In this document: positions 1 to 64,000 of the stretch, piece after piece
Layout of the letters: each line of letters starts with the position of its first letter
Position numbering within the stretch: the first letter of the stretch is position 1
Origin: an uncultured Gammaproteobacteria bacterium
GTDB taxonomy: Bacteria; Patescibacteriota; Patescibacteriia; UBA1558; 2-01-FULL-52-15
Length of the DNA stretch: 64,000 bases
NCBI GenBank assembly: GCA_964402565.1
Contig: CAYOCJ010000002.1
Coordinates: 316,659 to 380,658 of the forward strand
Direction of reading: 5' to 3'
The notes under the pieces: generated by a model
Database searches by the model: none
What the model saw: the letters and a program-made list of their open reading frames with translations, nothing else
Told to the model about the DNA's origin: nothing
Made by a program: the position numbers and the translations under genes

Positions 1-71
1 CAGCTAAGGATGGTACGGTCTATACCGTAACCGTTGATGGAGATACGAAAATAAGCCGCCCGTTCAATGGC

Positions 72-425
72 ATGATCGCCTTAGCAGATATCGCAGTGAA
101 CGATTCTGCCACTGTGAAGGGAACTGTCAATGGTACTCAGATCGCTGCTAAGTATGTAGTGGTCACTCCGCAGAATACCCATGCTGCGAAAGCTCGTGGA
201 TCAGTTACTGCAGTGAATGGTTCTGTAATCACCATTCAGGGTAATGACCATGGTATCCCGTATAATGTAACGGTGAATACTAATGCTGACACAACAGTGA
301 AGGGCACAAGTACTGCCACCTCAACTGTCGCCGACATTCATGTCGGAAGCAAGATCACGGTGAAGGGCTTGTGGGATGAGATCCTGAACGTCCTGAATGC
401 CATCAAGATCCGTATCTGGAAATAA
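72..425 (+). CDS. hypothetical protein with repeated T-V-K-G-T / T-V-N-G motifs (beta-rich, possibly secreted); 5' end may lie outside the window
   Basis: 117-aa ORF followed by a clean rho-independent terminator. No recognisable catalytic motif. Confidence 0.45.
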   Translation: MIALADIAVNDSATVKGTVNGTQIAAKYVVVTPQNTHAAKARGSVTAVNGSVITIQGNDHGIPYNVTVNTNADTTVKGTSTATSTVADIHVGSKITVKGLWDEILNVLNAIKIRIWK

Positions 426-449
426 GCTCTATCGATCACATACCAAAAA

Positions 450-476
450 CACGCCTCATACGAGGCGTGTTTTTTA
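450..476 (+). terminator. rho-independent terminator
   Basis: Hairpin cacgcctc-atac-gaggcgtg followed by tttttt. Confidence 0.7.
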
Positions 477-702
477 TACAGCAAATTTGATAATGATAAC
501 CGACCCCGCGAAGATCAACGCACCGCCTATGAGCGCATAGATAAAACCCGCATTCATAGCATGTGAGTATTTGAAAAATATACTGGCGGACCGCTCTTAC
601 GGCGAGTCTCGCCATCCGCCTAGGGCGGATCGCTGCTGCCCGTTCGAATCCTTTATCTAACTATTGCTTTCTATACTCATCTTCGATGAGCCCAGAAAGC
701 AA

Positions 703-790
703 TGGCGGAGAGTGAGGGATTCGAACCCTCGGTACCTTGCGGTACACACGCTTTCCAAGCGTGCGCACTAGACCACTATGCGAACTCTCC
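703..790 (-). tRNA. tRNA-Ser (GGA)
   Basis: Reverse complement reads GGAGAGT...CACGC-TTGGAAA-GCGTG...GAGGG-TTCGAAT-CCCTC-ACTCTCC-G-CCA. It has a long variable arm, anticodon GGA and an encoded CCA. Confidence 0.85.
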
Positions 791-865
791 GAGTCGTACA
801 GAGTATAAAAGGGTTGGGAGTGCGTGTCAATTGATTACTTAGCGAATATCAGTATACTGAAGGCA

Positions 866-1681
866 ATGAAAACAATCTTCATCACCGGCGCTTCATCAGG
901 CATTGGCAAAGCAGCCGCCAACTATTTTTCTGCTCGAGGTTGGAATGTTGCGGCAACCATGCGTTCACCGGCGAAGGAGCATGAATTGACCAAGGTAGAG
1001 AATATAAAACTCTACCAATTGGATGTTACTGATCAAAAAAGTATCGATGAAGCTTTGGATCGCGCGATTGAGGATTTTGGAAAAATTGATGTGCTTGTGA
1101 ATAATGCGGGTTATGGGGTCGATGGGGTCTTCGAGGCTATGTCTGATGATGTGATCCAAAAGCAATTTGATACTAATGTTTTTGGTTTGATGCGGGTTAC
1201 GCGCGCGATCATCCCGCATATGCGTGCATGGGGCGGCGGCACCATTATACAACTCGCCTCAATGGGAGGCCGGCTTACTTTTCCTTTTTACAGCATCTAT
1301 CATGCCAGTAAATGGGCGGTTGAAGGCTTCTCTGAATCACTGCGATACGAATTGCGTCAATTTAACATTAAGATCCGGGCGATAGAGCCGGGTACTATCA
1401 AAACGGAATTCTATGGCCGCAGTCGCCTGGCTATAGCCCCTGCTGAGCTAGCTATGTATGTTAAAGATTTGAAATGGGCCGATATTGTTTCGCAGGGCTC
1501 AGGTCATTCCGGCGTGTCGCCGGATGTGGTGGCGAAGGCTATATATCGGGCAGCTGTGAGTACGGGTAATCGTTTCCGCTATCCTGTTGGCAGGCCGGCA
1601 CCAGTGCTTCTGATCGCAAAAAAATTACTCCCTGAGCGTGTTTTTTTCTTCCTGGTCCGCAAAGCCTATCGCATCGATTAA
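866..1681 (+). CDS. SDR-family short-chain dehydrogenase/reductase
   Basis: TGASSGIGKAAA Rossmann motif, an NNAG motif, catalytic YxxxK (YHASK). The start is more likely MKTIF at 866 than the ORF-track start at 824. Confidence 0.85.
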   Translation: MKTIFITGASSGIGKAAANYFSARGWNVAATMRSPAKEHELTKVENIKLYQLDVTDQKSIDEALDRAIEDFGKIDVLVNNAGYGVDGVFEAMSDDVIQKQFDTNVFGLMRVTRAIIPHMRAWGGGTIIQLASMGGRLTFPFYSIYHASKWAVEGFSESLRYELRQFNIKIRAIEPGTIKTEFYGRSRLAIAPAELAMYVKDLKWADIVSQGSGHSGVSPDVVAKAIYRAAVSTGNRFRYPVGRPAPVLLIAKKLLPERVFFFLVRKAYRID

Positions 1682-1725
1682 ACAATTGATTCCTGGTCTG
1701 AAATCGGTTACTATTGAGTAGCTCT

Positions 1726-3171
1726 ATGCCAAAAGACACTATATCCCAATCAATTACCAAGCGTGCTGACGATTTTTCGCAGTGGTATTTGGATGTTATT
1801 GCCGCCGCTGACTTAGCCGAACATTCTGAAATTAAAGGATCGATGATCATCAAGCCCTATGGCTATGCGATCTGGGAGCGCATGCAAAAAGTGTTAGATG
1901 AACGCATCAAGGCAACAGGCCATGAGAATGCTTATTTTCCAATGCTTATCCCGGAAAGCTATTTGCATCGCGAGAAGGAGCATGTAGAAGGATTTTCTCC
2001 GGAGCTTGCGGTAGTGACGCATGCAGGCGGTGCGAAGTTAGATGAACCGCTGGTGGTACGCCCTACCTCTGAAACCATCATGTACGCTTCATTCTCTCGC
2101 TGGATACAATCATGGCGCGACTTGCCGCTGCTGATCAATCAATGGGCAAATGTCGTTCGCTGGGAACTGAGACCGCGGTTATTTTTACGTACAACTGAAT
2201 TTCTCTGGCAGGAAGGCCATACCGCACATCGTACTGAAAATGAGGCAGAGGAGGAGGCAAAGAAAATGCTGGAGGAGTATCGCCTATTCGTCGAGAAGTA
2301 CTTAGCCATACCCGTGATTGCAGGACAGAAAACGGACGCAGAGAAATTTGCGGGCGCTTTGCGAACGTATACGGTCGAAGCCTTGATGCCTGATGGCAAA
2401 GCTTTGCAGATGGGAACGTCACATAATTTAGGTCAAAACTTTGCGAAAGTGTTTGATGTAAAATTCCTTGACGAAGATAATACCCAGAAATATGTCTGGC
2501 AGACCAGCTGGGGTGTCTCGACCCGAATGGTCGGCGGCTTGATCATGTCGCATAGCGATGACAAAGGTTTGGTGCTGCCGCCGAAGGTAGCACCCATACA
2601 AGTTGTTATTATTCCTATTGCCAAGAGTGATGATGAACGCGCGAGTGTCATGAAAATGGTGCATCACGTCGAACAGCAAATGCTCGCGGCAGATATCAGA
2701 GTGAAAGTGGATCTCAGAGAAGGTCAGACCTTTGGTGAAAAAGCATATTACTGGGAGAAGCGCGGCGTGCCGATCCGGATCGAGATCGGACCAAAAGATA
2801 TCGAGAAGAAGCAGGCTGTTGTTGTTCGCAGAGACATGTCAGAGAAGACTCCTGTTGCGTTTGATGCGCTTGTGGCCAATTGTGCGAAGCAGCTGCAGGA
2901 TATGCAAGCTATGCTCTATGATGCAGCACAGAAGAGGAGAGATCAGAAGTCAGTATTCGTAGAAAATTATGCTGATTTCACTGATGCAATTGAGAAGGGT
3001 ATGCTCGTCTACGCTCCTTGGGCAGGCAGCAGCGAGGATGAAGCCCAGATCAAAGCAGAAACCAAGGCAACGATCCGATGTATACCGTTTGAATCTCAGT
3101 ATACAGGGGGTACCTGCATCAAAACCGGAGCTCAGACCAAGGTAGTGGCTGTGTTCGCCAAGTCATACTAG
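1726..3171 (+). CDS. proS: proline--tRNA ligase (archaeal/eukaryote-like type)
   Basis: Class II aaRS motifs (FRxE-like RTTEFLWQEGHT, anticodon-binding region). The roughly 480-aa length and the ending AVFAKSY are typical of the short archaeal-type ProRS. The ATG at 1726 is preferred over the TTG at 1714. Confidence 0.85.
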   Translation: MPKDTISQSITKRADDFSQWYLDVIAAADLAEHSEIKGSMIIKPYGYAIWERMQKVLDERIKATGHENAYFPMLIPESYLHREKEHVEGFSPELAVVTHAGGAKLDEPLVVRPTSETIMYASFSRWIQSWRDLPLLINQWANVVRWELRPRLFLRTTEFLWQEGHTAHRTENEAEEEAKKMLEEYRLFVEKYLAIPVIAGQKTDAEKFAGALRTYTVEALMPDGKALQMGTSHNLGQNFAKVFDVKFLDEDNTQKYVWQTSWGVSTRMVGGLIMSHSDDKGLVLPPKVAPIQVVIIPIAKSDDERASVMKMVHHVEQQMLAADIRVKVDLREGQTFGEKAYYWEKRGVPIRIEIGPKDIEKKQAVVVRRDMSEKTPVAFDALVANCAKQLQDMQAMLYDAAQKRRDQKSVFVENYADFTDAIEKGMLVYAPWAGSSEDEAQIKAETKATIRCIPFESQYTGGTCIKTGAQTKVVAVFAKSY

Positions 3172-3196
3172 CTGTGAACCCTGTTGACATCCTCCC

Positions 3197-3224
3197 TTTG
3201 CAATCTTTCGGAAAGTGCTATAAT
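3197..3224 (+). promoter_or_regulatory. sigma70-like promoter (TTTGCA, 16 nt, extended -10 TGcTATAAT)
   Basis: tttgca at 3197-3202 and tgctataat at 3216-3224 upstream of the HU gene. TTGACA at 3184 is too far (29 nt) to be the -35. Confidence 0.5.
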
Positions 3225-3257
3225 ACCTAGGTTAATTAATAAACCATAAAAAACGTT

Positions 3258-3539
3258 ATGGCAAAGATGACTAAATCACAGATGTTGGCAGCTCTCGCTG
3301 AGAAGTCTGGCCACTCTAAGAAAGATGTCGGCATGCTGGTCGAAGCTATGGTCAATATGGCCTATGCTGAAGTTAAGAAGAATGGCGAATTCACCATTCC
3401 GGGCATCGGCAAGCTGGTTAAACAGCATCGTAAGGCTCGCATGGGCAGAAACCCGGCAACCGGCCAAGAGATCCAGATTCCAGCTAAGACTGTCTGCAAG
3501 TTCCGCGTAGCAAAGGCTGCAAAGGACGCAATTTTGTAA
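3258..3539 (+). CDS. hup: HU-family DNA-binding protein
   Basis: 93 aa. Carries the GFGKF-like arm region (IPGIGKL), RKARMGRNPATGQEIQIPA and the overall HU/IHF signature. Confidence 0.9.
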   Translation: MAKMTKSQMLAALAEKSGHSKKDVGMLVEAMVNMAYAEVKKNGEFTIPGIGKLVKQHRKARMGRNPATGQEIQIPAKTVCKFRVAKAAKDAIL

Positions 3540-3560
3540 GGCATACTGTACAGAACTAAA

Positions 3561-3590
3561 AAGAAGCCTCCGTAAGGAGGCTTCTTAGTT
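3561..3590 (+). terminator. hairpin terminator (weak T-tract)
   Basis: aagaagcctcc-gtaa-ggaggcttctt. Confidence 0.45.
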
Positions 3591-3658
3591 TATGGAAAGA
3601 AAAAAGCACCGAGGAGGGGTTAGAACCCTCTGAACCCGGTGCTTCCATGCAGGGAAGA

Positions 3659-3955
3659 TCAGCGTGCGGAAAGTGCCGCCGTCGCGTCGACGATGGGGGC
3701 GGTCTTCGGCGCCCTCAGAACCTTCTTGATGAAGTAGGTTCGATTGTTGGGGCCGGGGATCCTGCCTCTCACGCCATGGACGTGAACGTACTCGCCTTCC
3801 CGGCGGTTCACGATCGCTTTCGCGATCTGACCTCCTGAGGAATTGGCGGTGTACTCGCCGTGGTCCCCTCCGACGCGGGAATCGGTCGTGAAGTAGTGAC
3901 ACTCCACGATGTCAACGCGGTCGCCTTCGCGCACCATCTTGCCCAATTTGTGCAT
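3659..3955 (-). CDS. small hypothetical protein encoded in a GC-rich islet
   Basis: An internal Met (MHKLGKM...) gives about 99 aa. Local GC is visibly higher than in the flanking hup and dnaG. No motif recognised. Confidence 0.35.
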   Translation of the reverse strand: MHKLGKMVREGDRVDIVECHYFTTDSRVGGDHGEYTANSSGGQIAKAIVNRREGEYVHVHGVRGRIPGPNNRTYFIKKVLRAPKTAPIVDATAALSAR

Positions 3956-4140
3956 CCAGCTGTCTCCTTTTTTTGGTTCGGTCGGTATAGACACGAGAAC
4001 AGAAACAAAGCGTCTGGTGCACCTCCTTGTGTTTCGGAAACGTATATAAAGATCAGAGTACAACAAGGCACTATACAATGCTGATCGCCATTTGTCAATA
4101 GTTTTTTGCATAAAACCCCAAAGGGAAGTAGAATTGCGAC

Positions 4141-5910
4141 ATGACTCCTATCGAGGAAATTAAATCAAAACTCGCCATCGAGCAGGTGATCGGGGAGTAT
4201 ATCTCATTGAAGCAATCAGGGATGAATTGGAAAGGCCTATGTCCTTTCCACCAGGAAAAGACGCCTTCATTCATGGTCAGCCAGGATAAGCAGATCTGGC
4301 ATTGCTTCGGATGTAATGAGGGCGGTGATGTCATTACCTTTGTTCAAAAGTATGAAGGCATGGAGTTCCGCGAGGCGGCCCAGCTTCTGGCACAGAAGGC
4401 TGGTGTTGTCCTGACCGGTTTCGCGGTGCCTGATCAAAGCAAGAAGAAGCAGCTTCAGGACATCAATGCGGCTGCAGAAGAGTACTATGTACGAGAGCTG
4501 AAAGGAGATTCTCAGGCAGCAAAAAAGACGAGAGACTATCTCACGAGCCGCGGCCTGACGGTCGAGACTATGCAAGGATGGAACCTGGGGCTTTCGCCTG
4601 ACTCGTGGGAAGGGTTGCTGGCCTTTTTGAAAGAAAAGAAGTACCCGGTTGTAGATATGGTAGCAGCAGGTTTGGTTATTTCGAGAGAACAGAAGTACTA
4701 TGACCGATTTCGCAGGCGATTGATGTTCCCTATCACTGATGCTCAGGGCAATGTCGTCGCTTTTACTGCCCGTACCCTCCAGTATATAGCCTATGATGAA
4801 GAAGATGCGCAGGGAAAGTACGTTAATAGCCCGGGCACACAGCTCTATAATAAAAGCCAGGTGCTCTATGGTTTTGATAAAGCTAAGCATGCGATCAAGC
4901 GCGCCGGATATGCGATCATAGTCGAGGGCAATATGGATGCCATCATGTCGCATCAGGCCGGCGTCCAAAATGTAGTAGCTGTTTCAGGCACAGCGTTAAC
5001 TCCGGATCAGCTGAAAATATTAAAACGATACACAGAAAATATTATTTTAGCGTTCGATTCCGATTCTGCTGGTTCTCAAGCAGTGTTTCGGGGAGTTACG
5101 TTAGCATGGGAGAATGACATGAATGTGAAGGTCATCGTGCTTACCGAAGGCAAGGATCCGGCCGAGATTATCCAGAAAGATCCGGCTCTCTGGAAGGAAG
5201 CGATACGTACTTCGATCGGTGTAGTGGATTTTTATATCGATGCGATATTCAAACGCGTTGATCTGAGCCGTGCGGACCACAAAAAGATCGCAGCGCAGAG
5301 GATAGTCGGCATTATCAATAAATTAAAAACGAAGATCGAACAGTCGCATTATGTGACCTTGCTCGCACAAAAACTGCAGATGCCGGAAAGCGTGCTCCAG
5401 ACTATGGTGCAGGAGCCGCAGGCAGCAGCTGAGCCTATTGCGCAAGAAACGCCCTGGTCTGATTCGAAAAAAGGGTCTGCATTTTACTCGGAACAATTGC
5501 TTTCATTTATTTTGCAATACCCGGACCTTGGCCGGGCCATCGTTGATGAGGTTGAGCAGGAGTTCCTATCGGAGGACACGAGGGACCTTTACAAGAAAAT
5601 CATACTTCAGTATACTAAGAACCAATTGTTGAACTTTCTTGAACTAAGCTCCGAGCTATCGCCAGATGAGTTGCGTCGCTGGAGCGAACTGGTTTTCCAA
5701 GGAGAGCGAAATTACGGAGCATTGCTCCCAGAACAGCGCGTACATGAACTCGAACGGTTGCGCGGTCTCGTCCTTCACGCCCATTATACGAATCAGCTTC
5801 AGGAATTAACTGAAGCGATCAAGCGTGCAGAGCAGGCCGGTGACCAGAGTAGCGTCGAAACGCTGATGCATGCCTATCATGCACTAAGCAAAAAAAGAGC
5901 GAGTAGATAG
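4141..5910 (+). CDS. dnaG: DNA primase
   Basis: CHC2 zinc finger (CPFHQEKTPSF...HCFGC) and TOPRIM (EGNMDAI, LAFDSDSAG), directly upstream of rpoD. Confidence 0.92.
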   Translation: MTPIEEIKSKLAIEQVIGEYISLKQSGMNWKGLCPFHQEKTPSFMVSQDKQIWHCFGCNEGGDVITFVQKYEGMEFREAAQLLAQKAGVVLTGFAVPDQSKKKQLQDINAAAEEYYVRELKGDSQAAKKTRDYLTSRGLTVETMQGWNLGLSPDSWEGLLAFLKEKKYPVVDMVAAGLVISREQKYYDRFRRRLMFPITDAQGNVVAFTARTLQYIAYDEEDAQGKYVNSPGTQLYNKSQVLYGFDKAKHAIKRAGYAIIVEGNMDAIMSHQAGVQNVVAVSGTALTPDQLKILKRYTENIILAFDSDSAGSQAVFRGVTLAWENDMNVKVIVLTEGKDPAEIIQKDPALWKEAIRTSIGVVDFYIDAIFKRVDLSRADHKKIAAQRIVGIINKLKTKIEQSHYVTLLAQKLQMPESVLQTMVQEPQAAAEPIAQETPWSDSKKGSAFYSEQLLSFILQYPDLGRAIVDEVEQEFLSEDTRDLYKKIILQYTKNQLLNFLELSSELSPDELRRWSELVFQGERNYGALLPEQRVHELERLRGLVLHAHYTNQLQELTEAIKRAEQAGDQSSVETLMHAYHALSKKRASR

Positions 5911-5916
5911 CACTCT

Positions 5917-7128
5917 ATGCCAAAGAAAAAGAACCCTCTCAAAAAAAAGATCGTCGCAAAGAAGAAAGCCAAGGACGCGAAATCAAAGCGTTCATCGGCA
6001 AAAAAAATTCGCAATGCCGGGCCGCGGGTCCGCTCTGTTTTGGATAAGAATGCAGTTGACCGGTTGATCGAAAAAGGCAGATCTCGAAGCTTCGTAACTG
6101 AGAATGAACTGATACGGGTTTTCGTGGAAGTCGAGGATCATATTGATGAGTTCGAGGATTTCCTCGATGATCTGGACATCATGGGAGTACAAGTTGTGTC
6201 CATGGAGGGTGGTATTTTGGACATTGGCAAAGATGATCGTACGTCCAAGGTATTTAGCGAGGCAGGCATTGCCCGCGATAAGAAGCGCATGGACCTTTCT
6301 GATATATCGGCCGACTCTATTCAGATGTATCTGCGCGAGATCGGTAAGGTGCCGCTGTTGAACCAGGAGGAAGAAGTGATTTATGCGAAGTTGAAAGAAA
6401 AGGGAGACGCTGAGGCGCGAAAAAAACTCGTTGAGTCCAACTTGCGACTCGTGGTATCAATTGCAAAGAAATTTACCGGCCGATCTCTGACCTTGCTTGA
6501 TCTAATTCAGGAAGGCAATATTGGCTTATTCCGCGCCGTTGATAAATTCGACTATCGCAAGGGGTATAAATTCTCAACCTATGCAACGTGGTGGATACGC
6601 CAGGCGATTACCCGGGCACTTGCAGACCAATCACGCACGATCCGCATTCCGGTCCACATGGTAGAAACGATCAATCGCTTCCAGCAAGTGCAGCGCAGGC
6701 TGATACAAGATCTTGGCCGTGAGCCCTTGCCTGAAGAAATCGCCGCAGAAATGGGCGAAGACCTTGACAAAATCAGGCATATCATTAAGATTTCACAGGA
6801 AACTGTTTCACTGGAGACTTCAGTCGGCGAAGATGATGAAGATTCAACGCTCGGAGATTTCATTGAAGATGAGCGGACCATTACGCCTGATCGCGTTGCG
6901 TCATTGCAGCTATTGAAGGATCATGTGTTCTCCATCATCAGAGATCTGACACCTCGCGAACAGAAAATTCTTGCCATGCGGTTCGGCCTTACTGATGGAG
7001 TCGCGCATACGCTTGAAGAAGTAGGACAGGAATTCGGCGTAACGCGCGAACGTATCCGACAGATCGAAGCGAAAGCATTGGAGCGTATACAGGTGCATCG
7101 AGACATGAAAAAGTTAAAGGACTACTAA
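5917..7128 (+). CDS. rpoD: RNA polymerase sigma factor sigma-70
   Basis: Regions 1.2 ([11 protein letters not shown]), 2 ([11 protein letters not shown]...[32 protein letters not shown]) and 4 (LTPREQKIL...TLEEVG). Lys-rich N-terminus. Confidence 0.93.
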
Positions 7129-7149
7129 TCCGCCAGCCGGCGGATTCGT

Positions 7150-7224
7150 CGCGGGATAGAGCAGTGGCAGCTCGCCAGGCCCATAACCTGGAGGTCGGGG
7201 GTTCGAATCCCCCTCCCGCTACCA
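7150..7224 (+). tRNA. tRNA-Met (CAT); C1 is unpaired with position 72, so an initiator or Ile2 (lysidine) identity is not excluded
   Basis: CGCGGGA-TA-GAGC-AGTGGCA-GCTC-G-CCAGG-CCCATAA-CCTGG-AGGTC-GGGGG-TTCGAAT-CCCCC-TCCCGCT-A-CCA. Confidence 0.8.
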
Positions 7225-7268
7225 ACCGATTCACTTCGAAGAAATTGGAAGTGAGCCGAATGGTACCT

Positions 7269-7345
7269 GGCGGGGTAGCTCAGTCGGTTAGAGCGTGGGA
7301 CTCATAAGCCCGAGGTCGGCGGTTCGATTCCGCCCCCCGCTACCA
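7269..7345 (+). tRNA. tRNA-Met (CAT), second copy (elongator/initiator/Ile2 not resolved)
   Basis: GGCGGGG-TA-GCTC-AGTCGGTTA-GAGC...CTCATAA loop...GGCGG-TTCGATT-CCGCC-CCCCGCT-A-CCA, with a G1-U72 wobble. Confidence 0.8.
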
Positions 7346-7468
7346 AATCAGCCCTTAGGGTTGTTTTTTGTTAATATTGACAAAAACATAAAAAAGTGTT
7401 ACTATTGAATGTTCAAAACTTGAACCTGTTATTTCACAAAACGCATCATAGTGCGTGGGGGGTATATC

Positions 7469-8347
7469 ATGCGAGACGACGGAAAGATCTTTCGCCAGGA
7501 TGGAAAGACGATCGTCCAGATCCAGGGGCATAGCAGCCTCGGTTCGCTGCCGGGCGTTCGCTGTCTGGATCCGGAGGCCGAGGAAGAAAAGCGCATCTAC
7601 GAGAAGGTCTTCATCAAGAAGAAGGTCTACCTTCCCGGCGAGTATGACCAAGCAGTCAGCGAACAGCTGAAAGGCAAGGACATCGTCGTCCTGGGCATGA
7701 ACGGCTACAGCGGCTTGTCCGACGAGCTGTGCGCGGCCTGGGGCGTCAAGCCCGGAGGATATGAGGCTGCGTGTGCGGCCATCCTTCGGTCAACGACCAA
7801 GCTGCTTCAGGCGAAGTTCCCGGGTGTCGACATTCGCTTCGCACACGGCGCCTCGGACTTGGGAGTCGATCGGGCGATCATCGAGGTTGCCAACGGTTTG
7901 AATCGACCTCAGCTCGGGCACAGTTGTCCGCACTTCATGTTCTACGTCGAAGACGATGACATCCCGGTCTACGTCGCCAAGGACCAGGCTGCGTATTCGC
8001 TCGCGTTCATTTCGTCGCTCGACATCCTGATCGCTGCCAACGGCAGGATCCAGTCGTTCGAGCACGATATCGACGCAGCCTTCAAGAAGTTGAAGCATGT
8101 CATTCCGGTGAATGTGCTGCGCAGCATCTCGACCAACGGTGGTCCGCCGGCAGTCGGTCCTGACGGCAAGATCAACGATGCGGTCGCCGCCTTCGAGCAG
8201 CACGTGCATCTTGTGTCCCAGCACTTCGGTTCGTTGAATTACAATTCGGCGAACATGTTCCCGAGCCTCGTCGAACACGTCAACGTGGTCGTCGAGCACA
8301 TCGGGCGGCAAATCCTGTCGCCTGATCGTGCGTTCGCAGCATTCTGA
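7469..8347 (+). CDS. SLOG / DprA-like Rossmann-fold protein (hypothetical), GC-rich islet gene 1
   Basis: RBS gggggtatatc-ATG. The motifs HGASDLGVDRAIIEVANG and FISSLDILIAANGRIQS resemble the DprA/SLOG GxxxGxD...A and SxL...A...S signatures. No DprA C-terminal winged helix is seen. Confidence 0.45.
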   Translation: MRDDGKIFRQDGKTIVQIQGHSSLGSLPGVRCLDPEAEEEKRIYEKVFIKKKVYLPGEYDQAVSEQLKGKDIVVLGMNGYSGLSDELCAAWGVKPGGYEAACAAILRSTTKLLQAKFPGVDIRFAHGASDLGVDRAIIEVANGLNRPQLGHSCPHFMFYVEDDDIPVYVAKDQAAYSLAFISSLDILIAANGRIQSFEHDIDAAFKKLKHVIPVNVLRSISTNGGPPAVGPDGKINDAVAAFEQHVHLVSQHFGSLNYNSANMFPSLVEHVNVVVEHIGRQILSPDRAFAAF

Positions 8348-8411
8348 CCCTCTACGAATTCCTCGAACGGGATCGACGGTCATACCACAACCAAGGATAA
8401 AGGAGAAGTGC

Positions 8412-8873
8412 ATGAGAATCGCGATGATCTCGTACAACATGTTCGTGATCCGCGAGGCGAACGGCTGGAAAACCAACGGCGACAATGCCGTTCTGCTGCT
8501 GCAGAACACGTCGGGCAAGACGTGGGGCCTGACTCAGTTCGGCCTCACGCCCCGCGAATGGTCGAATGAGGCCGGCGCCATCGTTGACCCGCTGTGGAAG
8601 CAGCTCGAAAGCGAGCTGCCGACGATCGAGAAGGTCGTCTTCTACGTCGGGAGCGACGGAGCAGAGCGGGTCATCGAGCTCGCCGCGGATCATGGCCTCA
8701 CGCCTGACCGTGCCGTCTTCGTCTGCTGCAGCTGCAATGCTCGCACCAAGAGGGAGGTGATCAGTTCCCGCGGATTTTCCGGGTCGCCGATCCTCCACGC
8801 GGTCTGCGGCGGACACGACGAGATGCGTAACATCTACAACAACGTTCTCAACCACGGTAACCTCTCGAGCTGA
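8412..8873 (+). CDS. hypothetical protein, GC-rich islet gene 2
   Basis: RBS aaggagaagtgc-ATG. 154 aa. Co-directional, 64 nt after the SLOG-like gene. Confidence 0.5.
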   Translation: MRIAMISYNMFVIREANGWKTNGDNAVLLLQNTSGKTWGLTQFGLTPREWSNEAGAIVDPLWKQLESELPTIEKVVFYVGSDGAERVIELAADHGLTPDRAVFVCCSCNARTKREVISSRGFSGSPILHAVCGGHDEMRNIYNNVLNHGNLSS

Positions 8874-8929
8874 TCGAGGGGACGCCAACACGAGGAGCCC
8901 CGTGCCAGACTAATAATCTGCGCGGGGCT

Positions 8930-9277
8930 CTAAACATTTTTTTCAAGAAATTCTTTGAGCAGCTTTCGATGGCAATAGCCATCTTTTTTGCAATGGCAGA
9001 GTAAGGTCAGGGTATTGTAGCAACTTTCCTCATAGAGACTTTCGAGCAACGGTTGCAGTTTCTTGTTCTCTAATTGCTTTAGATATTCTTCTTTGAACAA
9101 TTCCCAGCTGTATTTGGTTCCTTTCCAATTCGCCATGAGTTCAAGCGGGCTTCCGAGCTCGCGAAACCATGCATCCACCTTTGCTTCGCGGGAGGCATCC
9201 GGCCAATAGTAACTTACCAGGATGCGCTTGCCATCGCGCTCGTTGATCGCCTCAGATAACGATTTTATTTGCAGCAT
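8930..9277 (-). CDS. DUF488-family protein
   Basis: The W..GKISWEEF...PVTLLCxCK...HCHR-like pattern (WKGTKYSWELF...LTLLCHCKKDGYCHRKLL). An internal Met start avoids overlap with the divergent gene. Confidence 0.6.
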   Translation of the reverse strand: MLQIKSLSEAINERDGKRILVSYYWPDASREAKVDAWFRELGSPLELMANWKGTKYSWELFKEEYLKQLENKKLQPLLESLYEESCYNTLTLLCHCKKDGYCHRKLLKEFLEKNV

Positions 9278-9340
9278 GCCCAGAGTGTAGCATGGAGATA
9301 CTGTTGGTACAACATTTCGACTTGTGATAGTATAATCGTT

Positions 9341-10234
9341 ATGAAAAAGTATTTGCGATCTCGGAACGTCTGGCTGCAGGTAAGCTTGGTCGCTCTTGCA
9401 TTGGTTATCGTCTACAGCATCATCGGCCTCTACGGCGCACAACCGAAAACAAAAACGCCTGCCGGCATGCCGGTTTCAGCGACGATTTATCCGGTCTATG
9501 ATCTGGTCCGCCGTGTCGGCGGCGAAAAAGTGAATGTGCAATTACTGCTGCCTGAGGGCGATGGCCCGGATGTCTTGACGAGTCTGTATAATGGCGTTGA
9601 CCTGAGCAAGAGCCGTGCACTTTTCGCCGTTGGTTTGAATTATGATACCGCAGGTCTTCCGCCAGACCAGACGTCAAAGCTCACGACCTTGGATAAGGAT
9701 ATCAACGTATTACTGGAACAAGGCTCGGTAGGCAGTCCGTATTACTGGTTATCAGTCCGTAACGCTGAACAGATGACAAAGACCATTGCAGACAAGCTCG
9801 CTGAACTTGATCCTGGCTCGAAGGACTATTACATGAAACAGCGCGATATTGTTATTGAACAGCTCTCCGCGATCGATACAGAAATAGCATCCCTGCTCGC
9901 CAAAGTTCCAAGAAAGTCTCTGGTTATCTATGGCTATGATTGGGGCTACTTCGCGCAGGATTATGGTTTAGATATTGCAGCCTATGAACCCGCAGGCGAT
10001 ATCAGCGAAGCGCGGGTCGAGGAATTGAGAAAGACAATGAGCGATAATGGCTTGATCGCTATTTTCTCTGACATCAGATTATCGCCGACTGCGTTCTTGC
10101 CGGCAATGAGCAAGAAGTATTTTTCAGTGTATAACCTCGATGTGTACGGCGGGGTTGAGGATAGGAAAAGCTATGACCTTACCATGGCGTATAATGCGAA
10201 AACCATATACCAGGGCCTGACCGGCGCACCCTAG
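9341..10234 (+). CDS. metal ABC-transporter substrate-binding protein-like (TroA/ZnuA fold), N-terminal membrane anchor
   Basis: N-terminal TM/signal segment. PVYDLVRRVGGEKVNVQLLLPEG... resembles ZnuA/TroA cluster-9 substrate-binding proteins. No cognate permease or ATPase is adjacent. Confidence 0.45.
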   Translation: MKKYLRSRNVWLQVSLVALALVIVYSIIGLYGAQPKTKTPAGMPVSATIYPVYDLVRRVGGEKVNVQLLLPEGDGPDVLTSLYNGVDLSKSRALFAVGLNYDTAGLPPDQTSKLTTLDKDINVLLEQGSVGSPYYWLSVRNAEQMTKTIADKLAELDPGSKDYYMKQRDIVIEQLSAIDTEIASLLAKVPRKSLVIYGYDWGYFAQDYGLDIAAYEPAGDISEARVEELRKTMSDNGLIAIFSDIRLSPTAFLPAMSKKYFSVYNLDVYGGVEDRKSYDLTMAYNAKTIYQGLTGAP

Positions 10235-10815
10235 GAGTTTTTTGAAATGCTGAGGTTGTAAGCGACGATGCTCAAGACCGCACAAAGCAACCCGCAGTAG
10301 TATATGAAAATAGAAGCGACGAGTATCGATAGCGAATGGGCTGACATGAAGAGCAATAGCGTAGCGATGAAGTAGAACGCTGTTTTTGTTTTGCCGAACA
10401 TGTTCGCGTCGATGCGCGGCTCCTTGCCGTATCTGAATACCCAGACTGCAGACGTTGATGCAGCGCCGAGCACCGTCACGATCTCGACAATAATGATGGC
10501 AATAAATAAATTTGCCGGCAGCATACTGAATCCGAGGAGAATAAACGTTGTGATGAAAAAAAGTTTGTCGGCGATGGGATCAAGGGCAGCGCCTAAGGCC
10601 GTTTGTTGGTTTCTCAGTCTTGCCATTGACCCGTCGAGCACATCGAGGGCTGAAGCAAGTATGAAAAGCAAGACTGCCAAAATCCACATTGCATAAATAA
10701 TTGCCAATGCGATCGGAAAGAGCAGCAGGATGCGAATGAGCGCGAGATGATTTGGACGCAATGCCATGGGCATCATGTCGACGATCGGTTTTAATGAAGA
10801 ATCAAGATTGCGCAT
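10231..10815 (-). CDS. pgsA: CDP-alcohol phosphatidyltransferase (PgsA-like)
   Basis: D-x2-DG-x2-AR-x8-G-x3-D-x3-D motif (DVLDGSMARL...GAALDPIADK). Multi-TM protein. Confidence 0.85.
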   Translation of the reverse strand: MRNLDSSLKPIVDMMPMALRPNHLALIRILLLFPIALAIIYAMWILAVLLFILASALDVLDGSMARLRNQQTALGAALDPIADKLFFITTFILLGFSMLPANLFIAIIIVEIVTVLGAASTSAVWVFRYGKEPRIDANMFGKTKTAFYFIATLLLFMSAHSLSILVASIFIYYCGLLCAVLSIVAYNLSISKNS

Positions 10816-10819
10816 AGTA

Positions 10820-11683
10820 TTATGGGGTTATAAATGGTTGTTTACGAGGAATGATCTCGATATCCAGCGAAGGCTGTTCCAGCAGCGGTTCGCCGTCTAT
10901 TTGCGGGCGCGACCGTCCTATGTCACGCAACGAAAAACGCGATCCGGGGATCAAGACGAAATGTTTTGGCTTCCCGCGCCTGAGGTAGAAATCAATGAGC
11001 AGGCCGAACATTGAAAAAAATGTTTTATTTTTGGTAACTGCCAGCTCAAAGATGCCGTCACGAAAATCGGCCACCCGCGCAGAATGTATGCCGAATAGAT
11101 TCGACGTGTTCACGATGAATAAACTGTGCCCGATCTCAGAGTAGGACCGGTCATCGACCGTAAAGATGAAGGTATGCTGAGGCAGTTTCATTTCGCGTAT
11201 AAATGACCAGAAGTAACCCGCAAAGCCGATTATTTTTTTCAATTGGTGGTCGGTACTGGCAATACGATGGCTGAAGTAACCAAGCGCGAATGCACCGATG
11301 AAATATTCTCCGGTAGAAAGTTTTCCGACATCGATCGTCGTGGTTTTGCCACGACGTATGCTTTGCACAGCCTCGGATACGAGGAAAGGCAGGCCTAGGC
11401 TTTTCGCGAGCAGATTGGCAGAACCGCGGGGGATCAATGCAATAGGAATATCCAGTTTTGATTCCTGGAGCAGCTGTACCACCGTGCGAAGAGTGCCGTC
11501 GCCGCCGATAACGATAATGCAATGATGATCCCTGAGATGCTCTGATGTCACTGTTGTTTCGCGAATATTCACGCTGTCGACCGCATATTCTTCATGCGGC
11601 AGCATGCGTATGAGCTTTCGGTACGCATGTTCTACGCGGTGCCTGCCTGAACTCGGGTTATAGACGATACAGAGCTTCTGCAT
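10820..11683 (-). CDS. diacylglycerol-kinase catalytic-domain lipid kinase (YegS/DagK family)
   Basis: GGDGT motif (IIVIGGDGTLRTV) and an NPxSG-like start (VYNPSSGR). Confidence 0.8.
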   Translation of the reverse strand: MQKLCIVYNPSSGRHRVEHAYRKLIRMLPHEEYAVDSVNIRETTVTSEHLRDHHCIIVIGGDGTLRTVVQLLQESKLDIPIALIPRGSANLLAKSLGLPFLVSEAVQSIRRGKTTTIDVGKLSTGEYFIGAFALGYFSHRIASTDHQLKKIIGFAGYFWSFIREMKLPQHTFIFTVDDRSYSEIGHSLFIVNTSNLFGIHSARVADFRDGIFELAVTKNKTFFSMFGLLIDFYLRRGKPKHFVLIPGSRFSLRDIGRSRPQIDGEPLLEQPSLDIEIIPRKQPFITP

Positions 11684-11684
11684 G

Positions 11685-12245
11685 TTACCACCACACCTTT
11701 TTAATTTTCAGTATATACGCAGCAATATTCGTCAACGGATGGGCGATCAAGGTCATGACGCAGGCAACTATGATGATCCGCGTCGGCCAGGGAACGATCA
11801 AAGATGTGGTGGCGATATAGCCTATGATAAAATCAAGCTGATCGAATACAGGCCACGGGCTGCCAGAAGGAATTTTAAAGCGGCGTTTAGCAAAACTTTT
11901 GAGCAAGTCTCCGCCGAGAGCGCCTGCTCCGCCAATGAATCCGAACATGAGCGGATCGATATGCGCGAAGTCTATGAATGAATTCACCTGAATGACACGG
12001 AATATCCAGAGGAAATATTGAATGACGCCGACGAACATGGCAGTGAGGACTCCTATTACCACACCGCGATAGGTCTTATGATCACCGAAAACACGCGCGC
12101 CCCAAAGTTTTTGTTCTCCGTCAACAGGTATCGCGAGATAGGGCAAAAAATTCAGGCGCGCTGCAATGACCGGCGCCATATTTGCGCCATATGCCGGCAG
12201 CAATGCGTATAATGTGATCCCGACAAGCTCAATGAGTTCTATCAT
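11685..12245 (-). CDS. CDP-archaeol synthase-like (CarS / DUF46 family) CTP-transferase membrane protein
   Basis: About 186 aa and 5 TM. LLPAYGANMAPV and GDHKTYRG motifs resemble CarS. Sits between the lipid kinase and the glycosyltransferase with 1-4 nt overlaps. Confidence 0.5.
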   Translation of the reverse strand: MIELIELVGITLYALLPAYGANMAPVIAARLNFLPYLAIPVDGEQKLWGARVFGDHKTYRGVVIGVLTAMFVGVIQYFLWIFRVIQVNSFIDFAHIDPLMFGFIGGAGALGGDLLKSFAKRRFKIPSGSPWPVFDQLDFIIGYIATTSLIVPWPTRIIIVACVMTLIAHPLTNIAAYILKIKKVWW

Positions 12246-13357
12246 AGGCGTTCATGCGATGACAGCAGTTGTTCCAGTGCTTGCAGCGTTTTTTCTGCAG
12301 TTTTCTTCCAGGAAAACAATTCTACCCGCGCAGTTCCCCGTTCTATCAGCTTCTCCCGCATTTCGCTATTGTACAGGATGTCTTTGAGCGCATCGCGCAC
12401 CTTGCCGGGCTTGCCTCGAGGCACGATATAGGTCGCATCGCCTCCAACTTCTGGCAGAGCAGCCTGGTTACTGGTAATGACCGGGGTTCTGGCTGACATA
12501 GCTTCAAGCAATGGGATCCCGAAACCTTCGTACGCCGAAAGAAGAATGAAAGCCTTAGCTTCTGCAAGGAGCGTATGCTTCTCAGGTTCGCTTACCCAGC
12601 CGACAATTTTTATATCATTTTTATAATGAGAAGCATTGATGACTTTTTCAATCTCTTCCCATCCATGCCCCTTGACTCCTACCAGCACAAGCTCGAAATC
12701 GCGGCCCCATGATTCATCCTTAATCATATTGAATGCATCGACGATCACGGCGACGTTTTTTTTGCGTTCCAATCTTCCGACATAGAGTATAAAAGGATTT
12801 TTGAGGCCATACTTGGTCATCACCACCTGCGCATTTGCTTTTGTCTCATGAGAAAAGCCCAGCGGCGTTACTATGATCTTCTTTGGATCAATCCCATAGT
12901 ATTTCGTGATCTCTTTTTTTGAGAATTCAGAAACGGTCAGTATGCGCGGAAGTTTTTTTGCAATTTTTGCTGCAAAGTCCAGATACATCCGGCTCTTTCT
13001 GCTGTAACTTTCCGGATAGGGAAGATAGGCAACATCGTGTATCGTCGTGATGGTCTTGGCTGGATGAATGATCGGGATAATTTGCGCAGGTATAAAGAGA
13101 AGATCCGGAGGATTCACCAGCATCTCAAATGAAAGTCGAAATTGCGTCCAGAGATATTTGAAAGGCCATTTGAGAATTCGATATTCAAATGCTGGACCGA
13201 GGTTAGCGAGGCCTGGCTCAGGCGCGGAGTTAAAATATAAACGGTAGGTATGCTTCGCCGGAAGTGAAGCGAGTTCTCGTATCAGATAGTAGGAGTACCA
13301 CTCGACGCCTGTTTTGTTAGCTTTATTTGCGCGGGTCGCGTCAATGCCAATTATCAT
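12242..13357 (-). CDS. GT-B glycosyltransferase family 1/4
   Basis: EGFGIPLLEAMSARTPVITSN...GGDATYIV matches the GT4 E-x7-E region. Confidence 0.85.
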   Translation of the reverse strand: MIIGIDATRANKANKTGVEWYSYYLIRELASLPAKHTYRLYFNSAPEPGLANLGPAFEYRILKWPFKYLWTQFRLSFEMLVNPPDLLFIPAQIIPIIHPAKTITTIHDVAYLPYPESYSRKSRMYLDFAAKIAKKLPRILTVSEFSKKEITKYYGIDPKKIIVTPLGFSHETKANAQVVMTKYGLKNPFILYVGRLERKKNVAVIVDAFNMIKDESWGRDFELVLVGVKGHGWEEIEKVINASHYKNDIKIVGWVSEPEKHTLLAEAKAFILLSAYEGFGIPLLEAMSARTPVITSNQAALPEVGGDATYIVPRGKPGKVRDALKDILYNSEMREKLIERGTARVELFSWKKTAEKTLQALEQLLSSHERL

Positions 13358-13712
13358 GGGTATAGTATACGAGATTATTGTATTAGTTGCGAGGTTATCT
13401 GGCGGTGAGTAGCCTTTAAGTAGATATTGACAAAAAGCTAATATTATGGTATTATACTAATATTAGCATAAAGTTCCTTTAAATAAGTCTAGTCTTGCAA
13501 CTAGCTGGCATCAAAGCCTTTCTCCAACCTGTCATGGGTCGCGGAAAGGTCATGCGCCCCATACAAACTTTGGGCGCTCGCCAGAGCCGATGCGCATCTT
13601 TCTAGATACGACCGGCTCTCCGATTTTCGCTCCGCGAAACATCGGAGCTGCTTGCAATACTAGACATCCTAGTCAAAACTTCCAGCGCCTAGGGCGCTTC
13701 AAGGGGACTCCC

Positions 13713-14093
13713 ATGGGACAGGAACTTTTCATGTTCAGTTACGGAACCGCAGCGATCATCGTCGGGTGCATTCTCGGTATGGCGCTCGTCGCTTCGCCGA
13801 AGAAGCCCGTGCCGAACAAAGCGATCGTATTCACTGCCGCTGCATGCGCCGGAGCTGTGATCCAGGCGATCTTGCTCCATCGGTGGCAACACTCATCGTC
13901 CAGCTTCTTCATCAACCATGATCTCACACGCGGCGGTGAGTACCTCTACTACGCCTGGTTCGCGCACCTCACCCTCATCGTGGCCACATTCGTGGTCTCG
14001 TTGCTGGTGACGTACATCGGCGCGTACATGTCGATGATCTCGTCGTACAGCAAACAGTCGGACGCCCATCGTCGTCCCAACACTTTCCTCTAA
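13713..14093 (+). CDS. small membrane protein (hypothetical), GC-rich islet
   Basis: RBS aaggggactccc-ATG at MGQELFMF. 3-4 TM segments. The ORF-track N-terminal extension lacks an RBS. Confidence 0.45.
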   Translation: MGQELFMFSYGTAAIIVGCILGMALVASPKKPVPNKAIVFTAAACAGAVIQAILLHRWQHSSSSFFINHDLTRGGEYLYYAWFAHLTLIVATFVVSLLVTYIGAYMSMISSYSKQSDAHRRPNTFL

Positions 14094-14103
14094 GGAGAAT
14101 GTC

Positions 14104-14334
14104 ATGCGATTCAACCGAATCATCATGACCTTCCTGTTCGGAGGGAGCAGGGAGTCTCGGCCTTTCGACAATCCCAACAAGCGCCTCTACGATGAGGTCG
14201 CGATCGCGACGGAACGCAGCGCCGAGCTGCAACTCTTGCTCGGAACCGGGCGCTTTGGTTTCACCTTCGGCCGTGATCGTAGGGAAATCGAGAACGGCAT
14301 GCGGCCGATCGTGAGAGGTGGCAATGCAAACTAG
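14104..14334 (+). CDS. small hypothetical protein, GC-rich islet
   Basis: RBS ggagaatgtc-ATG. 76 aa. Followed by a strong terminator. Confidence 0.4.
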   Translation: MRFNRIIMTFLFGGSRESRPFDNPNKRLYDEVAIATERSAELQLLLGTGRFGFTFGRDRREIENGMRPIVRGGNAN

Positions 14335-14354
14335 GAAATGCCCTTCGGGGTACG

Positions 14355-14398
14355 GCGGGCTTCAGTGGTTCTCACTGGATGACCCGCCTTTTTGTTTC
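14355..14398 (+). terminator. rho-independent terminator
   Basis: ggcgggcttcagtgg...cactggatgacccgcc followed by tttttgtttc. Confidence 0.65.
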
Positions 14399-14399
14399 T

Positions 14400-14906
14400 C
14401 TAATTTTTGACATAGAGATACAGCTTCCCTTGTTGAACCTCTGGCTTCCAGGTAGGAAATGGATATCGATTCACGACAACTCGAGAGCCTGGTTTCAATT
14501 CCTTTTGTAATTTTTCTTCTAGACGCTTCATGATATACGGAATGCCAAAGATCGTAATGACAGTGTATTTAGAAAAATCATGATTCCAGGTAGAGCCTCT
14601 CATGATATGAATTTTTGAACGAAGTTTTTTTGGTATTCGCATCTTGCTCCAAATAACAAGAAAAGGGTTAATTTCAATTCCATACGCTTCAGCTCCGGTC
14701 TCAGCTAATGCATAGACCAGTCTGCCGTCGCCAGAACCAATGTCGATAGCTTGTTCGCCTGGTTTGACGGCAGCGAGGTTGATAATCCCCGCTAAGCCGC
14801 TTTGTTTGGTTGGAGCGAAAGGGGCGCCAGTAAAAAACGTTGGTAAAAAAGTAAAAATAAAAGCACTCATCAAGACGATCAAAACAAGGTCGAGTATCAT
14901 TTCCAT
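14400..14906 (-). CDS. class I SAM-dependent methyltransferase with N-terminal TM helix
   Basis: IDIGSGDGRLV (motif I) and VITIFGIP (post-I). The start is trimmed to MEMILDL; upstream ORF-track residues are likely non-coding. Confidence 0.7.
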   Translation of the reverse strand: MEMILDLVLIVLMSAFIFTFLPTFFTGAPFAPTKQSGLAGIINLAAVKPGEQAIDIGSGDGRLVYALAETGAEAYGIEINPFLVIWSKMRIPKKLRSKIHIMRGSTWNHDFSKYTVITIFGIPYIMKRLEEKLQKELKPGSRVVVNRYPFPTWKPEVQQGKLYLYVKN

Positions 14907-14979
14907 GTGCCTAGTATAAGGCATTTCAGTGAATTCGCAACCAGGTTCACTTTTTTTGATGCTCAGGTATACTGCATGC

Positions 14980-15624
14980 ATGACAAAACAAGAGAAAGCC
15001 CGTGAGGTCTTGCGGCGACTAAAGCAGGAATACAAGAAACCCGGTCCTTTTGTCGAATGGAAAACGCCTTTAGAATTGGTCGTGGGCACGGTGTTGTCTG
15101 CACAATGCACTGATGCGCGGGTGAATATGGTGACGAGGACATTATTTAAAAAATACAGAACCGCGAGTCAGTATGCACACGCTAATATCCGCGCGCTGGA
15201 AAAAGAAATATATTCAACAGGTTTTTATAAGAGTAAAGCCCGCTATCTGAAAGGAATAGGGCTGTTGCTGAAAAACGAATTCGCAGGAAAGATTCCCCGG
15301 AAGAAAGAAGACCTGTTGCGGCTGCCCGGCGTTTCGCATAAGAGTGCGAACCTCATCATGTCGAAATTGTATAACGAACATGTGGGAGTAGCCGTTGACA
15401 CGCATGTGAAGCGCGTGGCGCCGCGCCTGGGCCTGACCAAACGCCATTCGCCAGAGCATATTGCAGCTGACCTTGAGCAATTGCTTGATCCGAAAGATTT
15501 TCTCAGCATGAACGAATATCTTATCACGCATGGGCGCGCGATCTGCAAACCACAGAATCCGCTGTGCGGAAGCTGTGTGCTGGCAGACATATGCCCCTCG
15601 GCAAAAAAATTTCTCCGCCATTGA
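14980..15624 (+). CDS. nth: endonuclease III (DNA glycosylase/AP lyase)
   Basis: HhH-GPD region (LPGVSHKSANLIM) and a C-x6-C-x2-C-x5-C [4Fe-4S] cluster (CKPQNPLCGSCVLADIC). Confidence 0.9.
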   Translation: MTKQEKAREVLRRLKQEYKKPGPFVEWKTPLELVVGTVLSAQCTDARVNMVTRTLFKKYRTASQYAHANIRALEKEIYSTGFYKSKARYLKGIGLLLKNEFAGKIPRKKEDLLRLPGVSHKSANLIMSKLYNEHVGVAVDTHVKRVAPRLGLTKRHSPEHIAADLEQLLDPKDFLSMNEYLITHGRAICKPQNPLCGSCVLADICPSAKKFLRH

Positions 15625-15665
15625 AACATCTTGTCTGTTCTGTTGTACTATGATATAGGGTAGCT

Positions 15666-16232
15666 ATGATTGAGCTTACTGATGAAGAAATCGCAGCCCG
15701 CGTACAGCGCGGCGATATTGAATCATTTGCTATGTTGGTTGATCGGTATCGAGACAAGATTCAGCGTTATGCACGGCGGTTTTTATTTTCCGGAGAAGAT
15801 GTCGATGATGTGGTCCAGGAATCATTCATAAAGGCCTACGTGAACATACAAAGTTTCGATACGGATCGTAAATTTTCTCCGTGGATGTATCGCATAGCCC
15901 ACAATGAGTTCATCAATACGATCAAGAAACGCGGTCGGGAAAAGACATCGTATATAGATCTGGACACATTGATCCCTCAGCTGGCAGCTCCTGAAACAAC
16001 GGATAGCGATATTCATAAAGAAGAACTGCGGCGCGAACTTGATACGTCGCTCGAAAAATTACCCTCGAAATATCGAGAGCCATTAGTGTTGTATTATTTT
16101 GAAGATATGAATTACAAAGAGATCGCAGATATTTTGCATTTGCCGGTTGCGACCGTCGGGGTTCGGTTGCGTCGGGGAAAAATAGCTTTGCAGTCATTGG
16201 TCCGCGGAAAGGAGGAACATGGAACACAATAA
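15666..16232 (+). CDS. ECF-type RNA polymerase sigma factor (sigma-70 family, group 4)
   Basis: Region 2 (VQESFIKAYVNIQSFD...FSPWMYRIAHNEFIN) and region 4 HTH (YKEIADILHLPVATVGVRLRRGK). Confidence 0.85.
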   Translation: MIELTDEEIAARVQRGDIESFAMLVDRYRDKIQRYARRFLFSGEDVDDVVQESFIKAYVNIQSFDTDRKFSPWMYRIAHNEFINTIKKRGREKTSYIDLDTLIPQLAAPETTDSDIHKEELRRELDTSLEKLPSKYREPLVLYYFEDMNYKEIADILHLPVATVGVRLRRGKIALQSLVRGKEEHGTQ

Positions 16233-16929
16233 TGTACATAAACAATCCAGCGTAGATATACTGGAGAAGATCAAGAAAGGGAGCATCAAGATGCGCCCGA
16301 AGTGGCATTTTGCATTGAATGCAGGACTGCTCATTACCGGCACGCTCATCGTCTGCATGACCTTGGTGTATCTGGGCAGCTTTATCTATTACAGCCTGCA
16401 CAGGACTGGCGTCATGTTCGCACCGGAATTTGGATTGCAGGGCTGGTATGTATTCCTTATTTCATTGCCGTGGTTATTGATCGCTTTGTCGCTATGTTTC
16501 ATAGTCATTCTTGAATTGCTCGTGCGGCATTATGCATTCGCATATCGACTCCCGCTCCTGTACAGCCTCTTGAGCATCGTCGTTGTTATTTTTGTCGGCG
16601 GCGTCATCGTGAATCAAACGCCGTTGCATCAGCGCCTGATGCGATCCGCTGACGATGAGAATTTGCCTTTCGCTGGCCGCATGTATCGCGCCTACGGGCG
16701 GCCTCGGTTGCCTCAGGTGCATGCAGGCATCGTCACCGGATTGAATGATGATGGTTGTGACATGGAAGATCTGCGAGGCGATACGCTCTCAGTATTTATA
16801 ACTCCTCAGACTCGCATGCCGGTCGGCATGCCGCTGCTCATCGGCGATCACATCGTAGTGATCGGGCAGCGCTTCAATGATACGATACGCGCGTTCGGAA
16901 TTCGCAAAGTATTGGACTGGAACGAGTAA
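16219..16929 (+). CDS. membrane protein downstream of and overlapping the ECF sigma gene (putative anti-sigma factor)
   Basis: 14-nt overlap with the sigma gene. Multiple TM helices. Function inferred from position only. Confidence 0.5.
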   Translation: MEHNNVHKQSSVDILEKIKKGSIKMRPKWHFALNAGLLITGTLIVCMTLVYLGSFIYYSLHRTGVMFAPEFGLQGWYVFLISLPWLLIALSLCFIVILELLVRHYAFAYRLPLLYSLLSIVVVIFVGGVIVNQTPLHQRLMRSADDENLPFAGRMYRAYGRPRLPQVHAGIVTGLNDDGCDMEDLRGDTLSVFITPQTRMPVGMPLLIGDHIVVIGQRFNDTIRAFGIRKVLDWNE

Positions 16930-17115
16930 TGAAATATTCGCGAATGCCCCTCTGTAGTAGTTAGGGCAAAGGGTCGAAGAGGCATAGGGCCGACTGAGAG
17001 ATGTACGCTTTTCTTTGACCCTTTAGTTCGGCCCTCTCGTGTGGGCGATAGTGCAACACGCTCTCAATGTTCGTTGTCGTTCTTAACACGGTTCTAATAC
17101 GTAAAAGCGATCAGT

Positions 17116-17556
17116 ATGAAAAGAAACATGTTAGTGTATGCGTTCTTGCCTGCAGTTCTCGGCTTGGGCATCGTTTCAGTGAAAGCGGTTTCTGCCCATG
17201 GATTTATGGGAGGATGGGGCGCAGTCTCGCCTGACGAACTAGCGACGAAGCATCAAACGATGTTCCAGGAACAAGCAGACATCTTGGGCATCAGCGTCGA
17301 TGATGTGAAGAACGCATGGGCTGATGGAAAAACATTGATGGAGCTTGCTCAGGAGAAGGGCATCACGCAGGAGCAGCTGCAAACTAAGATGCAAGAGCTG
17401 CGGAACAGCCAGATGAAATCCCAGCTGCAAACCTTAGTCGATAAGGGCATCATTACGCAGGCTCAGGCTGATAAGCGACTTGCCACAATGCAAAATAAAT
17501 TGAGCCAGGGAGGCCATCGTATGGGTCGAGGTTTCCGGGGCATGGGAATGTGGTAA
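17116..17556 (+). CDS. secreted hypothetical protein (signal peptide, Q/K-rich helical)
   Basis: N-terminal signal peptide MKRNMLVYAFLPAVLGLGIVSVKAVSA. Confidence 0.55.
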   Translation: MKRNMLVYAFLPAVLGLGIVSVKAVSAHGFMGGWGAVSPDELATKHQTMFQEQADILGISVDDVKNAWADGKTLMELAQEKGITQEQLQTKMQELRNSQMKSQLQTLVDKGIITQAQADKRLATMQNKLSQGGHRMGRGFRGMGMW

Positions 17557-17670
17557 GCAGATCTTTCCATCGGTAACGTCAATGTATATATAGCACCAGT
17601 ACATCTCTGCCTGTCGAGTAGTTCGGGCAGAGATGTACTATTTGTAAGAACGGAGTAGTATAAAGTCGAT

Positions 17671-19473
17671 ATGTTAAAAAGAATATTCGTTATCATAGGC
17701 AAGCATAAAGTCGCAAGTGTCATCATTGTTATTATGTTGGTTGGCGGCGGATATATGGCATACGCGAAGATGCATAGTTCGGTCGCGCCGACTCGGTATG
17801 TATTGGGCACTGTCGAGAAAGGCTCGGTCATCGTTTCAGTGACAGGCACTGGGCAGGTCTCAGCATCGAATCAGATCGATCTGAAGCCGAAAGCCTCGGG
17901 GGATATATCAGATATTCCGGTCAAAAATGGCCAGGAAGTCACCGCAGGAACAGTCATCGCCTATATCAATGCCCGCGATGCGCAGAAAGCGGTCCGCGAT
18001 GCGGAAGTGAGTCTTGCGTCTGCAAAGCTTTCGCTTGCAAAGATCAAACAGCCCGCTGATCAGCTTTCTATTTTACAAGCTCAAAATACATTAGATCGTA
18101 ATCAGGAGTCCAAGCAAAAAGCACAGGACGATATCGCGAAAACATACGAGGATAGTTATACTGATATATCGAATGCTTTTTTAAGTTTCCCTGACGTCAT
18201 GACCAGTTTGCACGATACTATGTATAACTCAACGCAGGGCTTAGGCGTCGGGCAATCGAATCTAGATTTTTATACTGACAGCGTATCCAGCTATAACTCG
18301 CTCGCGTATCAGAATAGGACCGATGCGACTGCGGCATATGAAAAGGCACGAGCTGCATTCGATGCGAATTTTTCTGATTTCAAGGCGACCAGCCGTTTTG
18401 CTGACACCGCTCAGATCGATGCATTGTTGAAAGAAACGTATAGCACCGCTCAGGATATATCAGAAGCGCTCAAGAATATGAGCAACGTTATACAGTTTTA
18501 TAAAGATAAAATGACCGAACAAGGAAAGACACCGACATCGGTGGCAACAACTCATTTAGCAACTCTGACGTCAAATGCAACGACCGTGAATTCCCGCCTC
18601 TCAAGTCTTTTGGGAGATGTGAATACTATCCAGTCCGATCGGACCACTGTATCTGATGCAGACAGGTCTATAGCCGAGAACACCGCTTCGCTGGCAAAAC
18701 TGAAAGCAGGTGCAGACGTCTTAGATATCCAGTCGTCTGAAATCTCTGTTCAGCAGCGTGAAAATGCATTACGTGATGCTGAAGAAAAACTTGCTGACTA
18801 TACACTGAAAGCGCCATTCGACGGCACGATAGCCGCGCTTCCGGTGAAAAAAACTGATACCGTGTCGAGCAGTACCACGATCGCAACCCTTATCACGAAA
18901 CAAAAGATCGCCAGCATTTCGATGAATGAGGTTGATGCCACCAAAATAAAAGTCGGCCAGAAGGCGACGCTCACATTCGACGCAGTGGATGGATTAAGCA
19001 TTACTGGTGAAGTTGCTTCAGTAGACACGCTGGGTACCGTTTCACAGGGCGTCGTGTCTTATTCAGCGAATATTGTTTTTGATACGCAGGATGATCGCAT
19101 CAAACCAGGCATGAGCACCAGCGCAGCTGTCATTATTGATTCGAAACAAGATGTGCTCTTGGTTCCAAATACAGCGATCACGACACAGGGGACCTCGTCC
19201 TATGTTGAGGTCCTAGGGCCTGAAGTGCAGGACATGAGCGCAGCCGGGGTTGTTTCGCAGACCCCACCTTCGCAGAAGCAGATCCAAACCGGCCTCGTCG
19301 ATGATGTGAATACTGAAATTACTTCAGGCTTGCAGGAAGGTGATAAGATCATCGTACGAACTATCACTGCATCCAAGACCACGCAGTCAGCAACGCAGGC
19401 TCCAAGCTTATTCGGTGCAGCAGGCGGCCGAGCAGGAGGCGGAGGAGGCGGAAATTTCCGGGTAGGTCGTTAA
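17671..19473 (+). CDS. HlyD/MacA-type periplasmic adaptor (membrane-fusion protein) with extended coiled coil and Gly-rich tail
   Basis: N-terminal TM, biotinyl-lipoyl-like segments (VSASNQIDLKPKASGDI...; TLKAPFDGTIAALPV), a long helical hairpin, and a GGRAGGGGGG C-terminus. Immediately followed by MacB-like ABC genes. Confidence 0.8.
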   Translation: MLKRIFVIIGKHKVASVIIVIMLVGGGYMAYAKMHSSVAPTRYVLGTVEKGSVIVSVTGTGQVSASNQIDLKPKASGDISDIPVKNGQEVTAGTVIAYINARDAQKAVRDAEVSLASAKLSLAKIKQPADQLSILQAQNTLDRNQESKQKAQDDIAKTYEDSYTDISNAFLSFPDVMTSLHDTMYNSTQGLGVGQSNLDFYTDSVSSYNSLAYQNRTDATAAYEKARAAFDANFSDFKATSRFADTAQIDALLKETYSTAQDISEALKNMSNVIQFYKDKMTEQGKTPTSVATTHLATLTSNATTVNSRLSSLLGDVNTIQSDRTTVSDADRSIAENTASLAKLKAGADVLDIQSSEISVQQRENALRDAEEKLADYTLKAPFDGTIAALPVKKTDTVSSSTTIATLITKQKIASISMNEVDATKIKVGQKATLTFDAVDGLSITGEVASVDTLGTVSQGVVSYSANIVFDTQDDRIKPGMSTSAAVIIDSKQDVLLVPNTAITTQGTSSYVEVLGPEVQDMSAAGVVSQTPPSQKQIQTGLVDDVNTEITSGLQEGDKIIVRTITASKTTQSATQAPSLFGAAGGRAGGGGGGNFRVGR

Positions 19474-19474
19474 T

Positions 19475-20161
19475 ATGATCGCAGTTACCAATGTTCGAAA
19501 AACGTATCACATGGGAGACACATCGTTCGAAGCTTTGAAGGGTGTTACGTTTACTATTGCCGATGGCGAATTTGTTGCCATCATGGGCCCGTCGGGTTCG
19601 GGAAAATCAACGCTCATGCATATCCTGGGCGCGCTAGACACGCCAACAGACGGAACCTATTTGCTTGACGGAAAGAATGTTTCAACGCTATCTGATGATC
19701 AGCTTGCGGACATCAGAAAGGACAAGATCGGTTTCGTGTTCCAGGCTTTTAATTTGCTGCCGCGGGCAACAGTGATTCGAAATGTCATGCTCCCGCTCAT
19801 GTATGCCGGAGTGCCCCGCGATGAGCGAAGAAAGCGCGCTGAGAAAGCATTGATCGCAGCAGGGCTCGATGAGGGCCATTTCCAGCATTTATCAAACCAA
19901 TTATCAGGCGGGCAGATCCAGCGCGTGGCTATTGCACGAGCTCTGGTGAATAATCCGGCACTGATACTTGCGGATGAGCCGACAGGAAACCTGGATTCCA
20001 AAACAGGCCAGATCGTTCTAGAAACATTTCAGCAGCTGCACCGCGAGCAGAAGAATACCATCGTTCTCATCACGCATGAACCAGATGTCGCAGCATATAG
20101 CGACCGGATCATTATTATCAAAGACGGTTTGATCGTGAGCGATCAGCCGGTCAGGCATTAA
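19475..20161 (+). CDS. ABC transporter ATP-binding protein (MacB/LolD family)
   Basis: Walker [10 protein letters not shown], signature [15 protein letters not shown], Walker [12 protein letters not shown]. Confidence 0.92.
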
Positions 20162-20170
20162 CATTTTGGT

Positions 20171-21394
20171 ATGCATGTCATAGATACATTCGAAGAAACG
20201 TATATCTCTTTCTCAGCGAATAAAGTCAGAACGGCTCTGACTATGCTCGGCATTGTCATAGGGATCAGCTCCGTTATTTCTATGATCGCCATAGGCCAGG
20301 GGGCACAAACATCGATCCAGACAAATATACAATCCATCGGTTCAAATCTGATCATAGTCATGCCAGGGGCGCAGCGCGGGCCTGGCTTCCAAGTCAGTGC
20401 CGGGCGCGGATCAGCGCGTTCTTTGACGCAAGAGGACGCAGATGCCATACCTGGGTCTGTCAGCAATGTGCAGGCGGTTGCGCCGGAGCTTTCGGGCAGA
20501 TATCAGATAACGGCAAAAGGAAAGAATACGAATACTTCGGTTGTAGGAACAGTTGCGGCCTATCCGTCTGTCAGAAATGTCCAGATAGATCAAGGCTCGT
20601 TCATTACCGATCAGCATATTCGTTCCCTTGCTAAGGTTGCTGTCCTCGGGCCTTCGGCGCGAGATGATCTCTTTGGTGAGGGGGCGAATGCTATCGGGCA
20701 GGCCATTCGTATCAAAAGCGTCGAATTTAAGGTCATCGGCATTACGAAGCTGAAAGGCGGAGGAGGCTTCGGAAGCCAGGACGACATGATCTTCGTACCA
20801 TTGAGCAGCGCGCAGCGTTTTCTCGCAGGTGATACGTATGTATCGACGATCAGCGTGCAAGCTTCAAATGCTGCCGCGATGGCCGATGTGCAGCAAGGAA
20901 TTTCTGATCTCTTGATGACGCGGCACCATATCAGCGATCCAACCGCAGTTGATTTCAACATTTTAAATCAAGCTGATATTGTGCAGACTGCTTCGAGTAT
21001 CGCTCAGACGTTCACGATCTTGCTTGCTGCGGTAGCCGGCATATCGCTCCTGGTGGGCGGCATCGGGATCATGAATATGATGCTGACGACCGTTACTGAG
21101 CGAACGAAAGAGATCGGCTTGCGTAAGTCTATTGGCGCGAAGCAGCACGACATCAATATTCAATTTCTTATTGAAGCAGTGATGCTGACCTTCATTGGCG
21201 GCTGCATCGGGGTCTTGTTGGGCTGGGCTGTTTCTTTCGGGATAAACTATTTCGGATTCATCCAGACCACCGTTTCTCTGCTCTCAGTTATTTTGGCATT
21301 CGGCGTATCTGCAGCGATCGGGATCATCTTCGGTTATTATCCGGCACGAAGGGCCGGCAGGCTGAATCCGATCGAAGCGTTGCGCTATGAATAA
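20171..21394 (+). CDS. ABC transporter permease (FtsX/MacB-type)
   Basis: N-terminal TM, large periplasmic domain, C-terminal 3-TM FtsX-like core (GIMNMMLTTVTERTKEIGLRKSIGA). Confidence 0.85.
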   Translation: MHVIDTFEETYISFSANKVRTALTMLGIVIGISSVISMIAIGQGAQTSIQTNIQSIGSNLIIVMPGAQRGPGFQVSAGRGSARSLTQEDADAIPGSVSNVQAVAPELSGRYQITAKGKNTNTSVVGTVAAYPSVRNVQIDQGSFITDQHIRSLAKVAVLGPSARDDLFGEGANAIGQAIRIKSVEFKVIGITKLKGGGGFGSQDDMIFVPLSSAQRFLAGDTYVSTISVQASNAAAMADVQQGISDLLMTRHHISDPTAVDFNILNQADIVQTASSIAQTFTILLAAVAGISLLVGGIGIMNMMLTTVTERTKEIGLRKSIGAKQHDINIQFLIEAVMLTFIGGCIGVLLGWAVSFGINYFGFIQTTVSLLSVILAFGVSAAIGIIFGYYPARRAGRLNPIEALRYE

Positions 21395-21421
21395 TTTAAT
21401 TACTAACTAACTTATCACAAT

Positions 21422-21880
21422 ATGAAAAAGCAATTACCAATGCTCATCGTCGCTGCAATAGTTATTGCAGGCGCATCATTTTACGGCGGCATGATGTACG
21501 GGAAGTCATCGGCACGACCAGCGAATGGCGGCAACTTCCAGCGAAATGGACAATTCGCAGCTAACGGCAATGGTCAGGGCGGATTCCGTCGAGGTGCAGG
21601 AGGCCCGGGCGGTATGGGAGGCTTTACTGCAGGAGAGATACTTTCTAAAGATGATAAAAGTATCACCGTCAAACTCAGAGATGGCGGATCGAAAATAGTG
21701 TTTTATTCGGATTCGACCATGGTTGGTAAAATGGTAGACGGCACTGCGGCAGACCTCGAAGTCGGTAAAGAGGTCATGATAGCAGGTTCCGCAAACTCAG
21801 ATGGCAGCATCAATGCTCAGTCGATACAGCTTCGGCCATTGCCTCCAATGCCAACGGCAACAACAACTCCTGCAAATTAG
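21422..21880 (+). CDS. secreted Gly/Asn-rich hypothetical protein
   Basis: Signal peptide and a low-complexity G/N/Q segment. Confidence 0.5.
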
Positions 21881-21898
21881 CAGACAAAAGTAACATAC

Positions 21899-22222
21899 AT
21901 GCTGAAAGGATCTCAATTGTTAGCATTTACACTACTGCCATTTATTCTGGCTGGCTGTACATCGGCATCGTCATCGAACGGGCCGAAGACATTCACTATG
22001 GCTGATGTGGCAAAACATAATTCTGAATCAAGTTGCTACTCAGCTATCAATGGCGAGGTCTATGATCTTACCGACTGGATCGATAAACATCCGGGCGGTC
22101 CGCAGCGCATCTTAAGCATTTGCGGGAAAGATGGTTCATCAGCATTCAATCAGCAGCACGGCAATCAGCCGCGGCCAGCAAATGAGCTTGCCAATTTCAA
22201 GATAGGCAGCCTGTCTCAATAA
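21899..22222 (+). CDS. cytochrome b5-like heme-binding domain lipoprotein
   Basis: Lipoprotein-like signal (LAGC). HPGG motif (DWIDKHPGGPQRIL) and ...DVAKHN... match the cyt-b5 fold. Confidence 0.7.
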   Translation: MLKGSQLLAFTLLPFILAGCTSASSSNGPKTFTMADVAKHNSESSCYSAINGEVYDLTDWIDKHPGGPQRILSICGKDGSSAFNQQHGNQPRPANELANFKIGSLSQ

Positions 22223-22233
22223 GACTGAAATCG

Positions 22234-23271
22234 TTAGTCAAAAAAGAGGGGATTTTCTGAGTGCAGATAGCGCTCAGTGCGGTTGATGATCTTGCGCATG
22301 ATAGATACGGCATTGACCGGATGTTCGCCTGCAGCAGTTTCATCGGACAAGAGCACCGCATCAGCTCCATCAAACACTGCATTCGCAATGTCTGAAACCT
22401 CTGCACGCGTTGGCTTCGGTGATCTGATCATCGAAGTCAGCATTTGAGTAGCGATGATGACGGGTTTATTGTGCCAATGCGCGTGGCGAACGAGATTTTT
22501 TTGAATGATAGGTATTTCTTCCACGGGGATCTCTATACCCAGGTCGCCGCGAGCGATCATGATACCGTCCGAAGCCTGGATGATCTCATCGATCTTCTTC
22601 AAAGCCTGGCCTCGTTCGATCTTCGCTATGATCTTGGTGCCTTTCGATGCCTTGATGGTGTGCCGCAGCTTCAAGACATCATCTGCAGATTGTACGAACG
22701 AGAGCGCGATGGTATCGACACCCTGTCGCACGGCAAACAATGCATCCTTGATATCCTTTTTCGTTAATCCGCTTCTCCGGAGCTCAGTATCAGGCACATT
22801 AATAGCTTTATGCGAGAATAGCACGCCTCCGCGTAGCACACGTGCAGTAATGATCGTATGCTTCACTGACGTTACCACGAGCTCGAGGTCGCCATTTGCT
22901 AAATGCAATGGTTCGCCTTTTTTTATATCGATATGCAAAAATGGATCATCAATAGGAATGCAGTTCTTATTTGATCGCTTGATACGATTTTCATCACAAA
23001 AAGTATAGGTACTGCCTTCGTGCAGCAAAATACCGTCAGCGGGAAGCGAGCCGACGCGGATCCGGGGACCCTGCAGGTCTTGCATGATGCGAATAGGTTC
23101 GCCATGTGGCGTGCGCATGCGCTTCAATCGCTTGGCGCGAGCTTTATATTCAGCATAGGTGCAATGAGAAAAATTCATGCGGGCAATATCCATACCCGCA
23201 GCGACCAGCTCTTTCAAAATTGCTGGTTTTTCTGATTGTGGCCCAATAGTTGCTATGATCTTGGTTCGCAT
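22234..23271 (-). CDS. pyk: pyruvate kinase (short form without C-terminal regulatory domain)
   Basis: MRTKIIATIGP...MNFSHC...MVARGDLGIEIP... The start is trimmed to MRTK (ATG at 23271). The ORF-track extension is upstream junk. Confidence 0.88.
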   Translation of the reverse strand: MRTKIIATIGPQSEKPAILKELVAAGMDIARMNFSHCTYAEYKARAKRLKRMRTPHGEPIRIMQDLQGPRIRVGSLPADGILLHEGSTYTFCDENRIKRSNKNCIPIDDPFLHIDIKKGEPLHLANGDLELVVTSVKHTIITARVLRGGVLFSHKAINVPDTELRRSGLTKKDIKDALFAVRQGVDTIALSFVQSADDVLKLRHTIKASKGTKIIAKIERGQALKKIDEIIQASDGIMIARGDLGIEIPVEEIPIIQKNLVRHAHWHNKPVIIATQMLTSMIRSPKPTRAEVSDIANAVFDGADAVLLSDETAAGEHPVNAVSIMRKIINRTERYLHSENPLFFD

Positions 23272-23365
23272 AACAGCAAATAGTATACGCCTCTTGATGG
23301 AAAAAACAAGAGAAAAAAGAGAAAGCACCCCGGTGAAGGAGTGCTTTCGCGTCATGTTGAGGGTA

Positions 23366-24157
23366 TTACTGCTTTTTCGGAAGCGGAAGGTCGATATGGG
23401 CGAAGTACACCATCGACCACCGATTCGGCAATGCGCCGGTGACACCGTCATGCTCGTCGGTAATGACATGTTCGAGGGCTGCAAGCCTGCCCCTGGTCAG
23501 TCGCGACGCCTTGTCGCTCGGGAAGATCAGCGAGTGATCCGGTTGCGCACGATACAGTTCGCGTGACGCTCCAAAGCGAAGGCCTGGGTGGCTTTCGTCC
23601 ACGTGAATGGTCATGAATGCACGATCGGTATGGGCTTTTCCGATCACACCCCCGACGGCACGAGGCTTGTCATAGTAGAGCAGCCTCAGAACATGCAGCT
23701 CTTCAGCTGCAGGCTGTGAAAGCCGTTCGCGCATAGAGAACCCCGGCAAGATGCTGTCGAGTGCTGCTGCGAATAGCTTCATGGTGCTGTCGCAGTCCCG
23801 GAAGAGCAGCCCGCATTTGGCTAGGAAGCGCTCGTGACTGCGCAGGTCAACGCCACGATTGTGGAGCGCGGCTTGCAGAGCTGGCCGATAGTGGAAGAAG
23901 GCCTTGTAGTCGTGCGTGCCTCCATCACGCCGCACATAGCCATCGTCCGGCTCGCCGTCATCGCCGGGCCGCTGAAAGTTGAAGGTCCACTGCAGCTTGT
24001 ATTCTTCAGGTTCGGCGAGAAACGCCAGAAAAAGCGGGATAGTTGCTGCTACCTCCGAACGTACGGGAAGGTGGATATGCGCTTTGCCGCTTCGTAAAAG
24101 CTCCTCGGCAGCTTTGTGATACCGGACACTGCTCAATCTTCGTTTCGTCATTGTCAT
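23366..24157 (-). CDS. 2OG-Fe(II) oxygenase-superfamily-like protein (hypothetical), GC-rich islet
   Basis: RBS aggaggga before ATG-ACA-ATG. An H-x-D...H pattern (GKAHTDRAFMTIHVDESHPGLRF) is reminiscent of the IPNS/2OG oxygenase jelly-roll. GC-rich relative to the neighbours. Confidence 0.4.
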   Translation of the reverse strand: MTMTKRRLSSVRYHKAAEELLRSGKAHIHLPVRSEVAATIPLFLAFLAEPEEYKLQWTFNFQRPGDDGEPDDGYVRRDGGTHDYKAFFHYRPALQAALHNRGVDLRSHERFLAKCGLLFRDCDSTMKLFAAALDSILPGFSMRERLSQPAAEELHVLRLLYYDKPRAVGGVIGKAHTDRAFMTIHVDESHPGLRFGASRELYRAQPDHSLIFPSDKASRLTRGRLAALEHVITDEHDGVTGALPNRWSMVYFAHIDLPLPKKQ

Positions 24158-24257
24158 GCGATCCCTCCTGTGATCCTCAAAACAAAACGTTTTTTCAATT
24201 AAAAAAGATCGTATCTTCTTCACCCTATAGAAAAAGATTTAAAGGCGCAAGGGAAAA

Positions 24258-25064
24258 CTATTGCAGGTTTTTTTTGAGAAAAGCTACGGTTTTTGCCCAT
24301 GCATCCTTGGTCTCATTCGGCGCATAGTTTTGTCCCGAGGGGTTTGCAAATGCATGACCTAATCCTGGATAGATTGCTACTTCATGGTCGATACCGTCTT
24401 TCGTTAAACTGGCATCAAAGGCATGAATAGTATCGACGGGGATAGCCTGATCTTTATCGCCAAAAATTCCAAGCACGGGCCAATTGATAGCCTGTAATTT
24501 GTCAGCATCAGTGACTAGCGGCGTGCCGTAGTAGAGGATGGTGCCATCAAGTTGTTCACCGGAGAGCGCTAATGCGAGTGATTGTCCGCCTCCAAAGCAC
24601 CAGCCCATCGAGGCTATGCGATTTGCACCTTTCTCCCGCATGAAGTTCACCGCAGCAAGCATGTTTTTTTTCTTTTCATCTGCGTTGACGCTTTGCACTT
24701 GTTTCATTGCCTGATCGGGAGTCGTCGCGACAACGCCATTGTAAAGATCAACCGCCAATACCTGATATCCTTCTGCTGCAAGTTGTCGTGCCATGGTTTT
24801 TATATTGTCATTGAGCCCCCACCATTCGTGTATCATGACCACTCCGGGATACTTTCCTTCTGCTTGCGGATGAGCATAGTAACCATGTACTGAATTATAG
24901 TATGTCACATCTTCAGTGGTGACCGGCATCGAAGGCTGCGTATCGAGCATGGCTGAATTCGTATTTGTTGAAGTCATAGTAGTATTAGTTGGTTGCATTC
25001 GAATAAACGCGAATGCCGTTGCCACAATAATGGCTGCAATTAGAACAATATATATTTTTTTCAT
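24258..25064 (-). CDS. dienelactone hydrolase-family alpha/beta hydrolase (secreted)
   Basis: Signal peptide. PGVVMIHEWWGLNDNIKTMARQLAAEGYQVLAVDLY, nucleophile GWCFGG, and a C-terminal His. Confidence 0.85.
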   Translation of the reverse strand: MKKIYIVLIAAIIVATAFAFIRMQPTNTTMTSTNTNSAMLDTQPSMPVTTEDVTYYNSVHGYYAHPQAEGKYPGVVMIHEWWGLNDNIKTMARQLAAEGYQVLAVDLYNGVVATTPDQAMKQVQSVNADEKKKNMLAAVNFMREKGANRIASMGWCFGGGQSLALALSGEQLDGTILYYGTPLVTDADKLQAINWPVLGIFGDKDQAIPVDTIHAFDASLTKDGIDHEVAIYPGLGHAFANPSGQNYAPNETKDAWAKTVAFLKKNLQ

Positions 25065-25075
25065 GATCGTGTTTA

Positions 25076-25360
25076 TTAAAGCAGCATGCCAAGCAAGTCT
25101 TCAATGATCTGCTTATCAGCACTCTCCATTGTGCCTGCCGAAAGAAATTGATTATCGAGGCTGCTCAAAAGTTTAATCATTTGGATCGGATTTGGATTGC
25201 CGTGGAGCGTATAGACGCTCTGAGCAAGCTCGACTGCAGACATTGCCTGCTCTTCAATTGATGGCTCCTTATGATGAGCATGTTTTTTTGTCTCAGCATG
25301 CTCAGTTTCATGAGCCGCAGGCTGTTCGTCCAGTATGGTGTCAATAAAAATATCCAGCAT
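25076..25360 (-). CDS. small acidic hypothetical protein
   Basis: 94-aa ORF, 4 nt downstream partner of the transporter gene. Confidence 0.4.
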   Translation of the reverse strand: MLDIFIDTILDEQPAAHETEHAETKKHAHHKEPSIEEQAMSAVELAQSVYTLHGNPNPIQMIKLLSSLDNQFLSAGTMESADKQIIEDLLGMLL

Positions 25361-25366
25361 AGGGAA

Positions 25367-25789
25367 TTATTTAATGAATACGGTGGCAAGAATTCCTAAG
25401 GTGACAAGCACGGCGCCCGAGACATTGCCGACGGTTGGTTTTTCTCCGAGAAACATAAAAGCAAGGATAACAGTTAATGCAATACTGAGCTTGTCGATCG
25501 GCGCAACTCGTGAAGCCTCGCCCAGCTGGAGCGCTTTATAATAGAACATCCATGAAAGCCCGGTTGCGAATGCAGAAAGAATAATGAAGGTATATGAGTA
25601 GCGGGATATTTTGAATACTTCTGATGCATTGCCTTGCGCCCAGACTATCATCCAGGCGAAAACAACGATGATCAAAGTTCGTATTGCAACTGCCAAATTG
25701 CTATCAACACCTTTGATGCCGATCTTGCCAAAAATGGCAACTAATGAAGCAAAAAACGCTGAGAGTATAGCGTAAAAGACCATTTGCAT
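25367..25789 (-). CDS. DMT-superfamily (EamA-like) small membrane transporter
   Basis: 140 aa, 4 TM helices, EamA-like hydrophobic pattern. Confidence 0.6.
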   Translation of the reverse strand: MQMVFYAILSAFFASLVAIFGKIGIKGVDSNLAVAIRTLIIVVFAWMIVWAQGNASEVFKISRYSYTFIILSAFATGLSWMFYYKALQLGEASRVAPIDKLSIALTVILAFMFLGEKPTVGNVSGAVLVTLGILATVFIK

Positions 25790-25962
25790 TTTTTTAGTAT
25801 AGCAAAGACTGAGTTTGAAATCTATTCGATCGATATCTATTCAAAGCGCAGTACATTCAAAAAAATGGGCTTTTTTAACCCATTGACGATTTTATCTATT
25901 GTTAGCCAAAATTTTTTTATGCTTTTTTGCTAAAGTTAGCTTTATTTTTTTAGTTGTTAACC

Positions 25963-25991
25963 TTGACAAAATTGATGATTTAGTCTATGAT
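25963..25991 (+). promoter_or_regulatory. sigma70 promoter (TTGACA-17-TATGAT) at the entry to the large GC-rich island
   Basis: ttgaca at 25963-25968, a 17-nt spacer, tatgat at 25986-25991. A second TTGACA lies about 70 nt downstream. Confidence 0.55.
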
Positions 25992-26128
25992 ATATAGTTT
26001 GCAGAGTGTGCCATATCGGTACATTTGCGCAAGCACTTTGACAATTCGATAAGGAGAAATAACAGAAAAAACAAAAAAATCTGAAGTTTGAACGAAACTG
26101 TTTTCCTACATCGGAAGGAGATACTGAT

Positions 26129-26446
26129 GTGTCAAACGTAGAGAGTGTTTTCGATCTCGTAGTAGCGCTTGTCATAGACTTCGACGTCGGCCATAATGGG
26201 CCGTTCGCGATCTGCCGAGTAGTCAACATCGAAGATTTTCCCAATGCACTACCGGTCGATACTTCGGTCACGTTTCATCTTCGCTATTGGAAGAATGATG
26301 CGCCATTGACTGGAGGATCGCACGTTTTGCTGGGCAACTTGTCCAGCAAGCGTAAGGGATGGCGAGCTTTCGATGCTCGCATGTTCCGGCCTTCGAGTCC
26401 TCAACAAGCAACCAGCAACGAGCAGCAAATCAAAAGGGAGAACTGA
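26129..26446 (+). CDS. hypothetical protein (island gene A)
   Basis: RBS ggaaggagatactg-ATG. The stop overlaps the next start in TGAcATG. Confidence 0.55.
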   Translation: MSNVESVFDLVVALVIDFDVGHNGPFAICRVVNIEDFPNALPVDTSVTFHLRYWKNDAPLTGGSHVLLGNLSSKRKGWRAFDARMFRPSSPQQATSNEQQIKREN

Positions 26447-26447
26447 C

Positions 26448-27872
26448 ATGCCGACCAGTCAGCCGCAAGGCGGTAGCACGATCGACATCCTCGACCAGTT
26501 GGAGCGCGACACCAGTTCCTCGCTCTCGAAGATCCAGCAGCGCACCGAAGGACCGACCATGGACCAGAAGCTCGAAGAGCTCCAGGCCGAGATGGATCGG
26601 GCTGTTCAGATCAAGGACGACAAGGAGCGCGACATCCGGGTGCGCGTGTTGACCACGACGCTCGAGAAGTTGCGTGAAGACGCGGCGCAGGAGGAGCAGG
26701 ATCTGGCCCAGGCCGTTCTCGGCCTGAATGCCAAGATCGAATCCCTCGGCGACGAGTACAAGGTGCTGAACGTTCAGGCTCCGGAAGAGCTGGCTGTCAT
26801 CACCCGCGCGCAGGCTCGGCTCACCGAAGCGAAGAATGCCGTTCCGAATCGCGAGATCGAACTGGCGAATATCGCCGAGATGTGGTTCGAGTTCCGGCGC
26901 CGCAAGGCCCGGGCCAAGCTCGAGGAGCAGATCAAGCTGGCGGAGGCGCAAGTCCAGAACGCGGAGCAGGGCTTGGTGGAGGCTCAGGCCGAATCCAAGC
27001 GTATGCAGCGTCAGCGCCTGATGAAGGCGAAGATGGATGCGTCCATCCAGGAGTTCACGGTCCGCGTCGCGAAGACCATCGAGATCATGCAGCGGCGCGT
27101 GGAAGTCGTGAAGGGCGAGATCGCCTCGGTGAAGGCGCGGAAGGCTCAGAGCTTCGACATCAAGGAGCGGGCCGCCAAAGCCGTCGAGGACCTCGACGCG
27201 AAGCTGAACCAGGCGGAAGCCCAGCTGAAGGACGAGGAAGAAAAACTCACGAGTCTCGCCAACGGGACCGAAGAGTACGCGAAGCAGACCGAGATCATCT
27301 CGAACAAGCGAGCCGAGGTCGAAGAGCTTCGCGGGCGGCGCAATACCGCGCACGTGCTCTTCCAGAGCAAGGAGCGGTTCGCCATCGAACTCGAGACGCA
27401 CGAGCGGACGCAGATGAAGCTCCGCGACAACCTGACCATGTGGATCACCTTGCTCCGTAGCGATACGGAAGCGCGCGTGACCACGTTCAAGTCCCGCCTC
27501 GAGGCCATGAAGGCCATGTCCGACCAGGACGTTGCCAAGGACCTCGACAAGCTGGGCGTCGCCATGGACCGGAACAACGCCGAATACATGGCTCAGGCCG
27601 GTGCCGTTTCCGATCGACTCCGTGTCGACCGGATGGAACAACATCCGCAGATCGTCAAGAAGCTCATGGAGATCGCGGCCGCCCAGGCTCAGGCGCATCA
27701 GGTCATTCGCGAGCGCGAAGCCGAAGTGCTCAGGGTTTTCCGCGAGAAGTACGGCATCGACCCGATGTCGACTTCCTTCTTCACCTACGCGCACCACAAC
27801 GACGGCGTGACGAGCGGTGCCCCTTCGGGCAGCGCCGGCGAGCCGTCCAGTGCGGACGTGCTCGGTCAGTAA
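26448..27872 (+). CDS. long coiled-coil protein, 474 aa (island gene B)
   Basis: RBS aaaagggagaactgac-ATG. Almost entirely E/K/A/Q/R helical heptads. No TM and no nucleotide-binding motif. Confidence 0.7.
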   Translation: MPTSQPQGGSTIDILDQLERDTSSSLSKIQQRTEGPTMDQKLEELQAEMDRAVQIKDDKERDIRVRVLTTTLEKLREDAAQEEQDLAQAVLGLNAKIESLGDEYKVLNVQAPEELAVITRAQARLTEAKNAVPNREIELANIAEMWFEFRRRKARAKLEEQIKLAEAQVQNAEQGLVEAQAESKRMQRQRLMKAKMDASIQEFTVRVAKTIEIMQRRVEVVKGEIASVKARKAQSFDIKERAAKAVEDLDAKLNQAEAQLKDEEEKLTSLANGTEEYAKQTEIISNKRAEVEELRGRRNTAHVLFQSKERFAIELETHERTQMKLRDNLTMWITLLRSDTEARVTTFKSRLEAMKAMSDQDVAKDLDKLGVAMDRNNAEYMAQAGAVSDRLRVDRMEQHPQIVKKLMEIAAAQAQAHQVIREREAEVLRVFREKYGIDPMSTSFFTYAHHNDGVTSGAPSGSAGEPSSADVLGQ

Positions 27873-27947
27873 GTAGTCTGACCCAATGGCGGCGACCCTG
27901 AGAGAAATCGAAGGGTCGCCGCATACGACTCTTCTAAGGAGAGATCC

Positions 27948-29087
27948 ATGCCGGAAGATCAACTGAACCCTAGCGAGCCGGATATCGTGCTGCTCGCGAG
28001 TCAGGACGAATACGCCAAGTATTACAACTTGATGACGGTCGTATTGTCCCGGCTCGTCGCGTGGCATCGAAAACTGGCGAGCCAAGGGCAATACGAGGCA
28101 GGGGTCATCGAGCAATTCGTCGAGCGTCTGCTCTACACCATCCGCGTTCTGCGGATGAAGTACACGTACAGCGTCGAGCACGGACTCAAGGTCGATCTCA
28201 CTGACTCGGGTTTTCCCGCAGCCATGGAGATCATGCACCTGGAAACCGATCTCGCGCGAAAGGAAGAGGTCCTGAGGGCCCTTCCTCCGGCGTCGTTCTT
28301 GAAACTCAGCATGTTGGATACGCTCCTCAAGGAGCGGGTCGAACCGCGCGAGCTTCTGTGGCAGATGTCTCAACGTGCCTACATGACCATGCTGGATCCG
28401 GATAAAGTGTTTCTCACGTTCAGTCCTGGCAAGCTCGAACAGCGAGGCCAGGATGTGAATGAACGGCAATATGTGTTCTCGTGGGGCTGCTACGATTTCC
28501 AGAAAAGCAGACCCTACGTGCACGTCATGACGTTCACCCAAGACCGATCGAGCGACCCGCTGCATTTGGAAGGGCCGACCTATGCCCACTTCATGCAGGT
28601 GGTCAAGCACGAGGGTTCCCGCGCACCCGACCTGGCCATCCTCGCTGCGTCTATCGACGACGCTCTCGAGGATATTCATCCGAAGGTCATCAAGCGGGTG
28701 TGTATCGGACCCATGTTCTCACGCTCAGTGGTTCACGGTTCAGAGGTTACGACCGATCCGCTCTACCGCAGTTTGGCCGAACTTCTGTACCAACAGAGCA
28801 AGGCCGACGACGAGTTCCTCCTCGCCTTCAAGGAAGAGGTAGTGTTCTCGAGAGAGCAGCAGGTTACAAAAAAGCTGTTCGCGTCGTCCCGCGTCCGGGA
28901 GATCTTCCACATTCCCGTGGATGACCCCGAGTGTTACCAGAGCCGCGCTTCGGTCGTGCATCGAAGCGTCATTCTGTCGCATGCATTGCTGCAACATATC
29001 GACGGGCTTGGCGATTCTGCCCTGCCCGGCTTCGAGAAGTTCGGCAAGATCACGTATTCGGCAGACGGAGGACTCTATGGCGTCTAG
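27948..29087 (+). CDS. hypothetical protein, 379 aa (island gene C)
   Basis: RBS aaggagagatcc-ATG. Its stop overlaps the start of the AAA ATPase gene. Confidence 0.65.
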   Translation: MPEDQLNPSEPDIVLLASQDEYAKYYNLMTVVLSRLVAWHRKLASQGQYEAGVIEQFVERLLYTIRVLRMKYTYSVEHGLKVDLTDSGFPAAMEIMHLETDLARKEEVLRALPPASFLKLSMLDTLLKERVEPRELLWQMSQRAYMTMLDPDKVFLTFSPGKLEQRGQDVNERQYVFSWGCYDFQKSRPYVHVMTFTQDRSSDPLHLEGPTYAHFMQVVKHEGSRAPDLAILAASIDDALEDIHPKVIKRVCIGPMFSRSVVHGSEVTTDPLYRSLAELLYQQSKADDEFLLAFKEEVVFSREQQVTKKLFASSRVREIFHIPVDDPECYQSRASVVHRSVILSHALLQHIDGLGDSALPGFEKFGKITYSADGGLYGV

Positions 29088-31035
29088 CCAGTCCGGTGTA
29101 ACGATCGAGGAAGCCGATGTTCGGAAATTCCTCGACCGTGCGAACCCCCTGCTTGCTGCAGCGAAATGGCAGCCAAAGCAGGATCCGTTCGCGAAAAGCA
29201 AAGAGCAAGGAGCAGGCGGGTGGCGCGACTCTACAACGTTGCCGCTCGCTGAGCAGTCGATTTCGATCGTCTCCTTCACACGGAAGCTCGCCGATGATGC
29301 GCTTCTGCTGCCCGATGGCTTCAACCACGTGTTGGGCATCGTACGCAAAGGCTTGTGTCTCGGCATGCATCTGTGCCAGCAGTACACCAGATTCTCCGGC
29401 TTGGAGGAACTGGTGCGGCTGAACCAGCGCGGCGCGCTGACAGGCGAGCAGAAAACTCGCTTCAGCGAGATGCAGGTCACGGCAGCTGCTGTCGCTGCGT
29501 TTTCCTCAGCCTACTATGTGGTCTGGAGCCTTTCAGACTACAGAACGGATGAGACTTCAGGGGTCAATATCAAGCTCGACGGTTTACCCGAGCTTGCGCT
29601 CGTGAATCCGGTTTCCGCCTTCCAGTGCATGGTGTTCTATTACGCCGCGTATCTGGAGCGGAGCGGGCAAGTTGCGAGCGAGCTGGATTTCATCGCGATG
29701 ACGAACCTGTATTTCAAGGCCGTCATTGACGAGATCCAGCGGAAAGCAGAATCGTTCAGGCAGGCGGAATCCTTCACAGGCCAGACCTATCGTTTGGCCG
29801 GCAGCGAGTTCTCGATCAACGGGTTCGCGGCCGACCTCAAGGCAGGCAATGGCAGCGTGGAGTTCAACCGCGTCGACCTCGACGACATCGTCGGCAACCA
29901 AGACGCGAAGCACAAAGCGTTGCGGCTCGCCGAACGATTGATGTGCTACGACCTGGTGGCGCAGCGGAATCCCATGAGCGAACTCGGAGGCTTGGCCTTC
30001 GTTCGCATGGGCCACGGCGTGCCGGGTACGGGCAAGACGATGCAGATCTCTGCGACCGCTACCATGTTGTACGATTGGTGTACGGCACTCGGGATACCGT
30101 TCTTCTTCAATCCGATGCCGGATAACATCGTCTCAACGTTCCAGGGCGGTTCAGCAGAACGGGCTATCGCTTGGATGAAGCCCCTCTTCGATCCGAAGCG
30201 GATCATCTATGCGCCGGCCGATGACGCAGAGAATAACTACGAGGACCGGACACGGCAGGGAGTTTCCGCCGGCGTTCGAGAGGTCATCGGAGTCTTTCTG
30301 CGCCATACCGAGGGCGCCTACGCTATCAAGCGGGGCAACTCGGTGATCGAACTCTTCACGAATATCCCGGACCAGATCGATCCGGCCGTTCTTTCACGAG
30401 TCCTTGACCGGTTCGTGATCGGCGGTGCGCTCGAGTGGTACGACTTCGTGGACCAGGACTATCTCTGGTGGCGCAAGCTCAAGGCGGTAGATCCGACGTT
30501 CATCGACATGGAGGATCCGAAAGGATTCACCTATCTCGAGAAGCAGAAGGTGGTAGCGAGCCTGGCTGACGCTTACTCGGCTCAGACCCAGGAAGTGACA
30601 CCTTCGGTGAAGGAGCTCGATCGCATCATTGCGGAAGTCGAATCACAGTATCCGCGGCACGGCCATGAATTTTATGGCCGGCTGTTCGCGGCCTTCAAGA
30701 AAGCGTTCCCGGGGTTTTCCTCGAGGGACGTTCGAAATATCCAGACCCTCATCAGCGAGCGGATCCTGGACTTCGGGTTGCCAGCCGAATGGCTCAAGGA
30801 CCCGGAGATGTTCTATCGCAAGGACTACGCCACAAAGCTCGGGATGCTGAAGGAGCTCATGCGCGAGTCCATGCGCGGCTTGCATTTCGCCGAGGTGCGT
30901 TGGCAGGAGACCTATCGCTATCTCGTCCAGTTCCTGCGAATTCAGGAAACGGGCAGCGAGCGAGAGATCAAGAGAATGGCCGAGCACATTCGGCTGCAAG
31001 CCGAAGCGACAAGGCGAGTCAGTTCGCGATCGTAA
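29077..31035 (+). CDS. classical AAA-family ATPase with about 300-aa uncharacterised N-domain (island gene D)
   Basis: RBS ggaggactct-ATG overlapping the gene C stop. DIVGNQDAK, then Walker A GVPGTGKT, and a second region of homology ELFTNIPDQIDPAVLSRVLDRF. The Walker B is atypical (IIYAPADDAE). Confidence 0.8.
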   Translation: MASSQSGVTIEEADVRKFLDRANPLLAAAKWQPKQDPFAKSKEQGAGGWRDSTTLPLAEQSISIVSFTRKLADDALLLPDGFNHVLGIVRKGLCLGMHLCQQYTRFSGLEELVRLNQRGALTGEQKTRFSEMQVTAAAVAAFSSAYYVVWSLSDYRTDETSGVNIKLDGLPELALVNPVSAFQCMVFYYAAYLERSGQVASELDFIAMTNLYFKAVIDEIQRKAESFRQAESFTGQTYRLAGSEFSINGFAADLKAGNGSVEFNRVDLDDIVGNQDAKHKALRLAERLMCYDLVAQRNPMSELGGLAFVRMGHGVPGTGKTMQISATATMLYDWCTALGIPFFFNPMPDNIVSTFQGGSAERAIAWMKPLFDPKRIIYAPADDAENNYEDRTRQGVSAGVREVIGVFLRHTEGAYAIKRGNSVIELFTNIPDQIDPAVLSRVLDRFVIGGALEWYDFVDQDYLWWRKLKAVDPTFIDMEDPKGFTYLEKQKVVASLADAYSAQTQEVTPSVKELDRIIAEVESQYPRHGHEFYGRLFAAFKKAFPGFSSRDVRNIQTLISERILDFGLPAEWLKDPEMFYRKDYATKLGMLKELMRESMRGLHFAEVRWQETYRYLVQFLRIQETGSEREIKRMAEHIRLQAEATRRVSSRS

Positions 31036-31088
31036 CCAGGTAGCCAGAGCGGGGAAACTCGCTCTGGCGCCTATCCTAAGGAGTAGGA

Positions 31089-32354
31089 ATGCAGAAGCTC
31101 ATCGAAGCCGGCCTCATCGGAGATGGCTTGGTCACGGTCGATTCGCCAGCGATGGTGGATCGATACAACCAGGCGCTCGAGGAGAGCGGCGTATCGAGGA
31201 CACAGCTCACTGCGTTCACGATCGACGGCATCGGCTGGAGTCCGGAGGTGGCGACGGAATGCAATAACCGTTTCTACCTGTCGGTCGGTCTGCCGAATCA
31301 GGTCGGCATCATCTTGTCGCCTGATCAGGAAGGGAAACCGATCTACTTCCCTTTCAGAAGCTTCGATCGAGACCTGATGAGCATCTACTTCAAGCGGTTC
31401 GCGCAGGAGATCGCTGATGTGACGAGGCGATCACCGATCGTCCTCGACATCGACCAGGGCGTGACGGATTACGAAACGCCACTGGATCTCCTCCTGACAA
31501 ATCAGTTCGTTGTGCATTCCTCAGCCGGGAAGCTGGCAGAGGAGGCGCGAGTTCAGCAGGACATCGTCGGACGCTTCATGGCGGACGACGAAACCTGGTT
31601 CGACACCGCGATCCGCCAGCAACTGATCGACAGCGGCAAACAGCATGGCGATCTACGGTACCGCAAGGTAACGATTCCAGATATGCGCTATGACGACGTG
31701 CGGGACTTTTATACCCGTGCGTTCGGCGGCGCGTACCTGTTTCGGAGCCACGGCGGCCCCGAGATCCTCGTACTGGAAGATGCGAGCCTTGTCTCACAAA
31801 CGAAGCGTCGAGGCGTTGTCGTGTACACCACGACGTCTACCAAAGCGCTCGATCAACTCCGCGACTGCGGATTGATCGACATCGACCTCGCGTGGTATCG
31901 GGATCACCCCGAGCAACTGCAACATCTGTACGACAGTTTGGTCGGCGACTTCTTGTGTCGCGAACGGCCTGAGATGGTCCTGGACGATGTGCCGGCGACG
32001 CAGCGCAAGAAATTGCTGCTGTCGCTCAAGGCATCGGCGCCACCGGCTATCTTCGACCTCGAGCGGCTCATGAAGAAGCTCAAGAGCGATTCGCAAGCGC
32101 TGCCGACGGTGCTGTCGACAGATCTCCAGCATGTGCTGATGCATCCGGCTGCTACCGTGTTGAACGGCAGCAGGCGCGTCATCTGGCAGCTGCTGGCCGG
32201 TTATCAGCCGTGGAATGTTTCACGGCAGTATTTCTACAGACGGAACGAATTCGTGGAACAGATCGCCAACTGGCCCGAGCCGATGCAAAGCTGGGCCATC
32301 GAGCTGATCCAGCGGCGGTATCGTCGCGTCATGGATCAGCAAAAGGAGCAATGA
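31089..32354 (+). CDS. hypothetical protein, 421 aa (island gene E)
   Basis: RBS ctaaggagtaggaATG. No recognised domain. Confidence 0.65.
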   Translation: MQKLIEAGLIGDGLVTVDSPAMVDRYNQALEESGVSRTQLTAFTIDGIGWSPEVATECNNRFYLSVGLPNQVGIILSPDQEGKPIYFPFRSFDRDLMSIYFKRFAQEIADVTRRSPIVLDIDQGVTDYETPLDLLLTNQFVVHSSAGKLAEEARVQQDIVGRFMADDETWFDTAIRQQLIDSGKQHGDLRYRKVTIPDMRYDDVRDFYTRAFGGAYLFRSHGGPEILVLEDASLVSQTKRRGVVVYTTTSTKALDQLRDCGLIDIDLAWYRDHPEQLQHLYDSLVGDFLCRERPEMVLDDVPATQRKKLLLSLKASAPPAIFDLERLMKKLKSDSQALPTVLSTDLQHVLMHPAATVLNGSRRVIWQLLAGYQPWNVSRQYFYRRNEFVEQIANWPEPMQSWAIELIQRRYRRVMDQQKEQ

Positions 32355-32355
32355 C

Positions 32356-33000
32356 ATGCCGGCATTTGCGAGCTATCTCCTGTCCATGGTGATTCTCTAC
32401 TTCCTTTCCGGCGCCATCCTGTACAACCTGGATATCGCTTTCGGAGTCCCCGTCGTGACGTGGTGGTATAACCTCACGCACAAGAGCCCCTTGCCTGACG
32501 GCCAGGAGAAAGGTTTCATCTTTCGCCGGCCGACCAAGGTGAAGGGAGTATGGGCGGTTCTGATCTCGTCGGCGTTCAGCATCGCGGTGATGTACTACAG
32601 CCACTCAGTCAATATCGTCGTCGAGGTCTTCGCCTGGGCAGTCCAGGTTCCGTGCATGCTTTTCGGCATGCACATCCTGGGTCGTCCATTGGGAAACCTT
32701 TGGAGCAAGCGCGAGCATGTCTATCAGAAGCTCGACGCACTCGAGTCCGGCGAGACCACACTCAGCGCGGAAGCTCGCAGGATTGCGACTACCGTCGCCG
32801 GCAGAGCACGCGGTCTGAAGGACGAGCTGGCTGCGGCACCAAAGCCTCAGCCTGTGTCCGTTGAGCCTGCTCCGGTGCCGGTGGAGTCCGCGCCCGTCGT
32901 TGTGAACGACAGCACGGCTGCTCCCGAACCCCAGCCCGAAGAAGATCCGACGGCTGGGATGAAGAAGTTCAACGACAAGTACGGCATCAAGAGTCGTTGA
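32356..33000 (+). CDS. membrane protein with Pro-rich C-terminal tail (island gene F)
   Basis: TGAcATG coupling to gene E. 3-4 TM helices. PEPQPEE / PAPVPVESAPV low-complexity tail. Confidence 0.65.
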   Translation: MPAFASYLLSMVILYFLSGAILYNLDIAFGVPVVTWWYNLTHKSPLPDGQEKGFIFRRPTKVKGVWAVLISSAFSIAVMYYSHSVNIVVEVFAWAVQVPCMLFGMHILGRPLGNLWSKREHVYQKLDALESGETTLSAEARRIATTVAGRARGLKDELAAAPKPQPVSVEPAPVPVESAPVVVNDSTAAPEPQPEEDPTAGMKKFNDKYGIKSR

Positions 33001-33001
33001 C

Positions 33002-34624
33002 ATGGGCCCTTCACTTCAAGAGAAGCCTCGAGCGATCGAGGCAGAGAAAGACAACCACGGAGCGCTCTACTGGTTCGCCAGGCGAGTGCTCGGAGGAGTT
33101 GGTCGCTTCTACGGCCGTCACTGGTTCGCAGGAACGATCTTCCTCGTACTGTTTGTCGGAATCACGTTCTGGCTGCGGCCTCTCTACCAGCCCTATGTGC
33201 TGGGGGTCCGCAAGTTCAGCTTCCTGGTTCCGCTCTTCGCGCCGATCGCCTTCTTCCTTTCATGGGCGGTCCGCAAGCGCTCACTGCACTTCAAGATCCT
33301 GATCTGGGCGGTCATCATCGCCCTGATCGGCGGTGCCTGGAAGTGGGAGTCGGGCGCCTACCACTACTGCAAGCTCTACCTCAGATATCGGGATCTCCCG
33401 AAGACAGAGCTCACGCAGTTGCCGCTTACTGATCATGAGCGGATCCAGCCACTGCACTCGGTGTATACGCAGGCGCTGGAGAACATGACGGATGTCGAAC
33501 GGCCGACACGGTTCGACTTCGTCCGGATCGGTGACGAGTATCACTTCACTGCCGCGATCGAGCCAGCAAAGTCGATCAGGCAGACTGTGGGATCGATCAC
33601 CGAACTCCTGTCAGTTCCTGGTACGGTTCCGGCGGCGAATTTCGCTCCCGAGAGTCGTATCAAAGTTCATTTCAATGAAGGCGAGACGATGTACTTGTCG
33701 CACAATATCTTCACTTCCGTGCGGCGAGCATTCAGCCCCTCGCTCTTCTGGTCCTATGAGCCATCCGATGTCTTCCGCGTCCAGAACGACAAGGGAGAAT
33801 GGGTACAAGTCGTATCGCTCATCCACTGGACCGGCATCCTGTTCCCGCGTCCGGAGTTCGGCGGAGTGTATATCGTGCCGCAAGCTGATAGCTCGCCGGC
33901 CGAAGCGCTTCGCAGGACGCTCTGGGGCAGCGGGACATGGGTTCCACCGGAACGTCTGGCTGAGCATCCGTTTCTCATCGGCCAGAACACGGTCGCGTTC
34001 GACATCAGTCGTTTCGCGGCAGAAAGCTTCCGGTTCCAATACGGCTTCTGGGCTCCTGCTCCCGGGTATCACTACAACGACATTCGCATTCCGGAGTTAC
34101 CCGGTGATCAGAACGCCATGCCGTATACCTGTTTCTTCCGTCTCAGCGAGGCGAAGGGGCAAGACAAGCTCTATCAGTACTTCGCCATGGAGCCTTACGA
34201 CGCTGACAAGCAGGGTCTGACGCTTTCGATCTTTTACCCTGCTGACGGCATCGGCTCTGTCTACTACTATCGGCACAATGAACGCGGAGGAGTCGTATCC
34301 GGCGTCTCGGCCATCGCCGCTAAGGTGATGGAATCCAAGAAGCAATACGACTGGACGCGACATCGGCCGGTGGAACACCTGCCCTACATCAAGGACATGG
34401 CTGGAGGCCGACGCTTCTTCTGGAAAACGACGGTCATCACGATGAAAGACCCGATCGTCGACGCCAAGGGGAACAAGGACTCTACCCAGTTCTACATCGC
34501 GGGCACGGTGCCGGAGATCGTCTTCACCGACACCGTCACGAAAATGCCTACTTGGGTCGACTCGCATCACCCGGAAACGTGGGCACAAGACCTCGAAACC
34601 CAGATGAAAGATATCTGGAAGTAG
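33002..34624 (+). CDS. membrane-anchored protein with large extracytoplasmic domain, 540 aa (island gene G)
   Basis: TGAcATG coupling to gene F. Three N-terminal TM segments, then about 420 aa rich in aromatic residues. Confidence 0.65.
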   Translation: MGPSLQEKPRAIEAEKDNHGALYWFARRVLGGVGRFYGRHWFAGTIFLVLFVGITFWLRPLYQPYVLGVRKFSFLVPLFAPIAFFLSWAVRKRSLHFKILIWAVIIALIGGAWKWESGAYHYCKLYLRYRDLPKTELTQLPLTDHERIQPLHSVYTQALENMTDVERPTRFDFVRIGDEYHFTAAIEPAKSIRQTVGSITELLSVPGTVPAANFAPESRIKVHFNEGETMYLSHNIFTSVRRAFSPSLFWSYEPSDVFRVQNDKGEWVQVVSLIHWTGILFPRPEFGGVYIVPQADSSPAEALRRTLWGSGTWVPPERLAEHPFLIGQNTVAFDISRFAAESFRFQYGFWAPAPGYHYNDIRIPELPGDQNAMPYTCFFRLSEAKGQDKLYQYFAMEPYDADKQGLTLSIFYPADGIGSVYYYRHNERGGVVSGVSAIAAKVMESKKQYDWTRHRPVEHLPYIKDMAGGRRFFWKTTVITMKDPIVDAKGNKDSTQFYIAGTVPEIVFTDTVTKMPTWVDSHHPETWAQDLETQMKDIWK

Positions 34625-34790
34625 AGGCACAATTCGCACCTTCAATAATAAGCGCATGAAGCGCGGCGGGATCCAAACTTGGGTCCCGCTTTTTCTTTTC
34701 CAGTACTTGACAAAATCTATAATTTACAGTACTCTATCAAGTTCACATTTAAACAGAAAATCGTCCTTTCCCAAGAAAGGGGAGTGCCAG

Positions 34791-36059
34791 ATGATCGAGT
34801 TTATCAGCAGATACGTATCGGTCCTGGGCCTCCCGCAAAGCTATGCCCAGGCGCTGACTCATGTCATCGCCGTTTTGTTCGTTGCGGCTTTGAGCTTCCT
34901 GTCCAATCTGGTCGCGAAACGGATCATCGTTCGGGTCATGAATTTCATTGTCAGCCGGACGAAGAACCAGTGGGACGACGTGCTCGCCAAGTGGAAAGTG
35001 TTCACCAGGCTCTCGCATCTCGTACCGGTTCTGGTGATCTGGTATCTCGCACCTCAGGCGATTCCGCCATCATCATTTCTCGAGTCGCTCATCGAGCGCG
35101 CTGTCGGCCTGTACGTCGTATGGGTAAGCGTTTCGATCATGTGGGCGGTTACCAATGCTGTCCGCGATGTATACGACCGCTATCCGATCTCGAAACGGAT
35201 CGGCATCACGAGCTTTATCCAGACGGCGAGGATCCTGCTGGTCATTCTGGCCAGCATCCTGTCGCTGTCGATCGCGCTCGCAAAGCCGTTCGGAGTTTTG
35301 ATCGGCGGCATCATCGCGTCCGCTGCGGTCTTCGCGCTGCTCTTGCGCGAACCGATCCAGAATTTCGGAGCCAGTCTGTGGATCGTCTCTCATCAACTCG
35401 TCCGCAAGGGCGAACGGATCGAGATCCAAAGCTGCCAGGTGGATGGCGAGGTCGTCGAGATCAGCCTTCACACCATCGTCGTTCGTCAGAATGACATGAC
35501 GCTGAAAGCGTTTCCTACCTACAAGCTCCTGAGCGAGGGCGTGAAGAACTGGCGCGGCATCACTTCAGCCGGAGGACGGCGGATCCAGCGTTCGATCTGG
35601 ATCGACATGGGAACCATCAAATTCCTCAGTGGCGACGCGCTTGTCCGCCTCGAACAGATCCCGCTCTTGAAACCGTATTTGGATACAGAGCTCGAAGCCT
35701 CGATGCACAGATCGGAGAAAGGAGTCGCGCCGGCTCAACCGTTCGTACATGGTTTTGCCCTGACGAACACGAGCCTGTTCCGTATCTACGTCGACCTGTA
35801 CCTGCGCCAACATCCCGGCATTCATCAAGTGCATACGATTCTGGTGCGCCAGCTGCAGCCGAAAGAATGCGGCTTGCCCATCGAGATCTATGCGGCCACG
35901 AATACGACCGACTGGCCGGAGCACGAGCGCATTCAGGCGGAGATCTTCGATCATCTGCTTGCGGCGCTTCCGTACTTCGAGCTCAGGGTGTACCAGGGAA
36001 TCTCGGGTGCGGATGTGGCGCGTGCCGCACTTGCTTCTGCCGAGATAGAGCGGAAATAG
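34791..36059 (+). CDS. mechanosensitive ion channel, MscS family (island gene H)
   Basis: RBS aaaggggagtgccag-ATG. MscS pore helix plus beta-domain signature (FGVLIGGIIASAAVFALLLREPIQNFGASLWIV...GERIEI...GEVVEISLHTIVVRQNDMTLKAFPTYKLLSEGVKNW). Confidence 0.85.
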   Translation: MIEFISRYVSVLGLPQSYAQALTHVIAVLFVAALSFLSNLVAKRIIVRVMNFIVSRTKNQWDDVLAKWKVFTRLSHLVPVLVIWYLAPQAIPPSSFLESLIERAVGLYVVWVSVSIMWAVTNAVRDVYDRYPISKRIGITSFIQTARILLVILASILSLSIALAKPFGVLIGGIIASAAVFALLLREPIQNFGASLWIVSHQLVRKGERIEIQSCQVDGEVVEISLHTIVVRQNDMTLKAFPTYKLLSEGVKNWRGITSAGGRRIQRSIWIDMGTIKFLSGDALVRLEQIPLLKPYLDTELEASMHRSEKGVAPAQPFVHGFALTNTSLFRIYVDLYLRQHPGIHQVHTILVRQLQPKECGLPIEIYAATNTTDWPEHERIQAEIFDHLLAALPYFELRVYQGISGADVARAALASAEIERK

Positions 36060-36068
36060 GAGACAGTC

Positions 36069-36311
36069 ATGCTCATGTTCTGCGGCATTTTCTGCTTCAG
36101 CATCGTGGTCATCGGATACTTCGCGTGGCGCTGGAAAGAGCCCGCATGGAATATCCCGGTAGCAGCGCTGCTCGTTGCACTCGGCGTTGAGTTCGGGATC
36201 TGGCTCGATAGCAAGAGCTCGATCCTGTTCTTGGTCTTCGCTGCACTCTGCATCGCTGGCGGCTTCTGGTGCCTCAAGCCTCAAATCCGCCCGCCGACCA
36301 CCCCGCGTTAA
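36069..36311 (+). CDS. small 2-TM membrane protein (island gene I)
   Basis: RBS ggagacagtc-ATG. 80 aa. Confidence 0.5.
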   Translation: MLMFCGIFCFSIVVIGYFAWRWKEPAWNIPVAALLVALGVEFGIWLDSKSSILFLVFAALCIAGGFWCLKPQIRPPTTPR

Positions 36312-36366
36312 CGATCAAAGCCGCCTGGGAGTACAGAAACCTTTCACCTGCCTCAAGGAGGGCACA

Positions 36367-36726
36367 ATGACCGATCCGAATGAACGCAGACAGAAGATGA
36401 AGGACGATCTCGCGAGCCTCTTCGGCGGAGCCAAAGCCGAGCTCAAGCACTTCGTCGACAAGGCGGAGGGGCACATCGACCGGGTGGTCGATGGAGCCAG
36501 GGAGCTTCACGAGGACTTCCACGCCGATCCGGAGGTCAAGCGCTTCAAGCGTAGGTTTAAATCCGGCCTGGCGAGTCTGGGCAAGAAGTTGGTGCACAAG
36601 CACGGCACCAAGGCGGAGAGCGAGGCTCTGCACAGGGCGAATCGCAAGAAGAAGGTGAAGGAAAGTCAGACGCCTCCGTCGGAACCCCCGGCGTCGCCTC
36701 AGACGCCGCCCGAGTCCGGCAGCTAG
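36367..36726 (+). CDS. small basic Lys-rich protein with Pro-rich tail (island gene J)
   Basis: RBS caaggagggcaca-ATG. 119 aa. The ORF-track N-terminal extension has no RBS. Confidence 0.5.
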   Translation: MTDPNERRQKMKDDLASLFGGAKAELKHFVDKAEGHIDRVVDGARELHEDFHADPEVKRFKRRFKSGLASLGKKLVHKHGTKAESEALHRANRKKKVKESQTPPSEPPASPQTPPESGS

Positions 36727-36976
36727 ACTCATCGTTCATTGCATCAATCGATCCGCGAGGATCGCGTCATCCTGAAATGGATGGGAACCCGCTGGTACGC
36801 CAGTCGATAAGGGTTCCTTTTTATTTTTAATACCATTGACTTTTTTAACTCTTTTTGGTACTTTTCGCTGTCTTCTTTTGTCCATTAACATCGTGTTTTG
36901 AGAAACAACTGAAAGGGGGTGTTACAGTTAATTTCGGCGCCGGTATGGTAGTTTTTCCACGAGCGGAGAAAAAGAT

Positions 36977-37234
36977 GTGACAAGAGCAGATACTCCTACT
37001 GAAGCGCGCGTCCATGACGTGATTAACGGTAAGCACGGTTTTTTTGCTGTAACAGTAGATGAATCCGGCAAGATCGAAGGCTCGATCACGGTCTCGCTTG
37101 AAGAGAAAGACAATGTCTGGCTCGAAGCAAGGCATCCAAAGCGAGGTGAAATACTCCTGCTGGAGGACATCACCACAAAGCCTGCCGGATGGCGGGCTGG
37201 TCAGGCACGGTTCCTTCGTCCGACTGATCGGTAG
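36977..37234 (+). CDS. small hypothetical protein, GTG start, in a lower-GC patch inside the island (gene K)
   Basis: ggagaaaaagat-GTG. 85 aa. Preceded by the CATTGACTTTT...TTTTTGGTAC motif. Confidence 0.4.
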   Translation: MTRADTPTEARVHDVINGKHGFFAVTVDESGKIEGSITVSLEEKDNVWLEARHPKRGEILLLEDITTKPAGWRAGQARFLRPTDR

Positions 37235-37298
37235 TTCCCACATGCTATTCCGGCATGTGGACAGCAACTAGCATCGAGAAAACAGAAGGAGTTGGATC

Positions 37299-38090
37299 TT
37301 GGACGACAACAACGAAATCCGAAGGCAGAAGTTGGCCGCCATCTTCAGATGGGGGCTGGGTCTTGTCGGTGCTGCGATCATCTCGCCTGTCGTTTTTTTG
37401 GCGGTGAAAGGCATCGTCGGGCTTGCGCTGGCAGTCGGCATCGGTTTCGCGGTCATTCAACTCGCGCCGGTCGTTGCGATGAAGCTCGCCAATTGGCGTA
37501 TGAAGCTCATCATCGACGAAGCCGAGAAGAATCCGATCGAGACCCTGCGCAACGAAACGCTCGACGCTGCCAAAGCTATCGACAGCAAAGACCAAGAGCT
37601 CGAAGACTGGGATACCGAGCTTCGGACATACGACGACGAACTCGTCAGCATCAAGCGGGATTATCCGGATGAGGCTGCCTCTTTCGAGCGCGTCAGCGAG
37701 GAGATGCATACTGGTCTGACGCAGGCTCGTGAGGAACAACAGCGTGCCCGTTGGGATCTCGAAGAAGCGAAGCGAACCGTCGACAAGATGGAGCGTCTCT
37801 ACAAAATGGCGCTCGCCGCACAACGGGTCAAGAGCTTCTCGAAGACCGCAGAAGAGGCGGTCATGGCTGACATCAGGCAGAAGGCAGCCATGGATTCTGT
37901 GCGCACCAATCTGAACCGGTCGCTTTCGCAGCTCAACACTGCGATGGCGAAACGGGCTGCCCGCCCCGCATTGACGGTTGCAGGAATGGGCCGGCAAGCG
38001 CTTGGCGCTGGTCGTCCCGCTACGATCGACATGTCCACTGATGCGAATCCCGCGAAGGTTCCGGTTCCGCGCGTTCGCGATAAGGAGTGA
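37299..38090 (+). CDS. membrane-anchored coiled-coil protein (island gene L), TTG start
   Basis: gaaggagttggatc-TTG. Two N-terminal TM helices, then a charged helical region. Confidence 0.55.
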   Translation: MDDNNEIRRQKLAAIFRWGLGLVGAAIISPVVFLAVKGIVGLALAVGIGFAVIQLAPVVAMKLANWRMKLIIDEAEKNPIETLRNETLDAAKAIDSKDQELEDWDTELRTYDDELVSIKRDYPDEAASFERVSEEMHTGLTQAREEQQRARWDLEEAKRTVDKMERLYKMALAAQRVKSFSKTAEEAVMADIRQKAAMDSVRTNLNRSLSQLNTAMAKRAARPALTVAGMGRQALGAGRPATIDMSTDANPAKVPVPRVRDKE

Positions 38091-38092
38091 AC

Positions 38093-38227
38093 GTGGGAAA
38101 CAAAAAGTATCGCATCGGCATCACGTTGCTCCTGCTCCTCATCCTGTTCCTCTGTTACGTCTACATCCAGAGCAATTCGCAGTCGTCCGATCCTCAGCAA
38201 GACGAACAAGGCATTCGGCTCCACTGA
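38093..38227 (+). CDS. possible 44-aa hydrophobic micro-protein (not in the ORF track)
   Basis: GTG 5 nt after the AAGGAG that overlaps the stop of gene L. Reads VGNKKYRIGITLLLLLILFLCYVYIQ..., a single TM. Confidence 0.3.
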   Translation: MGNKKYRIGITLLLLLILFLCYVYIQSNSQSSDPQQDEQGIRLH

Positions 38228-38258
38228 GCTGATCACACTGAACAAGGAGACCAACGAA

Positions 38259-39203
38259 ATGAACCTGAGCAAGTCCATCAATCGCATCATGTTCGCCCTG
38301 GCGCTGGTCTGCGTCTCGACGCAGCTCTTCGCGCAGACCCCGTTCAAGGTTGCGTCCAACTCGTCGAGCGGCACGTACGACAGGATGCTCGGCGAGATCA
38401 TTGCCGTCTGCAACAGCGACGAGCTGGAGATCGTGAGCGCTGACGTGAAGGGCGGGGCTGTCGGCAACCTGGACGCGCTCTACAACAACAAGGTGAACGC
38501 CGCGTTCATGCATTCCGACGTGTTCATGTCGAGTGCACAGGCCGACCCGAATTACAACCGATTCCAGACCTTGGTCGCGCTCTATCCCGAGCCGATCCAC
38601 GTGTTGGCGCTGAAGGTATCGAAGACCACGGAGAACGGCGCGCTTCACTGGGGGAAGGCTGCCTTCGGCAGTCTTGCGGAGACCAAGGGCTACAAGGTCG
38701 GTGCAGCAGGTGGCGGTGTCGTGACCGCCAGAATCTTGCAAGGGCAAGGTGAAGGCGGTTTCAGCGTCGTGCCATACAATGACGGCAATGAAGTCATTGC
38801 CGCGCTCGACAAGGGCGAGATCGCTGCGGCGATTTTCGTTGGAGCAGCTCCGCTGCCGAACCTGGAAAAACTGGATAAGCAGAAGTACAAGCTCATCCCG
38901 ATCGGCGCAACGATCGAGAACAAGGTCCAGGGCGTGTATCGTCCGGCCTCGGTGAATTACCCGGGCCTGACAAGCGGCCCGCTGCACACACTCGCGCCCA
39001 TGGCCACGCTCATGACCAAGAAGTACACCACGCCGGCCATGATCGACATGCAGCGCAAGTTCAGGGATTGCTTCAATACCCACCTGGGTGAGCTGAAGGA
39101 CGGCCATTCGCCGAACTGGGAATTCGTCGAGGCCGGCGATCACGGCGTACTCACCTGGTACGAGATCCCGCCTGCAGGTCCTGCGGCTCCCAAGAAGAAG
39201 TAA
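38259..39203 (+). CDS. periplasmic solute-binding protein (TAXI-TRAP / PBP2-like fold), secreted (island gene M)
   Basis: Signal peptide MNLSKSINRIMFALALVCVSTQLFAQ. G-rich binding-protein pattern (GAAGGGVVTARILQG...). No transporter partner nearby. Confidence 0.5.
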   Translation: MNLSKSINRIMFALALVCVSTQLFAQTPFKVASNSSSGTYDRMLGEIIAVCNSDELEIVSADVKGGAVGNLDALYNNKVNAAFMHSDVFMSSAQADPNYNRFQTLVALYPEPIHVLALKVSKTTENGALHWGKAAFGSLAETKGYKVGAAGGGVVTARILQGQGEGGFSVVPYNDGNEVIAALDKGEIAAAIFVGAAPLPNLEKLDKQKYKLIPIGATIENKVQGVYRPASVNYPGLTSGPLHTLAPMATLMTKKYTTPAMIDMQRKFRDCFNTHLGELKDGHSPNWEFVEAGDHGVLTWYEIPPAGPAAPKKK

Positions 39204-39257
39204 GTTCCGCGTTTTCTCAATAACACTGTCTAAAAAGGACTGAGCAGACCTGCTGCT

Positions 39258-39294
39258 CCCCGCCATGTCGCATGACCTGGCGGGTTCTTTTTTT
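39258..39294 (+). terminator. rho-independent terminator closing the island operon
   Basis: cccgcca...tggcggg followed by ttctttttttac. Confidence 0.7.
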
Positions 39295-39357
39295 ACTTGG
39301 CTAATTTCATTCCTTACTATATACTAGTCGCGTGAACCTAAGTATTAAAAGGTAACT

Positions 39358-39732
39358 ATGCTTTCAACATCAGTGATATTTGCTACCGCGCCGACGACAG
39401 ATGTCGCCCGCGCCAAAGAGTTCTATACAGAAAAAGTCGGTCTCAAAGTAATGCATGAAGATGAAGCCGGAGTGGCTCTCGAGGCGGGGAGCGGGTCAAG
39501 TATTTATTTGTATAAGCGTGCTCCGTCAAAGGCTGACCATACAGTCGCTTCATTCATGGTGTCCGACATTGACTCAGAAGTGAACGAGCTTCGTTCAAAG
39601 GGCGTGAAGTTTGAAGATTACAATATGCCCGGCCTCACCACCGAAAATGGCATCGCTACCTGGGGCAAGGACAAAGCAGCTTGGTTCAAAGATCCGGATA
39701 ACAATATCATCGGATTGTTTCAGAAAGGGTAA
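39358..39732 (+). CDS. VOC-family (glyoxalase/bleomycin-resistance fold) protein
   Basis: 124 aa, betaalphabetabetabeta pattern, a WFKDPDNNIIGL-type C-terminus. Confidence 0.75.
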   Translation: MLSTSVIFATAPTTDVARAKEFYTEKVGLKVMHEDEAGVALEAGSGSSIYLYKRAPSKADHTVASFMVSDIDSEVNELRSKGVKFEDYNMPGLTTENGIATWGKDKAAWFKDPDNNIIGLFQKG

Positions 39733-39756
39733 GCATTCTTTGCATGGTTTAAAAAA

Positions 39757-39783
39757 ACGCCGGACAGATATCCGGCGTTTTTG
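39757..39783. terminator. bidirectional rho-independent terminator
   Basis: aaaaaaa-cgccgga-cagata-tccggcg-ttttt, lying between convergent genes. Confidence 0.7.
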
Positions 39784-39804
39784 ATGTGACTAGAGACGCA
39801 TCAA

Positions 39805-40407
39805 TTAAACAAGCGAACCAGTTTTGACTTCTCCTGCACGGCTGTAGTAGGCAATGATAACGCCGGCAGGGGAAACTTTTGAATCGATCAGCTTGTAGGC
39901 CGCAGGCATGGTTCCTTCGGCAAATAAGCGTTTCCCTGATCCCAAAGTCACTGGAAAAATCTTTAACCACAATTCATCGATCAAGTCGTTTTGAAGCAAG
40001 GTTTGTATGAAGTTGCCGCTGCCGTATACTTGTAAGTCGCGGCCATCTGCTGCCTGTAGCTGTTTGATCTGGCCGACAATGTCTCCGGTAAGGACCGTGG
40101 TGTTTTCCCACGATGGCTCGAATTGGCTATGCGAAGCAACGTATTTATGAGCATTATTGAACAGATTACCGATATCGTTCGGGTGGTGCGGCCAGTAAGC
40201 TGCAAAAATAGTATATGTTTTTTTGCCGAGCAATAGATCAAATGGTTTGCTCATTTCATCGGCAACCGCCTTGCCGCCGAACTCATCCATATAGGGAAAT
40301 GTCCAGCCCCCGAATGTGAAGTTTCCCGACTTGTCTTCTTCGGGGCCTCCGGGCGCTTGCAGTATGCCATCAAGCGAGATCATGCTGAGGACTATGATTT
40401 TACGCAT
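39805..40407 (-). CDS. dihydrofolate-reductase-like (RibD C-terminal domain) family protein
   Basis: MRKIIVLSMISLDGI...GKKTY...YGSGNFIQTLLQNDLIDELWLKIFPVTLGSGKRLF matches the RibD_C/YwjB pattern. Confidence 0.8.
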   Translation of the reverse strand: MRKIIVLSMISLDGILQAPGGPEEDKSGNFTFGGWTFPYMDEFGGKAVADEMSKPFDLLLGKKTYTIFAAYWPHHPNDIGNLFNNAHKYVASHSQFEPSWENTTVLTGDIVGQIKQLQAADGRDLQVYGSGNFIQTLLQNDLIDELWLKIFPVTLGSGKRLFAEGTMPAAYKLIDSKVSPAGVIIAYYSRAGEVKTGSLV

Positions 40408-40756
40408 ATCGTTTTTTTAATGTAGATTTTTTATTCAGAACATAGCGGACTGACCTGCTGATGCGCTTATCGGTTCGATGAAAACACCCAAGCCAGCAGC
40501 ATGGACGGCGCATTCCTTCTTTCAGTTCCTTGCGAACACGTTCAACATGTTCTTTTCTGGTTTCCGCCTTTTTTACGAAAATGGTCCAGCATATCCACTC
40601 ATTGCGCGCGAGCGGCGTAATATCCTCCCAAGCAGTCAAGGCTTTGGCGTCCGATATTAATGCCTTCCTCAAATCTGGCGGTAATGCATGTACGACTCCG
40701 CCAGAGATTTTTTTTGTGCTCATGCGTTCTGCTGAGAAGCGCTCCACTGTTTCCAT
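40400..40756 (-). CDS. YdeI/OmpD-associated (DUF1801-like) family protein
   Basis: WEDITPLARNEWICWTIFVKKAETRKEHVERV pattern. Confidence 0.55.
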   Translation of the reverse strand: METVERFSAERMSTKKISGGVVHALPPDLRKALISDAKALTAWEDITPLARNEWICWTIFVKKAETRKEHVERVRKELKEGMRRPCCWLGCFHRTDKRISRSVRYVLNKKSTLKKRYA

Positions 40757-41145
40757 GCGAATTTTGCAATGATCACCGCCGCGAGTATAAGCGTGAAATG
40801 GAAACCGTACTCAATTCGGATGAGCTGATTATAATCGCCCATATGCATGGTGCGGTGCAGGTTGTCATGCGGCCACCAGGATCCGAGCGACCAGGCTATG
40901 GAGAAGAAAACAAGCCAGTCTTTCGTGCTTCGACCACGCATCAGTTTCCATCCAAAAATAAGAAATGCTACAGCAATGCCAAAGCCTATCGCTTCAATAG
41001 CAGCGACTCCCATCAAGAATGGGATTTGAGCTGAACTCGGTTGCATCACATCAGGCAGATCAGGCCATATAATGCGATCAAGAACAAATGCTGCGGCAGC
41101 AGCTACAATTGTGGTGATCACCGGCCACAGTTTCTTTTGTCCCAT
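40720..41145 (-). CDS. hypothetical 4-TM membrane protein
   Basis: 141-aa ORF with TM helices. Overlaps the 3' end of the upstream gene by 37 nt, so the start is uncertain. Confidence 0.45.
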   Translation of the reverse strand: MGQKKLWPVITTIVAAAAAFVLDRIIWPDLPDVMQPSSAQIPFLMGVAAIEAIGFGIAVAFLIFGWKLMRGRSTKDWLVFFSIAWSLGSWWPHDNLHRTMHMGDYNQLIRIEYGFHFTLILAAVIIAKFAWKQWSASQQNA

Positions 41146-41203
41146 AGAAATAAAATTAGCTTATTTATTATGGCAGTAGTGTAACATGAATGGACCGAAG
41201 AAT

Positions 41204-41815
41204 CTAACTTTGTTTTGTGTTGATGCCAACGAAGATCCAGAAGATCCAGGTAATCGTAGTGAGGACCGCAATGGTGACAGGAAACCAAAATGCCAATACT
41301 GAAAACAAGGTATACAAGACGAACCCATAATACCCATAGCCGGTATTTTTGCGGACGGTGTTAAGCAAATTTTCGCTTACGAGATTTCCTGCTATAGAAG
41401 CTCGACCGAGTAATACCCAGCCAAGAGCCTGCAGAGCAAGCACGGCATTATACAAAACAACCGCTGGCGCAGCATACGGAGTGAGAATATAGTTGCCGAG
41501 CAAAGCAGTAGGATATGGCATAACGACAACGGTAAGCAGCAAAAAAGCATTGGCATAGATCGATGCGATGGAGAAGCTGCGAAGAGATTTAAAATTGTTG
41601 TGATGATTGACCCAGGTAATGAAAATAACAACGAAGCTCAGAATAAAAGCAAATACAGACGGAGCAGTGGCCTGCAATGCATTCCACAGATCAGAGGTCG
41701 AATGAATGACGGCAACTGAAGGGATTTTTATATCAATAATAAGCAGCGTCAAGGCAATAGCAAACACGCCGTCGCTGAATGCTTCAATTCGTGCATTGGG
41801 ATTTGATTCGGCCAT
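41204..41815 (-). CDS. TMEM175/DUF1211-family membrane protein (putative K+ channel)
   Basis: RIEAFSDGVFAIALTLLIIDI signature and 6 TM helices. Confidence 0.75.
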   Translation of the reverse strand: MAESNPNARIEAFSDGVFAIALTLLIIDIKIPSVAVIHSTSDLWNALQATAPSVFAFILSFVVIFITWVNHHNNFKSLRSFSIASIYANAFLLLTVVVMPYPTALLGNYILTPYAAPAVVLYNAVLALQALGWVLLGRASIAGNLVSENLLNTVRKNTGYGYYGFVLYTLFSVLAFWFPVTIAVLTTITWIFWIFVGINTKQS

Positions 41816-41913
41816 GAGTTTTCATCATTATATCAGAAACAGCTAATGTTGAGCTACGTATGCTGGTTACATTTTAAAACAGCGAGGTATGTGTTAGACT
41901 GGTAAAGTAACCA

Positions 41914-42681
41914 ATGAAAAACAAACATCAATCACTTGGCTTTACTTTGATCGAGCTGCTGGTAGTCATAGCTATTATTGGCCTTCTGGCGGCAATAGTC
42001 ACGGTCAATGTTAACGCTGCCAGAGAACGAGCCAGAATGGCTCGCGCACTCGGTTTCGAAGCAACGATCAACCACGCGTATACTTCGGATCTAGTCGGCG
42101 AGTGGAAGTTAAATGAGACAGCTGGCACCGTAGCCGCAGATACTTCCGGCACAGGCAATAATGCCAATTTAACAGGCAACCAAAATTGGAGAACAAGCAG
42201 CTCATGCGTTCATGAGGGCTGTTTTTATTTTGACGGGTCTTCGTACTTTGATGCAGGGAATTCGAATACGTTAGGCTATAGCGGCGCTCAATACAAGATC
42301 ATTGCTTTTTGGGTAAAACGCAATGATGCAGGAGTGCTAAGGTATATTGTATCCAAATTTGGAGAATATAATTCAAAGTTTACTGTTACCAATGTATTAG
42401 GCCACGCCTATGGATATACAGGCGGCACACAAGACGCAGGGACAGAATATATCAATGATACAAAGTGGCATTATATTGTGCAGGTTAACGACTGGGTCAA
42501 ACAACGAGCTCTTGGGTATGTGGATGGCGCGTTGACGTTCAATGTAGATCGCAGCACGTATGCGAATCCGCCTTCTACTTTAAATTATCCTTTATTCTTA
42601 GGCAATGAATCAGGCGCTGTAGGCGCTATGTTGGTCGGTTATCTGGATGACGTACGAATTTTCGCTGCGTCAACATTGTAG
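41914..42681 (+). CDS. type IV pilin-like (prepilin N-terminal methylation motif) protein with LamG/ConA-like C-terminal domain
   Basis: GFTLIELLVVIAIIGLLAAI class III signal. The C-terminal region resembles the concanavalin-A-like lectin fold. Confidence 0.7.
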   Translation: MKNKHQSLGFTLIELLVVIAIIGLLAAIVTVNVNAARERARMARALGFEATINHAYTSDLVGEWKLNETAGTVAADTSGTGNNANLTGNQNWRTSSSCVHEGCFYFDGSSYFDAGNSNTLGYSGAQYKIIAFWVKRNDAGVLRYIVSKFGEYNSKFTVTNVLGHAYGYTGGTQDAGTEYINDTKWHYIVQVNDWVKQRALGYVDGALTFNVDRSTYANPPSTLNYPLFLGNESGAVGAMLVGYLDDVRIFAASTL

Positions 42682-42713
42682 CGTGATCGGAATGCATATT
42701 TCTTGAGACACAA

Positions 42714-42742
42714 AAACACGCCTGAGCAGGCGCGTTTTTTAT
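42714..42742 (+). terminator. rho-independent terminator
   Basis: cacgcctgagcaggcgcg followed by ttttttatttc. Confidence 0.55.
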
Positions 42743-42744
42743 TT

Positions 42745-45219
42745 CTAGGCCGGATTCCAGACAGTATGCAGATGCCGTATCCAATACCGCAGCATGCCCA
42801 CCAATCGCGGCGGCAGTTTCTCTATTTTGCCGCAGATCCAATGGATAGAGCGGACATAGCGCAGGACAAAAATGTTTTTGCTTATATAGAGGTCGAATTG
42901 GCTATACTCATTGTTTGCGAATTGGCTCTTAAATGAGCTCTTCCCGCGGGACAGGTCAGCCTTCGCAATGCCGCGTTCATACAATGCAGATAAGAGTTGT
43001 CCTGCAACAAGCTTTCCCGGCATCAGCGATCGAAGCTCTGATCGATACGCCAAATGAGTGGCATAAAAAGTATCATGGCTGACCATGCCGAATGAATGAG
43101 CAATAGGCTTGGAATCCAGATAGAGCAAGCCGACAACGCAATTGGCTGCAGGAGCAGACATGAGCTCCCGATAGAGATCTTGGGCAGCCTTTTCATAAAA
43201 GAGGTCTGTCCGCTCTTTTGGTTTAAAACTATTGTTTTCAATATCGATCATCGCCGGCAATTCAGAAGCTATAGAGCCTGCATGTAGCTGAAACCGCAGT
43301 CGGTCGCCAAATGCGGCGGCTCTATTTTTCAGCATTGCTCTGTGCTTCTTCGACATTAACTGATACGGATCCTGCGTCAATGATACATAAAGGCTCGCCG
43401 AAGAACTGATCAAGCTCGCAGCAGGCTGATCCGATGCAAGAGGGAGCGCAAATCGTTCCTCAAGCTCGGCGATATATACATTTCCGAGAAGCGTGAGCTG
43501 GCTGAATAGAGTTTTCAGCACTTCTTCATTGCTGTCTTTCGTAAGCAAAGATGATTTATCTAAAAAGTGCGAACCCGGCGATCGATAAAAACGTAATCCG
43601 TATTTCTTTTCGATGGTAAGCGGCAGGATTGCGTGCAACGCATTATTTTCGTACACGGTCACGACGGCAAACTCGCGAATATCAAAAGCAGTACGACATG
43701 CAGCGAACCATGCATATGAATTGAAGGGATGCGCATTCTCGGAGCTATTCCAAAGCTGTTCCCATTCGTGTATCAGATCGGGATCTAACTGATGATGGAT
43801 AGAAGCCTGTATATTCGCCACTTGAGAAGTAACCGGTAAGCGCTGATCATTGTCCTGGCGGGGCTTTTTGAATAACCTATCGATAGTTTCAAACAGTGCA
43901 ACTATGGCGGTGACGAAACCCACGAGCACAGGAGCTCCAAAGTAGGTCGTAGCTGTTCGCAGTTTTTTTCGCATGACAACATAGTCCGCAGCTTTGCCAG
44001 GGTCTTGCGTGATCATGTCCTCCAATGGTGGACAGACGAGCGTTGGCAGCATTGCATGTAACAGGCCTTCGAAGCGGTCGTAGATAACCCCGTAGTCAGC
44101 TCTCGAACTTCGCTTATACAGATCAAATTCTTTTTTTGAAAGCTGAGCGAGCGTATCCATATGCACTTTCCTGTTTTTTTCATACAGAGGCAGGATACTA
44201 TTCCAGTCGCAATGATATGCATCTACCAGGTTCGCTAATTCGAGCGCATCGCCGAACCCCGCAGACACGCCTTGTCCGTAAAACGGATAGAACGCATGGG
44301 CTGCATCGCCGAGAATAGCGCTGAAGCCTTCGCGGTGCCAGTGCGAGGTGCGTACGGTTACAAAACTGCCCTCAGGGTTGTGCAAAAGGGCCTCGCTGAT
44401 GACGGGAAGAGCCGGCAATAATGTTGGAAATTCTTTTTCAATGAAGCTTTTGATCGCGTCAGGCGTTGTCAATGCAGCGAATCCCTTTTCCCCATCCTTA
44501 GGCAACGCAAGCATCGCAACATGTGAACCATTACGGTCCGGATGTGACGGAAGGACAGCATCGGTCCGCGTCCAGGCGTATGAGATATTTTTTTCTAATC
44601 CAAGTTTTTGTGCCAGCTCTTTCGGGATCAAGATCTGCTTATAACTCCAATCAGCATATTCTTCAGAGTGCTCTGCATCTAGGCCATGGAGCATGGCCGT
44701 CCTGGTCGCCGAATGAACACCATCGGTTCCTAACACCGCTTGCACCGGCACTTGTTCTATCTTTTTTGAACCTTCATGCTGGATGCAAATGACCTTCTGA
44801 GCATAGTCTATACCTGCGAGAGCAGTGCCGAACTGAAAACTGACATTCGGATAGCTCATTGCTTCGTTCAGGATAATTTCCAAAAGTGTTGCGCGCCCTA
44901 TCGTATAGCAGGGATCTTTTGTTTCGTCCAAGGACGTACAGATAGGCTTCGAGGATTTTTTTATCTCGGTCATGAATCCTTTCAAGCTCAGCGTGTGCGG
45001 CTCAACTTTCTCCCAGAGCCCGGCTTCGCCTAATGCACGCCGTGCATACCTCCGGAAGGTGAGATTGAAACTGCGTTTAGAAGACCGCGCAAGAACATCT
45101 TCCCGGCTTGCCTTTTCATATACAATGACCGTTAAACCTCGCTTTGCGAGCAACGTAGCCAAAAAACAACCGGTTAGTCCGGCTCCTATAATTGCAATTG
45201 GTCGTTTATCGTCGCTCAT
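42745..45219 (-). CDS. FAD-dependent monooxygenase (KMO/UbiH-like) fused to a C-terminal CelD/BioF2-like GNAT acyltransferase domain
   Basis: N-terminal IAIIGAGLTGCFLATLLAKRGL...YEK dinucleotide fold and GD..H FAD motif (ILGDAAHAFYPFYGQG). The C-terminal half carries the Acetyltransf_6-like pattern (FNSYAWFAACRTA...LYLDSKPIAHSF). Confidence 0.75.
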   Translation of the reverse strand: MSDDKRPIAIIGAGLTGCFLATLLAKRGLTVIVYEKASREDVLARSSKRSFNLTFRRYARRALGEAGLWEKVEPHTLSLKGFMTEIKKSSKPICTSLDETKDPCYTIGRATLLEIILNEAMSYPNVSFQFGTALAGIDYAQKVICIQHEGSKKIEQVPVQAVLGTDGVHSATRTAMLHGLDAEHSEEYADWSYKQILIPKELAQKLGLEKNISYAWTRTDAVLPSHPDRNGSHVAMLALPKDGEKGFAALTTPDAIKSFIEKEFPTLLPALPVISEALLHNPEGSFVTVRTSHWHREGFSAILGDAAHAFYPFYGQGVSAGFGDALELANLVDAYHCDWNSILPLYEKNRKVHMDTLAQLSKKEFDLYKRSSRADYGVIYDRFEGLLHAMLPTLVCPPLEDMITQDPGKAADYVVMRKKLRTATTYFGAPVLVGFVTAIVALFETIDRLFKKPRQDNDQRLPVTSQVANIQASIHHQLDPDLIHEWEQLWNSSENAHPFNSYAWFAACRTAFDIREFAVVTVYENNALHAILPLTIEKKYGLRFYRSPGSHFLDKSSLLTKDSNEEVLKTLFSQLTLLGNVYIAELEERFALPLASDQPAASLISSSASLYVSLTQDPYQLMSKKHRAMLKNRAAAFGDRLRFQLHAGSIASELPAMIDIENNSFKPKERTDLFYEKAAQDLYRELMSAPAANCVVGLLYLDSKPIAHSFGMVSHDTFYATHLAYRSELRSLMPGKLVAGQLLSALYERGIAKADLSRGKSSFKSQFANNEYSQFDLYISKNIFVLRYVRSIHWICGKIEKLPPRLVGMLRYWIRHLHTVWNPA

Positions 45220-45480
45220 CCAAAAAATTAATTGGAAAATGTATTAGAAATTCTTTTGCATTTCGGTTTTAAATAACCTGATACTGTACATAAAAGAAGC
45301 TAACTTGTCAATGCACCTGGCGGTATATAATGTCTGATTATTTTTTCTTGGCGCCGAATTGTGGTGGAAGTTAGGAATGCAATTGTTAATTAAAGTGTTA
45401 TAGGGAAGTACGTTTGACAATACACCTCTCGATTGGTAATTTTATCCATTGCCAATACACGCAAATAAGGGAGGGTTGGT

Positions 45481-46119
45481 ATGAGTTGGCCGAAACGAAT
45501 TGTCCTTTTACGTCACGGGGAGTCCGAGGGGAACATTCGGTCGTCAGACGATATTTCTTTTGAAGATAAAGCAAACCATGCGTTTGCGCTTACTGAGAAA
45601 GGCCGGGAGCAAGCTCGAACCGCGGGCATGCGTTTACGCGGAGGATGGCCGGAGTTTGACTCATACTTCTGTTCAACCTTTCAGCGAACACAAGAGACAT
45701 TGTCTCTCGCCTACCCTTCAGCAATACCTGTCATTGATTCTCGGCTCAACGAGCTATGGCGCGGCATTTGGCATACGATGTCGCGTGAAAAAGTCCTGGA
45801 GCTATATCCCGAAGAATCTCGAATACGGGAACGTGAGGGCGAGTACCACTACCGTCCTCCTGGGGGCCAAAGCTGCCAGGACGTTGAACTGATGATCTAC
45901 TCCTTTCTGCTGAGTCTGCGGGCCGACTACGCTGGCAAGAACGTCCTCATCTCGGCTCATGGTAATTGGATGTTGCTCTTTTGGAGAATTGTTTGCAATC
46001 GTTCGCCGATTGCATTCGAGTCTCGCTACAAAGGAGATAAGTACAAAAATTGCGCGATTGCTGAGTACGATGGAACTTCGGCAGGCATCACGCTTATTAG
46101 AGAGGGTGTTCTGCCTTAG
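45481..46119 (+). CDS. histidine-phosphatase superfamily (phosphoglycerate-mutase-like) protein
   Basis: LLRHGESEGN catalytic RHG motif and a later His (ISAHGNW). Confidence 0.85.
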   Translation: MSWPKRIVLLRHGESEGNIRSSDDISFEDKANHAFALTEKGREQARTAGMRLRGGWPEFDSYFCSTFQRTQETLSLAYPSAIPVIDSRLNELWRGIWHTMSREKVLELYPEESRIREREGEYHYRPPGGQSCQDVELMIYSFLLSLRADYAGKNVLISAHGNWMLLFWRIVCNRSPIAFESRYKGDKYKNCAIAEYDGTSAGITLIREGVLP

Positions 46120-46274
46120 CTTTAATAGCTTGTGCCGGGACTTGTCCGACTGTCACCAAGAGCCGCGTTACCGTGTAATTGCTTTATCGGAGCGCGGCTT
46201 TTTCTTTTTACAAAATAAAAAAAGACAGCCCGAGCGCAAAGCCCGAGCTGCCGATCCTGTGGACTGAAACGGAG

Positions 46275-46574
46275 CTACCCGTTTCCTTGCAGGGACATAA
46301 CCAGTCCCTGAACGCCAATCTGGAGTTTTCCCAGGATATAGCGAGTCCAGCCAGGCTTCGGGGGCACTTCGATTTCAAGTGTCCCCGCGACCGCACGCAT
46401 GATGCATTCGAGTGATCGCGCGTGCGGATACTTGGTTTCCCTTGTATCGCCCGCCAATTCACCTTGCAGTGTGCGCGCAAGAGACGTGATCGCCTCTTTG
46501 CCGAGTCCCTTCCTTTTCAGTTGGGAAAGGGCTCGTTCAAGTTCCACCTGAAATTGAAAGATCCGGTCATCCAT
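46275..46574 (-). CDS. small hypothetical protein on a GC-rich patch
   Basis: About 100 aa from the internal Met MDDRIF. The sequence ...EIEVPPKPGW... is faintly HicB/RHH-like but not assignable. Confidence 0.35.
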   Translation of the reverse strand: MDDRIFQFQVELERALSQLKRKGLGKEAITSLARTLQGELAGDTRETKYPHARSLECIMRAVAGTLEIEVPPKPGWTRYILGKLQIGVQGLVMSLQGNG

Positions 46575-46823
46575 GCGATGTTCTCCTTGTGATAGGAATG
46601 GATGTGCCCGAATACCCAAGCAATTTGGGTTCCAGGTTAACAGCGCATAATATAGCTTTTCTAGGAAAAGTCAACTCTATATGAATCCTAACTTCACTGT
46701 TGTATTCAATAAACATTGACTTTTCGGTACTTTTTTGGTACGGTCGAAAGTCTTTTTGATGTTCATTGACAACCGTCTGTGCGGTTGTCTCCAACCATTC
46801 TGGACACCCTGAGGAGGGAGATA

Positions 46824-49250
46824 ATGCGTACAGCAAAGGTACTAAAGCCTTGGCGACATCAACGCCAAGCACAGCTTGCCATCACAGTAGCACGTGAGTC
46901 AGGCAAGCACGCCGGCCTCATGGTCATGGCAACGGGCTTAGGAAAAAATCTCACGGCAGCACTCGAGTATGAGAAGTTCAGAAGGTCAATGCTCCGTCGT
47001 GGCAAGCGAAGCCGATTGCTCTTCCTTGCACACCAGTCCCACATGCTCGATCAGGCGCGAGAAACTTACGAAATGCGCTTAGGTCGCAGGATCAGCTGCG
47101 GGATGTTTAACGATGTCTTCAAGGAGACAAAGGCAGACGCAGTTTTCGCAACATTCCAGAGCATGGATAAAGTGCTTTTCGGAAAGAAAGGAAAAAAGCG
47201 TCGACCCTTCGGAAGACATGGATTCGACTACGTCATCATCGATGAGTCGCATCACAGCCATGCACACACCTACCGACGGGTCATTCGCTACTTCAAGCCG
47301 CGTTTCACGTTGGCTATGACCGCGACACCTGACAGAGCAGATCTTCAGGACATACGCGATCTCTACGGCCCTGAGGTGTACTCACTCCCTCTCGAGGAAG
47401 GTCTTGCGCGAGGTTTGCTCGCGCCTGTGGACTATCGCCTCGTAACGGATGGATTGCACAAGCTAAGCATTCTCGACACACCGATCGGAAGATTGAGCGT
47501 CAAACGTTTGAACAAGACACTCTTTATTCCAAGGCGTGACGCCGAGATTGCAAAGATCATCCTCCAGCATGCACGGCGTCAGCCTGATGCACGTATGATG
47601 ATCTTCTGTCCTTCGATCAAGTATTGCACCCGTCTCGAACGACACTTACCGAATGCGGTTGCAATTCACTCGAGACTCACTGACAAGGAACAAGCCGATC
47701 GTCAGGCGAAGTTTCGGACAGGCGACTACACAACCGTTTTGACGGTGGACAAGTTCAACGAAGGGATTGATATCCCTGAGGCGAACATCATCGTCTTCCT
47801 TCGCTCCACAGCATCACGCAGGATTTTCCTGCAACAGCTCGGCCGCGGGCTTCGTAAGCTTCGTGGCAAGAGAAACGTCCTCGTCCTAGATTTCGCTGCA
47901 AACTGTGAGCGACTTCAAATGGTGAATACTCTCTGGCGTTCTGTCGACAAAATTAAGCGACAAAGCGCTGGGAAAACCAAGGACCGAGCTGTTTCAGTGG
48001 ACATCGGAAAGGTGAAGTTCTCGCATGTCGCGCAACGGATTCTCGATGTCTTGGGTCGCATCCAAGAAGGGTATACTCGAGAAGTGATCATTGCTCAGCT
48101 CAGAAGCCTTGGAAAACACCTCGATAGGACCCCAATGACAGACGATATCCGAGAGGCGTCTAAAAAAGGTTTGTGCGCAAATCCGACTACGATCTTACGA
48201 CATTTCGGCACCCTGCATGCTGCACTCAAGGCTGCTGGGTTCAGGCCAACACGAGGTTGGGGTGCGACCGAAGATGAGGTCAAGCTCCAAATCAAAGCAG
48301 TCGCTAAAGCACTTGGGCATACACCCACGATCGAAGAGTTGCGAGCCGCTTGGAGGAAAGGCGACATTGTTCACGAAGGCGTCATTCGACGCATCTTCGG
48401 AACTGTCACCGCTGCTTTCGAAGCTGTGGGCCTTGTTACTCGCAAGCCTAAGCACTACACCACAAGCGAGATCAAGAAACAGCTCAAGGAGATTCAAAGA
48501 ACAACTGGAAAAGCACCAACAAGAGCGGAAATAACGAATCGTCACGCAGCCGGTAAAGGTCCGAGTCTTCACATCGTGATCAAGCGCTTCGGCTCTTTCT
48601 CGAAAGCTCTTCTTGCGATAGGCACCCTCGCGACTAACATGATAAAGCCGGTCAAGGGGGGGAAAGCCCATCGTAAAGGCGAGGCCAGCAACAAGTTTGT
48701 GCTTGGCTGCCTCAAACGACTCGAGCGGAGCCTTGGTAGAATCCCTTCGAGAAAGGACGTTGATGTTGCTGCGCGAAAGGGCTTGTGTCTGAGTAGCTCT
48801 ACCTACGCTAAGCGATTCGGGTCTCTTACAGCGGCAAAAAAAGCTGCTGGGATCGAGATTGTTGTTGAGGTGAAGCGAACACGAAAACAACACATTCGCG
48901 ATTTGAAGCGACTCGCAAAGAAACTGGGTAGAACACCTTTCGTAGAGGATGTAAAAGCTGCCTACACGAGACACGAGTGTGGCAGCACATCCATGCTGTA
49001 TAAAGTCTTCGGGTCATTCAACAATGCGCTTGAAGAGGCTGGCCTCACCCCAAACCGAATCCACGAGTACACAGATCAAAGGCTCATCCATTCACTGCAG
49101 GAGCTTGGTCGCAAACTGGGGAGGCCACCGTATAGCATCGATGTAAACCGAGCAAGCAAAGAAAGCGGAGCCTTCCCGGGGCTAGGGCCATTCCTGAAAG
49201 CGTTCGGAACCTTCAGAAAAGCACGGGAGGCGGCGGGCTTCAAGGCCTGA
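46824..49250 (+). CDS. SF2 helicase (ResIII/DEAD-like: motif I GLGKN, motif II DESHH) with C-terminal array of about six homing-endonuclease-associated repeats
   Basis: RBS gaggagggagata-ATG. VMATGLGKN, VIIDESHHSHA, MTATPDR, and a helicase C-domain (QQLGRGLR). The C-terminal roughly 420 aa is made of about 50-aa repeats of the form L..LG+.PT..E....+GL......++FGS...AL..AG. Confidence 0.8.
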   Translation: MRTAKVLKPWRHQRQAQLAITVARESGKHAGLMVMATGLGKNLTAALEYEKFRRSMLRRGKRSRLLFLAHQSHMLDQARETYEMRLGRRISCGMFNDVFKETKADAVFATFQSMDKVLFGKKGKKRRPFGRHGFDYVIIDESHHSHAHTYRRVIRYFKPRFTLAMTATPDRADLQDIRDLYGPEVYSLPLEEGLARGLLAPVDYRLVTDGLHKLSILDTPIGRLSVKRLNKTLFIPRRDAEIAKIILQHARRQPDARMMIFCPSIKYCTRLERHLPNAVAIHSRLTDKEQADRQAKFRTGDYTTVLTVDKFNEGIDIPEANIIVFLRSTASRRIFLQQLGRGLRKLRGKRNVLVLDFAANCERLQMVNTLWRSVDKIKRQSAGKTKDRAVSVDIGKVKFSHVAQRILDVLGRIQEGYTREVIIAQLRSLGKHLDRTPMTDDIREASKKGLCANPTTILRHFGTLHAALKAAGFRPTRGWGATEDEVKLQIKAVAKALGHTPTIEELRAAWRKGDIVHEGVIRRIFGTVTAAFEAVGLVTRKPKHYTTSEIKKQLKEIQRTTGKAPTRAEITNRHAAGKGPSLHIVIKRFGSFSKALLAIGTLATNMIKPVKGGKAHRKGEASNKFVLGCLKRLERSLGRIPSRKDVDVAARKGLCLSSSTYAKRFGSLTAAKKAAGIEIVVEVKRTRKQHIRDLKRLAKKLGRTPFVEDVKAAYTRHECGSTSMLYKVFGSFNNALEEAGLTPNRIHEYTDQRLIHSLQELGRKLGRPPYSIDVNRASKESGAFPGLGPFLKAFGTFRKAREAAGFKA

Positions 49251-49514
49251 CGCAAAGTGAATTTCTATCGGTACCTTCAAGAAGGCCAATCATTCGATTC
49301 AACATCGAGAGACTGGCCTTCTTTTTTTACAAAAAAGTTTCTCGAAACGCGAAAGGCCGCGCCTTTCACAGGCACGGCCTATTCGTCAACTTTCGATTTG
49401 GCTCCCAGCCTGCTGAACAAAATTCGAAATCCCGGCGGGGCGGTATATCCTCTTGCGCAGTATCATTTTGAGAGGTACTGTGCATCATACGATCTTTCAA
49501 ACACGGAGGAAACC

Positions 49515-50099
49515 ATGAGACTCTTTTGCGCATGCGTATTGTTTCTCGGACTTGCGGGGATCGGCAACGCTTTGGCGAGCGGCCAATGTTCACCGGCGCC
49601 GCTACCTCCGAAAGAGGAACGGACCGATGATTTCTGGAAGGGGTATTTGAAAGAAAACCTCACCAACTGTTACGGTGAGCTGCATCCGCAAATCAACGCA
49701 TCAGTCATTGGCATTGAGCCCACTGATTGGATTTCATCAAACTGGTGCCCATTGACATGTGCTATTATCATGAGCAGGCCCTTCCTTGATTCTACGGATG
49801 AGCCATATGAAATTCTCTTTGTGCTTGGCCATGAGGCCGGGCATATTGCTCTCAGCGGGAGGGACTTTGCTCATGCGATTGGCCTCGAGGAAGTCGAATA
49901 TGCCGCAGACCTCATTGCCGTACAGGCTATTCCATCTGGAGCCTGCCATGGCGCTCGGGCATTGCAGTGGATATACGATGCGGCATCGAAATCAAAAGCA
50001 CTACCGCCTGAAGCTAGGCAAAAAGTGTTGGAGGAAATACGACAGCGGAGAAAGGCTCTCTTAGCCAAATGTGCAGTAGACGCGGTATTAGTCAAATGA
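49515..50099 (+). CDS. secreted HExxH zinc-metallopeptidase-like protein
   Basis: RBS acggaggaaacc-ATG at MRLFCACVLFLGLAG (signal peptide). HEAGH motif at VLGHEAGHIAL. Confidence 0.55.
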   Translation: MRLFCACVLFLGLAGIGNALASGQCSPAPLPPKEERTDDFWKGYLKENLTNCYGELHPQINASVIGIEPTDWISSNWCPLTCAIIMSRPFLDSTDEPYEILFVLGHEAGHIALSGRDFAHAIGLEEVEYAADLIAVQAIPSGACHGARALQWIYDAASKSKALPPEARQKVLEEIRQRRKALLAKCAVDAVLVK

Positions 50100-50107
50100 A
50101 AAAATCT

Positions 50108-50137
50108 AGAGGGATTTACACAATCCCTCTTTTTTTA
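50108..50137 (+). terminator. rho-independent terminator
   Basis: agagggatt-tacac-aatccctct followed by ttttttt. Confidence 0.75.
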
Positions 50138-50188
50138 CTTATCGAATGTAGTGTGCGATATGATCTACTCAAAAAGATTTGCTCGAAG

Positions 50189-50330
50189 CTACATTATGGC
50201 GACTGGATTTTTTCATGGTTCCGCCCATTCGGCAAGCTCAGGGCGTCGCAAAAAAGATAAAACCGCCAGAAGAAATCTGACGGTTTTATCTTGGCTCCGC
50301 GAGTCGGATTCCGCTTCGCTAGACCCTTTC
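50189..50330. repeat. two partial direct copies of the tRNA-Asn 3' end plus flank (att-like scars)
   Basis: 50193-50217 (ttatggcgactggattttttcatgg) is identical to 50461-50485. 50293-50312 (tggctccgcgagtcggattc) is identical to the tRNA 3' end at 50484-50503. 50218-50233 is a degenerate copy of the same segment. Confidence 0.7.
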
Positions 50331-50482
50331 TGATTTCCCCCGACCCCCATCTCGGACACCTTCGATTTCCGACGCTCGTTACACTCGCTGCCTTCCACCC
50401 ACGGGGGAAATCCGGTTCGAATCCTCTGAAAATCCAAATCAATGAAAAAATCCACTCACCTTATGGCGACTGGATTTTTTCA

Positions 50483-50557
50483 TGGCTCCGCGAGTCGGAT
50501 TCGAACCGACGACCCATTGGTTAACAGCCAATTGCTCTACCGCTGAGCTATCGCGGA
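50483..50557 (-). tRNA. tRNA-Asn (GTT)
   Basis: Reverse complement reads TCCGCGA-TA-GCTC-AGCGGTA-GAGC-A-ATTGG-CTGTTAA-CCAAT-GGGTC-GTCGG-TTCGAAT-CCGAC-TCGCGGA-G-CCA. Confidence 0.88.
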
Positions 50558-50607
50558 ATGAATGCGCGAATCATTGTAAATGTTCTTGACTCCGAAGTCA
50601 ACCCGTC

Positions 50608-50823
50608 TTATCGCGTTAGCCGGCCCCATGAAAAAGCGTTCCATACGCGTTCATGGAAATAATACAGAACAGCGCTGCCGAGATTCGTTGCGATAATGAC
50701 GCCTACGGTCGCATCGACCCGATGCGTGAACAGATATACGATCGTGAAATCTGAAATGATGATCACAATACGGTACGTAATGGATTTTGCGATGGATCGC
50801 TTGTGCCGTTCGAAATGAAACAT
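50608..50823 (-). CDS. DUF2061-family small membrane protein
   Basis: RSIAKSITYRIVIIISDFTIVY... pattern. Confidence 0.6.
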   Translation of the reverse strand: MFHFERHKRSIAKSITYRIVIIISDFTIVYLFTHRVDATVGVIIATNLGSAVLYYFHERVWNAFSWGRLTR

Positions 50824-50826
50824 AGA

Positions 50827-51525
50827 TTATCGAAAGAGGTTAAATTTTATAATTGCTGCCATGGCGCTGATGCCGTCTTTCCAGTTGATTTTCTTGCCTT
50901 CGGCATAGGTTCTGCCGCTGTACGAAATGCCTACTTCAAATATCCTGAGCTTCTGTTTTGCGATCATGGCCGTCAGTTCTACTTCAATGGTGAATCGATT
51001 GGATGTCAGCTTTGATTTGATCGAATCAAGCGCTTTCTTCGTGAAGACCTTATAGCAGGTTTCCATATCGCTGACATTCAGGTTGGTGAACATATTCGAC
51101 AGCAGAGTCAAAAAGCGATTGCCGACCTGATGCCAGAAATAGAGGACGCGATGCGGGCCTGAACCGGTAAACCGGGAACCATAGACAACATCTGCACGGC
51201 CATCAATCAAAGGAGCGAGGAGAGTTGGGTATTCATTTGGGTCATATTCGAGATCTGCGTCCTGTATCAGAATGAAATCGCCAGTGGCCAGATCAAATCC
51301 CTTGCGGACCGCAGCGCCCTTGCCCTGATTTTTTTCCTGATAATGCACGCGGGCCACGCGCGATTCAAGTTTCTTGAGCTCGTCGGACGTTCCATCGGTC
51401 GAATGGTCATCAATAATAATGATCTCTTGTGTCAGATTAGGCAGCTGCACAGCAGACACGCGGTCGACGAGATGCGCGATCGTATCTTTTTCATTAAAGA
51501 CCGGAATGATGATCGAAAGTTTCAT
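50827..51525 (-). CDS. GT2-family glycosyltransferase (dolichyl-phosphate sugar synthase-like)
   Basis: LSIIIPVFNE...IIIDDHSTDGT...DAD.E motifs. Confidence 0.88.
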   Translation of the reverse strand: MKLSIIIPVFNEKDTIAHLVDRVSAVQLPNLTQEIIIIDDHSTDGTSDELKKLESRVARVHYQEKNQGKGAAVRKGFDLATGDFILIQDADLEYDPNEYPTLLAPLIDGRADVVYGSRFTGSGPHRVLYFWHQVGNRFLTLLSNMFTNLNVSDMETCYKVFTKKALDSIKSKLTSNRFTIEVELTAMIAKQKLRIFEVGISYSGRTYAEGKKINWKDGISAMAAIIKFNLFR

Positions 51526-52934
51526 GCAGTATGTTTTGATCGCACCGGCCGCAAACCCGTCATGCAGATCGTTTGGATGGCGAATAGTGCAATGATGCTG
51601 TTAATAGGAAAACGGAATCGTGCATTTACCGCTAAACCATCGCTCAGGGTCGTCAGTGCAAAATATCCGATGAGAAGTATGCAGCAGACAGCCAGCGGGT
51701 CAAATGTTTTTTTGATGCACCGGTATAGGATACCCCATATGCATAGGGCTGCAAGTGCGAACCATATGATCCGCAGCAACACAACGATCCATAACAGGGG
51801 TGATTTCGCAAAAAGTGAAAATGCATGAAATGCTGAAGACATGGTCGGATCGGTTAGTGCAGTCCGTATCTCGCTACTGACAGATTTTTCGACATGCAAG
51901 CCGACGATACTTCCAAGATCGATCATGCCGTCATGCGTTGCAAATGTGGCGCTATTCACAAGAAAGACTTTAAAGAGCGCATAGGGATAGGGGCGTATCG
52001 CCGCGATCGCATCGTTTCTAAATTGTTTTGCATCGGCTGTGGAGATCGAGGGCTGTGCGCTCAAACCATGTGCATGATAAAAATCTAAGGTGGCCGTCTT
52101 TTCGTCTATGTGATTCTGTACGGCAAGCACGGACGGAGCAAGCTCTATATACAGCGCAGCTTCTTTGATAGAGGAAAATGACCCGACGCCATAGACGCGC
52201 ATATTCCGCAATGACCATGGTATGACGCAAAGCAGGAAGACTGCAATACCTGTGGCAGCTGCAATCAACGCTCGTTTATTTCTGAAGCTCCTTGCCAAGA
52301 AAAAAGGCAGGATCAGGATCGGCATATAGAAGGTCGTTGGCCTGAATACGGCTGTGCAACCGAGCATGAGGCCGGCTAATGCAGCAGCACGCGTCAATGC
52401 ATGCGTCTCGCCCGACCGTACCATAGAGATAATCTTCTGAATAAGCAGGAAAAAAAGCAGCAAGGCGAAGGTAAAGAAAGTCTCGGTCAGAATTTTCACC
52501 GAAAGAAGAATGCCGCCAGGTTCAAATGCGAAAAGAAAACCGACGATGGTAGAAATTTTTTCAGGGACTCCGCCATTCAGCAGGATGCGCCTTGTCAGGA
52601 CCGGGAGTGTACTGCCGACGATGATCTGCAAGACCACGAACAGCCATGCGCCATTCGGCAGCATCATAAAAGGCGCCAGCAAGAGCGGCAAACCAGGAGA
52701 GCGGTAGGTATCCAAAAAAAAGGGAGCTTCGCTTGCATACGAATAGCCATTTCCTCGCACGAGGTTGTCGGCGATCTCATAGTAGCCGTCTTCGTGCTGT
52801 AATCCAAGAGAATGCGCTGAGATGATGAGCACGATCAAGCGAATGACAAGCGCTATGCCGAAAATAAAAAAAACAGCCCTTTTATTCTGACGTCCGCTTC
52901 CGGTTTGATCTGCGTGTGTAGAGGGCTGATCCAT
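51522..52934 (-). CDS. GT39/ArnT-like membrane glycosyltransferase (dolichyl-phosphate-mannose protein mannosyltransferase family)
   Basis: Polytopic (at least 10 TM) with an acidic first periplasmic loop (QHEDGYYEIADNLV). 4-nt overlap with the GT2 gene. The start is trimmed to MDQPS so that it does not overlap tRNA-Pro. Confidence 0.6.
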   Translation of the reverse strand: MDQPSTHADQTGSGRQNKRAVFFIFGIALVIRLIVLIISAHSLGLQHEDGYYEIADNLVRGNGYSYASEAPFFLDTYRSPGLPLLLAPFMMLPNGAWLFVVLQIIVGSTLPVLTRRILLNGGVPEKISTIVGFLFAFEPGGILLSVKILTETFFTFALLLFFLLIQKIISMVRSGETHALTRAAALAGLMLGCTAVFRPTTFYMPILILPFFLARSFRNKRALIAAATGIAVFLLCVIPWSLRNMRVYGVGSFSSIKEAALYIELAPSVLAVQNHIDEKTATLDFYHAHGLSAQPSISTADAKQFRNDAIAAIRPYPYALFKVFLVNSATFATHDGMIDLGSIVGLHVEKSVSSEIRTALTDPTMSSAFHAFSLFAKSPLLWIVVLLRIIWFALAALCIWGILYRCIKKTFDPLAVCCILLIGYFALTTLSDGLAVNARFRFPINSIIALFAIQTICMTGLRPVRSKHTA

Positions 52935-52967
52935 TGATCCTAAATATCGGCTAAAGTTCTCTAGAAA

Positions 52968-53043
52968 TGGTCGGGGTGACCCGACTTGAACGGGCGACCT
53001 CATGCACCCCATGCATGCGCGCTAGCCAACTGCGCCACACCCC
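52968..53043 (-). tRNA. tRNA-Pro (GGG)
   Basis: Reverse complement reads CGGGGTG-TG-GCGC-AGTTGGCTA-GCGC-G-CATGC-ATGGGGT-GCATG-AGGTC-GCCCG-TTCAAGT-CGGGT-CACCCCG-A-CCA. Confidence 0.85.
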
Positions 53044-53069
53044 GTAACATAGTGATATGAATTGAAAGC

Positions 53070-53154
53070 TTGGTGCCGGAGGAGGGACTCGAACCCTCAA
53101 ACCTTTCGGTACACGATTTTGAGTCGTGCGTGTATACCAGTTTCACCACTCCGG
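53070..53154 (-). tRNA. tRNA-Leu (CAA)
   Basis: Reverse complement reads GCCGGAG...CACGA-CTCAAAA-TCGTG with a long variable arm...GAGGG-TTCGAGT-CCCTC-CTCCGGC-A-CCA. Confidence 0.85.
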
Positions 53155-53235
53155 CATTTTTTATCGGATTGTACTATACCGAGTTGGATGCGCAAAGTCA
53201 ATATCTATAAGCAAAACATGCTATAGTATATAGGT

Positions 53236-54336
53236 ATGAAGATACATCGATCGAAACGCCTCTTTCTGTTGCTGGCCATAGAAATTATAGGCATCAGTAT
53301 TTTTTTTATAGCCGTGAAGCCTGAGCGCGAAAAATTGCAAAAACATATAGCAGATGTGATCACTTCATTGCAGCCGATGCTGGGAGCCGGTGCACCAGGT
53401 ATTTGCCCGGGAACCAAGGGAGTTCAGAAATTCAATTGCTATCAGGCATTCTATGAAAATCTCACTCGAGAGAAGGGTGCTGCTGTTGCATTCCAGGATC
53501 TGAAGCAGCGGTATGTAGTTGATCCGTATGCCCATAGCCAATGTCATCAGCTCACGCATGCCATAGGACATGGGGCATTGCAGGATAGTGCAAGCCTTGC
53601 AGATACCTTTGCGCATGGAGACAGCTTTTGCTGGTCCGGTTATTATCACGGCGTCATGGAGGAAGTCGTCGAGAAGATCGGCATAGAAGCATTACCGGAG
53701 CAGTTGAATACGATTTGTGCTCCCATGAAAAAAGGAAGCACGCAGGATTTTTATTACTATAATTGCGTGCATGGTCTTGGGCATGGCGTCATGGCTATCA
53801 AAAATAATGAGCTCTTTGATGCATTAGCTCTGTGCGGAAAACTCAGTGATAGATGGGATCAAGAAGCATGCTCGGGCGGAGTCTTTATGGAAAATGTCAT
53901 GCTGGACACTCGTGAAGAAGGGACAAAATATTTGCATCCGGATGATCCGGTATATCCGTGCAATGATGTCGAGGAAAAATATAAACCGCAATGCTATGTC
54001 ATGCAGACTTCGTATATGATGTCGGTACTGCAAAGGGATTTTTCGAAAGTGTTTGCACTCTGTGCAACGGTATCGGAGCGATATCAGGACATATGCTATG
54101 AAGGAGTTGGACGCGATGCGTCAGGACAGACGTTGAGCTCTATCGATGAGACCGTGAAGCTCTGTAATTTGGGCACCACTCGTATGCAGCGGGAGCATTG
54201 CATGATAGGAGCGGTAAAAGATTTTGTTTCGTATTATCATTCAGACACAGAAGCAAATAAACTATGCTATGCGGTGCAGCACGATCTGCTCGATAGCTGT
54301 CTGACGACTGTGAAGGCGTACTATAAACTTTTTTAG
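53236..54336 (+). CDS. membrane-anchored Cys/His-rich repeat protein (hypothetical)
   Basis: N-terminal TM. At least five approximate repeats, each beginning C..(L/V).H(A/G).GHG or a close variant (CHQLTHAIGHG, CVHGLGHGV, CWSGYYHGV, CSGGVFMENV...). Confidence 0.55.
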   Translation: MKIHRSKRLFLLLAIEIIGISIFFIAVKPEREKLQKHIADVITSLQPMLGAGAPGICPGTKGVQKFNCYQAFYENLTREKGAAVAFQDLKQRYVVDPYAHSQCHQLTHAIGHGALQDSASLADTFAHGDSFCWSGYYHGVMEEVVEKIGIEALPEQLNTICAPMKKGSTQDFYYYNCVHGLGHGVMAIKNNELFDALALCGKLSDRWDQEACSGGVFMENVMLDTREEGTKYLHPDDPVYPCNDVEEKYKPQCYVMQTSYMMSVLQRDFSKVFALCATVSERYQDICYEGVGRDASGQTLSSIDETVKLCNLGTTRMQREHCMIGAVKDFVSYYHSDTEANKLCYAVQHDLLDSCLTTVKAYYKLF

Positions 54337-54426
54337 AGATGAGAGAACATGTTGAATAGAGAACCTATCAATTTTTTAGCAGAATGTCAAAATTGCCCTT
54401 TCTGATACTTTTGTTACCATAGGTGT

Positions 54427-54864
54427 ATGCAACACCCAAAAACTGTTTCAGAATATATAGCGCATGCCCCGAAGGAGCAGCGTACTCGGCTCCGAACAAT
54501 TCGAGCCGCGATCAAAAAAGCCGCGCCGAAAGCAGAGGAGAAGATAAGTTATGGCATGCCCTACTATGGTTTGTATGGGCGACTTGCATATTTTGCTGCA
54601 GCGAAAAAACATGTAGGTTTGTATCTGATGCCGCCCATGATCGCAGAGCACAAAAAAGAGCTGAAGAATTACGAAACTTCAACCGCGACCATTCAATTTC
54701 CAAATGATAAACCACTGCCCATCCCGCTGATCAAAAAACTTTTGAAGTCTGCGGTAGAAAAAAATGTGAAAAAGGCTCTGCGTATATGCTCTCGCGGGCA
54801 TGAGTTCATGGCACCTGGACCATGTCCTGTATGCTGGCCGGGACGCCTCAAGAAAAAGAAATAA
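54427..54864 (+). CDS. DUF1801 (YdhG-like) domain protein with C-terminal Cys pair and Lys tail
   Basis: 145-aa ORF. YGMPYYGLYGRLAYFAAAKKHVGLY pattern. Confidence 0.55.
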   Translation: MQHPKTVSEYIAHAPKEQRTRLRTIRAAIKKAAPKAEEKISYGMPYYGLYGRLAYFAAAKKHVGLYLMPPMIAEHKKELKNYETSTATIQFPNDKPLPIPLIKKLLKSAVEKNVKKALRICSRGHEFMAPGPCPVCWPGRLKKKK

Positions 54865-54872
54865 CCGCACCG

Positions 54873-55286
54873 ATGAAAACCTTTTTGATCGACGCAGTAT
54901 ACTGTTTTATTGTCGAGAGCAAAGGCGGTTTTAGTATTTTTATTGAAATGTATGAGTTACTTGAGAGTTATCCGAACCGAAAAATTTTACTCACTGGCGC
55001 GCGCGATGAGGATATCGAGAGATATGGATTAGACAAGGTGCCGTATGAATATTTTACGTTGAAATCCGATCCCAAAAAATCAAACCCCGAATACTATACG
55101 ACGATGCTCAGGCATTTCCATATGAAACCGGATGATGTCGTGTATGTCGAGCATAATCCCGATGCCGTTGAGAGCGCACGTTCTGTGGGGATTGAAACGT
55201 ATCTCTATGATCGCGAGAAAAAAGATCTGGATGCTTTGGAAAAGTTTTTATCCTCTTTGAAAGATGAGACAGTGAACGTGCTCTAG
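54873..55286 (+). CDS. small hypothetical protein (possibly HAD-like)
   Basis: Start at MKTFLID. 137 aa. Confidence 0.4.
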   Translation: MKTFLIDAVYCFIVESKGGFSIFIEMYELLESYPNRKILLTGARDEDIERYGLDKVPYEYFTLKSDPKKSNPEYYTTMLRHFHMKPDDVVYVEHNPDAVESARSVGIETYLYDREKKDLDALEKFLSSLKDETVNVL

Positions 55287-55300
55287 CTCAGGAACGAGTA

Positions 55301-55345
55301 TAAAAAGAAAACGGCCCCGGTCCACACGTTCGTGTGGCCGGGGCC
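55301..55345 (-). terminator. palindromic terminator, copy 1 of a 45-bp repeat
   Basis: taaaaagaaaacggccccggtccacacgTTcgtgtggccggggcc. Read on the minus strand this is a GC hairpin followed by a U-tract, after the DUF1360 gene. Confidence 0.65.
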
Positions 55346-55363
55346 GGGGATGAGGAAGGAAAA

Positions 55364-55684
55364 TTACTCCATCGTCTTGAAGGCTCGGTAGATGAGCCCT
55401 GACCAGAACGATGAAAGCGTCACGATCGCAAAGACCGCGACGATGTAATCGATGAATCGGGATTGTTCGAAGAGAACTGGACGGTAGAGGATCACTGCTA
55501 GTAGTGAGAGCCAGTGGCTCGTACAATACGGGCAGTTCACGAGTTTACCGAGCCAGGTGCTGATGCGCTCGATCAGCGAGCGGAATCCCTCGAAGATCGG
55601 AGATTTCGCTGTGGTCATCGAGATCGAGGACACAGACAGGGAAAGGACTAGTATCTTGAGGAAGTGCATGAAAGTTTCGTTCAT
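55364..55684 (-). CDS. DUF1360-like small membrane protein
   Basis: RBS gaaggagtaagg-ATG. CPYCTSHW motif and 3 TM helices. Confidence 0.55.
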   Translation of the reverse strand: MNETFMHFLKILVLSLSVSSISMTTAKSPIFEGFRSLIERISTWLGKLVNCPYCTSHWLSLLAVILYRPVLFEQSRFIDYIVAVFAIVTLSSFWSGLIYRAFKTME

Positions 55685-55697
55685 CCTTACTCCTTCA

Positions 55698-55889
55698 TCA
55701 GCGGAAACAGAAGCAGCCCCTGAGGGGTCTGTCTGCCTTGTCCTTGGTATCGTTCAGGACGGCGTCGATGGATTCGAGGGCTTGATCGATGGATGGCAGC
55801 GAAGTATCGAGGCTTGTCGGATCAAGCACCGACTCTTTCCCGCTTCCCGCAGGACGTTGGGTTTTCTTTTTCTTGCGTTCCTGTTCCAT
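55698..55889 (-). CDS. Pup/UBact-like small protein (prokaryotic ubiquitin-like), atypical C-terminus
   Basis: 63 aa. N-terminal MEQERKKKK matches Pup MAQEQTKR. L-E-S-I-D-A-V-L-N-D-T matches the Pup L-D-E-I-D-D-V-L-E-E-N helix. It ends ...RPLRGCFCFR rather than GGQ/GGE. Confidence 0.45.
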   Translation of the reverse strand: MEQERKKKKTQRPAGSGKESVLDPTSLDTSLPSIDQALESIDAVLNDTKDKADRPLRGCFCFR

Positions 55890-55898
55890 GTCGTCCTC

Positions 55899-57752
55899 TT
55901 ATACCGCCGCGAGATGGTGTTTCTCGATCTTCACCACGCTGTTGCGGAAGTCACGCATGTACTCGGTCAGCTCATCCTGGTGGTTGAGATCGAGATTTTG
56001 TCCATAGACGTTGGCGACTGCATGATCAAGGTCGTGCCTCGAGATACCGCTTTGCTTTCGGTTCTTGATGTCACGACGGATGGCAAGCGATGTTGCTTGG
56101 TCGACGATGCCTGCGATCATACCTCCGTTGACGATGTGCCGGAGGCTAAACAGTTTCTGGCTGACGACTCCTTTGTTCAGCACCGAAACATCGTAAAGGG
56201 CGAGATCCTCGGCGTAGAGCTTTTCAGCGGCGTAGGCAGCCATGTTCGACCGCGTGTAGCCGTTGTCGAAAGGAACATCACGGAGATGCAGCGAGAAGAT
56301 GTCAGTTGCGCTCCGGACATCCGGCCGCGTAACCCTGATCTTGCGGTCGATGCGACCATCACGAACGATCGCCGGATCCAAAACGTCAGAACGGTTCGTG
56401 GCGAGTATTACGATCGCACCGCTATCGTCGAGTCCGTCCATTTCAGCGAGGAACATCGGAACGATGGTTGACTCCATGTCAGAGCTGACGCCGGAACCGC
56501 GTTTTCGCAGAATGGATTCAGCCTCGTCGATAAAGATCACCGCCGGATAACCGTTGTCCAGGCGATGTTTACGTGCACGCGCGAAGAGCTGCCGGATCGC
56601 AGCCTCGGAGTCGCCGACCCAGCGGGTCAGGATCTCAGGACCTTTGACGTAGAGAAAGCCGCTCGGGGCGCTGTTGCCATCGCCATGGAGCCGTGACATC
56701 GCCGTCGCCGTTGCTTTCGCAAGCATTGTTTTGCCGCAGCCCGGAGGTCCGTAGAGCAGAACGCCCTTGATCGGCCGCTTGTTGTAGTGGCGATATAGGC
56801 TTCGCTCACGCAGCGGCAACTCTATAGCCTCGATCATTTCCGTTTTGGCGGTTTCGAGTCCGCCGATGTCATCCCACGAAACGTCGGATAACTCCGTCAG
56901 CGTGAAAGATTCTTCCTCACGGTCGAGTCTCTGGATGATGATCGAAGCAGATGCATCGAGGATTACGCGGTCGCCTTTCTCGAGGTGAAAGTGCTGACCA
57001 CATAAAACGACACGTTTTTGATCTTGATGTTCTACTTCGCACAAGTCGTTGTCGAGCCGTTGTACCACCGTCGAGATGTCGCCGTTGGTGAAGCCTTCCA
57101 CGACTTTGACGATCTGGCGAGACTCCGGCGACAGCTTGACGGTGTCACCTGCGCGGACGTCCTCGTCTTTGGGTAGCATCACCTCCATCAACGTACCGTC
57201 GAAGTAGATCACAGCCGTTGACGGAACCGGGAGACCGTCGACAAGATCCAAGTCAATGGGGCCATAACGACTGTCACAATTGTAAGAATTTTCGTAGCCG
57301 TCAGCGAAACGAACTACCGCTGTCAGGCTACCTTCTTGTTCTCGGAAGATCGTACCGATCCCAGCGTTCTGATAGTAGTACTCGCTATTTTTCGAGATAC
57401 GAACACGAGTGCCTTTTGTAAAAGCACTTAAGTCCGGATCGGCCGGCATGATCCTGATCACTGTTGCCATGGGCATCGGCAGAGCCGTGAGCTGCTTCAG
57501 GCGAGAGTTCTGCTCCAGCAGCTTTTCTTTTGCCAGGACCAGAGCTTCACGAAGCCTGAAGGCATCCTTGCCTTCTTTTTCGTCAACTTCCTGATATCTT
57601 GCAAGCTTGTCTTCGAGCTCGGCAACGTACGCACGAGACGGAAGAGTGTCGTCTTGAACGATCGTAGCTGGAGCTTCGTGCTCTTGTCGATGATGTTCAC
57701 CTGTCTTCTGTTGAGGATGGTCTGCTTTGGGGGTTTTTTTGTTGGACCACAT
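55899..57752 (-). CDS. ARC/Mpa-type proteasome-associated AAA ATPase
   Basis: N-terminal coiled coil, OB-fold region, then DIGGLETAKTEMIEAIELPLRERSLY...GVLLYGPPGCGKTMLAKA (Walker A), VIFIDEAES (Walker B), ATNRSDVLDPAIVRDGRIDRKI (second region of homology). Confidence 0.85.
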   Translation of the reverse strand: MWSNKKTPKADHPQQKTGEHHRQEHEAPATIVQDDTLPSRAYVAELEDKLARYQEVDEKEGKDAFRLREALVLAKEKLLEQNSRLKQLTALPMPMATVIRIMPADPDLSAFTKGTRVRISKNSEYYYQNAGIGTIFREQEGSLTAVVRFADGYENSYNCDSRYGPIDLDLVDGLPVPSTAVIYFDGTLMEVMLPKDEDVRAGDTVKLSPESRQIVKVVEGFTNGDISTVVQRLDNDLCEVEHQDQKRVVLCGQHFHLEKGDRVILDASASIIIQRLDREEESFTLTELSDVSWDDIGGLETAKTEMIEAIELPLRERSLYRHYNKRPIKGVLLYGPPGCGKTMLAKATATAMSRLHGDGNSAPSGFLYVKGPEILTRWVGDSEAAIRQLFARARKHRLDNGYPAVIFIDEAESILRKRGSGVSSDMESTIVPMFLAEMDGLDDSGAIVILATNRSDVLDPAIVRDGRIDRKIRVTRPDVRSATDIFSLHLRDVPFDNGYTRSNMAAYAAEKLYAEDLALYDVSVLNKGVVSQKLFSLRHIVNGGMIAGIVDQATSLAIRRDIKNRKQSGISRHDLDHAVANVYGQNLDLNHQDELTEYMRDFRNSVVKIEKHHLAAV

Positions 57753-57784
57753 GCCTCAGTCTCCTTGTGACCTGTTTGTTGCGT

Positions 57785-58111
57785 TTACTGCAAACGTACG
57801 TCGACAGCTCGTTCCACCTTTGTTCCGTTCTCGTCATCGACCGTTCCGATAAGGAACGTCACGTTGAGACCGCGCGCGAGTGCGATGTTTTCGTGCACAG
57901 AAGCAACGATAAACTTGCGCCCGTCGTAGGTACTCGTGGTGTCTTTGACTCGCACTTTCCAAAGAGTGGCTCGAGATGCAGGGTCGGCCCCAACGACGTA
58001 TCCTTGATGCCTTTTTTCGATCATGGGCTTCTCCTGTTGACTATAGACCTTCTGACCTTTATACATCCAACGACTTATCGTCGTAATTGGGACAATGTGA
58101 GTAATTTCCAT
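57785..58111 (-). CDS. hypothetical protein, first gene of the ARC cassette
   Basis: 108-aa ORF on the same strand as ARC, 33 nt upstream of it. Confidence 0.45.
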   Translation of the reverse strand: MEITHIVPITTISRWMYKGQKVYSQQEKPMIEKRHQGYVVGADPASRATLWKVRVKDTTSTYDGRKFIVASVHENIALARGLNVTFLIGTVDDENGTKVERAVDVRLQ

Positions 58112-58185
58112 AATTTTTAAGGGACTGATAAAACATAAAGATATAGTATATTAAATGATTTTTGTCAATCCAATTCGTTAATCGA

Positions 58186-58231
58186 TAAAAAAGAAAACGG
58201 CCCCGGTCCACACGAACGTGTGGCCGGGGCC
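58186..58231 (-). terminator. palindromic terminator, copy 2 of the 45-bp repeat (centre AA instead of TT)
   Basis: taaaaaagaaaacggccccggtccacacgAAcgtgtggccggggcc, minus-strand terminator after the serpin-like gene. Confidence 0.65.
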
Positions 58232-58236
58232 GCAAG

Positions 58237-59118
58237 TTATGCGAGGCCCGAAGGCTTCTTCCAGTCGTCGTGACCGATGTGGCCGACAAACAACGGCTTG
58301 CTGAAGCCATGCCTGGTGAAGCAGACGAGGAAAGGCTTGTCGATGATGTAGACCGTCTTCGGCTTCGAGGCGCCCAGACGCATAATGCCGATCGCAGCAG
58401 CGCTCTCGGCTCGCGCGCCGACCTCGTTCATCCGAAGCTTGGTTTGCTGCTTCGCCTGCGAGACGATTGCAGGCCGACCGTCAACGCCCTTGGTGTTCAG
58501 TCCGCGGAGCCACGAGATGTCGACCTCTTGGTTCAGATCGACCATGGGGAAAATGACGCCTTCGTGCTCATCGTCGATATCGTCCGGTTCGAGCAGCCTG
58601 TCTGCCAGGCTGATGAGGTCGAAATCCTTCGGAGGATCATCCACGATGGACAGGTGGACCATGTCTCCGGACTTGGTTTTGATCATGATGACCGGATGCC
58701 GGTGCTTCGCCACGCGATAGATGATGTGGCCCTTGTCCATGCGCACGGCAGGGTAGGGCGTATCGTCCGCGGTCACGATCTGAGTTTCTGATCCTTTCGC
58801 CTCCCATTCCACGAGCAGGTCGAGTACGCTCGCGACGCCGAACTCGTTCGGGTCGAAGCGATCGAGCTGGATGCGGAAGCCTTTTTTCCTTAGGAAGGCG
58901 TTGATCTCGTCAGCGCTTTTCGAAGCGAGGCTCTCGATCTCCGGCAGCCTGCCGATCTCGTCGCGGTTGCGCCTGAAGAATTCGTCAAGGAATCTCGACT
59001 GCATGCGGTTCTTCGGGGACCAGAGCCTGTGAGCTCCCATGCCAGGCATTTCTTCCGCTGCGACCAGGGCCGCTACGATCGGATAGGTGACTACGGTTTG
59101 GCTTTCGGTTGCGATCAC
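58237..59118 (-). CDS. serpin-like protein (C-terminal serpin signature; possibly N-terminally truncated)
   Basis: EVGARAESAAAIGIM (hinge, compare GTEAAAAT), DKPFLVCF (compare DHPFLFLI), PLFVGHIGH (compare ILFMGRV.NP). Only 293 aa versus about 380-400 for full serpins. Confidence 0.4.
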   Translation of the reverse strand: MIATESQTVVTYPIVAALVAAEEMPGMGAHRLWSPKNRMQSRFLDEFFRRNRDEIGRLPEIESLASKSADEINAFLRKKGFRIQLDRFDPNEFGVASVLDLLVEWEAKGSETQIVTADDTPYPAVRMDKGHIIYRVAKHRHPVIMIKTKSGDMVHLSIVDDPPKDFDLISLADRLLEPDDIDDEHEGVIFPMVDLNQEVDISWLRGLNTKGVDGRPAIVSQAKQQTKLRMNEVGARAESAAAIGIMRLGASKPKTVYIIDKPFLVCFTRHGFSKPLFVGHIGHDDWKKPSGLA

Positions 59119-59257
59119 GCCTTCTCCTTTTTGCCTTTTGGCAGTTAAAGTGCGACTTCTTGCTGCGATGCAAGAAACCGCAAATATTTGCAGGAAATGA
59201 AGTAAATGTCAATTTTTTTATCCACGTTTAATAAAAAAGCATTTGATTTTAATGTTA

Positions 59258-59286
59258 TTGACAATGTTGCCTGAAAAGTGTATAAG
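59258..59286 (+). promoter_or_regulatory. sigma70 promoter (TTGACA-17-TATAAG) for the PspA-like gene
   Basis: ttgaca at 59258-59263, tataag at 59281-59286. Confidence 0.5.
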
Positions 59287-59340
59287 TCTTTGATCATCGT
59301 CCAATCACGGATGATGAGTTCCAATACACATGAGGTGCCC

Positions 59341-60018
59341 ATGCCGCTCCTGAAACGGTTCTACGACCTGCTTCACGACAAGCTCAGCGCCGGCGTCGAC
59401 AAGGCTCAGGATCCCGAAGACAAGATCCGTGCCGTGATGCACAGCATCACGGACCAGGCGCCTGCGGTGCGCCAGGCCACAGCCGAGCCCATCGCTCGCT
59501 ACACCGATCTGCTTTCCCGCAGCGAAGCCATGAAGGTGAAGGTCACTGCGCTCGAGGCCAAGGCGCGCGGAGCCATCGGCAAAAACGACGAGGCCGCACG
59601 CGCCTACGCGACGCAGCTTGTCGACGCCAGGGCCGAAGCGGCCAGGATCGACGCACAGCTCGCGACCGCGAAGGAACGGGCGGACCAAGCCCGCCAGCAC
59701 TACGCCGACTGGAAGGAGAAGGTCGACGCGATGCACAGCCAGGCCATGGATGCTCTCGGCGAAGCCGAACGCGCCAAGGCGCAGAGGGTCTACAACGAGA
59801 CCATGCGCACGCTCGACAGCACAAGCCTCGACAGCAGCTTCGCGGAAGCGACGAACGCCGTCGCCATGGAGGCGCGCAAGGCCGACGCCGAGGCAACGCT
59901 CGACGAGGATCCGACAGCGGCAGCGGTCAAGGCATACGACAACCAGCAGCGTACCGCTGCGGTGGACGAGGTTCTGAAGAGCCTCGCCGCATCGCAAGAT
60001 GCCGCAACCCCGGCCTAA
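59341..60018 (+). CDS. PspA/IM30 (Vipp1/LiaH) family protein
   Basis: LLKRFYDLLHDKLSAGVDKAQDPEDKIRAVMHSITDQ matches the PspA N-terminal pattern (...lLdkaEDPeK.l.q...em...). The remainder is coiled coil. The start is trimmed to MPLLK. Confidence 0.7.
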   Translation: MPLLKRFYDLLHDKLSAGVDKAQDPEDKIRAVMHSITDQAPAVRQATAEPIARYTDLLSRSEAMKVKVTALEAKARGAIGKNDEAARAYATQLVDARAEAARIDAQLATAKERADQARQHYADWKEKVDAMHSQAMDALGEAERAKAQRVYNETMRTLDSTSLDSSFAEATNAVAMEARKADAEATLDEDPTAAAVKAYDNQQRTAAVDEVLKSLAASQDAATPA

Positions 60019-60196
60019 CAAAGGCCGGTCTACTATCGGTGCAGGTGTTCCCCTCGGAATGCCTGCACCTTTTCTTTATAATAGTGGAAACGAAATGGTT
60101 GACTTTTTTATCAATATTTGTTAGAAGTATCGGTTGCTCTTTAACACGCTATTCGAGAAAATATTGAAAAAAACGGAGGTTCTTCTCGTGATACAA

Positions 60197-61177
60197 ATGA
60201 TCCTCGGTAAGCCTGTCGACGAATTCGTTTATCGGTATGTCCCGGGCTTGTGGGTGATCACCCCGTATTACAATCCAATGGGCTACCAGACCCGGCGCCG
60301 CAACTACGAGATCTTTTCTCGCGTCTTGCGAAACTCCGGCATTCCGCTCATCACGGTCGAATGCGTATTCGGCGATCAGAAGTTCGATCTTCCTGAGTCA
60401 CCGGACGTGATCCGGCTGAAGAGCGAGTCCATGCTGTGGCAGAAAGAGCGTCTGCTCAATCTCGCCATCTCATGGCTGCCGCCATCCTGCACCGCAGTTG
60501 CGTGGCTTGATTGCGATCTGATGTTTACGAACCCGAACTGGGCTCAGGAGACTGTGGCGCGTCTGCACGATGCAGCGGTTGTTCAAGTCTTCGAGACTTG
60601 TAACCGCTTGCCGCAGCAGTATGCGGATCCCTCTGCACATGGAGACATCTGCACTTCCTTCGGCAGCGTGCTGTCACAGGATCCTTCACAGTACGCTACA
60701 GGCAATTTCGCGAATCACGGTCACACCGGATACGGCTGGGCTGCGCGAAGGGACATCCTCGACAAACACGGGCTCTACGAAGCAGCAATAGCCGGATCGG
60801 CGGACCATTATATGGCCCATGCTGCGGTCGGTGATTTCGATTCAGTGTGCATCACTCGCCACATGAGCAGAAACCCTACGCTCAAGCGGCATTACCGCGA
60901 CTGGGCCGAGTCGTTCTATGAGTCGGTCGGCGGCAAGCTGCAGGCAGTGTCAGGCACTGTGCTGCATCTGTGGCATGGAGAGCTCGCGGATCGAAAATAT
61001 TCGCTACGCCATCTCGAACTCGAAGCTCTGCAGTTCAATCCGTACACTGATCTGGTTTCGCATCCCGGCAAACCGCTGGAGCTGAAGCCCAGTAGTCGAA
61101 CTGAGGAATTGATTCGCTGGTTCGGCATGTATTTCGCGAGCCGGCGAGAAGACGGACCATTAACCGCAACGATATGA
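60197..61177 (+). CDS. hypothetical protein (possibly a nucleotide-sugar transferase-like fold)
   Basis: RBS acggagg then GTG/ATG. VITPYYNP...DCD pattern is only weakly GT-A-like. Confidence 0.5.
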   Translation: MILGKPVDEFVYRYVPGLWVITPYYNPMGYQTRRRNYEIFSRVLRNSGIPLITVECVFGDQKFDLPESPDVIRLKSESMLWQKERLLNLAISWLPPSCTAVAWLDCDLMFTNPNWAQETVARLHDAAVVQVFETCNRLPQQYADPSAHGDICTSFGSVLSQDPSQYATGNFANHGHTGYGWAARRDILDKHGLYEAAIAGSADHYMAHAAVGDFDSVCITRHMSRNPTLKRHYRDWAESFYESVGGKLQAVSGTVLHLWHGELADRKYSLRHLELEALQFNPYTDLVSHPGKPLELKPSSRTEELIRWFGMYFASRREDGPLTATI

Positions 61178-61187
61178 CGGAGGACCC

Positions 61188-62327
61188 ATGGCTGACAAAC
61201 GGGTGTTTCTGACCGAGCTCGACTCTCACGCAGACAGCTTGCGACGTGCATTCGAACAGATGGGCCAGACGATCCAGGATAACGGTCGCGATCTCGACGC
61301 GCTGCGAAAAACTCGCAGCAAGCGGATCGGCGAGTACATCGACGAGATTCTGCCGGACCTCAGTCCGGCCTCGATCACTCAGCTGAACGCGAAGCTTCCA
61401 GGCGCTGCCACGACGGAGCAAGTCGTGTCGCTCATCGCAGGAATGAAGCAGACCTACCAAGGTCAGGTCGACCGCCTGCTCACGACCTACGACCCCAAGT
61501 CCTACGAAGGAACCAAGATGGGCCTGGAGGTCAAACTCCAGGAAGCCGAGAGAGACCTCGACTATGTGAAAGCTCCGCTCGACGGCCTCAAGGCCATCCC
61601 GGATCTCTCGCGTCTCATGCAGAGCGGTTATGGCACCGATGCCTACCCGCATGGCTTCCTCAACAGCCAGTACTACCGCGACTGGAAAGCAGCCGACGCG
61701 GCTGTCGAGCGGGCTGGAAACGTCAGGAACTGGGTCGAGCTCGCTGCACGGTATCGTACCGCAGCCGGCAACGTGATCACCGTCGGAGCGCGAGTCGCAT
61801 CAGTTCGCAAGCAGATCGAAACGCTGACTTCCCTGCACGACGAATACGAGAACGCGAAGGCTGCGCTGGACCAGGTTCCGCAGAAAGCGCGGGAGACGAT
61901 CTCAGTGAAGGTCAGGTCGAAGCTCGATGCTTTGGATCCGATGCCTGACTGGGCATCCGACATCGCGAACTTGGACAAGAAGATCGCGGCCAAGGTGGAC
62001 GAGACTTCGAAGCTTCAGGAAACCCAAGGCAAGATGTCCGAACAGATCGCGAGCATGCAGAAGATCAAAGCGCAGGCAACGCGCAGCAGGGATAACCAAG
62101 TCCCTGACAAGTACCTGCAGGCGATTCGCCAGACCAGGCCCTTCGGCGCATCCGGAGGCAGCTCGCACACCGTGTACGTGAACGACAATAGCTGGCTGCT
62201 GCCGATGATCCTGTACACGGAGATGGGAAATCACTTTTCCAGCGACCGTGCCTACCGCGACGGGCGTGAGGATCAGCGCCAAGCTGACTACGCATACGCG
62301 CACGCCGATCGCAGCGGCAACTCCTAA
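61188..62327 (+). CDS. hypothetical helical protein, 379 aa
   Basis: RBS gacggaggaccc-ATG. Confidence 0.55.
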   Translation: MADKRVFLTELDSHADSLRRAFEQMGQTIQDNGRDLDALRKTRSKRIGEYIDEILPDLSPASITQLNAKLPGAATTEQVVSLIAGMKQTYQGQVDRLLTTYDPKSYEGTKMGLEVKLQEAERDLDYVKAPLDGLKAIPDLSRLMQSGYGTDAYPHGFLNSQYYRDWKAADAAVERAGNVRNWVELAARYRTAAGNVITVGARVASVRKQIETLTSLHDEYENAKAALDQVPQKARETISVKVRSKLDALDPMPDWASDIANLDKKIAAKVDETSKLQETQGKMSEQIASMQKIKAQATRSRDNQVPDKYLQAIRQTRPFGASGGSSHTVYVNDNSWLLPMILYTEMGNHFSSDRAYRDGREDQRQADYAYAHADRSGNS

Positions 62328-62366
62328 ACCTACAACGTTTCTATTTCCATTTGGAGGAAGAGACCG

Positions 62367-62918
62367 ATGACGTACAAGACGTTCGTGCGCGTGGTCTGGG
62401 TTCTGGGGATCGTGCTCGTCATTTCGATGGGCTATTGCGTGAAGAACTGTGCGAGCAGCCATGCTTCGGCCGAAGCCCAGGTTCAGACCGGCACGGTGGT
62501 GACGCAGGCGTATATCCCGCCGGCTCCTGTCCGCGCACCCGACCCTGAACCTCCGGTTCGCCACGTCGCTCCGGCGGCTGCCTCGGGGCCGCTCACCGCT
62601 TCTCGCATGTACTCGACCGATGAGCTTGCCGCCAAGATCGAGGGCTTCCTCTCGGCTCACGGCAAGAACCGCGGACGCCAGCAATGGGTGAATTGCATGC
62701 CGGAGGAGCCTTTCCGCGCGACGGCAGTCCGTTTCAAAGAAGCGGACGCGGTCAAATGGTCGAATGACCCTGACCAGTGGTCGCAGGTCCGCCTCGACCT
62801 CGATCGCGACGGTCGCGACGATGAGAAGTGGCTCCTGAAAAACGGCCACACCTACAAGCGAGAGGTGCTCGGGCCTGACGGCAAGAGCGTCGTCAAGACC
62901 GAATACGTCAAGAGGTAG
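62367..62918 (+). CDS. membrane-anchored hypothetical protein with Pro-rich linker
   Basis: RBS ggaggaagagaccg-ATG. One N-terminal TM. Confidence 0.55.
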   Translation: MTYKTFVRVVWVLGIVLVISMGYCVKNCASSHASAEAQVQTGTVVTQAYIPPAPVRAPDPEPPVRHVAPAAASGPLTASRMYSTDELAAKIEGFLSAHGKNRGRQQWVNCMPEEPFRATAVRFKEADAVKWSNDPDQWSQVRLDLDRDGRDDEKWLLKNGHTYKREVLGPDGKSVVKTEYVKR

Positions 62919-62953
62919 GAGAAGCGTCTGAGTAATTTCTCGAATTGTAAGCT

Positions 62954-62992
62954 GTGCCCCGAGCGTTTCACGCCCGGGGCACTTTTCTTTTA
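62954..62992 (+). terminator. rho-independent terminator
   Basis: gtgccccg...cggggcac followed by ttttctttta. Confidence 0.7.
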
Positions 62993-63077
62993 TCAAAAAT
63001 ATCCTTGTCACAGATATCGTTGCGTATTACAGTATAAGCATACAGAACACTATTTTTAAATAATCTAAAGCACACAT

Positions 63078-63248
63078 ATGAAAAACCGGCATGGCGGCGA
63101 AGCAGTATATGGACTTGGTCTCATCGGAGCATTGGTTTACTTTATCGGCCATGCGCAATCGTTCTGGGGTGGCTTGCTTGGTTTTCTTGAAGCCTTAGTC
63201 TGGCCGGCAATACTCGTGTACAAATTGTTAGAAATGTTTTGGAAATAG
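63078..63248 (+). CDS. possible 56-aa hydrophobic micro-protein (not in the ORF track)
   Basis: ATG at 63078 to TAG at 63246. Reads MKNRHGGEAVYGLGLIGALVYFIGHAQSFWGGLLGFLEALVWPAILVYKLLEMFWK, i.e. 2 TM helices. Preceded by a weak RBS. Confidence 0.3.
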   Translation: MKNRHGGEAVYGLGLIGALVYFIGHAQSFWGGLLGFLEALVWPAILVYKLLEMFWK

Positions 63249-63260
63249 AAAGCAGTTTTT

Positions 63261-63295
63261 GAAAAAGAAAAAGGCCGTATCGGGAGATACGGCCT
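63261..63295 (-). terminator. rho-independent terminator for the antiporter gene
   Basis: aggccgtatc-ggga-gatacggcct, with a T-tract on the minus strand. Confidence 0.6.
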
Positions 63296-63319
63296 CATGA
63301 ATCATAATGCAGTGTTGCT

Positions 63320-64000
63320 TCAGACCAACTGGAGTTTCCGTGCCAACCAGGGCGTGGCCAGAGGTTGGACGATGAGTGTGAGCAGGATCACCCACATGCC
63401 GATCGGTACGAGTGCCTCGGTACCGGGAATAGCGCGACTCGCGATGGTGACGAGAAGTACTGCCGGGATTGCACCGGTTTCTCTGACCCAGGCAAGGAAG
63501 GCGAGCTGTTGCCAGCTAAGGCGTTCCTTGGTGAGCTTCGTTGTGAAGACCGAAAGCATGACCAACACCGTCAGCGGTCGTACTACGAAAACGAAAACGA
63601 GTGCCGAGATGATGCCGATGAGAGCGTATTGCCCGAGCGAGCCAAGATCTACGAGCGAGCCAAGCAGGAGGAAGATCGTGGGCTTCGCCAGGCCGTCCAC
63701 CACATGTTCTTCGAGGAAGTGACCCGTTTTCTCGAGGTGATTCGAAAGCTCGAAGAGAAGGCCTGCGATGAAAGCCGCGAGATAGCCGCTGCCTCCGAAG
63801 AGCAGTGCTGCCACGAAGGCGAAGAGCGGGATAAACAGGAAGAAAATCCCGTCAGCACCGGCTTCGAATCCGTGATGCAGCTTGCGCCAGCTGAAGAGCC
63901 TGAGCAGCAGCCAGCCGACGATACCGGCGAGGGCACCGTAGAATGTTTGCTCGACGAGAATCAGCGCGCTCCCGACTGAGAACAGTGAAGCGAATCCGCT
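63320..64000 (-). CDS. cation:proton antiporter (CPA1/NhaP-like), C-terminal part; the gene continues beyond the window
   Basis: Continuous minus-strand frame to the window edge (...FFLFIPLFAFVAALLFGGSGYLAAFIAGLLFE...), the typical CPA TM core. Confidence 0.75.
   Translation of the reverse strand, partial: SGFASLFSVGSALILVEQTFYGALAGIVGWLLLRLFSWRKLHHGFEAGADGIFFLFIPLFAFVAALLFGGSGYLAAFIAGLLFELSNHLEKTGHFLEEHVVDGLAKPTIFLLLGSLVDLGSLGQYALIGIISALVFVFVVRPLTVLVMLSVFTTKLTKERLSWQQLAFLAWVRETGAIPAVLLVTIASRAIPGTEALVPIGMWVILLTLIVQPLATPWLARKLQLV

Follow-up and report, generated by a model that had tools for sequence, protein, structure and literature searches.

A discrete family of bacterial classical AAA ATPases encoded in a conserved gene cassette of Patescibacteria and other phyla

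The window, i.e. the whole stretch of 64,000 nucleotides that was analysed, carries a gene (gene D) whose product appears, as judged from its sequence, to be a member of a discrete AAA family. Gene D lies in a cassette, A-C-D-E-F-G, that spans positions 26448-34624. This D-containing cassette appears to encode an undescribed machine kept across hundreds of bacterial species, with three soluble and usually two membrane partners. We hold the identity of D and the cassette claims to be highly probable. The whole statement, that D serves as motor subunit in a self-contained cassette not described before and remodels its partners at the membrane, stands at about even chances. Its narrower step, the remodelling of the gene A product at the membrane, is put forward tentatively.

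Classical AAA ATPases serve the cell as motors for protein unfolding and disassembly, and the well-understood bacterial examples are few: FtsH, ARC and some Cdc48-like proteins. The D family would add a discrete, very strongly conserved member with a fixed partner set. Among these partners, A, C and G fall outside Pfam families, and the confidently predicted structure of G has no solved relative. Patescibacteria genomes are only ~1 Mb in size, and the presence of a cassette of ~8 kb in such a small genome argues for an important role.

Gene D and its AAA module

The longest open reading frame in the frame of gene D extends from 28921 to 31035. The ATG at 29077 was taken as the start because it is common to the homologues and to an independent gene call; a GGAGGA ribosome-binding site lies 5 nt 5′ of it. 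The open reading frame described earlier (29077-31035) was thus present as given, and its more than 1,700 full-length homologues (42-72% identity) place it far above chance. The 11-nt overlap between the D start and the C stop was also found, the TAG of gene C occupying 29085-29087. Tight spacing of the two genes was common in other genomes, with overlap in 19 of 76 loci and a median gap of 3.5 nt. Coordinates are collected in Table 1.

Table 1. Features of the A-C-D-E-F-G cassette in the window
Feature	Position	Strand	Basis or remark
Promoter-like site, TTGACA-17-TATGAT, 11/12	25963..25991	+	Consensus scan; 5′ of the cassette
Gene A, 474-aa soluble coiled-coil protein	26448..27872	+	SD-like GGGAG before ATG 26448
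Gene C, 379-aa soluble protein	27948..29087	+	Stop codon overlaps D start
Gene D, 652-aa AAA ATPase	29077..31035	+	Putative motor gene of the cassette
D N-domain, aa 1-262: small alpha/beta unit, then four long helices	29077..29862	+	AF2 model
Walker A, GVPGTGKT	30016..30039	+	K320 in 101/101 representatives; fits GxxGxGK[ST]
Pore-loop-1-like motif, STFQGG	30133..30150	+	Aligned on TRWVG of the window's ARC-like ATPase
Walker B region, IIYAPADDAE (D382, D383, E385)	30202..30231	+	Alignment with ARC-like ATPase and Rpt4
Pore-loop-2 region, RTRQGVSAGVRE	30247..30282	+	Nearly invariant within main subfamily
Sensor 1 and second region of homology, FTNIPDQIDPAVLSRVLDRF (N429, R441, R445)	30355..30414	+	Counts in 101 representatives
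D lid and C-terminal region, aa 454-652	30436..31035	+	AF2 secondary structure
D lid motif FSSRDVRNIQ, invariant	30715-30744	+	R550 in 101/101 representatives
D terminal helix, 48 residues	30886-31032	+	AF2 secondary structure
Gene E, 421-aa DUF6638 protein	31089..32354	+	PF20343, 118 bits
Gene F, 214-aa protein, three TM helices and tail	32356..33000	+	Hydropathy
Gene G, 540-aa protein, three N-terminal TM helices and ~400-aa beta-rich domain	33002..34624	+	
Terminator-like hairpin, 11-bp stem, 7 G-C pairs, then T-run	34665..34700	+	Directly 3′ of G

The peptides GVPGTGKT, IIYAPADDAE and FTNIPDQIDPAVLSRVLDRF, on which the preliminary description had based its assignment, were all found in the translation of gene D. 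PF00004 was the sole Pfam match, scoring 27.8 bits with the whole protein and 30 bits with the core (cut-off 21.2). Residues 262-440 aligned with the ARC-like ATPase encoded elsewhere in the window at 28% identity and an hhalign probability of 96%. Both results agree with the classical AAA module proposed there. In fold, the D model came nearer to the classical AAA structures than to those of any other AAA+ clade, and the best fold matches included Msp1, AFG3L2, FtsHi and YME1; the searches used whole D models, in which the AAA module dominates the matches.

Conservation of the motifs was counted in 101 family representatives. In pore loop 1, where an aromatic-hydrophobic-Gly pattern was sought, F355-Q-G stands opposite W-V-G of the ARC-like ATPase: the aromatic residue (87 of 101) and the Gly are conserved, and the middle residue is Gln. 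The second region of homology (SRH) had been called canonical. Its sensor-1 Asn and two arginines are present (N429 in all representatives, R441 in 100, Arg or Lys at position 445 in 77 and 17, respectively), but the arginine spacing, R441-x3-R445, is one residue wider than in R-D-G-R of the ARC-like ATPase. Mean identity in the AAA large subdomain was 70% across phyla.

The Walker B motif had been regarded as degenerate, a view that the alignments did not bear out. The canonical hhhhDE with its catalytic glutamate is not found in D, which reads IIYAPADD at this place. D382 is present in 99 of the 101 representatives, and position 383 is occupied by Asp in 95, Glu in five and Gln in one. In the alignments each residue of the D motif DDAE falls on its counterpart in DEAE of the ARC-like ATPase, and the motif is matched with DE of Rpt4. 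D-D-[AG]-E is a conserved hallmark of the family, a Glu-to-Asp variant and not a sign of decay, and the rest of the predicted active site appears fully intact.

NCBIfam models for FtsH, ARC, CDC48, PAN and CdvC were compared with D, and CDC48 alone gave a match, at 9.7 bits where the cut-off is 802. As a positive control, the window's ARC-like ATPase scored 356.8 bits on TIGR03689, with which D gave no match. These results fit a placement of D outside FtsH, ARC, Cdc48 and CdvC. The best sequence match in the PDB had an E-value of only 0.0035. Only 619 clusters were retrieved by the D family profile from 1.84 billion proteins, which indicates that the family stays apart from the large AAA families. 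Hydropathy analysis and the Pfam and NCBIfam scans revealed no TM segment, protease, OB, MIT or second AAA domain. D does have the classical AAA fold and the SRH, as would be expected if it were merely a housekeeping AAA protein (FtsH, ARC/Mpa, Cdc48 or Vps4/CdvC) that has diverged, but the NCBIfam, PDB sequence and profile searches rule out such an assignment, which together with the domain composition makes a copy of this kind extremely improbable.

The N-domain had been described as uncharacterised and 300 aa long. No Pfam or NCBIfam family matched it, and its length is ~262 aa. Its AF2 pLDDT was mostly 75-95, residues 41-55 excepted. Mean pairwise identity in the domain was 41%, and it is kept in divergent Vibrio homologues, where the alignment spans residues 3-645. 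The lid and C-terminal region gave no family match either. About half of the putative C-terminal extension of ~200 aa is ordinary AAA lid; what is extra is an insertion of ~75 aa, which splits the lid in the AF2 secondary structure, and the terminal helix. R550 of the invariant lid motif adjoins what we take, from the motifs of FtsH and ClpX, to be the sensor 2 position, where members of the classical AAA clade typically carry no arginine.

The cassette in the window and in other genomes

In the window, SD-like sequences precede genes A, C, D, E and F, and that of G is weaker. The promoter-like site 5′ of the cassette is weak evidence, since such sites were not above shuffled expectation. The terminator-like hairpin behind G is a strong one. 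Rfam gave nothing at gathering score in or around the cassette, and hhalign found no internal paralogy among C, E and D. The cassette belongs to a 13-kb island whose GC content (56-63%) stands out from that of the genome region (37-50%). Downstream follows an MscS-like gene, which is not conserved together with the cassette.

The gene A product has a conserved C-terminal helical region and a [RK]YGID...SFF.Y motif, and its tail is acidic, of low complexity and presumably disordered. It had no Pfam or PDB relative past coiled-coil noise. Low-complexity tails with clade-conserved terminal motifs are found in both A and F; comparison of the tails across loci assigned that of F to a DP....[FY].xK type. 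The C family has a set of invariant residues (Y22, Y25, D83, S87, P90, W179, D237, P245, G254, H345 and Q349), and C gave no match in Pfam, NCBIfam, PADLOC or PDB. Comparison of A, C and E with solved structures detected no sequence relationship. The window's copy of F matched no Pfam family; neither did G, whose confidently modelled domain has no solved structural relative. Hydropathy and charge suggest that the F tail is cytoplasmic and that the large domain of G is extracytoplasmic.

The cassette was found in at least 535 species, including members of the Patescibacteria, Bacteroidota, Verrucomicrobiota and Desulfobacterota. In 80 co-directional loci from several phyla, the A, C, D, E, F and G families were recurrent and nothing else was. 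Gene A was present and co-directional in 71 of the 80 loci, C was found in 69-78 and E in 74-77. A D-type ATPase with DUF6638 on its 3′ side and C-type and A-type genes on its 5′ side was seen in 69-79 of the 80 loci, and also in Vibrio and Sinorhizobium. Gene F was recovered as a cluster in 62 loci, and E and G were never less than 501 nt apart. The C-D, D-E, E-F and F-G gaps were mostly overlaps or shorter than 10 nt. Linkage of D to A, C and E is obligate, and to F and G near-obligate. The co-occurrence of C, D and E that was to be looked for in other genomes is thus established, C and E standing beside D in almost every locus. As to the suggestion that C and E are the partner genes of D, both are indeed linked to it, but the unit is larger and also includes the coiled-coil protein A and the membrane proteins F and G.

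A divergent core, A′-C′-D′-E′, with 25-28% identity occurs in Vibrio and in Rhizobiaceae (Sinorhizobium); in Vibrio vulnificus a 'DUF6638 family protein' is annotated beside the D homologue. F and G are absent from these proteobacterial loci, and in Desulfonema magnum and Trueperaceae they do not adjoin A-C-D-E, so that membrane association may not be universal. Many related Flavobacteriaceae genera carry the cassette, and in Sinorhizobium it resides on the main replicon beside housekeeping genes. SMc02733 may be the S. meliloti homologue, a guess from gene order that carries no evidential weight. No description of the cassette was found in the literature on DUF6638, DUF2333, bacterial Vps4-like systems and classical AAA proteins of Patescibacteria. 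A ChvI-binding fragment inside SMc02733 has been listed (PMC3687685).

Possible function of the cassette

The motifs suggest that D is an ATP-hydrolysing classical AAA ATPase, most likely a ring through whose central pore polypeptide is threaded, and its working partners would be the products of the adjoining genes. C and/or E, produced in step with D, may serve as adaptors on the helical N-domain, and F and G may recruit the complex to the cytoplasmic face of the membrane. There the D ring would grip a flexible tail, and ATP would drive the disassembly or remodelling of a coiled-coil assembly. The best candidate for this tail is the C-terminus of A, which is acidic and carries a terminal motif; the tail of F, likewise tipped with a motif, comes next. 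The overall role would be comparable to that of Vps4 on ESCRT-III or NSF on SNAREs, with unrelated partners. The D-D Walker B probably makes hydrolysis slow or regulated rather than creating a dead site. Points in favour of a remodelling motor are the invariant or nearly invariant K320, N429 and R441 and the operon-like packing of the genes, which overlap or abut. The terminal motifs on the tails of A and F, the three predicted TM helices in each of F and G and the persistence of the divergent A′-C′-D′-E′ core speak for the same reading.

Changes at the catalytic Walker B Glu of AAA+ enzymes usually slow hydrolysis strongly, and with Asp in this place in 95 of 101 representatives the hydrolysis by D could be weak or absent. 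D might then be an ATP-binding, essentially non-hydrolysing scaffold or switch, which holds its partners in a nucleotide-dependent way. We consider this rather improbable: Asp retains the carboxylate, and canonical D-E occurs in five representatives on the same scaffold. Moreover, little or no variation is seen at the sensor-1 Asn, at the SRH arginines and in both pore loops, which makes it unlikely that hydrolysis and threading are dispensable. D might alternatively pull a client through or out of the membrane in a machine for translocation, secretion or membrane-protein extraction, with G facing the envelope and A, C and E acting as chaperones or adaptors. Its mode of action could resemble that of Msp1/ATAD1, of FtsH without the protease, or of a secretion ATPase. 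The membrane-associated unfoldases among the top structural matches (Msp1, AFG3L2, FtsH-type), the two dedicated membrane proteins, one with a large, confidently modelled and presumably extracytoplasmic domain, and the occurrence in monoderm-like Patescibacteria as well as in diderm phyla would agree with such a machine. It is nevertheless unlikely. Conservation beside the cassette does not extend to any candidate secreted substrate or signal, G does not resemble a known channel and crosses the membrane with only three TM helices, F and G are missing altogether from the proteobacterial core, and D itself lacks a TM anchor.

The patchy distribution over distant phyla, the GC-rich island in the window and the self-contained operon with its membrane proteins are also what a horizontally acquired anti-phage or conflict system might display; in such a system the AAA ATPase would sense or activate, and the membrane proteins would be the effectors. 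A known defence system was ruled out: A, C, D, E, F and G had no match in PADLOC-DB 2.0 (E up to 0.1), and there were zero matches in 50,697 phage records. The flanks of the 80 loci contained no recurrent defence or mobility genes, conservation in the AAA core is unusually high across phyla, and the spread over Flavobacteriaceae genera and the housekeeping neighbours on the Sinorhizobium main replicon also speak against a conflict system, which we regard as improbable.

Returning to the remodelling motor, the cassette is a concrete candidate for a Vps4-analogous ATP-driven remodelling system in bacteria. It is possible, if doubtful, that it represents a previously unrecognised ATP-driven membrane-associated machine, either a Vps4/ESCRT-III counterpart made of unrelated proteins or a new apparatus for envelope remodelling or export. 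Such a machine would be old, being spread over Patescibacteria, Bacteroidota, Verrucomicrobiota, Desulfobacterota and Deinococcota, while Proteobacteria keep the four soluble proteins of its core. Sinorhizobium meliloti, Vibrio and Kordia algicida are cultivable and tractable carriers, so the question is directly testable.

Comparison with known systems

Msp1, AFG3L2, FtsHi and YME1 share with D the fold, and the Msp1/ATAD1 and FtsH-type unfoldases may offer a parallel in their single AAA ring acting at a membrane on polypeptide tails. Unlike these, D has neither a TM anchor nor a protease domain, the FtsH model is silent, and any membrane link would be made through the separate proteins F and G. 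D differs from FtsH itself by the lack of a Peptidase_M41 match, a TIGR01241 match and N-terminal TM helices. Like ARC/Mpa, D is a bacterial classical AAA protein, but it lacks the coiled-coil/OB N-domain and has different partner genes. It has one AAA module, unlike Cdc48/p97/VAT, in which two such modules stand in tandem behind a double-psi-barrel N-domain (TIGR01243, 9.7 bits for D vs 802). One module instead of two also distinguishes it from NSF/Sec18, so that the likeness to the NSF/Sec18-SNAP-SNARE system would be one of analogy.

AAA+ ATPases also occur with PspA/IM30-type membrane-stress systems, in contexts that include Snf7/PspA, TPR-6TM and double-AAA proteins (Ravi et al. 2024, PMC11237479). 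In these, as in the cassette, a bacterial helical membrane-associated protein is encoded near an AAA ATPase, but gene A is not of the PspA family and the gene context differs from those reported. The window has a PspA-AAA ATPase pair of its own at 55.9-60.0 kb. We compared gene A with ESCRT-III/PspA/Snf7 proteins: the PDB profile search gave coiled-coil noise only, neither PspA nor Snf7 was matched when 31 members were scanned with Pfam, and hhalign probabilities against E. coli PspA and yeast Snf7 and the window's own PspA were below 1%. With no detectable ESCRT-III/PspA kinship of gene A, the Vps4 analogy is functional only.

According to a 2025 review, a Vps4-like ATPase appears to be absent from bacteria (PMC7619361). 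D differs from Vps4/CdvC in having no MIT, Vps4_C (Pfam) or CdvC model match, D-D instead of D-E in Walker B, a 262-aa N-domain, the lid insertion, the long terminal helix and obligate partners from four additional families (C, E, F and G). What it has in common with the Vps4/CdvC-ESCRT-III systems is a single classical AAA module behind a helical N-domain. In both cases the neighbouring gene encodes a helical or coiled-coil protein with an acidic, flexible C-terminal tail that ends in a short conserved motif, and an action of the cassette at the membrane is plausible.

The ATPase and its active site

Gene D is a 652-codon open reading frame, and the peptides quoted for it in the preliminary description were all located in it (table). 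The longest ORF in this frame begins at 28921, but ATG 29077, preceded at 5 nt by a GGAGGA Shine-Dalgarno sequence, is the start in an independent gene call and in all homologues. The stop codon of gene C lies past this ATG, which gives the 11-nt overlap of C and D that had been noted.

Positions of the features (within the window, or within the locus of another genome where a handle beginning with L is given)
Feature	Position	Strand	Remarks
Cassette A-C-D-E-F-G	26448-34624	+	
Gene C	27948-29087	+	TAG stop at 29085-29087
Gene D, AAA ATPase	29077-31035	+	652 codons, open reading frame
Walker A of D	30016-30039	+	GVPGTGKT
Walker B region of D	30202-30231	+	IIYAPADDAE
Sensor 1 / second region of homology (SRH) of D	30355-30414	+	FTNIPDQIDPAVLSRVLDRF
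Strong terminator-like hairpin	34665-34690		just past G
GC-rich block	26400-39300		~13 kb
GWRA-motif ORF	26129-26446	+	
GWRA-motif ORF	36977-37234	+	
MscS-like gene	34791-36059		
TM + coiled-coil protein	37299-38090		
823-aa helicase-like protein	46779-49250	+	similar to type I restriction R subunit and RadD; NF046051 104 bits, below cut-off
Second classical AAA, ARC/Mpa-like	55899-57752	-	TIGR03689 357 bits (cut-off 505); proteasomal-ATPase OB domain match
PspA/IM30-family gene	59278-60018	+	PF04012, 50 bits
A'-C'-D'-E', Vibrio vulnificus megaplasmid	L085 6635-12183		
A'-C'-D'-E', Sinorhizobium meliloti	L086 6531-15395		
GWRA-motif ORF, Doudnabacteria	L013 4230-4421		
Flavobacteriia loci with D-E inserts	L058 9800-13307; L052 9925-10524		
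Lloydbacteria locus	L030 6598-12363		

D was aligned to the ARC-like ATPase of the window by BLASTP and hhalign (96% probability). The Walker A motifs coincide, S-T-F-Q-G of D falls on pore loop 1 (T-R-W-V-G), A-P-A-D-D-A-E on the Walker B motif (I-F-I-D-E-A-E), RTRQGVSAGV on the pore-loop-2 segment and F-T-N on sensor 1 (A-T-N). The register was identical in the profile alignment of the D family to Rpt4, and because the two alignments agree, Asp382 was assigned as the Walker B aspartate and Asp383 to the position of the catalytic glutamate.

Residues were counted across the whole family, with its divergent subfamilies, in 101 full-length representatives. The Walker A lysine (K320) and the sensor 1 asparagine (N429) are invariant (101/101), the first SRH arginine (R441) is present in 100, and the second (R445) is Arg in 77 and Lys in 17. 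Position 355, the pore-loop aromatic, is aromatic in 87. Asp382 is kept in 99 representatives; position 383 is Asp in 95, Glu in five and Gln in one, and position 385, after the Walker B motif, is Glu in 68 and Asp in 32. In view of this conservation the term 'degenerate', which the preliminary description had applied to the Walker B motif, was a misreading: the motif is a conserved D-D-x-[ED] variant, with the rest of the hydrolysis and threading apparatus intact.

An invariant motif of the lid, F-[ST]-S-R-D-[VL]-R-N-I-Q, corresponds to the classical lid motif (FSGADLANL in FtsH); its Arg550, which may serve as a sensor-2 arginine, is present in 101/101. Mean pairwise identity between phyla is 70% in the AAA large subdomain, 41% in the N-domain and 46% in the C-terminal part.

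An AlphaFold2 model of D, made with 30 homologues as input, was confident (mean pLDDT 84). Residues 1-262 are predicted to comprise a small alpha/beta unit and, after it, four long helices. This N-domain matched no family in Pfam or NCBIfam; its length is about 262 residues and not the 300 given before. It is retained in homologues at just 28% identity (alignment over residues 3-645). In the model the lid is split by an insertion of ~75 residues and followed by a 48-residue terminal helix.

A delimited family of classical AAA proteins

The sole Pfam match of D was PF00004, classical AAA (27.8-30 bits, threshold 21.2). Foldseek searches with the model retrieved AFG3L2, Cdc48, Msp1, FIGNL1, p97 and Vps4, each at E ~1e-7, with no subfamily singled out. 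With phmmer D had no match among PDB sequences, and the best E-values of the family profile against the PDB were 0.0035 (Rpt4), 0.018 (Vps4) and 0.12 (spastin); in sequence D is distant from all its structural relatives. None of the NCBIfam models for FtsH, ARC, PAN and CdvC matched, and the only NCBIfam match was CDC48 at 9.7 bits (cut-off 802). As a positive control, the ARC-like gene of the window reached 357 bits with the ARC model and 120 with PF00004. In these model and sequence searches a housekeeping identity (FtsH, ARC, PAN, CDC48, CdvC) was rejected, and D did not nest in FtsH or another housekeeping clade. Among 1.84 billion representative proteins the family profile retrieved no more than 619 clusters at E <=1e-3 (163 at E <=1e-30), which makes the family a discrete island rather than the edge of a large AAA family.

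The cassette and its distribution

Relatives were detected in at least 535 species when one genome of each was scanned. The 80 best loci are mostly from Bacteroidota; the others include Patescibacteria (Moraniibacteriota, Doudna-, Buchanan-, Lloyd- and Saccharibacteria), Verrucomicrobiota, Desulfobacterota (including Desulfonema magnum), Trueperaceae and a few more. Recurrent families were defined in these loci by tblastn with the window proteins and by independent clustering of all flank ORFs. Exactly six recur, in 79, 74, 71, 69, 69 and 62 loci (counts by size), co-directional throughout and in the order A-C-D-E-F-G; no further family recurs across phyla in the flanks. The co-occurrence of C, D and E, which the preliminary description had put up for testing, holds, within a larger unit. 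The tight coupling of C and D also extends beyond the window (median gap 3.5 nt, many loci overlapping by 8-14 nt). D and E overlap in 27 of 77 loci, and the median gaps are 5 nt for E-F and 3 nt for F-G, a spacing that is operon-like. The E-G gap is at least 501 nt in every case, so an F-type gene is always there.

In the window, each of A, C, D, E and F has a Shine-Dalgarno-like sequence in front of it, and G a weaker one; a promoter-like site lies upstream of the cassette. The MscS-like gene that follows is not conserved alongside it across loci and falls outside the unit. The surrounding block, which also holds small TM ORFs and the TM + coiled-coil protein, has 56-63% GC. Its excess over the flanks (37-50%) suggests lateral acquisition, although GC-rich sequence occurs elsewhere in the window too. 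The block has no flanking tRNA. The prolyl-tRNA synthetase of the window, which is part of a 513-kb contig, is closest to Patescibacteria sequences (~60% identity to named matches). The ARC/Mpa-like gene lies 1.5 kb from the PspA/IM30 gene, so that AAA and PspA genes are neighbours in this Patescibacteria genome.

A (474 aa) is a soluble coiled-coil protein whose C-terminal third is more specifically conserved; it contains the motif [RK]YGID...SFF.Y and an acidic low-complexity tail ending in DDLL[SG] or VNDLLD in Bacteroidota. For C (379 aa) there is no relative in Pfam or among PDB sequences, and for E (421 aa), a DUF6638 protein, none among the latter. C, D and E are not paralogues of one another. 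F has three TM helices and a low-complexity tail, probably cytoplasmic from its charge distribution, that closes with a clade-conserved motif, DPR..h..[FY]T.K or DWR.G...FL.K (DP......F..K in the window).

Two small window ORFs share the C-terminal motif GWRA..AR[FM][LF]RP. One, absent from the gene call, lies directly upstream of A, where a Doudnabacteria locus also has a homologue. The 85-aa copy shows weak similarity to the final ~85 residues of Flavobacteriia G (E 1e-4 to 1e-2, small database). In some Flavobacteriia the cassette is kept with unrelated genes between D and E, which, from ORF translations read by eye, look like an amidohydrolase, a signal-peptidase-like and a Nudix-like protein. 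The Lloydbacteria locus has D, F and G, with a weak A-like match directly upstream of D; C and E were not detected there.

In a plasmid collection, full-length D homologues (25-28% identity) were found in Vibrio megaplasmids and Rhizobiaceae replicons. Annotated Vibrio and Sinorhizobium records list the homologue as 'ATP-binding protein' after two hypothetical genes; the next gene encodes a DUF6638 protein in Vibrio vulnificus, whereas in Sinorhizobium meliloti its product is a hypothetical protein of 429 aa. With tblastn, homologues of C and E were confirmed in both loci; for A, the conserved C-terminal region was confirmed in the Sinorhizobium locus. F and G are absent from both. In S. meliloti a 2-TM DUF2333 protein follows E' in their place, and D' is followed by insertions of an IS element and an endonuclease gene. 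Desulfonema magnum and Trueperaceae have A-C-D-E and no F or G within 6 kb downstream of E. On this distribution, the soluble set A-C-D-E is the deepest invariant of the cassette. No relatives were found in phage records. SMc02733 may be one of the S. meliloti genes, a mapping that is our guess. A ChvI-binding fragment has been reported within SMc02733 (PMC3687685).

Proposed role and comparison with known systems

D, by its sequence an intact classical-type AAA motor, is obligately linked to three soluble and, usually, two membrane-protein genes. Like its structural relatives, it would form a ring. C and/or E could be adaptors docking on its helical N-domain, and F and G would tether the complex to the membrane. 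The pore loops would grip a flexible tail, most plausibly that of A or of F, and ATP hydrolysis would then remodel or disassemble a coiled-coil assembly at the membrane.

The same genes might instead constitute a translocation or extraction machine, or a conflict system. A further alternative, that D is a non-hydrolysing scaffold, turns on the Walker B motif; under the remodelling model, the D-D pair may slow hydrolysis or tie it to the partners.

We found no description of DUF6638 or of this six-gene cassette in the literature. Surveys of bacterial Vps4-like and PspA-linked ATPases describe other contexts (PMC11237479; PMC10936438), and according to a 2025 review bacteria appear to lack a Vps4-like ATPase (PMC7619361). 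The D family is new and sharply delimited, within the well-known classical AAA kind; novelty may also lie in the six-protein system, whose function as given above is a proposal. The cassette belongs neither to the NSF/SNARE nor to the ESCRT-III/Vps4 system: A was rejected as an ESCRT-III or PspA protein for want of detectable similarity, and no MIT domain was detected in D. The mode of action proposed for D would nevertheless be similar to that of Vps4 on ESCRT-III and of NSF on SNAREs.

Follow-up and report, generated by a model that had tools for sequence, protein, structure and literature searches.

The 64,000-nucleotide stretch of DNA analyzed here (the window) contains two intergenic sites at which closely similar, promoter-like sequences precede an open reading frame. 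Site 1 (36836) lies upstream of a GTG-start ORF at 36977, designated gene K, while site 2 (46716) lies upstream of the ATG of a helicase gene at 46824; both sites are on the forward strand and face the ORFs that follow them. The pattern CATTGACTTTT-N7-TTTTTGGTAC was found in exactly two copies across the 64-kb window, at 36834-36861 and 46714-46741, both on the forward strand, and a scan of the window with ATTGACTTTT-N7-TTTTTGGTAC returned exact forward-strand matches at 36835-36861 and 46715-46741, with no third copy in the window even when three mismatches were allowed. No match was obtained in 100 dinucleotide-preserving shuffles. The match is far above random-sequence expectation, and the shared motif reported by the initial annotation is thus real. 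Counting the preceding C (36834 and 46714), the two sites are identical at 21 of 28 positions, and the 15-nt gap between TTGACT and GGTAC that had been noted is present in both sequences. The sites had further been described as lying in AT-rich patches before genes in otherwise GC-rich DNA. The patches are evident, with 35% GC at site 1 (36818-36960) and 40% GC at site 2 (46620-46823) against 52-59% GC in the flanks of the sites, but the GC-rich setting fits site 1 better than site 2, where the surrounding DNA is only about 52% GC.

Site 1 follows the end of another transcription unit, in which the last ORF upstream of the site terminates at 36726. The features of this region are:

36784..36828, + strand: intrinsic terminator of the upstream unit, a GGAACCC...GGGTTCC hairpin followed by TTTTTATTTTT, predicted by folding
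36836..36841, + strand: -35 hexamer of site 1, TTGACT, matching TTGACA at 5 of 6 positions, read from the sequence
36842..36858, + strand: spacer of site 1, 17 nt, T-rich (TTTTTAACTCTTTTTGG), with the extended -10 TG at 36856-36857, read from the sequence
36859..36864, + strand: -10 hexamer of site 1, TACTTT, matching TATAAT at 3 of 6 positions, with T1, A2 and T6 kept, read from the sequence
36965-36968, + strand: Shine-Dalgarno sequence (SD) GGAG before gene K
36977-37234, + strand: gene K, an 85-aa GTG-start ORF, putatively coding
37299-38090, + strand: 263-aa TTG-start ORF with the SD GAAGGAG, encoding a membrane segment and a coiled coil

Folding of 36775-36832 yielded a free energy of -21.8 kcal/mol (z = -3.5 relative to shuffled sequences); a U-tract immediately follows the stem, and the -35 of site 1 starts 8 nt past the T-tract of this terminator (end 36828). 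Transcription from site 1 is predicted to start near 36870-36872, and the GTG at 36977 is 113 nt past the end of the -10. The intervening leader (about 105 nt) had neither a significant fold nor an Rfam match. The GC content at third codon positions was 0.49 in gene K compared with 0.69-0.81 in the neighboring genes. Site 1 most likely drives the genes of 36965..38090, i.e. gene K and the 263-aa ORF, for which Pfam and NCBIfam returned no matches and PADLOC weak matches only. The same layout of a terminator followed by a promoter is repeated at 34660-34742 and, on the reverse strand, at 58232-58140. The module at 34660-34742 precedes an MscS-like gene; the ORF call for this gene, from 34656, spans both the terminator and the promoter, and the ATG at 34791, located after the SD AAAGGGGAG, is the likely true start. 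More broadly, site 1 is located in a GC-rich island (window 26000-39300; 57.5% GC compared with 49.7% in the rest of the window) that codes for a 704-aa AAA ATPase, a DUF6638 protein, the MscS-like channel and a TAXI-like binding protein, as well as several further proteins lacking a family match. The genes of the island are separated by AT-rich terminator/promoter modules, and none of them had a PADLOC match.

The region around site 2 is organized as follows:

46647..46674, - strand: divergent promoter TTGACT-16-TATTAT for a 114-aa ORF (46275-46619, - strand), found by promoter scan
46716..46721, + strand: -35 hexamer of site 2, TTGACT, read from the sequence and a member of the promoter class described below
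46722..46738, + strand: spacer of site 2, 17 nt (TTTCGGTACTTTTTTGG), with the extended -10 TG at 46736-46737, read from the sequence
46739..46744, + strand: -10 hexamer of site 2, TACGGT, matching TATAAT at 3 of 6 positions, with T1, A2 and T6 kept, read from the sequence
46768..46789, + strand: perfect 8-bp hairpin GACAACCG-N6-CGGTTGTC in the helicase 5' leader, found by inverted-repeat search
46811..50099, + strand: operon downstream of site 2, with the SD GAGGAGG, the helicase gene and then an ORF for an M48-like peptidase
46824-49250, + strand: helicase, 808 aa, with ResIII, Helicase_C and six HNH_repeat domains
49257-50099, + strand: M48-like peptidase ORF

The intergenic region 46620-46823 thus carries two back-to-back promoters, one on the reverse strand (46674-46647) and site 2 on the forward strand, and the -35 of the divergent promoter and four more bases (TTGACTTTTC) recur exactly, in inverted orientation, at site 2. 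Transcription from site 2 would begin near 46750-46752, as judged from the position of the hexamer, and the helicase ATG is 80 nt past the end of the -10. The leader of site 2 folds at -24.9 kcal/mol (z = -2.2), and its hairpin at 46768-46789 has no counterpart at site 1. An Rfam search of the window returned nothing at the gathering threshold and nothing with E <= 1 overlapping either leader. The closest homologues of the helicase belong to Patescibacteria and share at most 55% identity with it, the nearest one being encoded on a short contig; in PADLOC, the helicase had generic helicase and restriction-type matches only, and the island genes had none. Some of the helicase homologues (P0072, P0085 and P0102) carry fused sigma-70 domains (regions 2-4); RNase III and dsRNA-binding domain matches are present as well in two of these fusions, and one is named sigma-70 family protein by NCBI. 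Beside the helicase/M48-like operon, the last 20 nt of the 3' end of tRNA-Asn (50483-50502) are repeated without change at 50292-50311, and the downstream flank of the tRNA is duplicated too at 94% identity (window 50191-50224, 50284-50311 and 50458-50502). These duplicates look like att-type remnants of past integration. They were considered and rejected as island borders of the helicase locus, since they do not enclose the helicase operon and are separated from the tRNA by about 190-290 nt.

Both sites consist of TTGACT, a 17-nt spacer ending in TGG, and TACnnT, which places a TG at -15/-14. Each therefore shows every element of an extended -10 promoter of the sigma-70/SigA type, i.e. a -35 element, a spacer of 17 +/- 1 bp, the TG and TAnnnT (with T-12, A-11 and T-7 kept), in an intergenic position facing a gene at leader distance, and in a genome whose primary sigma factor is intact in regions 2.4, 3.0 and 4.2. 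The description of the sites as promoter-like is fully borne out by this anatomy, position and orientation. A simple promoter scan with a threshold of 4 of 6 matches in the -10 failed on both sites because their -10 hexamers match at only 3 of 6 positions. The weakness of these hexamers would also be consistent with one or both matches being non-functional chance occurrences in AT-rich intergenic DNA. That reading is very improbable, since a whole window would be expected to hold just 0.3 copies of the full combination of -35, 17-bp spacer and TGnTAnnnT, and the placement and orientation of both sites are correct. Across the window, TTGAC-N14-16-TGnTAnnnT was found six times compared with 0.3 expected from block shuffles, and TTGAC-N17-19-TAnnnT 16 times compared with 5.3 expected. 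The total number of sites of this promoter type in the window was 13-16, including those of three tRNA transcription units. The following positions belong to the class, resemble it or have a homopolymer tract after the -35:

830, - strand: directly upstream of tRNA-Ser
50601, - strand: directly upstream of tRNA-Asn
53201, - strand: directly upstream of tRNA-Leu/Pro
7377, 13427, 25963, 45311 (- strand), 45414 and 46674 (- strand): upstream of ORFs
60099..60128, + strand: a weaker third look-alike, TTGACTTTTTTATCAATATTTGTTAGAAGT, with the -10 TAGAAG lacking the final T
6764, 7377, 13427, 25963, 34707 and 58168 (- strand): sites of the TTGACAAAA type
36836, 46674 (- strand), 46716 and 60099: sites of the TTGACTTTT type

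The look-alike at 60099..60128 sits after a hairpin and T-tract and before a GTG-start ORF at 60189.

Conservation of the class was examined in the syntenic relative GCA_964422585.1, which shares 70-79% nucleotide identity with the window. For the tRNA-Ser, 13427 and 4098 promoters, the -35 and -10 elements are kept in the relative while the spacers have diverged, which is the pattern that would be expected of functional primary-sigma promoters. Downstream of the 13427 promoter, the leader (13456-13590; L173 about 16020-16190) is far better conserved in the relative than nearby coding DNA. Because a 23-nt indel falls within it, this leader is non-coding; it had no Rfam match and could represent either a small RNA or a cis-regulatory element.

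To place the likeness of sites 1 and 2 among that of other promoters, the 13 sites with a 17-nt spacer were compared pairwise without gaps, ignoring the anchors TTGAC, TA and T. Sites 1 and 2 share 15 of 30 non-anchor positions. Three other pairs also share 15, the pair formed by 7377 and 13427 shares 17, and the mean over all 78 pairs was 8.8 (sd 3.0). Identity within the spacers of sites 1 and 2 was 10/17 (P = 0.14 given their composition, the spacers being about 60% T). Nor is GGTAC anything special here, because TGGTA occurs in 4 of the 13 sites and hexamers beginning with TAC in 6; six of the 13 have TGn before the -10. With the promoter consensus set aside, the likeness of the pair is not above that of other promoter pairs of this genome. 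Sites 1 and 2 probably owe their likeness to a common consensus and to spacers that are rich in T, within AT-rich intergenic sequence.

The T-rich parts of the two sites (TTGACTTTT and TTTTTGG) could alternatively be an operator, overlapping both promoters, for a specific regulator that co-regulates the island and helicase operons, as the initial annotation had proposed in suggesting a common regulator linking the two loci. TTGACTTTT is present in four copies in the window compared with 0.56 expected, an approximately 7-fold enrichment, and these copies are located at sites 1 and 2, at 46674 (- strand) and at 60099; moreover, sites 1 and 2 have the top gapped alignment score among promoter pairs. 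This explanation is nevertheless unlikely. TTGACAAAA is equally enriched, with six copies in the window compared with 0.64 expected in shuffles, so that a homopolymer after the -35, repeating the last base of the hexamer, appears to be a general promoter habit rather than a specific site. No dyad or direct repeat is common to the two sites: site 1 has no inverted repeat of any kind, whereas GGTAC-N6-GGTAC and the TTGACTTTTC inverted repeat, 41 nt away, are found at site 2 only. The non-anchor identity of the pair is not exceptional, and no regulator gene is evident beside either locus. The letters shared by the two sites are those of the -35, TGnTA and the T runs, and other pairs in the window are equally or more alike, which argues against a common specific regulator.

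In this genome, chance does not account for the T tract that follows the -35, and the enrichment of an A4 or T4 tract immediately after the -35 is the only mildly unusual feature of these promoters. It may be a lineage-specific promoter feature. A more elaborate reading is that the primary-sigma promoters come in two flavors, TTGACAAAA and TTGACTTTT, and that the T-flavor, with its second T run before TGG, marks co-tuned accessory loci. These loci might be the island operon, the helicase and its divergent neighbor, and the ORF at 60189, and the co-tuning could operate through spacer geometry, supercoiling or a spacer-binding factor. We regard this reading as improbable, and as slightly less likely still than an operator.

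A further possibility is that the two promoter regions are homologous, either as a duplicated or transferred cassette or, as had been suggested, as remnants of one mobile element. In gapped local alignment, sites 1 and 2 ranked at the top of 120 promoter pairs with a score of 33 compared with 28 for the next pair. The aligned segment is about 65 nt long including gaps, and its score exceeds the maximum of 31 in 2000 shuffles. It takes in a GTCTT at the predicted start of transcription, 8 nt past GGTAC at both sites, and TGTCCATTAACA / TGTTCATTGACA further downstream. From this top score, therefore, a small excess similarity of the pair remains. The location of site 1 in the GC-rich island and the att-like tRNA-Asn fragments near the helicase locus would likewise be in keeping with transfer. 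Against this, the upstream flanks of the two sites show no similarity (P = 0.97), and the similarity of the downstream flanks, a gapped match GTCTT...TGTyCATTrACA, is marginal (P = 0.04). There are no terminal repeats, no further copies in the window and no relationship between the genes downstream of sites 1 and 2, and the helicase is not enclosed by the tRNA-Asn fragments, which are some 190-290 nt away from the tRNA. A search of 241 million metagenome records for a 23-base version of the motif that includes the shared downstream GTCTT returned only two sites, whose contexts are unrelated, and this version was absent from 2.9 million viral contigs; one of the two metagenome sites precedes a transporter-like ORF and has the hexamer TACGTT. 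Mobile promoters and MITE-like repeats also place two near-identical short promoter segments before unrelated genes, but the likeness of sites 1 and 2 is limited to the consensus and T runs and lacks flanking homology, terminal repeats and extra copies. A common origin is accordingly judged improbable, to about the same degree as an operator, and the suggestion of a mobile-element remnant is not upheld.

The window itself encodes the sigma factor taken to read these promoters, as well as a second one:

5917..7128, + strand: rpoD, primary sigma factor, assigned by NCBIfam RpoD models
15666-16232: ECF-type sigma factor gene, 188 aa, with Sigma70_r2 and r4_2 domains

The window also contains dnaG. 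Proteins named Candidatus Komeilibacteria share 82-89% identity with RpoD and other Patescibacteria follow closely, so that the DNA is assigned to a CPR (Patescibacteria) bacterium near Ca. Komeilibacteria. The window proteins tested by cluster look-up were all singletons without names. Among solved structures, RpoD was best aligned to B. subtilis SigA (7ckq_F). It is canonical in regions 2.4, 3.0 and 4.2, and its stretches of 10 residues in region 3.0 and 14 residues in region 4.2 are identical to those of B. subtilis SigA. Residues of region 3.0 read the TG and those of region 4.2 read the -35 (PMC2613000). RpoD would thus be expected to read both site 1 and site 2.

The presence in the window of the ECF-type sigma gene and an accompanying 236-aa ORF, together with -10 hexamers that are poor matches to TATAAT, would allow the motif to be an alternative sigma promoter instead, as the initial annotation had also proposed. 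An AAC in the -35 and a CGT in the -10 are typical of ECF promoters, and the TG-reading region 3.0 is missing from ECF sigma factors. Sites 1 and 2 resemble such promoters (e.g. those of B. subtilis SigW, TGAAAC-N16-CGTA) in having two blocks at a fixed spacing and a T-rich segment after the -35, yet they have neither AAC in the -35 nor CGT in the -10, and TTGACT with TG-n-TA exactly 17 bp away is the geometry of a primary sigma factor. Upstream of the ECF gene itself, the sequence (ATTGAAACA...TGTACTAT) differs in its -35 from sites 1 and 2 and is spaced 2 nt wider. In at least 118 unrelated genomes, moreover, the motif has the character of a primary-sigma promoter with TACnnT, as detailed below. 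An alternative-sigma site is thus highly unlikely, given a -35 of TTGACT and a -10 region of TGGTAC from which the ECF hallmarks are absent. The ECF sigma gene is followed by the overlapping 236-aa ORF, which has no family match and possibly encodes an anti-sigma factor, and the pair (15666-16929) is conserved in GCA_964422585.1.

In order to assess the motif outside the source genome, an 18-base version (TTGACTTTT-N8-TTTTGGTAC) was scanned in a collection of species-representative genomes. It was found in at least 118 stretches of unrelated genomes, all as single copies, and the matches listed include Clostridia, Bacilli, Patescibacteria, Bacteroidota, Chlamydiae, Planctomycetota and others. 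Among the 114 distinct instances in the matches listed, position 6 of the hexamer was T in 83% (base frequency of T at these loci, 28%) and the hexamer was TACAAT in 43%; TACTTT, the hexamer of site 1, was also among the hexamers following the motif in the matches listed. Of the 99 testable instances among the matches listed, 58% were followed within 250 nt by the start of a same-strand ORF of at least 100 aa, compared with 23% of random positions, and only 9% were inside a same-strand ORF, compared with 50% of random positions. A 16-base version had 53 scattered matches in viral contigs, nearly all of them single. The expectation that the motif would be biased in position relative to gene starts therefore held strongly in these other genomes, but as the property of a generic promoter found in many phyla rather than of one specific to the two loci.

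Taken together, sites 1 and 2 are very likely independent, ordinary RpoD/SigA promoters of the '-35/TGn' type, with no dedicated regulator and no common origin. TTGAC would be contacted by sigma region 4.2, the TG by region 3.0 and the TA...T by region 2.4, and initiation would follow about 7 nt after the hexamer, close to 36871 at site 1 and 46751 at site 2. Site 1 would restart transcription just after the intrinsic terminator and lead into gene K (36977) and the 263-aa ORF, while site 2 would lead into the helicase and M48-like genes, back-to-back with the divergent promoter. Initiation itself, the start sites and the sigma factor used are predictions drawn from the sequence. In the '-35/TGn' class, exemplified by E. 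coli gapA P1 and T4 Pminor, the TG and a good -35 compensate for a weak -10 (PMC2613000). Sites 1 and 2 share with these promoters a good -35, the TG at -15/-14, a -10 with no more than three consensus matches and the optimal 17-bp spacer (PMC2613000); the class was defined by mutagenesis and in vitro transcription, whereas sites 1 and 2 are sequence predictions from an uncultured CPR bacterium. They also resemble Gram-positive SigA promoters with a -16 region, RpoD being closest, among solved structures, to B. subtilis SigA and TGn preceding the -10 in 6 of 13 sites, but positions -17/-16 of both sites are TT (TTTG) and depart from the Gram-positive TRTG consensus (PMC2613000). The Bacteroidetes-type promoter TAnnTTTG was also considered and fits neither site.

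For this uncultured Patescibacteria genome, the analysis marks two transcription-unit starts and one terminator, adding little beyond annotation, and does away with the regulatory connection that had been supposed to join the GC-rich island to the helicase locus. It further points to the use, in this lineage, of canonical TTGACA / TGnTAnnnT promoters, which are conserved in the relative and precede tRNA genes, a pattern useful for operon calling in CPR genomes. To our knowledge, CPR promoters have received little experimental study, and a literature search for work on promoters or transcription start sites in Patescibacteria returned nothing relevant. Elsewhere in the window, a 45-nt repeat is present in two copies that are 96% identical (55302-55346 and 58188-58232). 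Each copy consists of a GC-rich hairpin, GGCCCCGG-CCACACG...CGTGTGG-CCGGGGCC, beside an A/T-rich tract and is terminator-like, and the two copies flank a region with a gene for a 617-aa AAA ATPase.

Follow-up and report, generated by a model that had tools for sequence, protein, structure and literature searches.

The tRNA-Asn gene in the window (the whole stretch of DNA that was analysed, 64,000 nt long) is followed on its own strand by two short direct copies of its 3' end: an exact 20-nt copy (copy B) and a 34-nt copy that takes in downstream flank as well (copy C). There is about an even chance that these are relics of at least one site-specific insertion, of the tyrosine-integrase type, into the 3' end of the gene, with nearly the whole inserted element subsequently lost; this reading is drawn from sequence features. 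The repeats, their sharp bounds and two unrelated hairpins, each of which starts at a CCA, are observed directly.

ARAGORN and Rfam agree on the position of an intact minus-strand tRNA-Asn(GTT) gene (Table 1). Upstream of it lies a sigma-70-like sequence that presumably serves as its promoter, this function being suggested by the pattern match. On the minus strand the elements follow one another in the order tRNA-CCA, hairpin 1, a 130-nt spacer (spacer X), copy B, hairpin 2, a run of six T, a 29-nt spacer and copy C; beyond copy C come unrelated sequence and then the bidirectional terminator of a converging peptidase gene. The DNA between the repeats amounts to 171 nt and 233 nt, all of it non-coding, and the repeat spacings are 191 and 267 nt. 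Partial copies are seen for none of the other five tRNAs of the window (blastn-short within the window).

Table 1. Features at the tRNA-Asn locus, in positions of the window
Feature	Position	Strand	Description	Score or method
Sigma-70-like promoter (putative), TTGACT-17-TACAAT	50573..50601	-	16 nt upstream of tRNA-Asn	consensus scan, 10/12 positions
Intact tRNA-Asn(GTT)	50483..50557	-	CCA encoded, without intron	ARAGORN; Rfam RF00005, 73.4 bits, E=1.7e-15
Repeat 1, master copy	50483..50502	-	last 20 nt of tRNA-Asn: 3' half of T-loop (GAAT), T-stem, acceptor strand, CCA; putative attL core	
Repeat 2, master copy	50458..50491	-	9 nt of tRNA 3' end, first arm and loop of hairpin 1	
Hairpin 1	50442..50483	-	starts at CCA of the real tRNA; arms 50442-60 / 50465-83, A and T tracts on both sides	dG -25.3 kcal/mol, z -7.9
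Spacer X	50312..50441	.	non-coding, between hairpin 1 and copy B	
Repeat 1, copy B	50292..50311	-	exact 20-nt tRNA 3' end; putative attR core (displaced original tRNA end)	20/20 identity
Hairpin 2	50248..50292	-	starts at CCA of copy B; arms 50254-70 / 50276-92, T6 run on minus strand	dG -24.8 kcal/mol, z -7.8
Repeat 2, copy C	50191..50224	-	34-nt copy, 2 mismatches	blastn-short E=4e-10

The 20-mer TGGCTCCGCGAGTCGGATTC has two exact sites in the window (blastn-short E=6.5e-6); it is matched in none of the shuffles and nowhere else in the 64 kb, even when up to 3 mismatches are permitted. Both copies lie in the orientation of the tRNA, one within the intact gene and one on the same strand 3' of it, and a direct repeat of the 3' part of a tRNA arranged in this way is what is looked for in a pair of att sites. 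So is the extent of copy B, a block of identity that runs from a known sublocation of tRNA genes (the T-loop) to the 3' end, with unrelated sequence on its flanks. Copy B is without TTC, the 5' half of the T-loop, and without the 5' arm of the T-stem, and the 55 tRNA bases that precede the 20-mer have no counterpart 5' of it (alignment scores at or below the shuffle means). Similarity falls to chance on both sides of copy B, which argues that it is a recombination junction and not a decayed gene; that it has the anatomy of an attR is partly supported.

Both of the ...GCGGAGCCA ends lead directly into strong hairpins, with T runs after each. Hairpin 1, part of which was flagged by the terminator scan, appears to be bidirectional and terminator-like; hairpin 2, whose 17-nt-arm stem has the inverted repeat GATAAAACCG/CGGTTTTATC (50256-50290) as its core, is likewise terminator-like in appearance. 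In sequence the two hairpins are unrelated (their alignment is no better than alignments of shuffles). It is this combination, perfect identity up to the CCA and then different, equally strong hairpins, that favours an integrase scar as the origin of copy B: an attP that supplies both a working tRNA end and a terminator of its own would leave two unrelated hairpins, each at a CCA.

Spacer X has no Pfam match for any of its ORFs at E<=1 and no Rfam match at E<=10. Phage and plasmid searches with it matched nothing except the tRNA itself, and hairpin 1, hairpin 2 and pieces of spacer X are unmatched in the phage, plasmid, viral-contig and metagenome collections. In alignments spacer X resembles neither the tRNA nor the group I introns found in relatives (see below); the possibility that it is an intron remnant or the rest of a tRNA is ruled out by these alignments, compared with shuffles, and by Rfam. 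A tRNA-like minihelix (TCCGAGA...GTCGG...CCGAC-TCGCGGA; 50356-50292), spotted by eye, is not the minimum-free-energy fold and gains no support from alignment statistics. Rfam finds no second tRNA in the region at E<=10, and TRF finds no tandem array at the locus. A T-loop-like motif (C[CG]GTTCGAATCCT) occurs in inverted orientation at 640-653 (+) and 50411-50424 (+), ~55-70 nt downstream of the minus-strand tRNA-Ser and tRNA-Asn genes respectively, and these are the only GTTCGAATC sites of the window outside tRNA genes. A shared element 3' of the two genes, built on the inverted T-loop-like GGTTCGAATCC, was considered and set aside (the match is just a 14-mer and was equalled in 6 of 300 shuffles); the presence of the motif downstream of both may be coincidence.

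The second repeat is of a different kind. Its 25-mer core, TTATGGCGACTGGATTTTTTCATGG, has exactly two sites in the window, 50194-50218 and 50461-50485, and 100 dinucleotide shuffles yielded no match to it with up to 3 mismatches permitted; with 2 mismatches the match grows to the 34 nt of copy C. Copy C begins in the acceptor strand, with 9 nt of tRNA (GCGGAaCCA), runs 25 nt past the end of the gene and terminates in the loop of hairpin 1. The second hairpin arm is missing from it and it does not fold (dG -4.7 kcal/mol, z +1.5). The 66 tRNA bases that precede the 9-mer have no counterpart 5' of copy C (alignments compared with shuffles), so copy C too reads as a recombination junction rather than as a gene in decay. 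Copy C does not match a simple attR: it ends in the hairpin 1 loop and carries attL-type flank beyond the putative attR, an arrangement that is not producible by a single integration, and therefore a second event is needed. An A-tract word, ATGAAAAAATC, recurs at 50095-50106, 50441-50452, 50206-50216 and 50473-50483, that is, at the stop codon of the peptidase gene, in the arms of hairpin 1 and in copy C; it is able to pair with the copy C arm across 93 nt. This recurrence is probably a chance similarity of low-complexity sequence.

The original prediction had pointed to two partial direct copies of the tRNA-Asn 3' end and its flank, and these prove to be real and non-random (unique in the window and without a match in shuffles), each lying one base away from where it had been placed (the 25-mer at 50194-50218 and not 50193-50217, the 20-mer at 50292-50311 and not 50293-50312). 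The 25 nt that were taken to follow the tRNA do recur exactly, but the last 3 of them are the tRNA's own CCA, so that the flank contributes 22 nt. Of the 'degenerate tRNA 3' end' seen beside the 25-mer, the 9 tRNA bases can be recognised, six of them in addition to the CCA, and nothing further rises above shuffles. An exact 20-nt copy of the tRNA end with a different flank is confirmed, as is a perfect 10-bp inverted repeat, now placed within a larger hairpin. As for att-site scars, the term suits the attR-like anatomy of copy B and does not suit copy C.

The proposed events would have begun with recombination between tRNA-Asn and an element that brought along a copy of the final ~20 nt of the tRNA (T-loop to CCA) and a terminator of its own. 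The working tRNA would then end in element-derived sequence and hairpin 1 (attL), and the original 3' end of the host gene, with its original terminator (copy B and hairpin 2), would have been displaced downstream (attR). Deletion would have shrunk the element to the 171 nt between attL and attR, of which spacer X would be the remnant. Copy C would duplicate 34 nt across the attL junction, as far as the hairpin 1 loop, and would stem either from a second recombination, at the very 3' end of the gene, or from a structure-mediated illegitimate duplication. In the ancestral empty site the tRNA would have been fused to hairpin 2, with the junction ...GTCGGTTC/GAATCCGACTCGCGGAGCCA/AGATAAAACCG..., and the attP of the free element would have been CGCGGAGCCATGAAAAAATCCAGTCGCC preceded by non-tRNA sequence. 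That an integrase was the maker, which of the copies is the original and in what order the events took place are what we infer from this arrangement.

No close relative that would allow occupied and empty states of the locus to be compared is present in the collections searched. Exact matches to the neighbouring proteins come only from one 513-kb NCBI contig and from the Logan assemblies of SRR12313479/80, and the next-best homologues are 55-62% identical. When genome contigs were scanned with the neighbouring GT2 protein, which is very widely conserved, 80 loci came back, at <=64% identity, none of them with a tRNA-Asn gene nearby. A metagenome scan with the last 26 nt of the tRNA found two loci (contigs L083 and L084), both from distant relatives and with different gene order. 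In both of these, tRNA-Asn (L084 286-610, minus strand; L083 11528-12170, plus strand) holds a group I intron at anticodon-loop position 35/36 (Rfam RF00028, 56 and 90.9 bits, respectively), unlike the intron-free gene of the window (50483-50557). Group I introns in the tRNA-Asn genes of Patescibacteria have been described previously (PMC13011429); ARAGORN misses such intron-split genes. In L084, tRNA-Leu(CAA), tRNA-Pro(GGG) and tRNA-Asn stand back to back (286-945). The window has the same Leu and Pro genes (~89% identical to those of L084) three genes away from tRNA-Asn (region 50608-53155), the intervening genes encoding a GT39-like membrane protein, a GT2 glycosyltransferase and a DUF2061 protein. 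In L083, tRNA-Asn follows rpoD, at the place that the two tRNA-Met genes occupy in the window. The tRNA-Asn gene has therefore moved, or its surroundings have been rebuilt, several times in this lineage.

What speaks for an integration scar is the exactness of the repeats, their direct orientation, their position 3' of the tRNA and their uniqueness within the window. On the other side, the ORFs that were scanned, together spanning most but not the whole of the window, have no Pfam match to an integrase family, and an integrase gene was found neither beside the putative tRNA-proximal att site nor within the element. The 171-nt and 233-nt segments are ruled out by their size as integrase-coding, and the small ORFs in them have no Pfam match at E<=1. 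A further point against it comes from the flank downstream of tRNA-Asn in L083, which weakly resembles hairpin 1 and not hairpin 2 (shuffle fraction 0.066); if real, this likeness conflicts with hairpin 2 being the native terminator. An attempt to tell the native hairpin from the flanks of relatives gave this one marginal result (hairpin 1 against L083, 0.066), the remaining comparisons being at chance.

An account that dispenses with integrase altogether is the main rival, and the less likely of the two. It takes copy B as the stump of a second, tandem tRNA-Asn gene with a terminator of its own (hairpin 2), from which the 5' 55 nt were recently deleted, and copy C as a local illegitimate duplication. 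Both changes would have broken the DNA within the loop of a hairpin (the T-loop in one case, the hairpin 1 loop in the other), as is expected of slipped or template-switch replication at palindromes. Paralogous tRNA genes are identical and have differing flanks, so identity that ends at CCA beside unrelated hairpins is what they would show; copies B and C do each have one boundary in a hairpin loop; the ORFs scanned hold no integrase and there is no element-sized DNA between repeats whose spacings are very short (191 and 267 nt). In such an account, though, the T-loop break point is coincidental; for an att site it is the expected boundary. Nor is any tRNA similarity left over 5' of copy B, or any tandem-repeat structure; and both of the relatives retrieved have a single tRNA-Asn without a tandem copy (in L083, 243 nt downstream are visible). 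The residual similarity along the tRNA that a pseudogene or decayed tandem tRNA gene would show is absent from the alignments: tRNA positions 1-55 against spacer X and 1-66 against Y score no better than shuffles.

It is improbable that the locus is an assembly artefact or the consensus of a strain mixture, with a metagenome contig joined at short shared words near the tRNA and no single genome that has the copies side by side. The source does look like a metagenome assembly (the restricted origin of the exact protein matches has been given above), and two Logan contigs end at 50323 and 50513, so that 50324-50512 is without independent confirmation. On the other hand, Logan contigs match 46350-50323 and 50513-52997 without a mismatch, and the first of them (L082), the product of a different assembler, contains copy C, hairpin 2, copy B and 12 nt beyond, the start of spacer X. 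The arrangement of copy C, hairpin 2 and copy B is thus confirmed by an independent assembly, 50324-50512 excepted. At 20 and 25 nt, even the longest exact repeats fall below the k-mer size of Logan (k=31). Genes on either side have homologues of Patescibacteria type, and metagenome contigs are expected to break inside tRNA genes (contig L001 likewise ends within tRNA-Pro).

Two further alternatives give the locus a present-day activity. The att-flanked segment of 171-233 nt would, in the first, be a live miniature non-autonomous integrative element that uses the tRNA-Asn 3' end and is moved in trans by an integrase encoded elsewhere in the genome or by a phage, which we regard as a long shot. 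The 3' end stays available to such an element in a lineage in which the anticodon loop of this gene often holds a group I intron. The second, a function at the level of RNA, has a still smaller probability: tandem back-up terminators whose mimics of the tRNA end would attract 3'-processing enzymes, or RNAs from distal repeats of the tyrT kind. Two strong hairpins in series 3' of the tRNA and perfect or near-perfect identity in both repeats would suit such a function, and the distal repeats of the E. coli tyrT operon do hold the last 19 nt of tRNA-Tyr. A tandem unit is absent here, however, no Rfam family, RtT included, matches at E<=10, the minihelix upstream of copy B is backed by neither the minimum-free-energy fold nor alignment statistics, and copy C is unfolded. 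A dispersed, MITE-like miniature repeat that resembles the tRNA end by chance, for which no evidence turned up, is scarcely credible, and in this the original prediction is upheld as far as 64 kb shows: both repeats are confined to this locus within the window even with 3 mismatches, the 20-mer occurs among 87 fetched loci only in L082 (this locus again) and in L083 and L084, there as part of the real tRNA-Asn gene, and the repeats are not in the viral collection, nor is the hairpin-1 word in the metagenome collection.

The integration-scar reading does not extend to the neighbouring genes. The helicase gene (46824-49250, plus strand) encodes a ResIII/Helicase_C core followed by six C-terminal HNH_repeat (PF18780) units. 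Its product has >3600 homologues, the named ones from Parcubacteria, Patescibacteria and related groups, and some of them are fused to sigma-70 and RNase III domains (P0092, P0105, P0122), which points tentatively to a transcription-linked housekeeping function and away from defence. The closest relatives (53-55% identity) stand in other contexts, without tRNA-Asn or the peptidase; one close relative adjoins a His_Phos_1 gene, as the helicase of the window does. Helicase and peptidase as a defence system were considered and rejected: PADLOC matches are limited to the generic helicase core (models for Type IV restriction and PbeA), while nothing matches the peptidase. No further copy of the tRNA end or of its flank brackets the two genes anywhere in the 64 kb, and the marks of a genomic island (a bracketing repeat, foreign composition or a patchy, mobile distribution) are absent from them. 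The helicase and peptidase genes are outside the relic and are not its cargo.

Several observations on the peptidase ORF stand apart from this. Its start is most likely the ATG at 49515 (49515-50099, plus strand), the 86 upstream codons of the GTG-started ORF (49257-49515) overlapping the terminator-like hairpins of the helicase gene. The product begins MRLFCACVLFLGLAGIGNALASGQC, which resembles a lipoprotein signal, and exactly this 194-aa product was called independently in a Logan assembly. The match to peptidase M48 is weak (E=2e-4) and covers the HExxH region only. The window also shows GC steps, ~0.55-0.59 in 26000-40000 and 56000-64000 against ~0.43-0.52 elsewhere, which could reflect mosaic ancestry or a chimera of binning or assembly.

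The bolder statements of the original prediction accordingly need trimming. That no integrase is left agrees with the ORFs scanned, most though not all of those in the window; a 'classic footprint', with none in those ORFs and with 171 and 233 nt of non-coding DNA between the repeats, is an overstatement, and a 'hotspot' has just two short repeats as its basis. The suggestion that helicase and peptidase are cargo of a decayed element does not hold, there being no bracketing repeat in the window, a helicase that is widespread in Patescibacteria and an ordinary composition; the base composition of 45-50.5 kb, proposed as a check, is not distinctive (GC 0.47-0.52; range over the window 0.43-0.59).

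The locus is most likely of a type that is already known, an ordinary genomic scar without its element, and with no integrase in the ORFs scanned. If the integration-scar reading is right, the locus records the use of a tRNA gene as a target by integrative elements in a lineage with small genomes, probably of Patescibacteria, whose mobile elements are poorly charted, and it also supplies an exact junction sequence for searches of reads. For annotation, the two fragments are not tRNA genes, and the helicase and peptidase genes are not to be labelled island cargo.

Among known arrangements, the tyrT operon of E. coli (rtT; Rfam family RtT) has a whole 178-bp unit that is tandemly repeated, each unit with the last 19 nt of tRNA-Tyr. 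Common to tyrT and this locus are the recurrence of a tRNA 3' end, CCA included, downstream of the gene and the absence of mobile-element genes; here the recurring parts are no longer than 20 nt and 34 nt, unrelated DNA lies between them, TRF finds no array and RtT has no match at E<=10. CIMEs (cis-mobilizable elements) are att-flanked remnants of integrative elements without an integrase of their own. They resemble this locus in placing att-like repeats around DNA that is devoid of recombination genes, but known CIMEs are kilobases long, against 171-233 nt here, and for them the use of the sites by the integrase of a related element has been demonstrated.

The remaining comparison is with the attL and attR of tRNA-borne islands and prophages. 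From these the present locus differs in having no integrase in the ORFs scanned, no cargo and only 171 nt between the copies, in a repeat that is without the 5' half of the T-loop, in the extra 34-nt copy C beyond the putative attR, and in its host, which is probably a Patescibacteria (CPR) bacterium. Integrases cross over in the anticodon loop, in the T-loop or at the 3' end of the gene, according to two sources (PMC1762012; bioRxiv 10.1101/2020.11.02.365908; both citing Williams 2002). In the asn-tRNA islands of Enterobacteriaceae, attB has its start in the T-loop and the inserted DNA is found 3' of the gene, and some islands retain repeats only, or neither repeats nor integrase (bioRxiv 10.1101/2020.11.02.365908). 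With those islands (the ICEKp/HPI family and GI-E492) and with mycobacteriophage Ms6 at tRNA-Ala, the locus shares a complete tRNA with a direct partial copy of its 3' end downstream (PMC9897764; PMC1762012; bioRxiv 10.1101/2020.11.02.365908), and a block of identity that extends from T-loop to CCA between unrelated flanks.

Follow-up and report, generated by a model that had tools for sequence, protein, structure and literature searches.

The window, a stretch of 64,000 nucleotides, carries a discrete unit of four genes lying between two near-identical hairpins. All four genes are on the minus strand, as the original prediction held, and the AT-rich sequence 5′ of them contains a perfect −35 hexamer. 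This promoter-like stretch (58140–58168, minus strand) is read from the sequence as TTGACA at 58168–58163, a 17-nt spacer and TATATC at 58145–58140, which moves the hexamer from its earlier placement at 58157–58162; a consensus promoter scan made no call at 58140–58168. The first gene (57785–58111, minus strand; 108-amino-acid (aa) open reading frame (ORF)) encodes a small conserved beta protein with the motifs RHxGYVVG, WKVRVKD and GLNVxF. It returned no family match in a profile search and shares 53–61% identity with the proteins encoded upstream of the AAA gene in loci L006, L087 and L089. Because these homologs align from about residue 30, its start may be at 58024. The second gene (55899–57752, minus strand) encodes a 617-aa ARC/Mpa-like AAA+ ATPase with matches to Pfam AAA (9e-35) and Prot_ATP_ID_OB_C. 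Among NCBIfam models TIGR03689 pup_AAA scores highest, with 357 bits against an equivalog cutoff of 504.75, and its closest homologs are CPR proteins of at most 52% identity. OB-C and AAA domains are present; the protein is ARC-like and is not a called ortholog of Mpa or ARC.

The third gene (55698–55889, minus strand) encodes a disordered peptide of 63 aa with a basic N terminus, an acidic helix, IDQALESIDAVL, and the C terminus GCFCFR. This peptide had been proposed to be Pup/UBact-like, a suggestion that finds no profile support: it matches neither Pfam nor NCBIfam, and it ends in RPLRGCFCFR without GGQ or GGE, the C-terminal hallmark of Pup used for comparison (PMC3511204). Four aligned homologs end in RCRC, GCGCRG or PCGCF, and most others carry paired cysteines at or near the C terminus; the homolog in L006 reaches TIGR03687 at E=0.017, with 15 bits against a cutoff of 41. 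Among the scanned window ORFs, none matched a Pup-ligase or proteasome family, and no PafA or Dop gene was seen beside the peptide gene. The fourth gene (55364–55684, minus strand) encodes a DUF1360 membrane protein of 106 aa with a CPYC motif (Pfam PF07098, 1e-7); many loci keep a DUF1360 gene as the partner downstream of the AAA gene. PADLOC returned only generic AAA matches (IetA, TRIP13), which lend no support to a known defence system.

The order small protein, AAA ATPase, CxC peptide and DUF1360 recurs in L006, L087/L088 and L089 and is partly kept in L086 and nine IMG/VR loci. These carriers, distant CPR relatives and large IMG/VR contigs, place the operon in unrelated neighbourhoods; in L087 it sits in a restriction-modification, Fic and reverse-transcriptase island beside a serine recombinase. 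Duplicated hairpins flank the operon in none of L006, L086–L089 or the IMG/VR loci, and the operon of L006, the one whose downstream terminator was read among the relatives, ends in a different stem. We consider it somewhat probable, as part of a single explanation shared with the terminator family described below, that the 2.9-kb unit is an ordinary, evolutionarily conserved four-gene operon that has a promoter region and a terminator to itself. In the protein collection, no homolog exceeds 52–53% identity for the operon (AAA ATPase best 52%) or for a 366-aa gene of the left flank (best 53%). The closest relative genome, GCA_964422585.1, has a prolyl-tRNA synthetase (ProRS) 86% identical to that of the window and is present in this collection at least by that protein; the 21 kb around its ProRS gene are syntenic with 1.7–13.6 kb of the window and contain no hairpin copy. 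The lack of a close homolog although this relative is represented suggests that the operon region is probably variable.

The hairpins that bound the operon were predicted to be near-identical repeats with a reverse-complemented loop centre and a one-A difference, and both sites bear this out. Copy 1 (55301–55346, minus strand) is 46 nt long, with the sequence TAAAAAGAAAACGGCCCCGGTCCACACGTTCGTGTGGCCGGGGCCG, and copy 2 (58186–58232, minus strand) is 47 nt long; the sole differences are AA for TT at the loop centre and A6 for A5 in the homopolymer run. As minus-strand RNA, copy 1 reads CGGCCCCGGCCACAC-GAAC-GUGUGG(A)CCGGGGCCG followed by UUUUCUUUUU, and copy 2 has the same stem and tail with the loop GUUC and a run longer by one U/A. 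Both fold into a stem of 15–16 bp, in which one A is bulged, and a loop of 4 nt, at −33.1 kcal/mol for copy 1 and −34.6 kcal/mol for copy 2 (z of about −5.8), the strongest of 44 hairpin-plus-T-run candidates in the 65.6 kb scanned. The repeat had been called palindromic; it does form a hairpin, but the palindrome is imperfect, with one bulged base on the same arm in every copy. At gathering thresholds Rfam returned only tRNAs, leaving the hairpin without an Rfam family.

Position and structure together give both copies the textbook anatomy of an intrinsic (Rho-independent) terminator, and they are putative terminators. Copy 1 begins 17 nt past the TAA stop codon of the DUF1360 gene and ends the four-gene operon, facing a converging HAD-like gene (54873–55286, plus strand) whose stop lies 26 nt before the hairpin. 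Copy 2 begins 4 nt beyond the TAA of a monocistronic gene (58237–59118, minus strand; GC 0.588, GC3 0.776) whose 293-aa product weakly matches the serpin C terminus, and so ends the unit upstream of the operon. The proposed role as minus-strand terminators therefore agrees with the full set of hairpin, U-tract and preceding stop codon in both copies, and the elements would be expected to terminate transcription. In the window, a 33-nt stem-loop pattern allowing up to 3 mismatches has just two matches, copies 1 and 2, where 100 shuffles gave an expectation of 0; the other 55 kb contain no copy.

An independent Logan assembly contig, L001, overlaps the window, with which it is identical over 8,684 nt, and extends beyond it. 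On the same strand, about 1.1 kb and 1.5 kb past the window end, it contains two further copies: copy 4 (L001 417–466, about 65,115–65,164, minus strand; loop AAAC) and copy 3 (L001 1–47, about 65,534–65,580, minus strand; loop GAAC). Copy 2, with its loop GUUC, lies at 7349–7398 of this contig (about 58,186–58,232, minus strand), and copy 1, with its loop GAAC, at 10235–10264 (about 55,317–55,346, minus strand), where the contig ends inside the copy. At least four same-strand copies thus lie within 10.3 kb of the 65.6 kb read in total, out of a contig of at least 513 kb, and would end successive transcription units. Copies 3 and 4 flank a single gene of 76 aa, and copy 4 begins 19 nt past the preceding stop codon; a stop codon therefore shortly precedes each of copies 1, 2 and 4, the three with upstream sequence available. 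The two repeats had been thought to bound a cassette; they do flank the operon, but two more copies lie just beyond the window end. It had also been allowed that the hairpin might instead be a generic terminator, widespread in the genome and unconnected with cassette boundaries. With at least four copies it is not specific to the cassette, but the other 55 kb of the window contains none.

Stem and bulge are invariant over the four copies, the loop varies, and UUUUCUUUUU(U) follows the stem directly in 4/4 copies. All the other hairpin-plus-T-run candidates have unique stems. The TTTTCTTTT(T) tail is seen behind unrelated stems as well: a neighbouring terminator of a Na+/H+ exchanger gene (63273–63296, minus strand), whose stem is unrelated to the family, has an 18-nt tail, TTTTTCTTTTTCAAAAAA, that equals the tail of copy 3, and the tail of copy 4 is one T shorter. 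Over about 51 nt, copies 1 and 2 agree at 46/52 positions and copies 3 and 4 at 48/51, with 41–42 of 51–52 between the pairs, so that the copies group as ((1,2),(3,4)) and neighbours are most alike. Similarity between copies stops at the terminator itself, which rules out a segmental duplication; a local duplication had been one of the suggested origins. Beyond this locus, an exact-pattern scan for the hairpin gave 0 matches in the genome contig collection, which does not include the source genome, and 0 in the viral contig collection; three metagenome matches were all coding palindromes in unrelated high-GC DNA, lacking the A/T run and the outer stem, and no meaningful DNA match came from phage or plasmid collections.

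The explanation we lean towards is that the repeats form a small family, local in extent, of putative Rho-independent terminators that are nearly identical and unusually strong, reused along one strand. Identical hairpins on either side of the operon would then simply reflect that the unit upstream of it has the same terminator, and membership in a family of at least four makes an inserted cassette possible but unproven. The copies would share descent, neighbours being most alike, and may have spread locally via short-patch recombination or gene conversion, or have been reused at gene gain, with no dedicated recombinase required. Several observations count against the local terminator family. 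All four copies edge units that might each be a gained module, so that cassette gain fits equally; copy 1 coincides exactly with a composition boundary; copies 1 and 3, with their identical cores, enclose the 10.2-kb GC-rich block; and the region is probably variable.

The loop difference had been the reason to suspect that the hairpin is itself a recombination or inversion site. The flip is the exact reverse complement of the 4-nt loop (GAAC/GUUC), between perfectly paired arms and with the bulge unflipped, a configuration for which a recombination site is not needed. Minute inversions occur in chloroplast hairpins. Inversions of the loop alone, mostly of partly self-complementary 4-nt loops, are a documented outcome of template switching (PMC8794818). 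The TT/AA change fits such an event and would have been a single step, an intrastrand template switch that inverted the loop across the perfectly paired inner stem. As in the documented cases, a partly self-complementary 4-nt loop has become its reverse complement with the adjacent stem unchanged; those cases were found in rRNA and miRNA hairpins between species, whereas here paralogous terminator copies are compared (Monttinen and Loytynoja 2022, PMC8794818). The third loop variant, AAAC in copy 4, is a plain point change and shows that the loop simply drifts. A flip restricted to the loop, an unflipped bulge and this third variant together speak against the suspected site.

More generally, an attC-like, REP/RAYT-like or IS200/IS605-like single-strand recombination site, or an invertible switch that flips its loop, is very unlikely here. 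An imperfect palindrome with one conserved extrahelical base superficially resembles the strand-marking bulges of attC, and like integron cassettes the hairpins mark the 3′ ends of co-oriented gene units. Against this, no RYYYAAC/GTTRRRY core sites (R″/R′) occur within about 60–80 nt of any copy on either strand, the stem-loop of about 35 nt is far shorter than an attC site, a U-tract follows the stem, the units carry promoter-like sequences and the scanned window ORFs of at least 140 aa have no match to intI or Phage_integrase. No tyrosine or serine recombinase, RAYT/TnpA, transposase or resolvase was found among these ORFs either. Whole-site inversion did not occur, because the inversion is limited to the 4-nt loop and excludes the bulge, and the loop of copy 4 needs only a point change. 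The copies also resemble REP elements, in that they are extragenic, palindromic, short (about 35 nt, within a range of 14–40), repeated, highly similar and placed at operon 3′ ends, and REPs are thought to spread or homogenise by gene conversion (criteria in PMC12306157). The hairpins differ from REPs in the U-rich tail of all copies, in the absence of a GTAG/CGTC tag 5′ of the stem in any copy, in having no RAYT in view and in a low local copy number in 65.6 kb; by the RepRanger criterion, a U-tract marks a terminator and not a REP (PMC12306157). These failed motif tests largely refute an attC or REP identity. A MITE was also rejected, as no direct repeat that could be a target-site duplication recurs in the sequences flanking the four copies. 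DNA-uptake sequences, which occur about once per kb genome-wide, offer another comparison. Kingsford and colleagues reportedly described, in 2007, inverted DUS/USS pairs that form terminators in Neisseria and Pasteurellaceae. There, as here, many genes end in terminators with the same stem; here, 55 kb of adjacent sequence has no copy.

Base composition bears on two further explanations. The cassette had been described as GC-rich, and it is richer than the left flank, which carries the HAD-like gene (GC 0.41), but the right flank is richer still (0.527 between copies 1 and 2 versus 0.560 for 58233–65580) and copy 2 marks no boundary. GC3 is 0.55–0.71 inside versus 0.65–0.82 to the right, one tiny ORF excepted; it steps up exactly at copy 1, and beyond copy 2 the high values continue to 65.4 kb. 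The minus-strand units that bear the terminators belong to a GC-rich, largely hypothetical and accessory-looking segment of a CPR/Patescibacteria chromosome. A comparable GC-rich block at 26–40 kb of the same contig lacks any such repeat.

A step placed exactly at a repeat could indicate a metagenome contig mis-joined there, which would create both the apparent flanking and the change in composition. Logan contigs L001 and L005 both break inside copy 1, and this independent k=31 assembly breaks at copies 1 and 3, which have the 33-nt core in common; the join between left flank and operon is accordingly not confirmed by that assembly. We nevertheless give an artefact very little credence. A 33-nt repeat is spanned by ordinary reads of 100–150 nt and by larger k, the copy 2 junction and 8.7 kb of the window are reproduced exactly by an independent contig from two samples, and the block at 26–40 kb has its high GC without a repeat.

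The terminators could also serve as portable homology, such that homologous recombination between direct copies excises a unit as a circle that re-inserts at another copy. What arrived terminator-to-terminator, much as the original prediction proposed, would then be the four-gene operon, the single 76-aa gene or all of the 10.2-kb block; we regard this as possible but unlikely. There is precedent in the PeSLs (promoter-early stem-loops) of T4-type phages. These short repeated intergenic stem-loops act as terminators, lie beside sigma-70-like promoters and are clustered in variable regions, where they flank small or unknown genes; through homologous recombination they give rise to indels and mini-circles (Arbiol et al. 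2010, PMC2839356; Comeau et al. 2014, PMC4122927). In keeping with such shuffling, two discrete units are flanked by direct repeats, each followed by an AT-rich stretch with TTGACA, and the copies that flank a unit are the most alike, as expected after a single crossover. The same operon occurs in unrelated contexts (the L087 island near a serine recombinase, the IMG/VR contigs), its region is probably absent from the closest relative, and the composition step falls exactly at copy 1. Both ends of L001 fall in the same 33-nt core, over which copies 1 and 3 are identical, so that the k=31 graph would allow a circular form as well as a linear one; these two copies bracket all of the GC-rich block read to date.

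Other evidence weighs against shuffling. No empty site, recombinant junction or polymorphism came to light in the sequences read. L001 runs unbroken through copies 2 and 4, which implies no abundant alternative junction at those copies in that sample; this is weak evidence. Homology amounts to just 33–50 nt, and the GC of the cassette is not distinct from that of the right flank. TTGACA lies 30–50 nt downstream of copies 2, 3 and 4, but outside the conserved repeat: the promoter part is not conserved between copies, and similarity there comprises about 25 nt of generic TTGAC and T-rich spacer. The known copies number four, whereas a phage genome has about 50 PeSLs. The PeSL comparison further differs in that the locus lies in a CPR bacterial chromosome, has shown no recombination product, and has the terminator rather than the promoter as its conserved part. 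That the hairpin family is a cellular counterpart of PeSLs, with RecA-type recombination through 33–50 nt of homology excising whole transcription units of a CPR chromosome as circles and re-inserting them, is a doubtful proposition that we hold to be less probable still.

If the copies are merely reused terminators, the locus would be an ordinary case of repeated intergenic palindromes and a natural example of hairpin loop inversion. If recombination does move the units, it would show gain and loss of accessory operons in streamlined CPR genomes with no local integrase or transposase in view. A mechanism of the PeSL type, documented so far in T4-type phages, would then extend to bacterial chromosomes, and ultra-small, recombinase-poor genomes could shuffle accessory modules without integrases. 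The operon between the repeats joins an ARC-like ATPase to a Pup-like peptide with a CxC at its C terminus and to a DUF1360 protein; this widespread, uncharacterised module may merit a study of its own.

The four-gene module at 55364–58111 (minus strand) lies between two near-identical palindromic repeats, copy 1 at 55301–55346 and copy 2 at 58186–58232, both on the minus strand. As the original prediction had described, their sole differences are an inverted central dinucleotide (TT in copy 1, AA in copy 2) and an A-run of five versus six. As minus-strand RNA, both copies fold into a stem of 15–16 bp that bulges a single A and is capped by a tetraloop, GAAC for copy 1 and GUUC for copy 2. Folding energies are −33.1 and −34.6 kcal/mol, respectively (z about −5.8), and UUUUCUUUUU lies directly 3′ of the stem. 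The distance from the preceding stop codon is 4 nt for copy 2, which follows a minus-strand gene of 293 aa, and 17 nt for copy 1, which follows the DUF1360 gene. By this anatomy of stem, 3′ tail and position after a stop codon, copies 1 and 2 are predicted to be intrinsic terminators of the minus strand, bearing out the role first proposed for each. The stem-loop has the form CGGCCCCGGCCACAC-N4-GTGTGGACCGGGGC; a search for the stem-loop pattern with up to three mismatches returned only these two sites in the 64-kb window and none in 100 shuffles. The hairpins matched no Rfam family, and nothing similar was found in viral, phage or plasmid collections.

Further copies were found on L001, an independent short-read contig of 10,264 nt that was present in two samples and retrieved via the ATPase. 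Over 8,684 nt L001 matches the window without a difference, and it reaches 1,580 nt beyond the window end; one end of L001 lies within copy 1, and the contig crosses copy 2 and carries two more copies on the same strand. These are copy 4 (L001 417–466, equivalent to about 65,115–65,164 in the window; loop AAAC) and copy 3 (L001 1–47, equivalent to about 65,534–65,580; loop GAAC), inside which the contig starts; a single 76-aa gene lies between them, at a spacing of 419 nt. The stem and bulged base are invariant in all four copies, and variation is confined to loop and tail. Copies 1 and 2 have GGGGCCG and then TTTTCTTTTT in common, and copies 3 and 4 share a tail that extends further, TTTT(T)CTTTTTCAAAAAATATAT. 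Identical positions number 46/52 for copies 1 and 2, 48/51 for copies 3 and 4, and 41–42 of 51–52 in comparisons across the pairs.

A purpose-written scan of 65.6 kb yielded 44 hairpin-plus-T-run candidates, the most stable of which are the four family members. As the remaining stems are unique and the family stems are the strongest, the family hairpin does not represent the genome's generic terminator over the 65.6 kb; with two extra copies, neither is it specific to the cassette that it was first taken to delimit. The TTTTCTTTT(T) tail also stands behind unrelated stems at 34,690, 46,199, 62,983 and 63,272 and is therefore a general terminator feature of the genome. The hairpin is a four-copy local family, restricted, as far as is visible, to the GC-rich block from 55.3 kb. 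Two other terminators in this block have parts of the same anatomy. A plus-strand terminator at 62954–62982, GTGCCCCGAGCGTTTCACGCCCGGGGCAC followed by TTTTCTTTT, has a GCCCCG/CGGGGC outer stem, one bulge and the same tail as the family; it could be a relative that has diverged on the opposite strand. A minus-strand terminator at 63273–63296 has an unrelated stem, but its 18-nt tail recurs exactly in copy 3 and, one T shorter, in copy 4.

The GAAC and GUUC loops are exact reverse complements set between perfectly paired arms. The outer bulged base is unflipped, which speaks against inversion of the entire hairpin. By our own arithmetic, two independent substitutions would both hit the two central positions of a 46-nt repeat with probability 1/1035 and both change to the complement with probability 1/9, a joint probability of about 1e-4 that makes a single event more plausible for the TT/AA change. 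Inversion of the loop alone, in most cases a partly self-complementary loop of 4 nt, is a known result of replication template switching in perfectly paired hairpins (PMC8794818) and would fit here; nothing requires the recombination or inversion site that the flipped centre had suggested. The AAAC loop of copy 4 is an ordinary point change. A dedicated recombinase system acting on the hairpins is very improbable, having failed in both motif and gene tests: neither attC core sites nor GTAG/CGTC tags were found at the hairpins, and the scanned window ORFs of at least 140 aa gave no match to integrase, transposase or resolvase families. Pup ligase and proteasome families likewise drew no match among these ORFs. 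The window belongs to a CPR/Patescibacteria chromosome and encodes ProRS, DnaG, RpoD, pyruvate kinase and a CarS-like enzyme. It also encodes an 823-aa helicase (ResIII/Helicase_C; 46779–49250, plus strand) in which HNH_repeat, a unit associated with homing endonucleases, occurs six times (Pfam E=1e-60). Beside tRNA-Asn (50483–50557), at 50191–50502, lie short repeats, both direct and inverted (34 nt at 94%, 28 nt at 93%), which may stem from duplication of a piece of the tRNA 3′ end or be att-site remnants.

Base composition changes on one side of the module only. GC3 by gene is 0.46–0.55 in five left-flank genes, 0.55–0.71 in the four operon genes and 0.65–0.82 in nearly all genes to the right, up to 65.4 kb. 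Because right-flank GC3 stays high past copy 2, the step lies at copy 1 and not at copy 2; the supposed GC-rich cassette is richer than its left flank but not its right. Another GC-rich block, at 26–40 kb and mainly of hypothetical genes, is without the family hairpin. GC content is about 0.56–0.57 at 26000–40000 and 55350–64000 (on to about 65,580 in L001) and about 0.48–0.49 elsewhere. Gene content in the two blocks is mostly hypothetical and includes a second AAA protein, DUF6638, an MS channel, PspA and a Na+/H+ exchanger; both look like acquired or accessory segments, and only the block from 55350 carries the hairpin family. The TTGACA hexamer put forward as part of an operon promoter is present, at 58168–58163 rather than where it was first placed; a spacing of 17 nt makes TATATC the best −10, and a consensus promoter scan listed no promoter there. 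A promoter-like stretch, TTGAC(A/T)TTTTTATCAATAT, occurs with 92% identity at L001 80–104, in the unit after copy 3, and at window 60099–60123 (plus strand), where it belongs to an operon that runs divergently on the plus strand (60.1 kb); more loosely related stretches lie at 36836–36860 and 46716–46740.

The module comprises a 108-aa ORF that has no family match and probably starts at an internal Met about 30 codons in, an ARC/Mpa-like ATPase with Pfam AAA and OB-C domains, a disordered 63-aa peptide and a CPYC-containing DUF1360 membrane protein. The same gene order is repeated in CPR contigs L006 (3618–6359), L087/L088 (L087 7708–10293) and L089 (7712–10600) and partly in L086 (8001–10497), with ATPases 45–50% identical, and the AAA–peptide–DUF1360 core also occurs in nine IMG/VR contigs (loci among L090–L109). 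Operon neighbours differ in every CPR and IMG/VR locus compared, and in no case is the operon flanked by a duplicated hairpin; the single downstream terminator compared, that of L006, has a different stem. The recurrence of the gene order amid differing neighbours thus identifies the cassette as a conserved functional operon, moving or retained as a unit. The module was undescribed in the literature searched.

Across loci, the module has three or four genes. Its first protein is roughly 85–100 aa long with RHxGYVVG, WKVRVKD and GLNVxF motifs, and its disordered peptide, of 60–90 aa, has paired cysteines at or near the C terminus (CFCFR, RCRC, GCGC, CGCW, WCGFC, WCTPCE), which in the window peptide form a CxC ending. 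The proposed ARC/Mpa and Pup-like pair holds for the kind of ATPase and for an acidic helix, DDxLxEIDxxL, to which the Pup resemblance of the peptide is limited (L006 homologue, TIGR03687 E=0.017). It fails in that the best NCBIfam model of the ATPase, pup_AAA, scores 357 bits against a cutoff of 505, and in that the peptide lacks the GGQ/GGE terminus that defines Pup (PMC3511204). The 64-kb window yielded no genes for PafA, Dop or the proteasome. Four large IMG/VR contigs classed as viral (L090–L093, 152–533 kb) encode ATPase homologues 39–44% identical, with an adjacent DUF1360 gene in three (L090, L091, L093); these contigs represent huge phages or else CPR genomes that were wrongly classified. 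In the CPR relative L087, a structured 56-nt direct repeat (15228–15283 and 15542–15597, 98% identical) lies on both sides of a GIY-YIG endonuclease gene or overlaps it, and adjoins a serine recombinase and a restriction-modification/Fic/reverse-transcriptase island, which itself adjoins the ATPase operon.

The closest relative and the best comparator to hand for an empty site, a related species from the same sample series (L172; GCA_964422585.1, contig CAYRBH010000004.1; also seen in SRR12313479), is syntenic with window 1700–13600 at 70–79% nucleotide identity, with a ProRS 86% identical in protein sequence. The hairpin/operon region is probably absent from it, allowing for incompleteness of the metagenome-assembled genome. 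In the protein collection, AAA homologues reach at most 52% identity and homologues of a 366-aa flank protein at most 53%.

We favour, with some reserve, a reading in which the hairpins form one local family of strong and almost identical intrinsic terminators. They would close several minus-strand units within a GC-rich segment of accessory appearance, and the copies would have propagated through short-patch recombination or reuse. We regard as possible, though doubtful, that the copies are recombination joints like the promoter-early stem-loops of T4-type phages, for which phage stem-loops are the precedent (PMC2839356, PMC4122927). Discrete units flanked by direct repeats with promoter-like sequence downstream of each hairpin would fit such joints, as would the greater likeness of copies flanking one unit, the composition step at copy 1, the mobility of the operon over evolutionary timescales and the probable lack of the region in the closest relative; moreover, the 33-nt core is the same in copies 1 and 3, which between them enclose the whole 10.2 kb seen. 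Against joints of this kind, neither an empty site nor a junction was seen, the homology is short and L001 is unbroken across copies 2 and 4.

The left-flank contig L005, like L001, terminates in copy 1. These k=31 contigs are compatible with a chimeric assembly join at copy 1, but ordinary reads span a 33-nt repeat, making such a join highly unlikely; the breaks at copies 1 and 3 are those expected of a k=31 graph, their common core being identical over 33 nt. Both ends of L001 (1–30 and 10235–10264, about 65,551–65,580 and 55,317–55,346) lie in this core with a 27-nt overlap, and the graph therefore fits a purely chromosomal 10.2-kb segment or an additional circle alike.

Collectively, the original observation and the terminator anatomy stand, whereas the flipped loop needs no recombination or inversion site and the composition step is confined to copy 1. 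The hairpins are a new example of a known element type, the repeated intergenic palindromic terminator, and by analogy module shuffling would be a plausible role for them.
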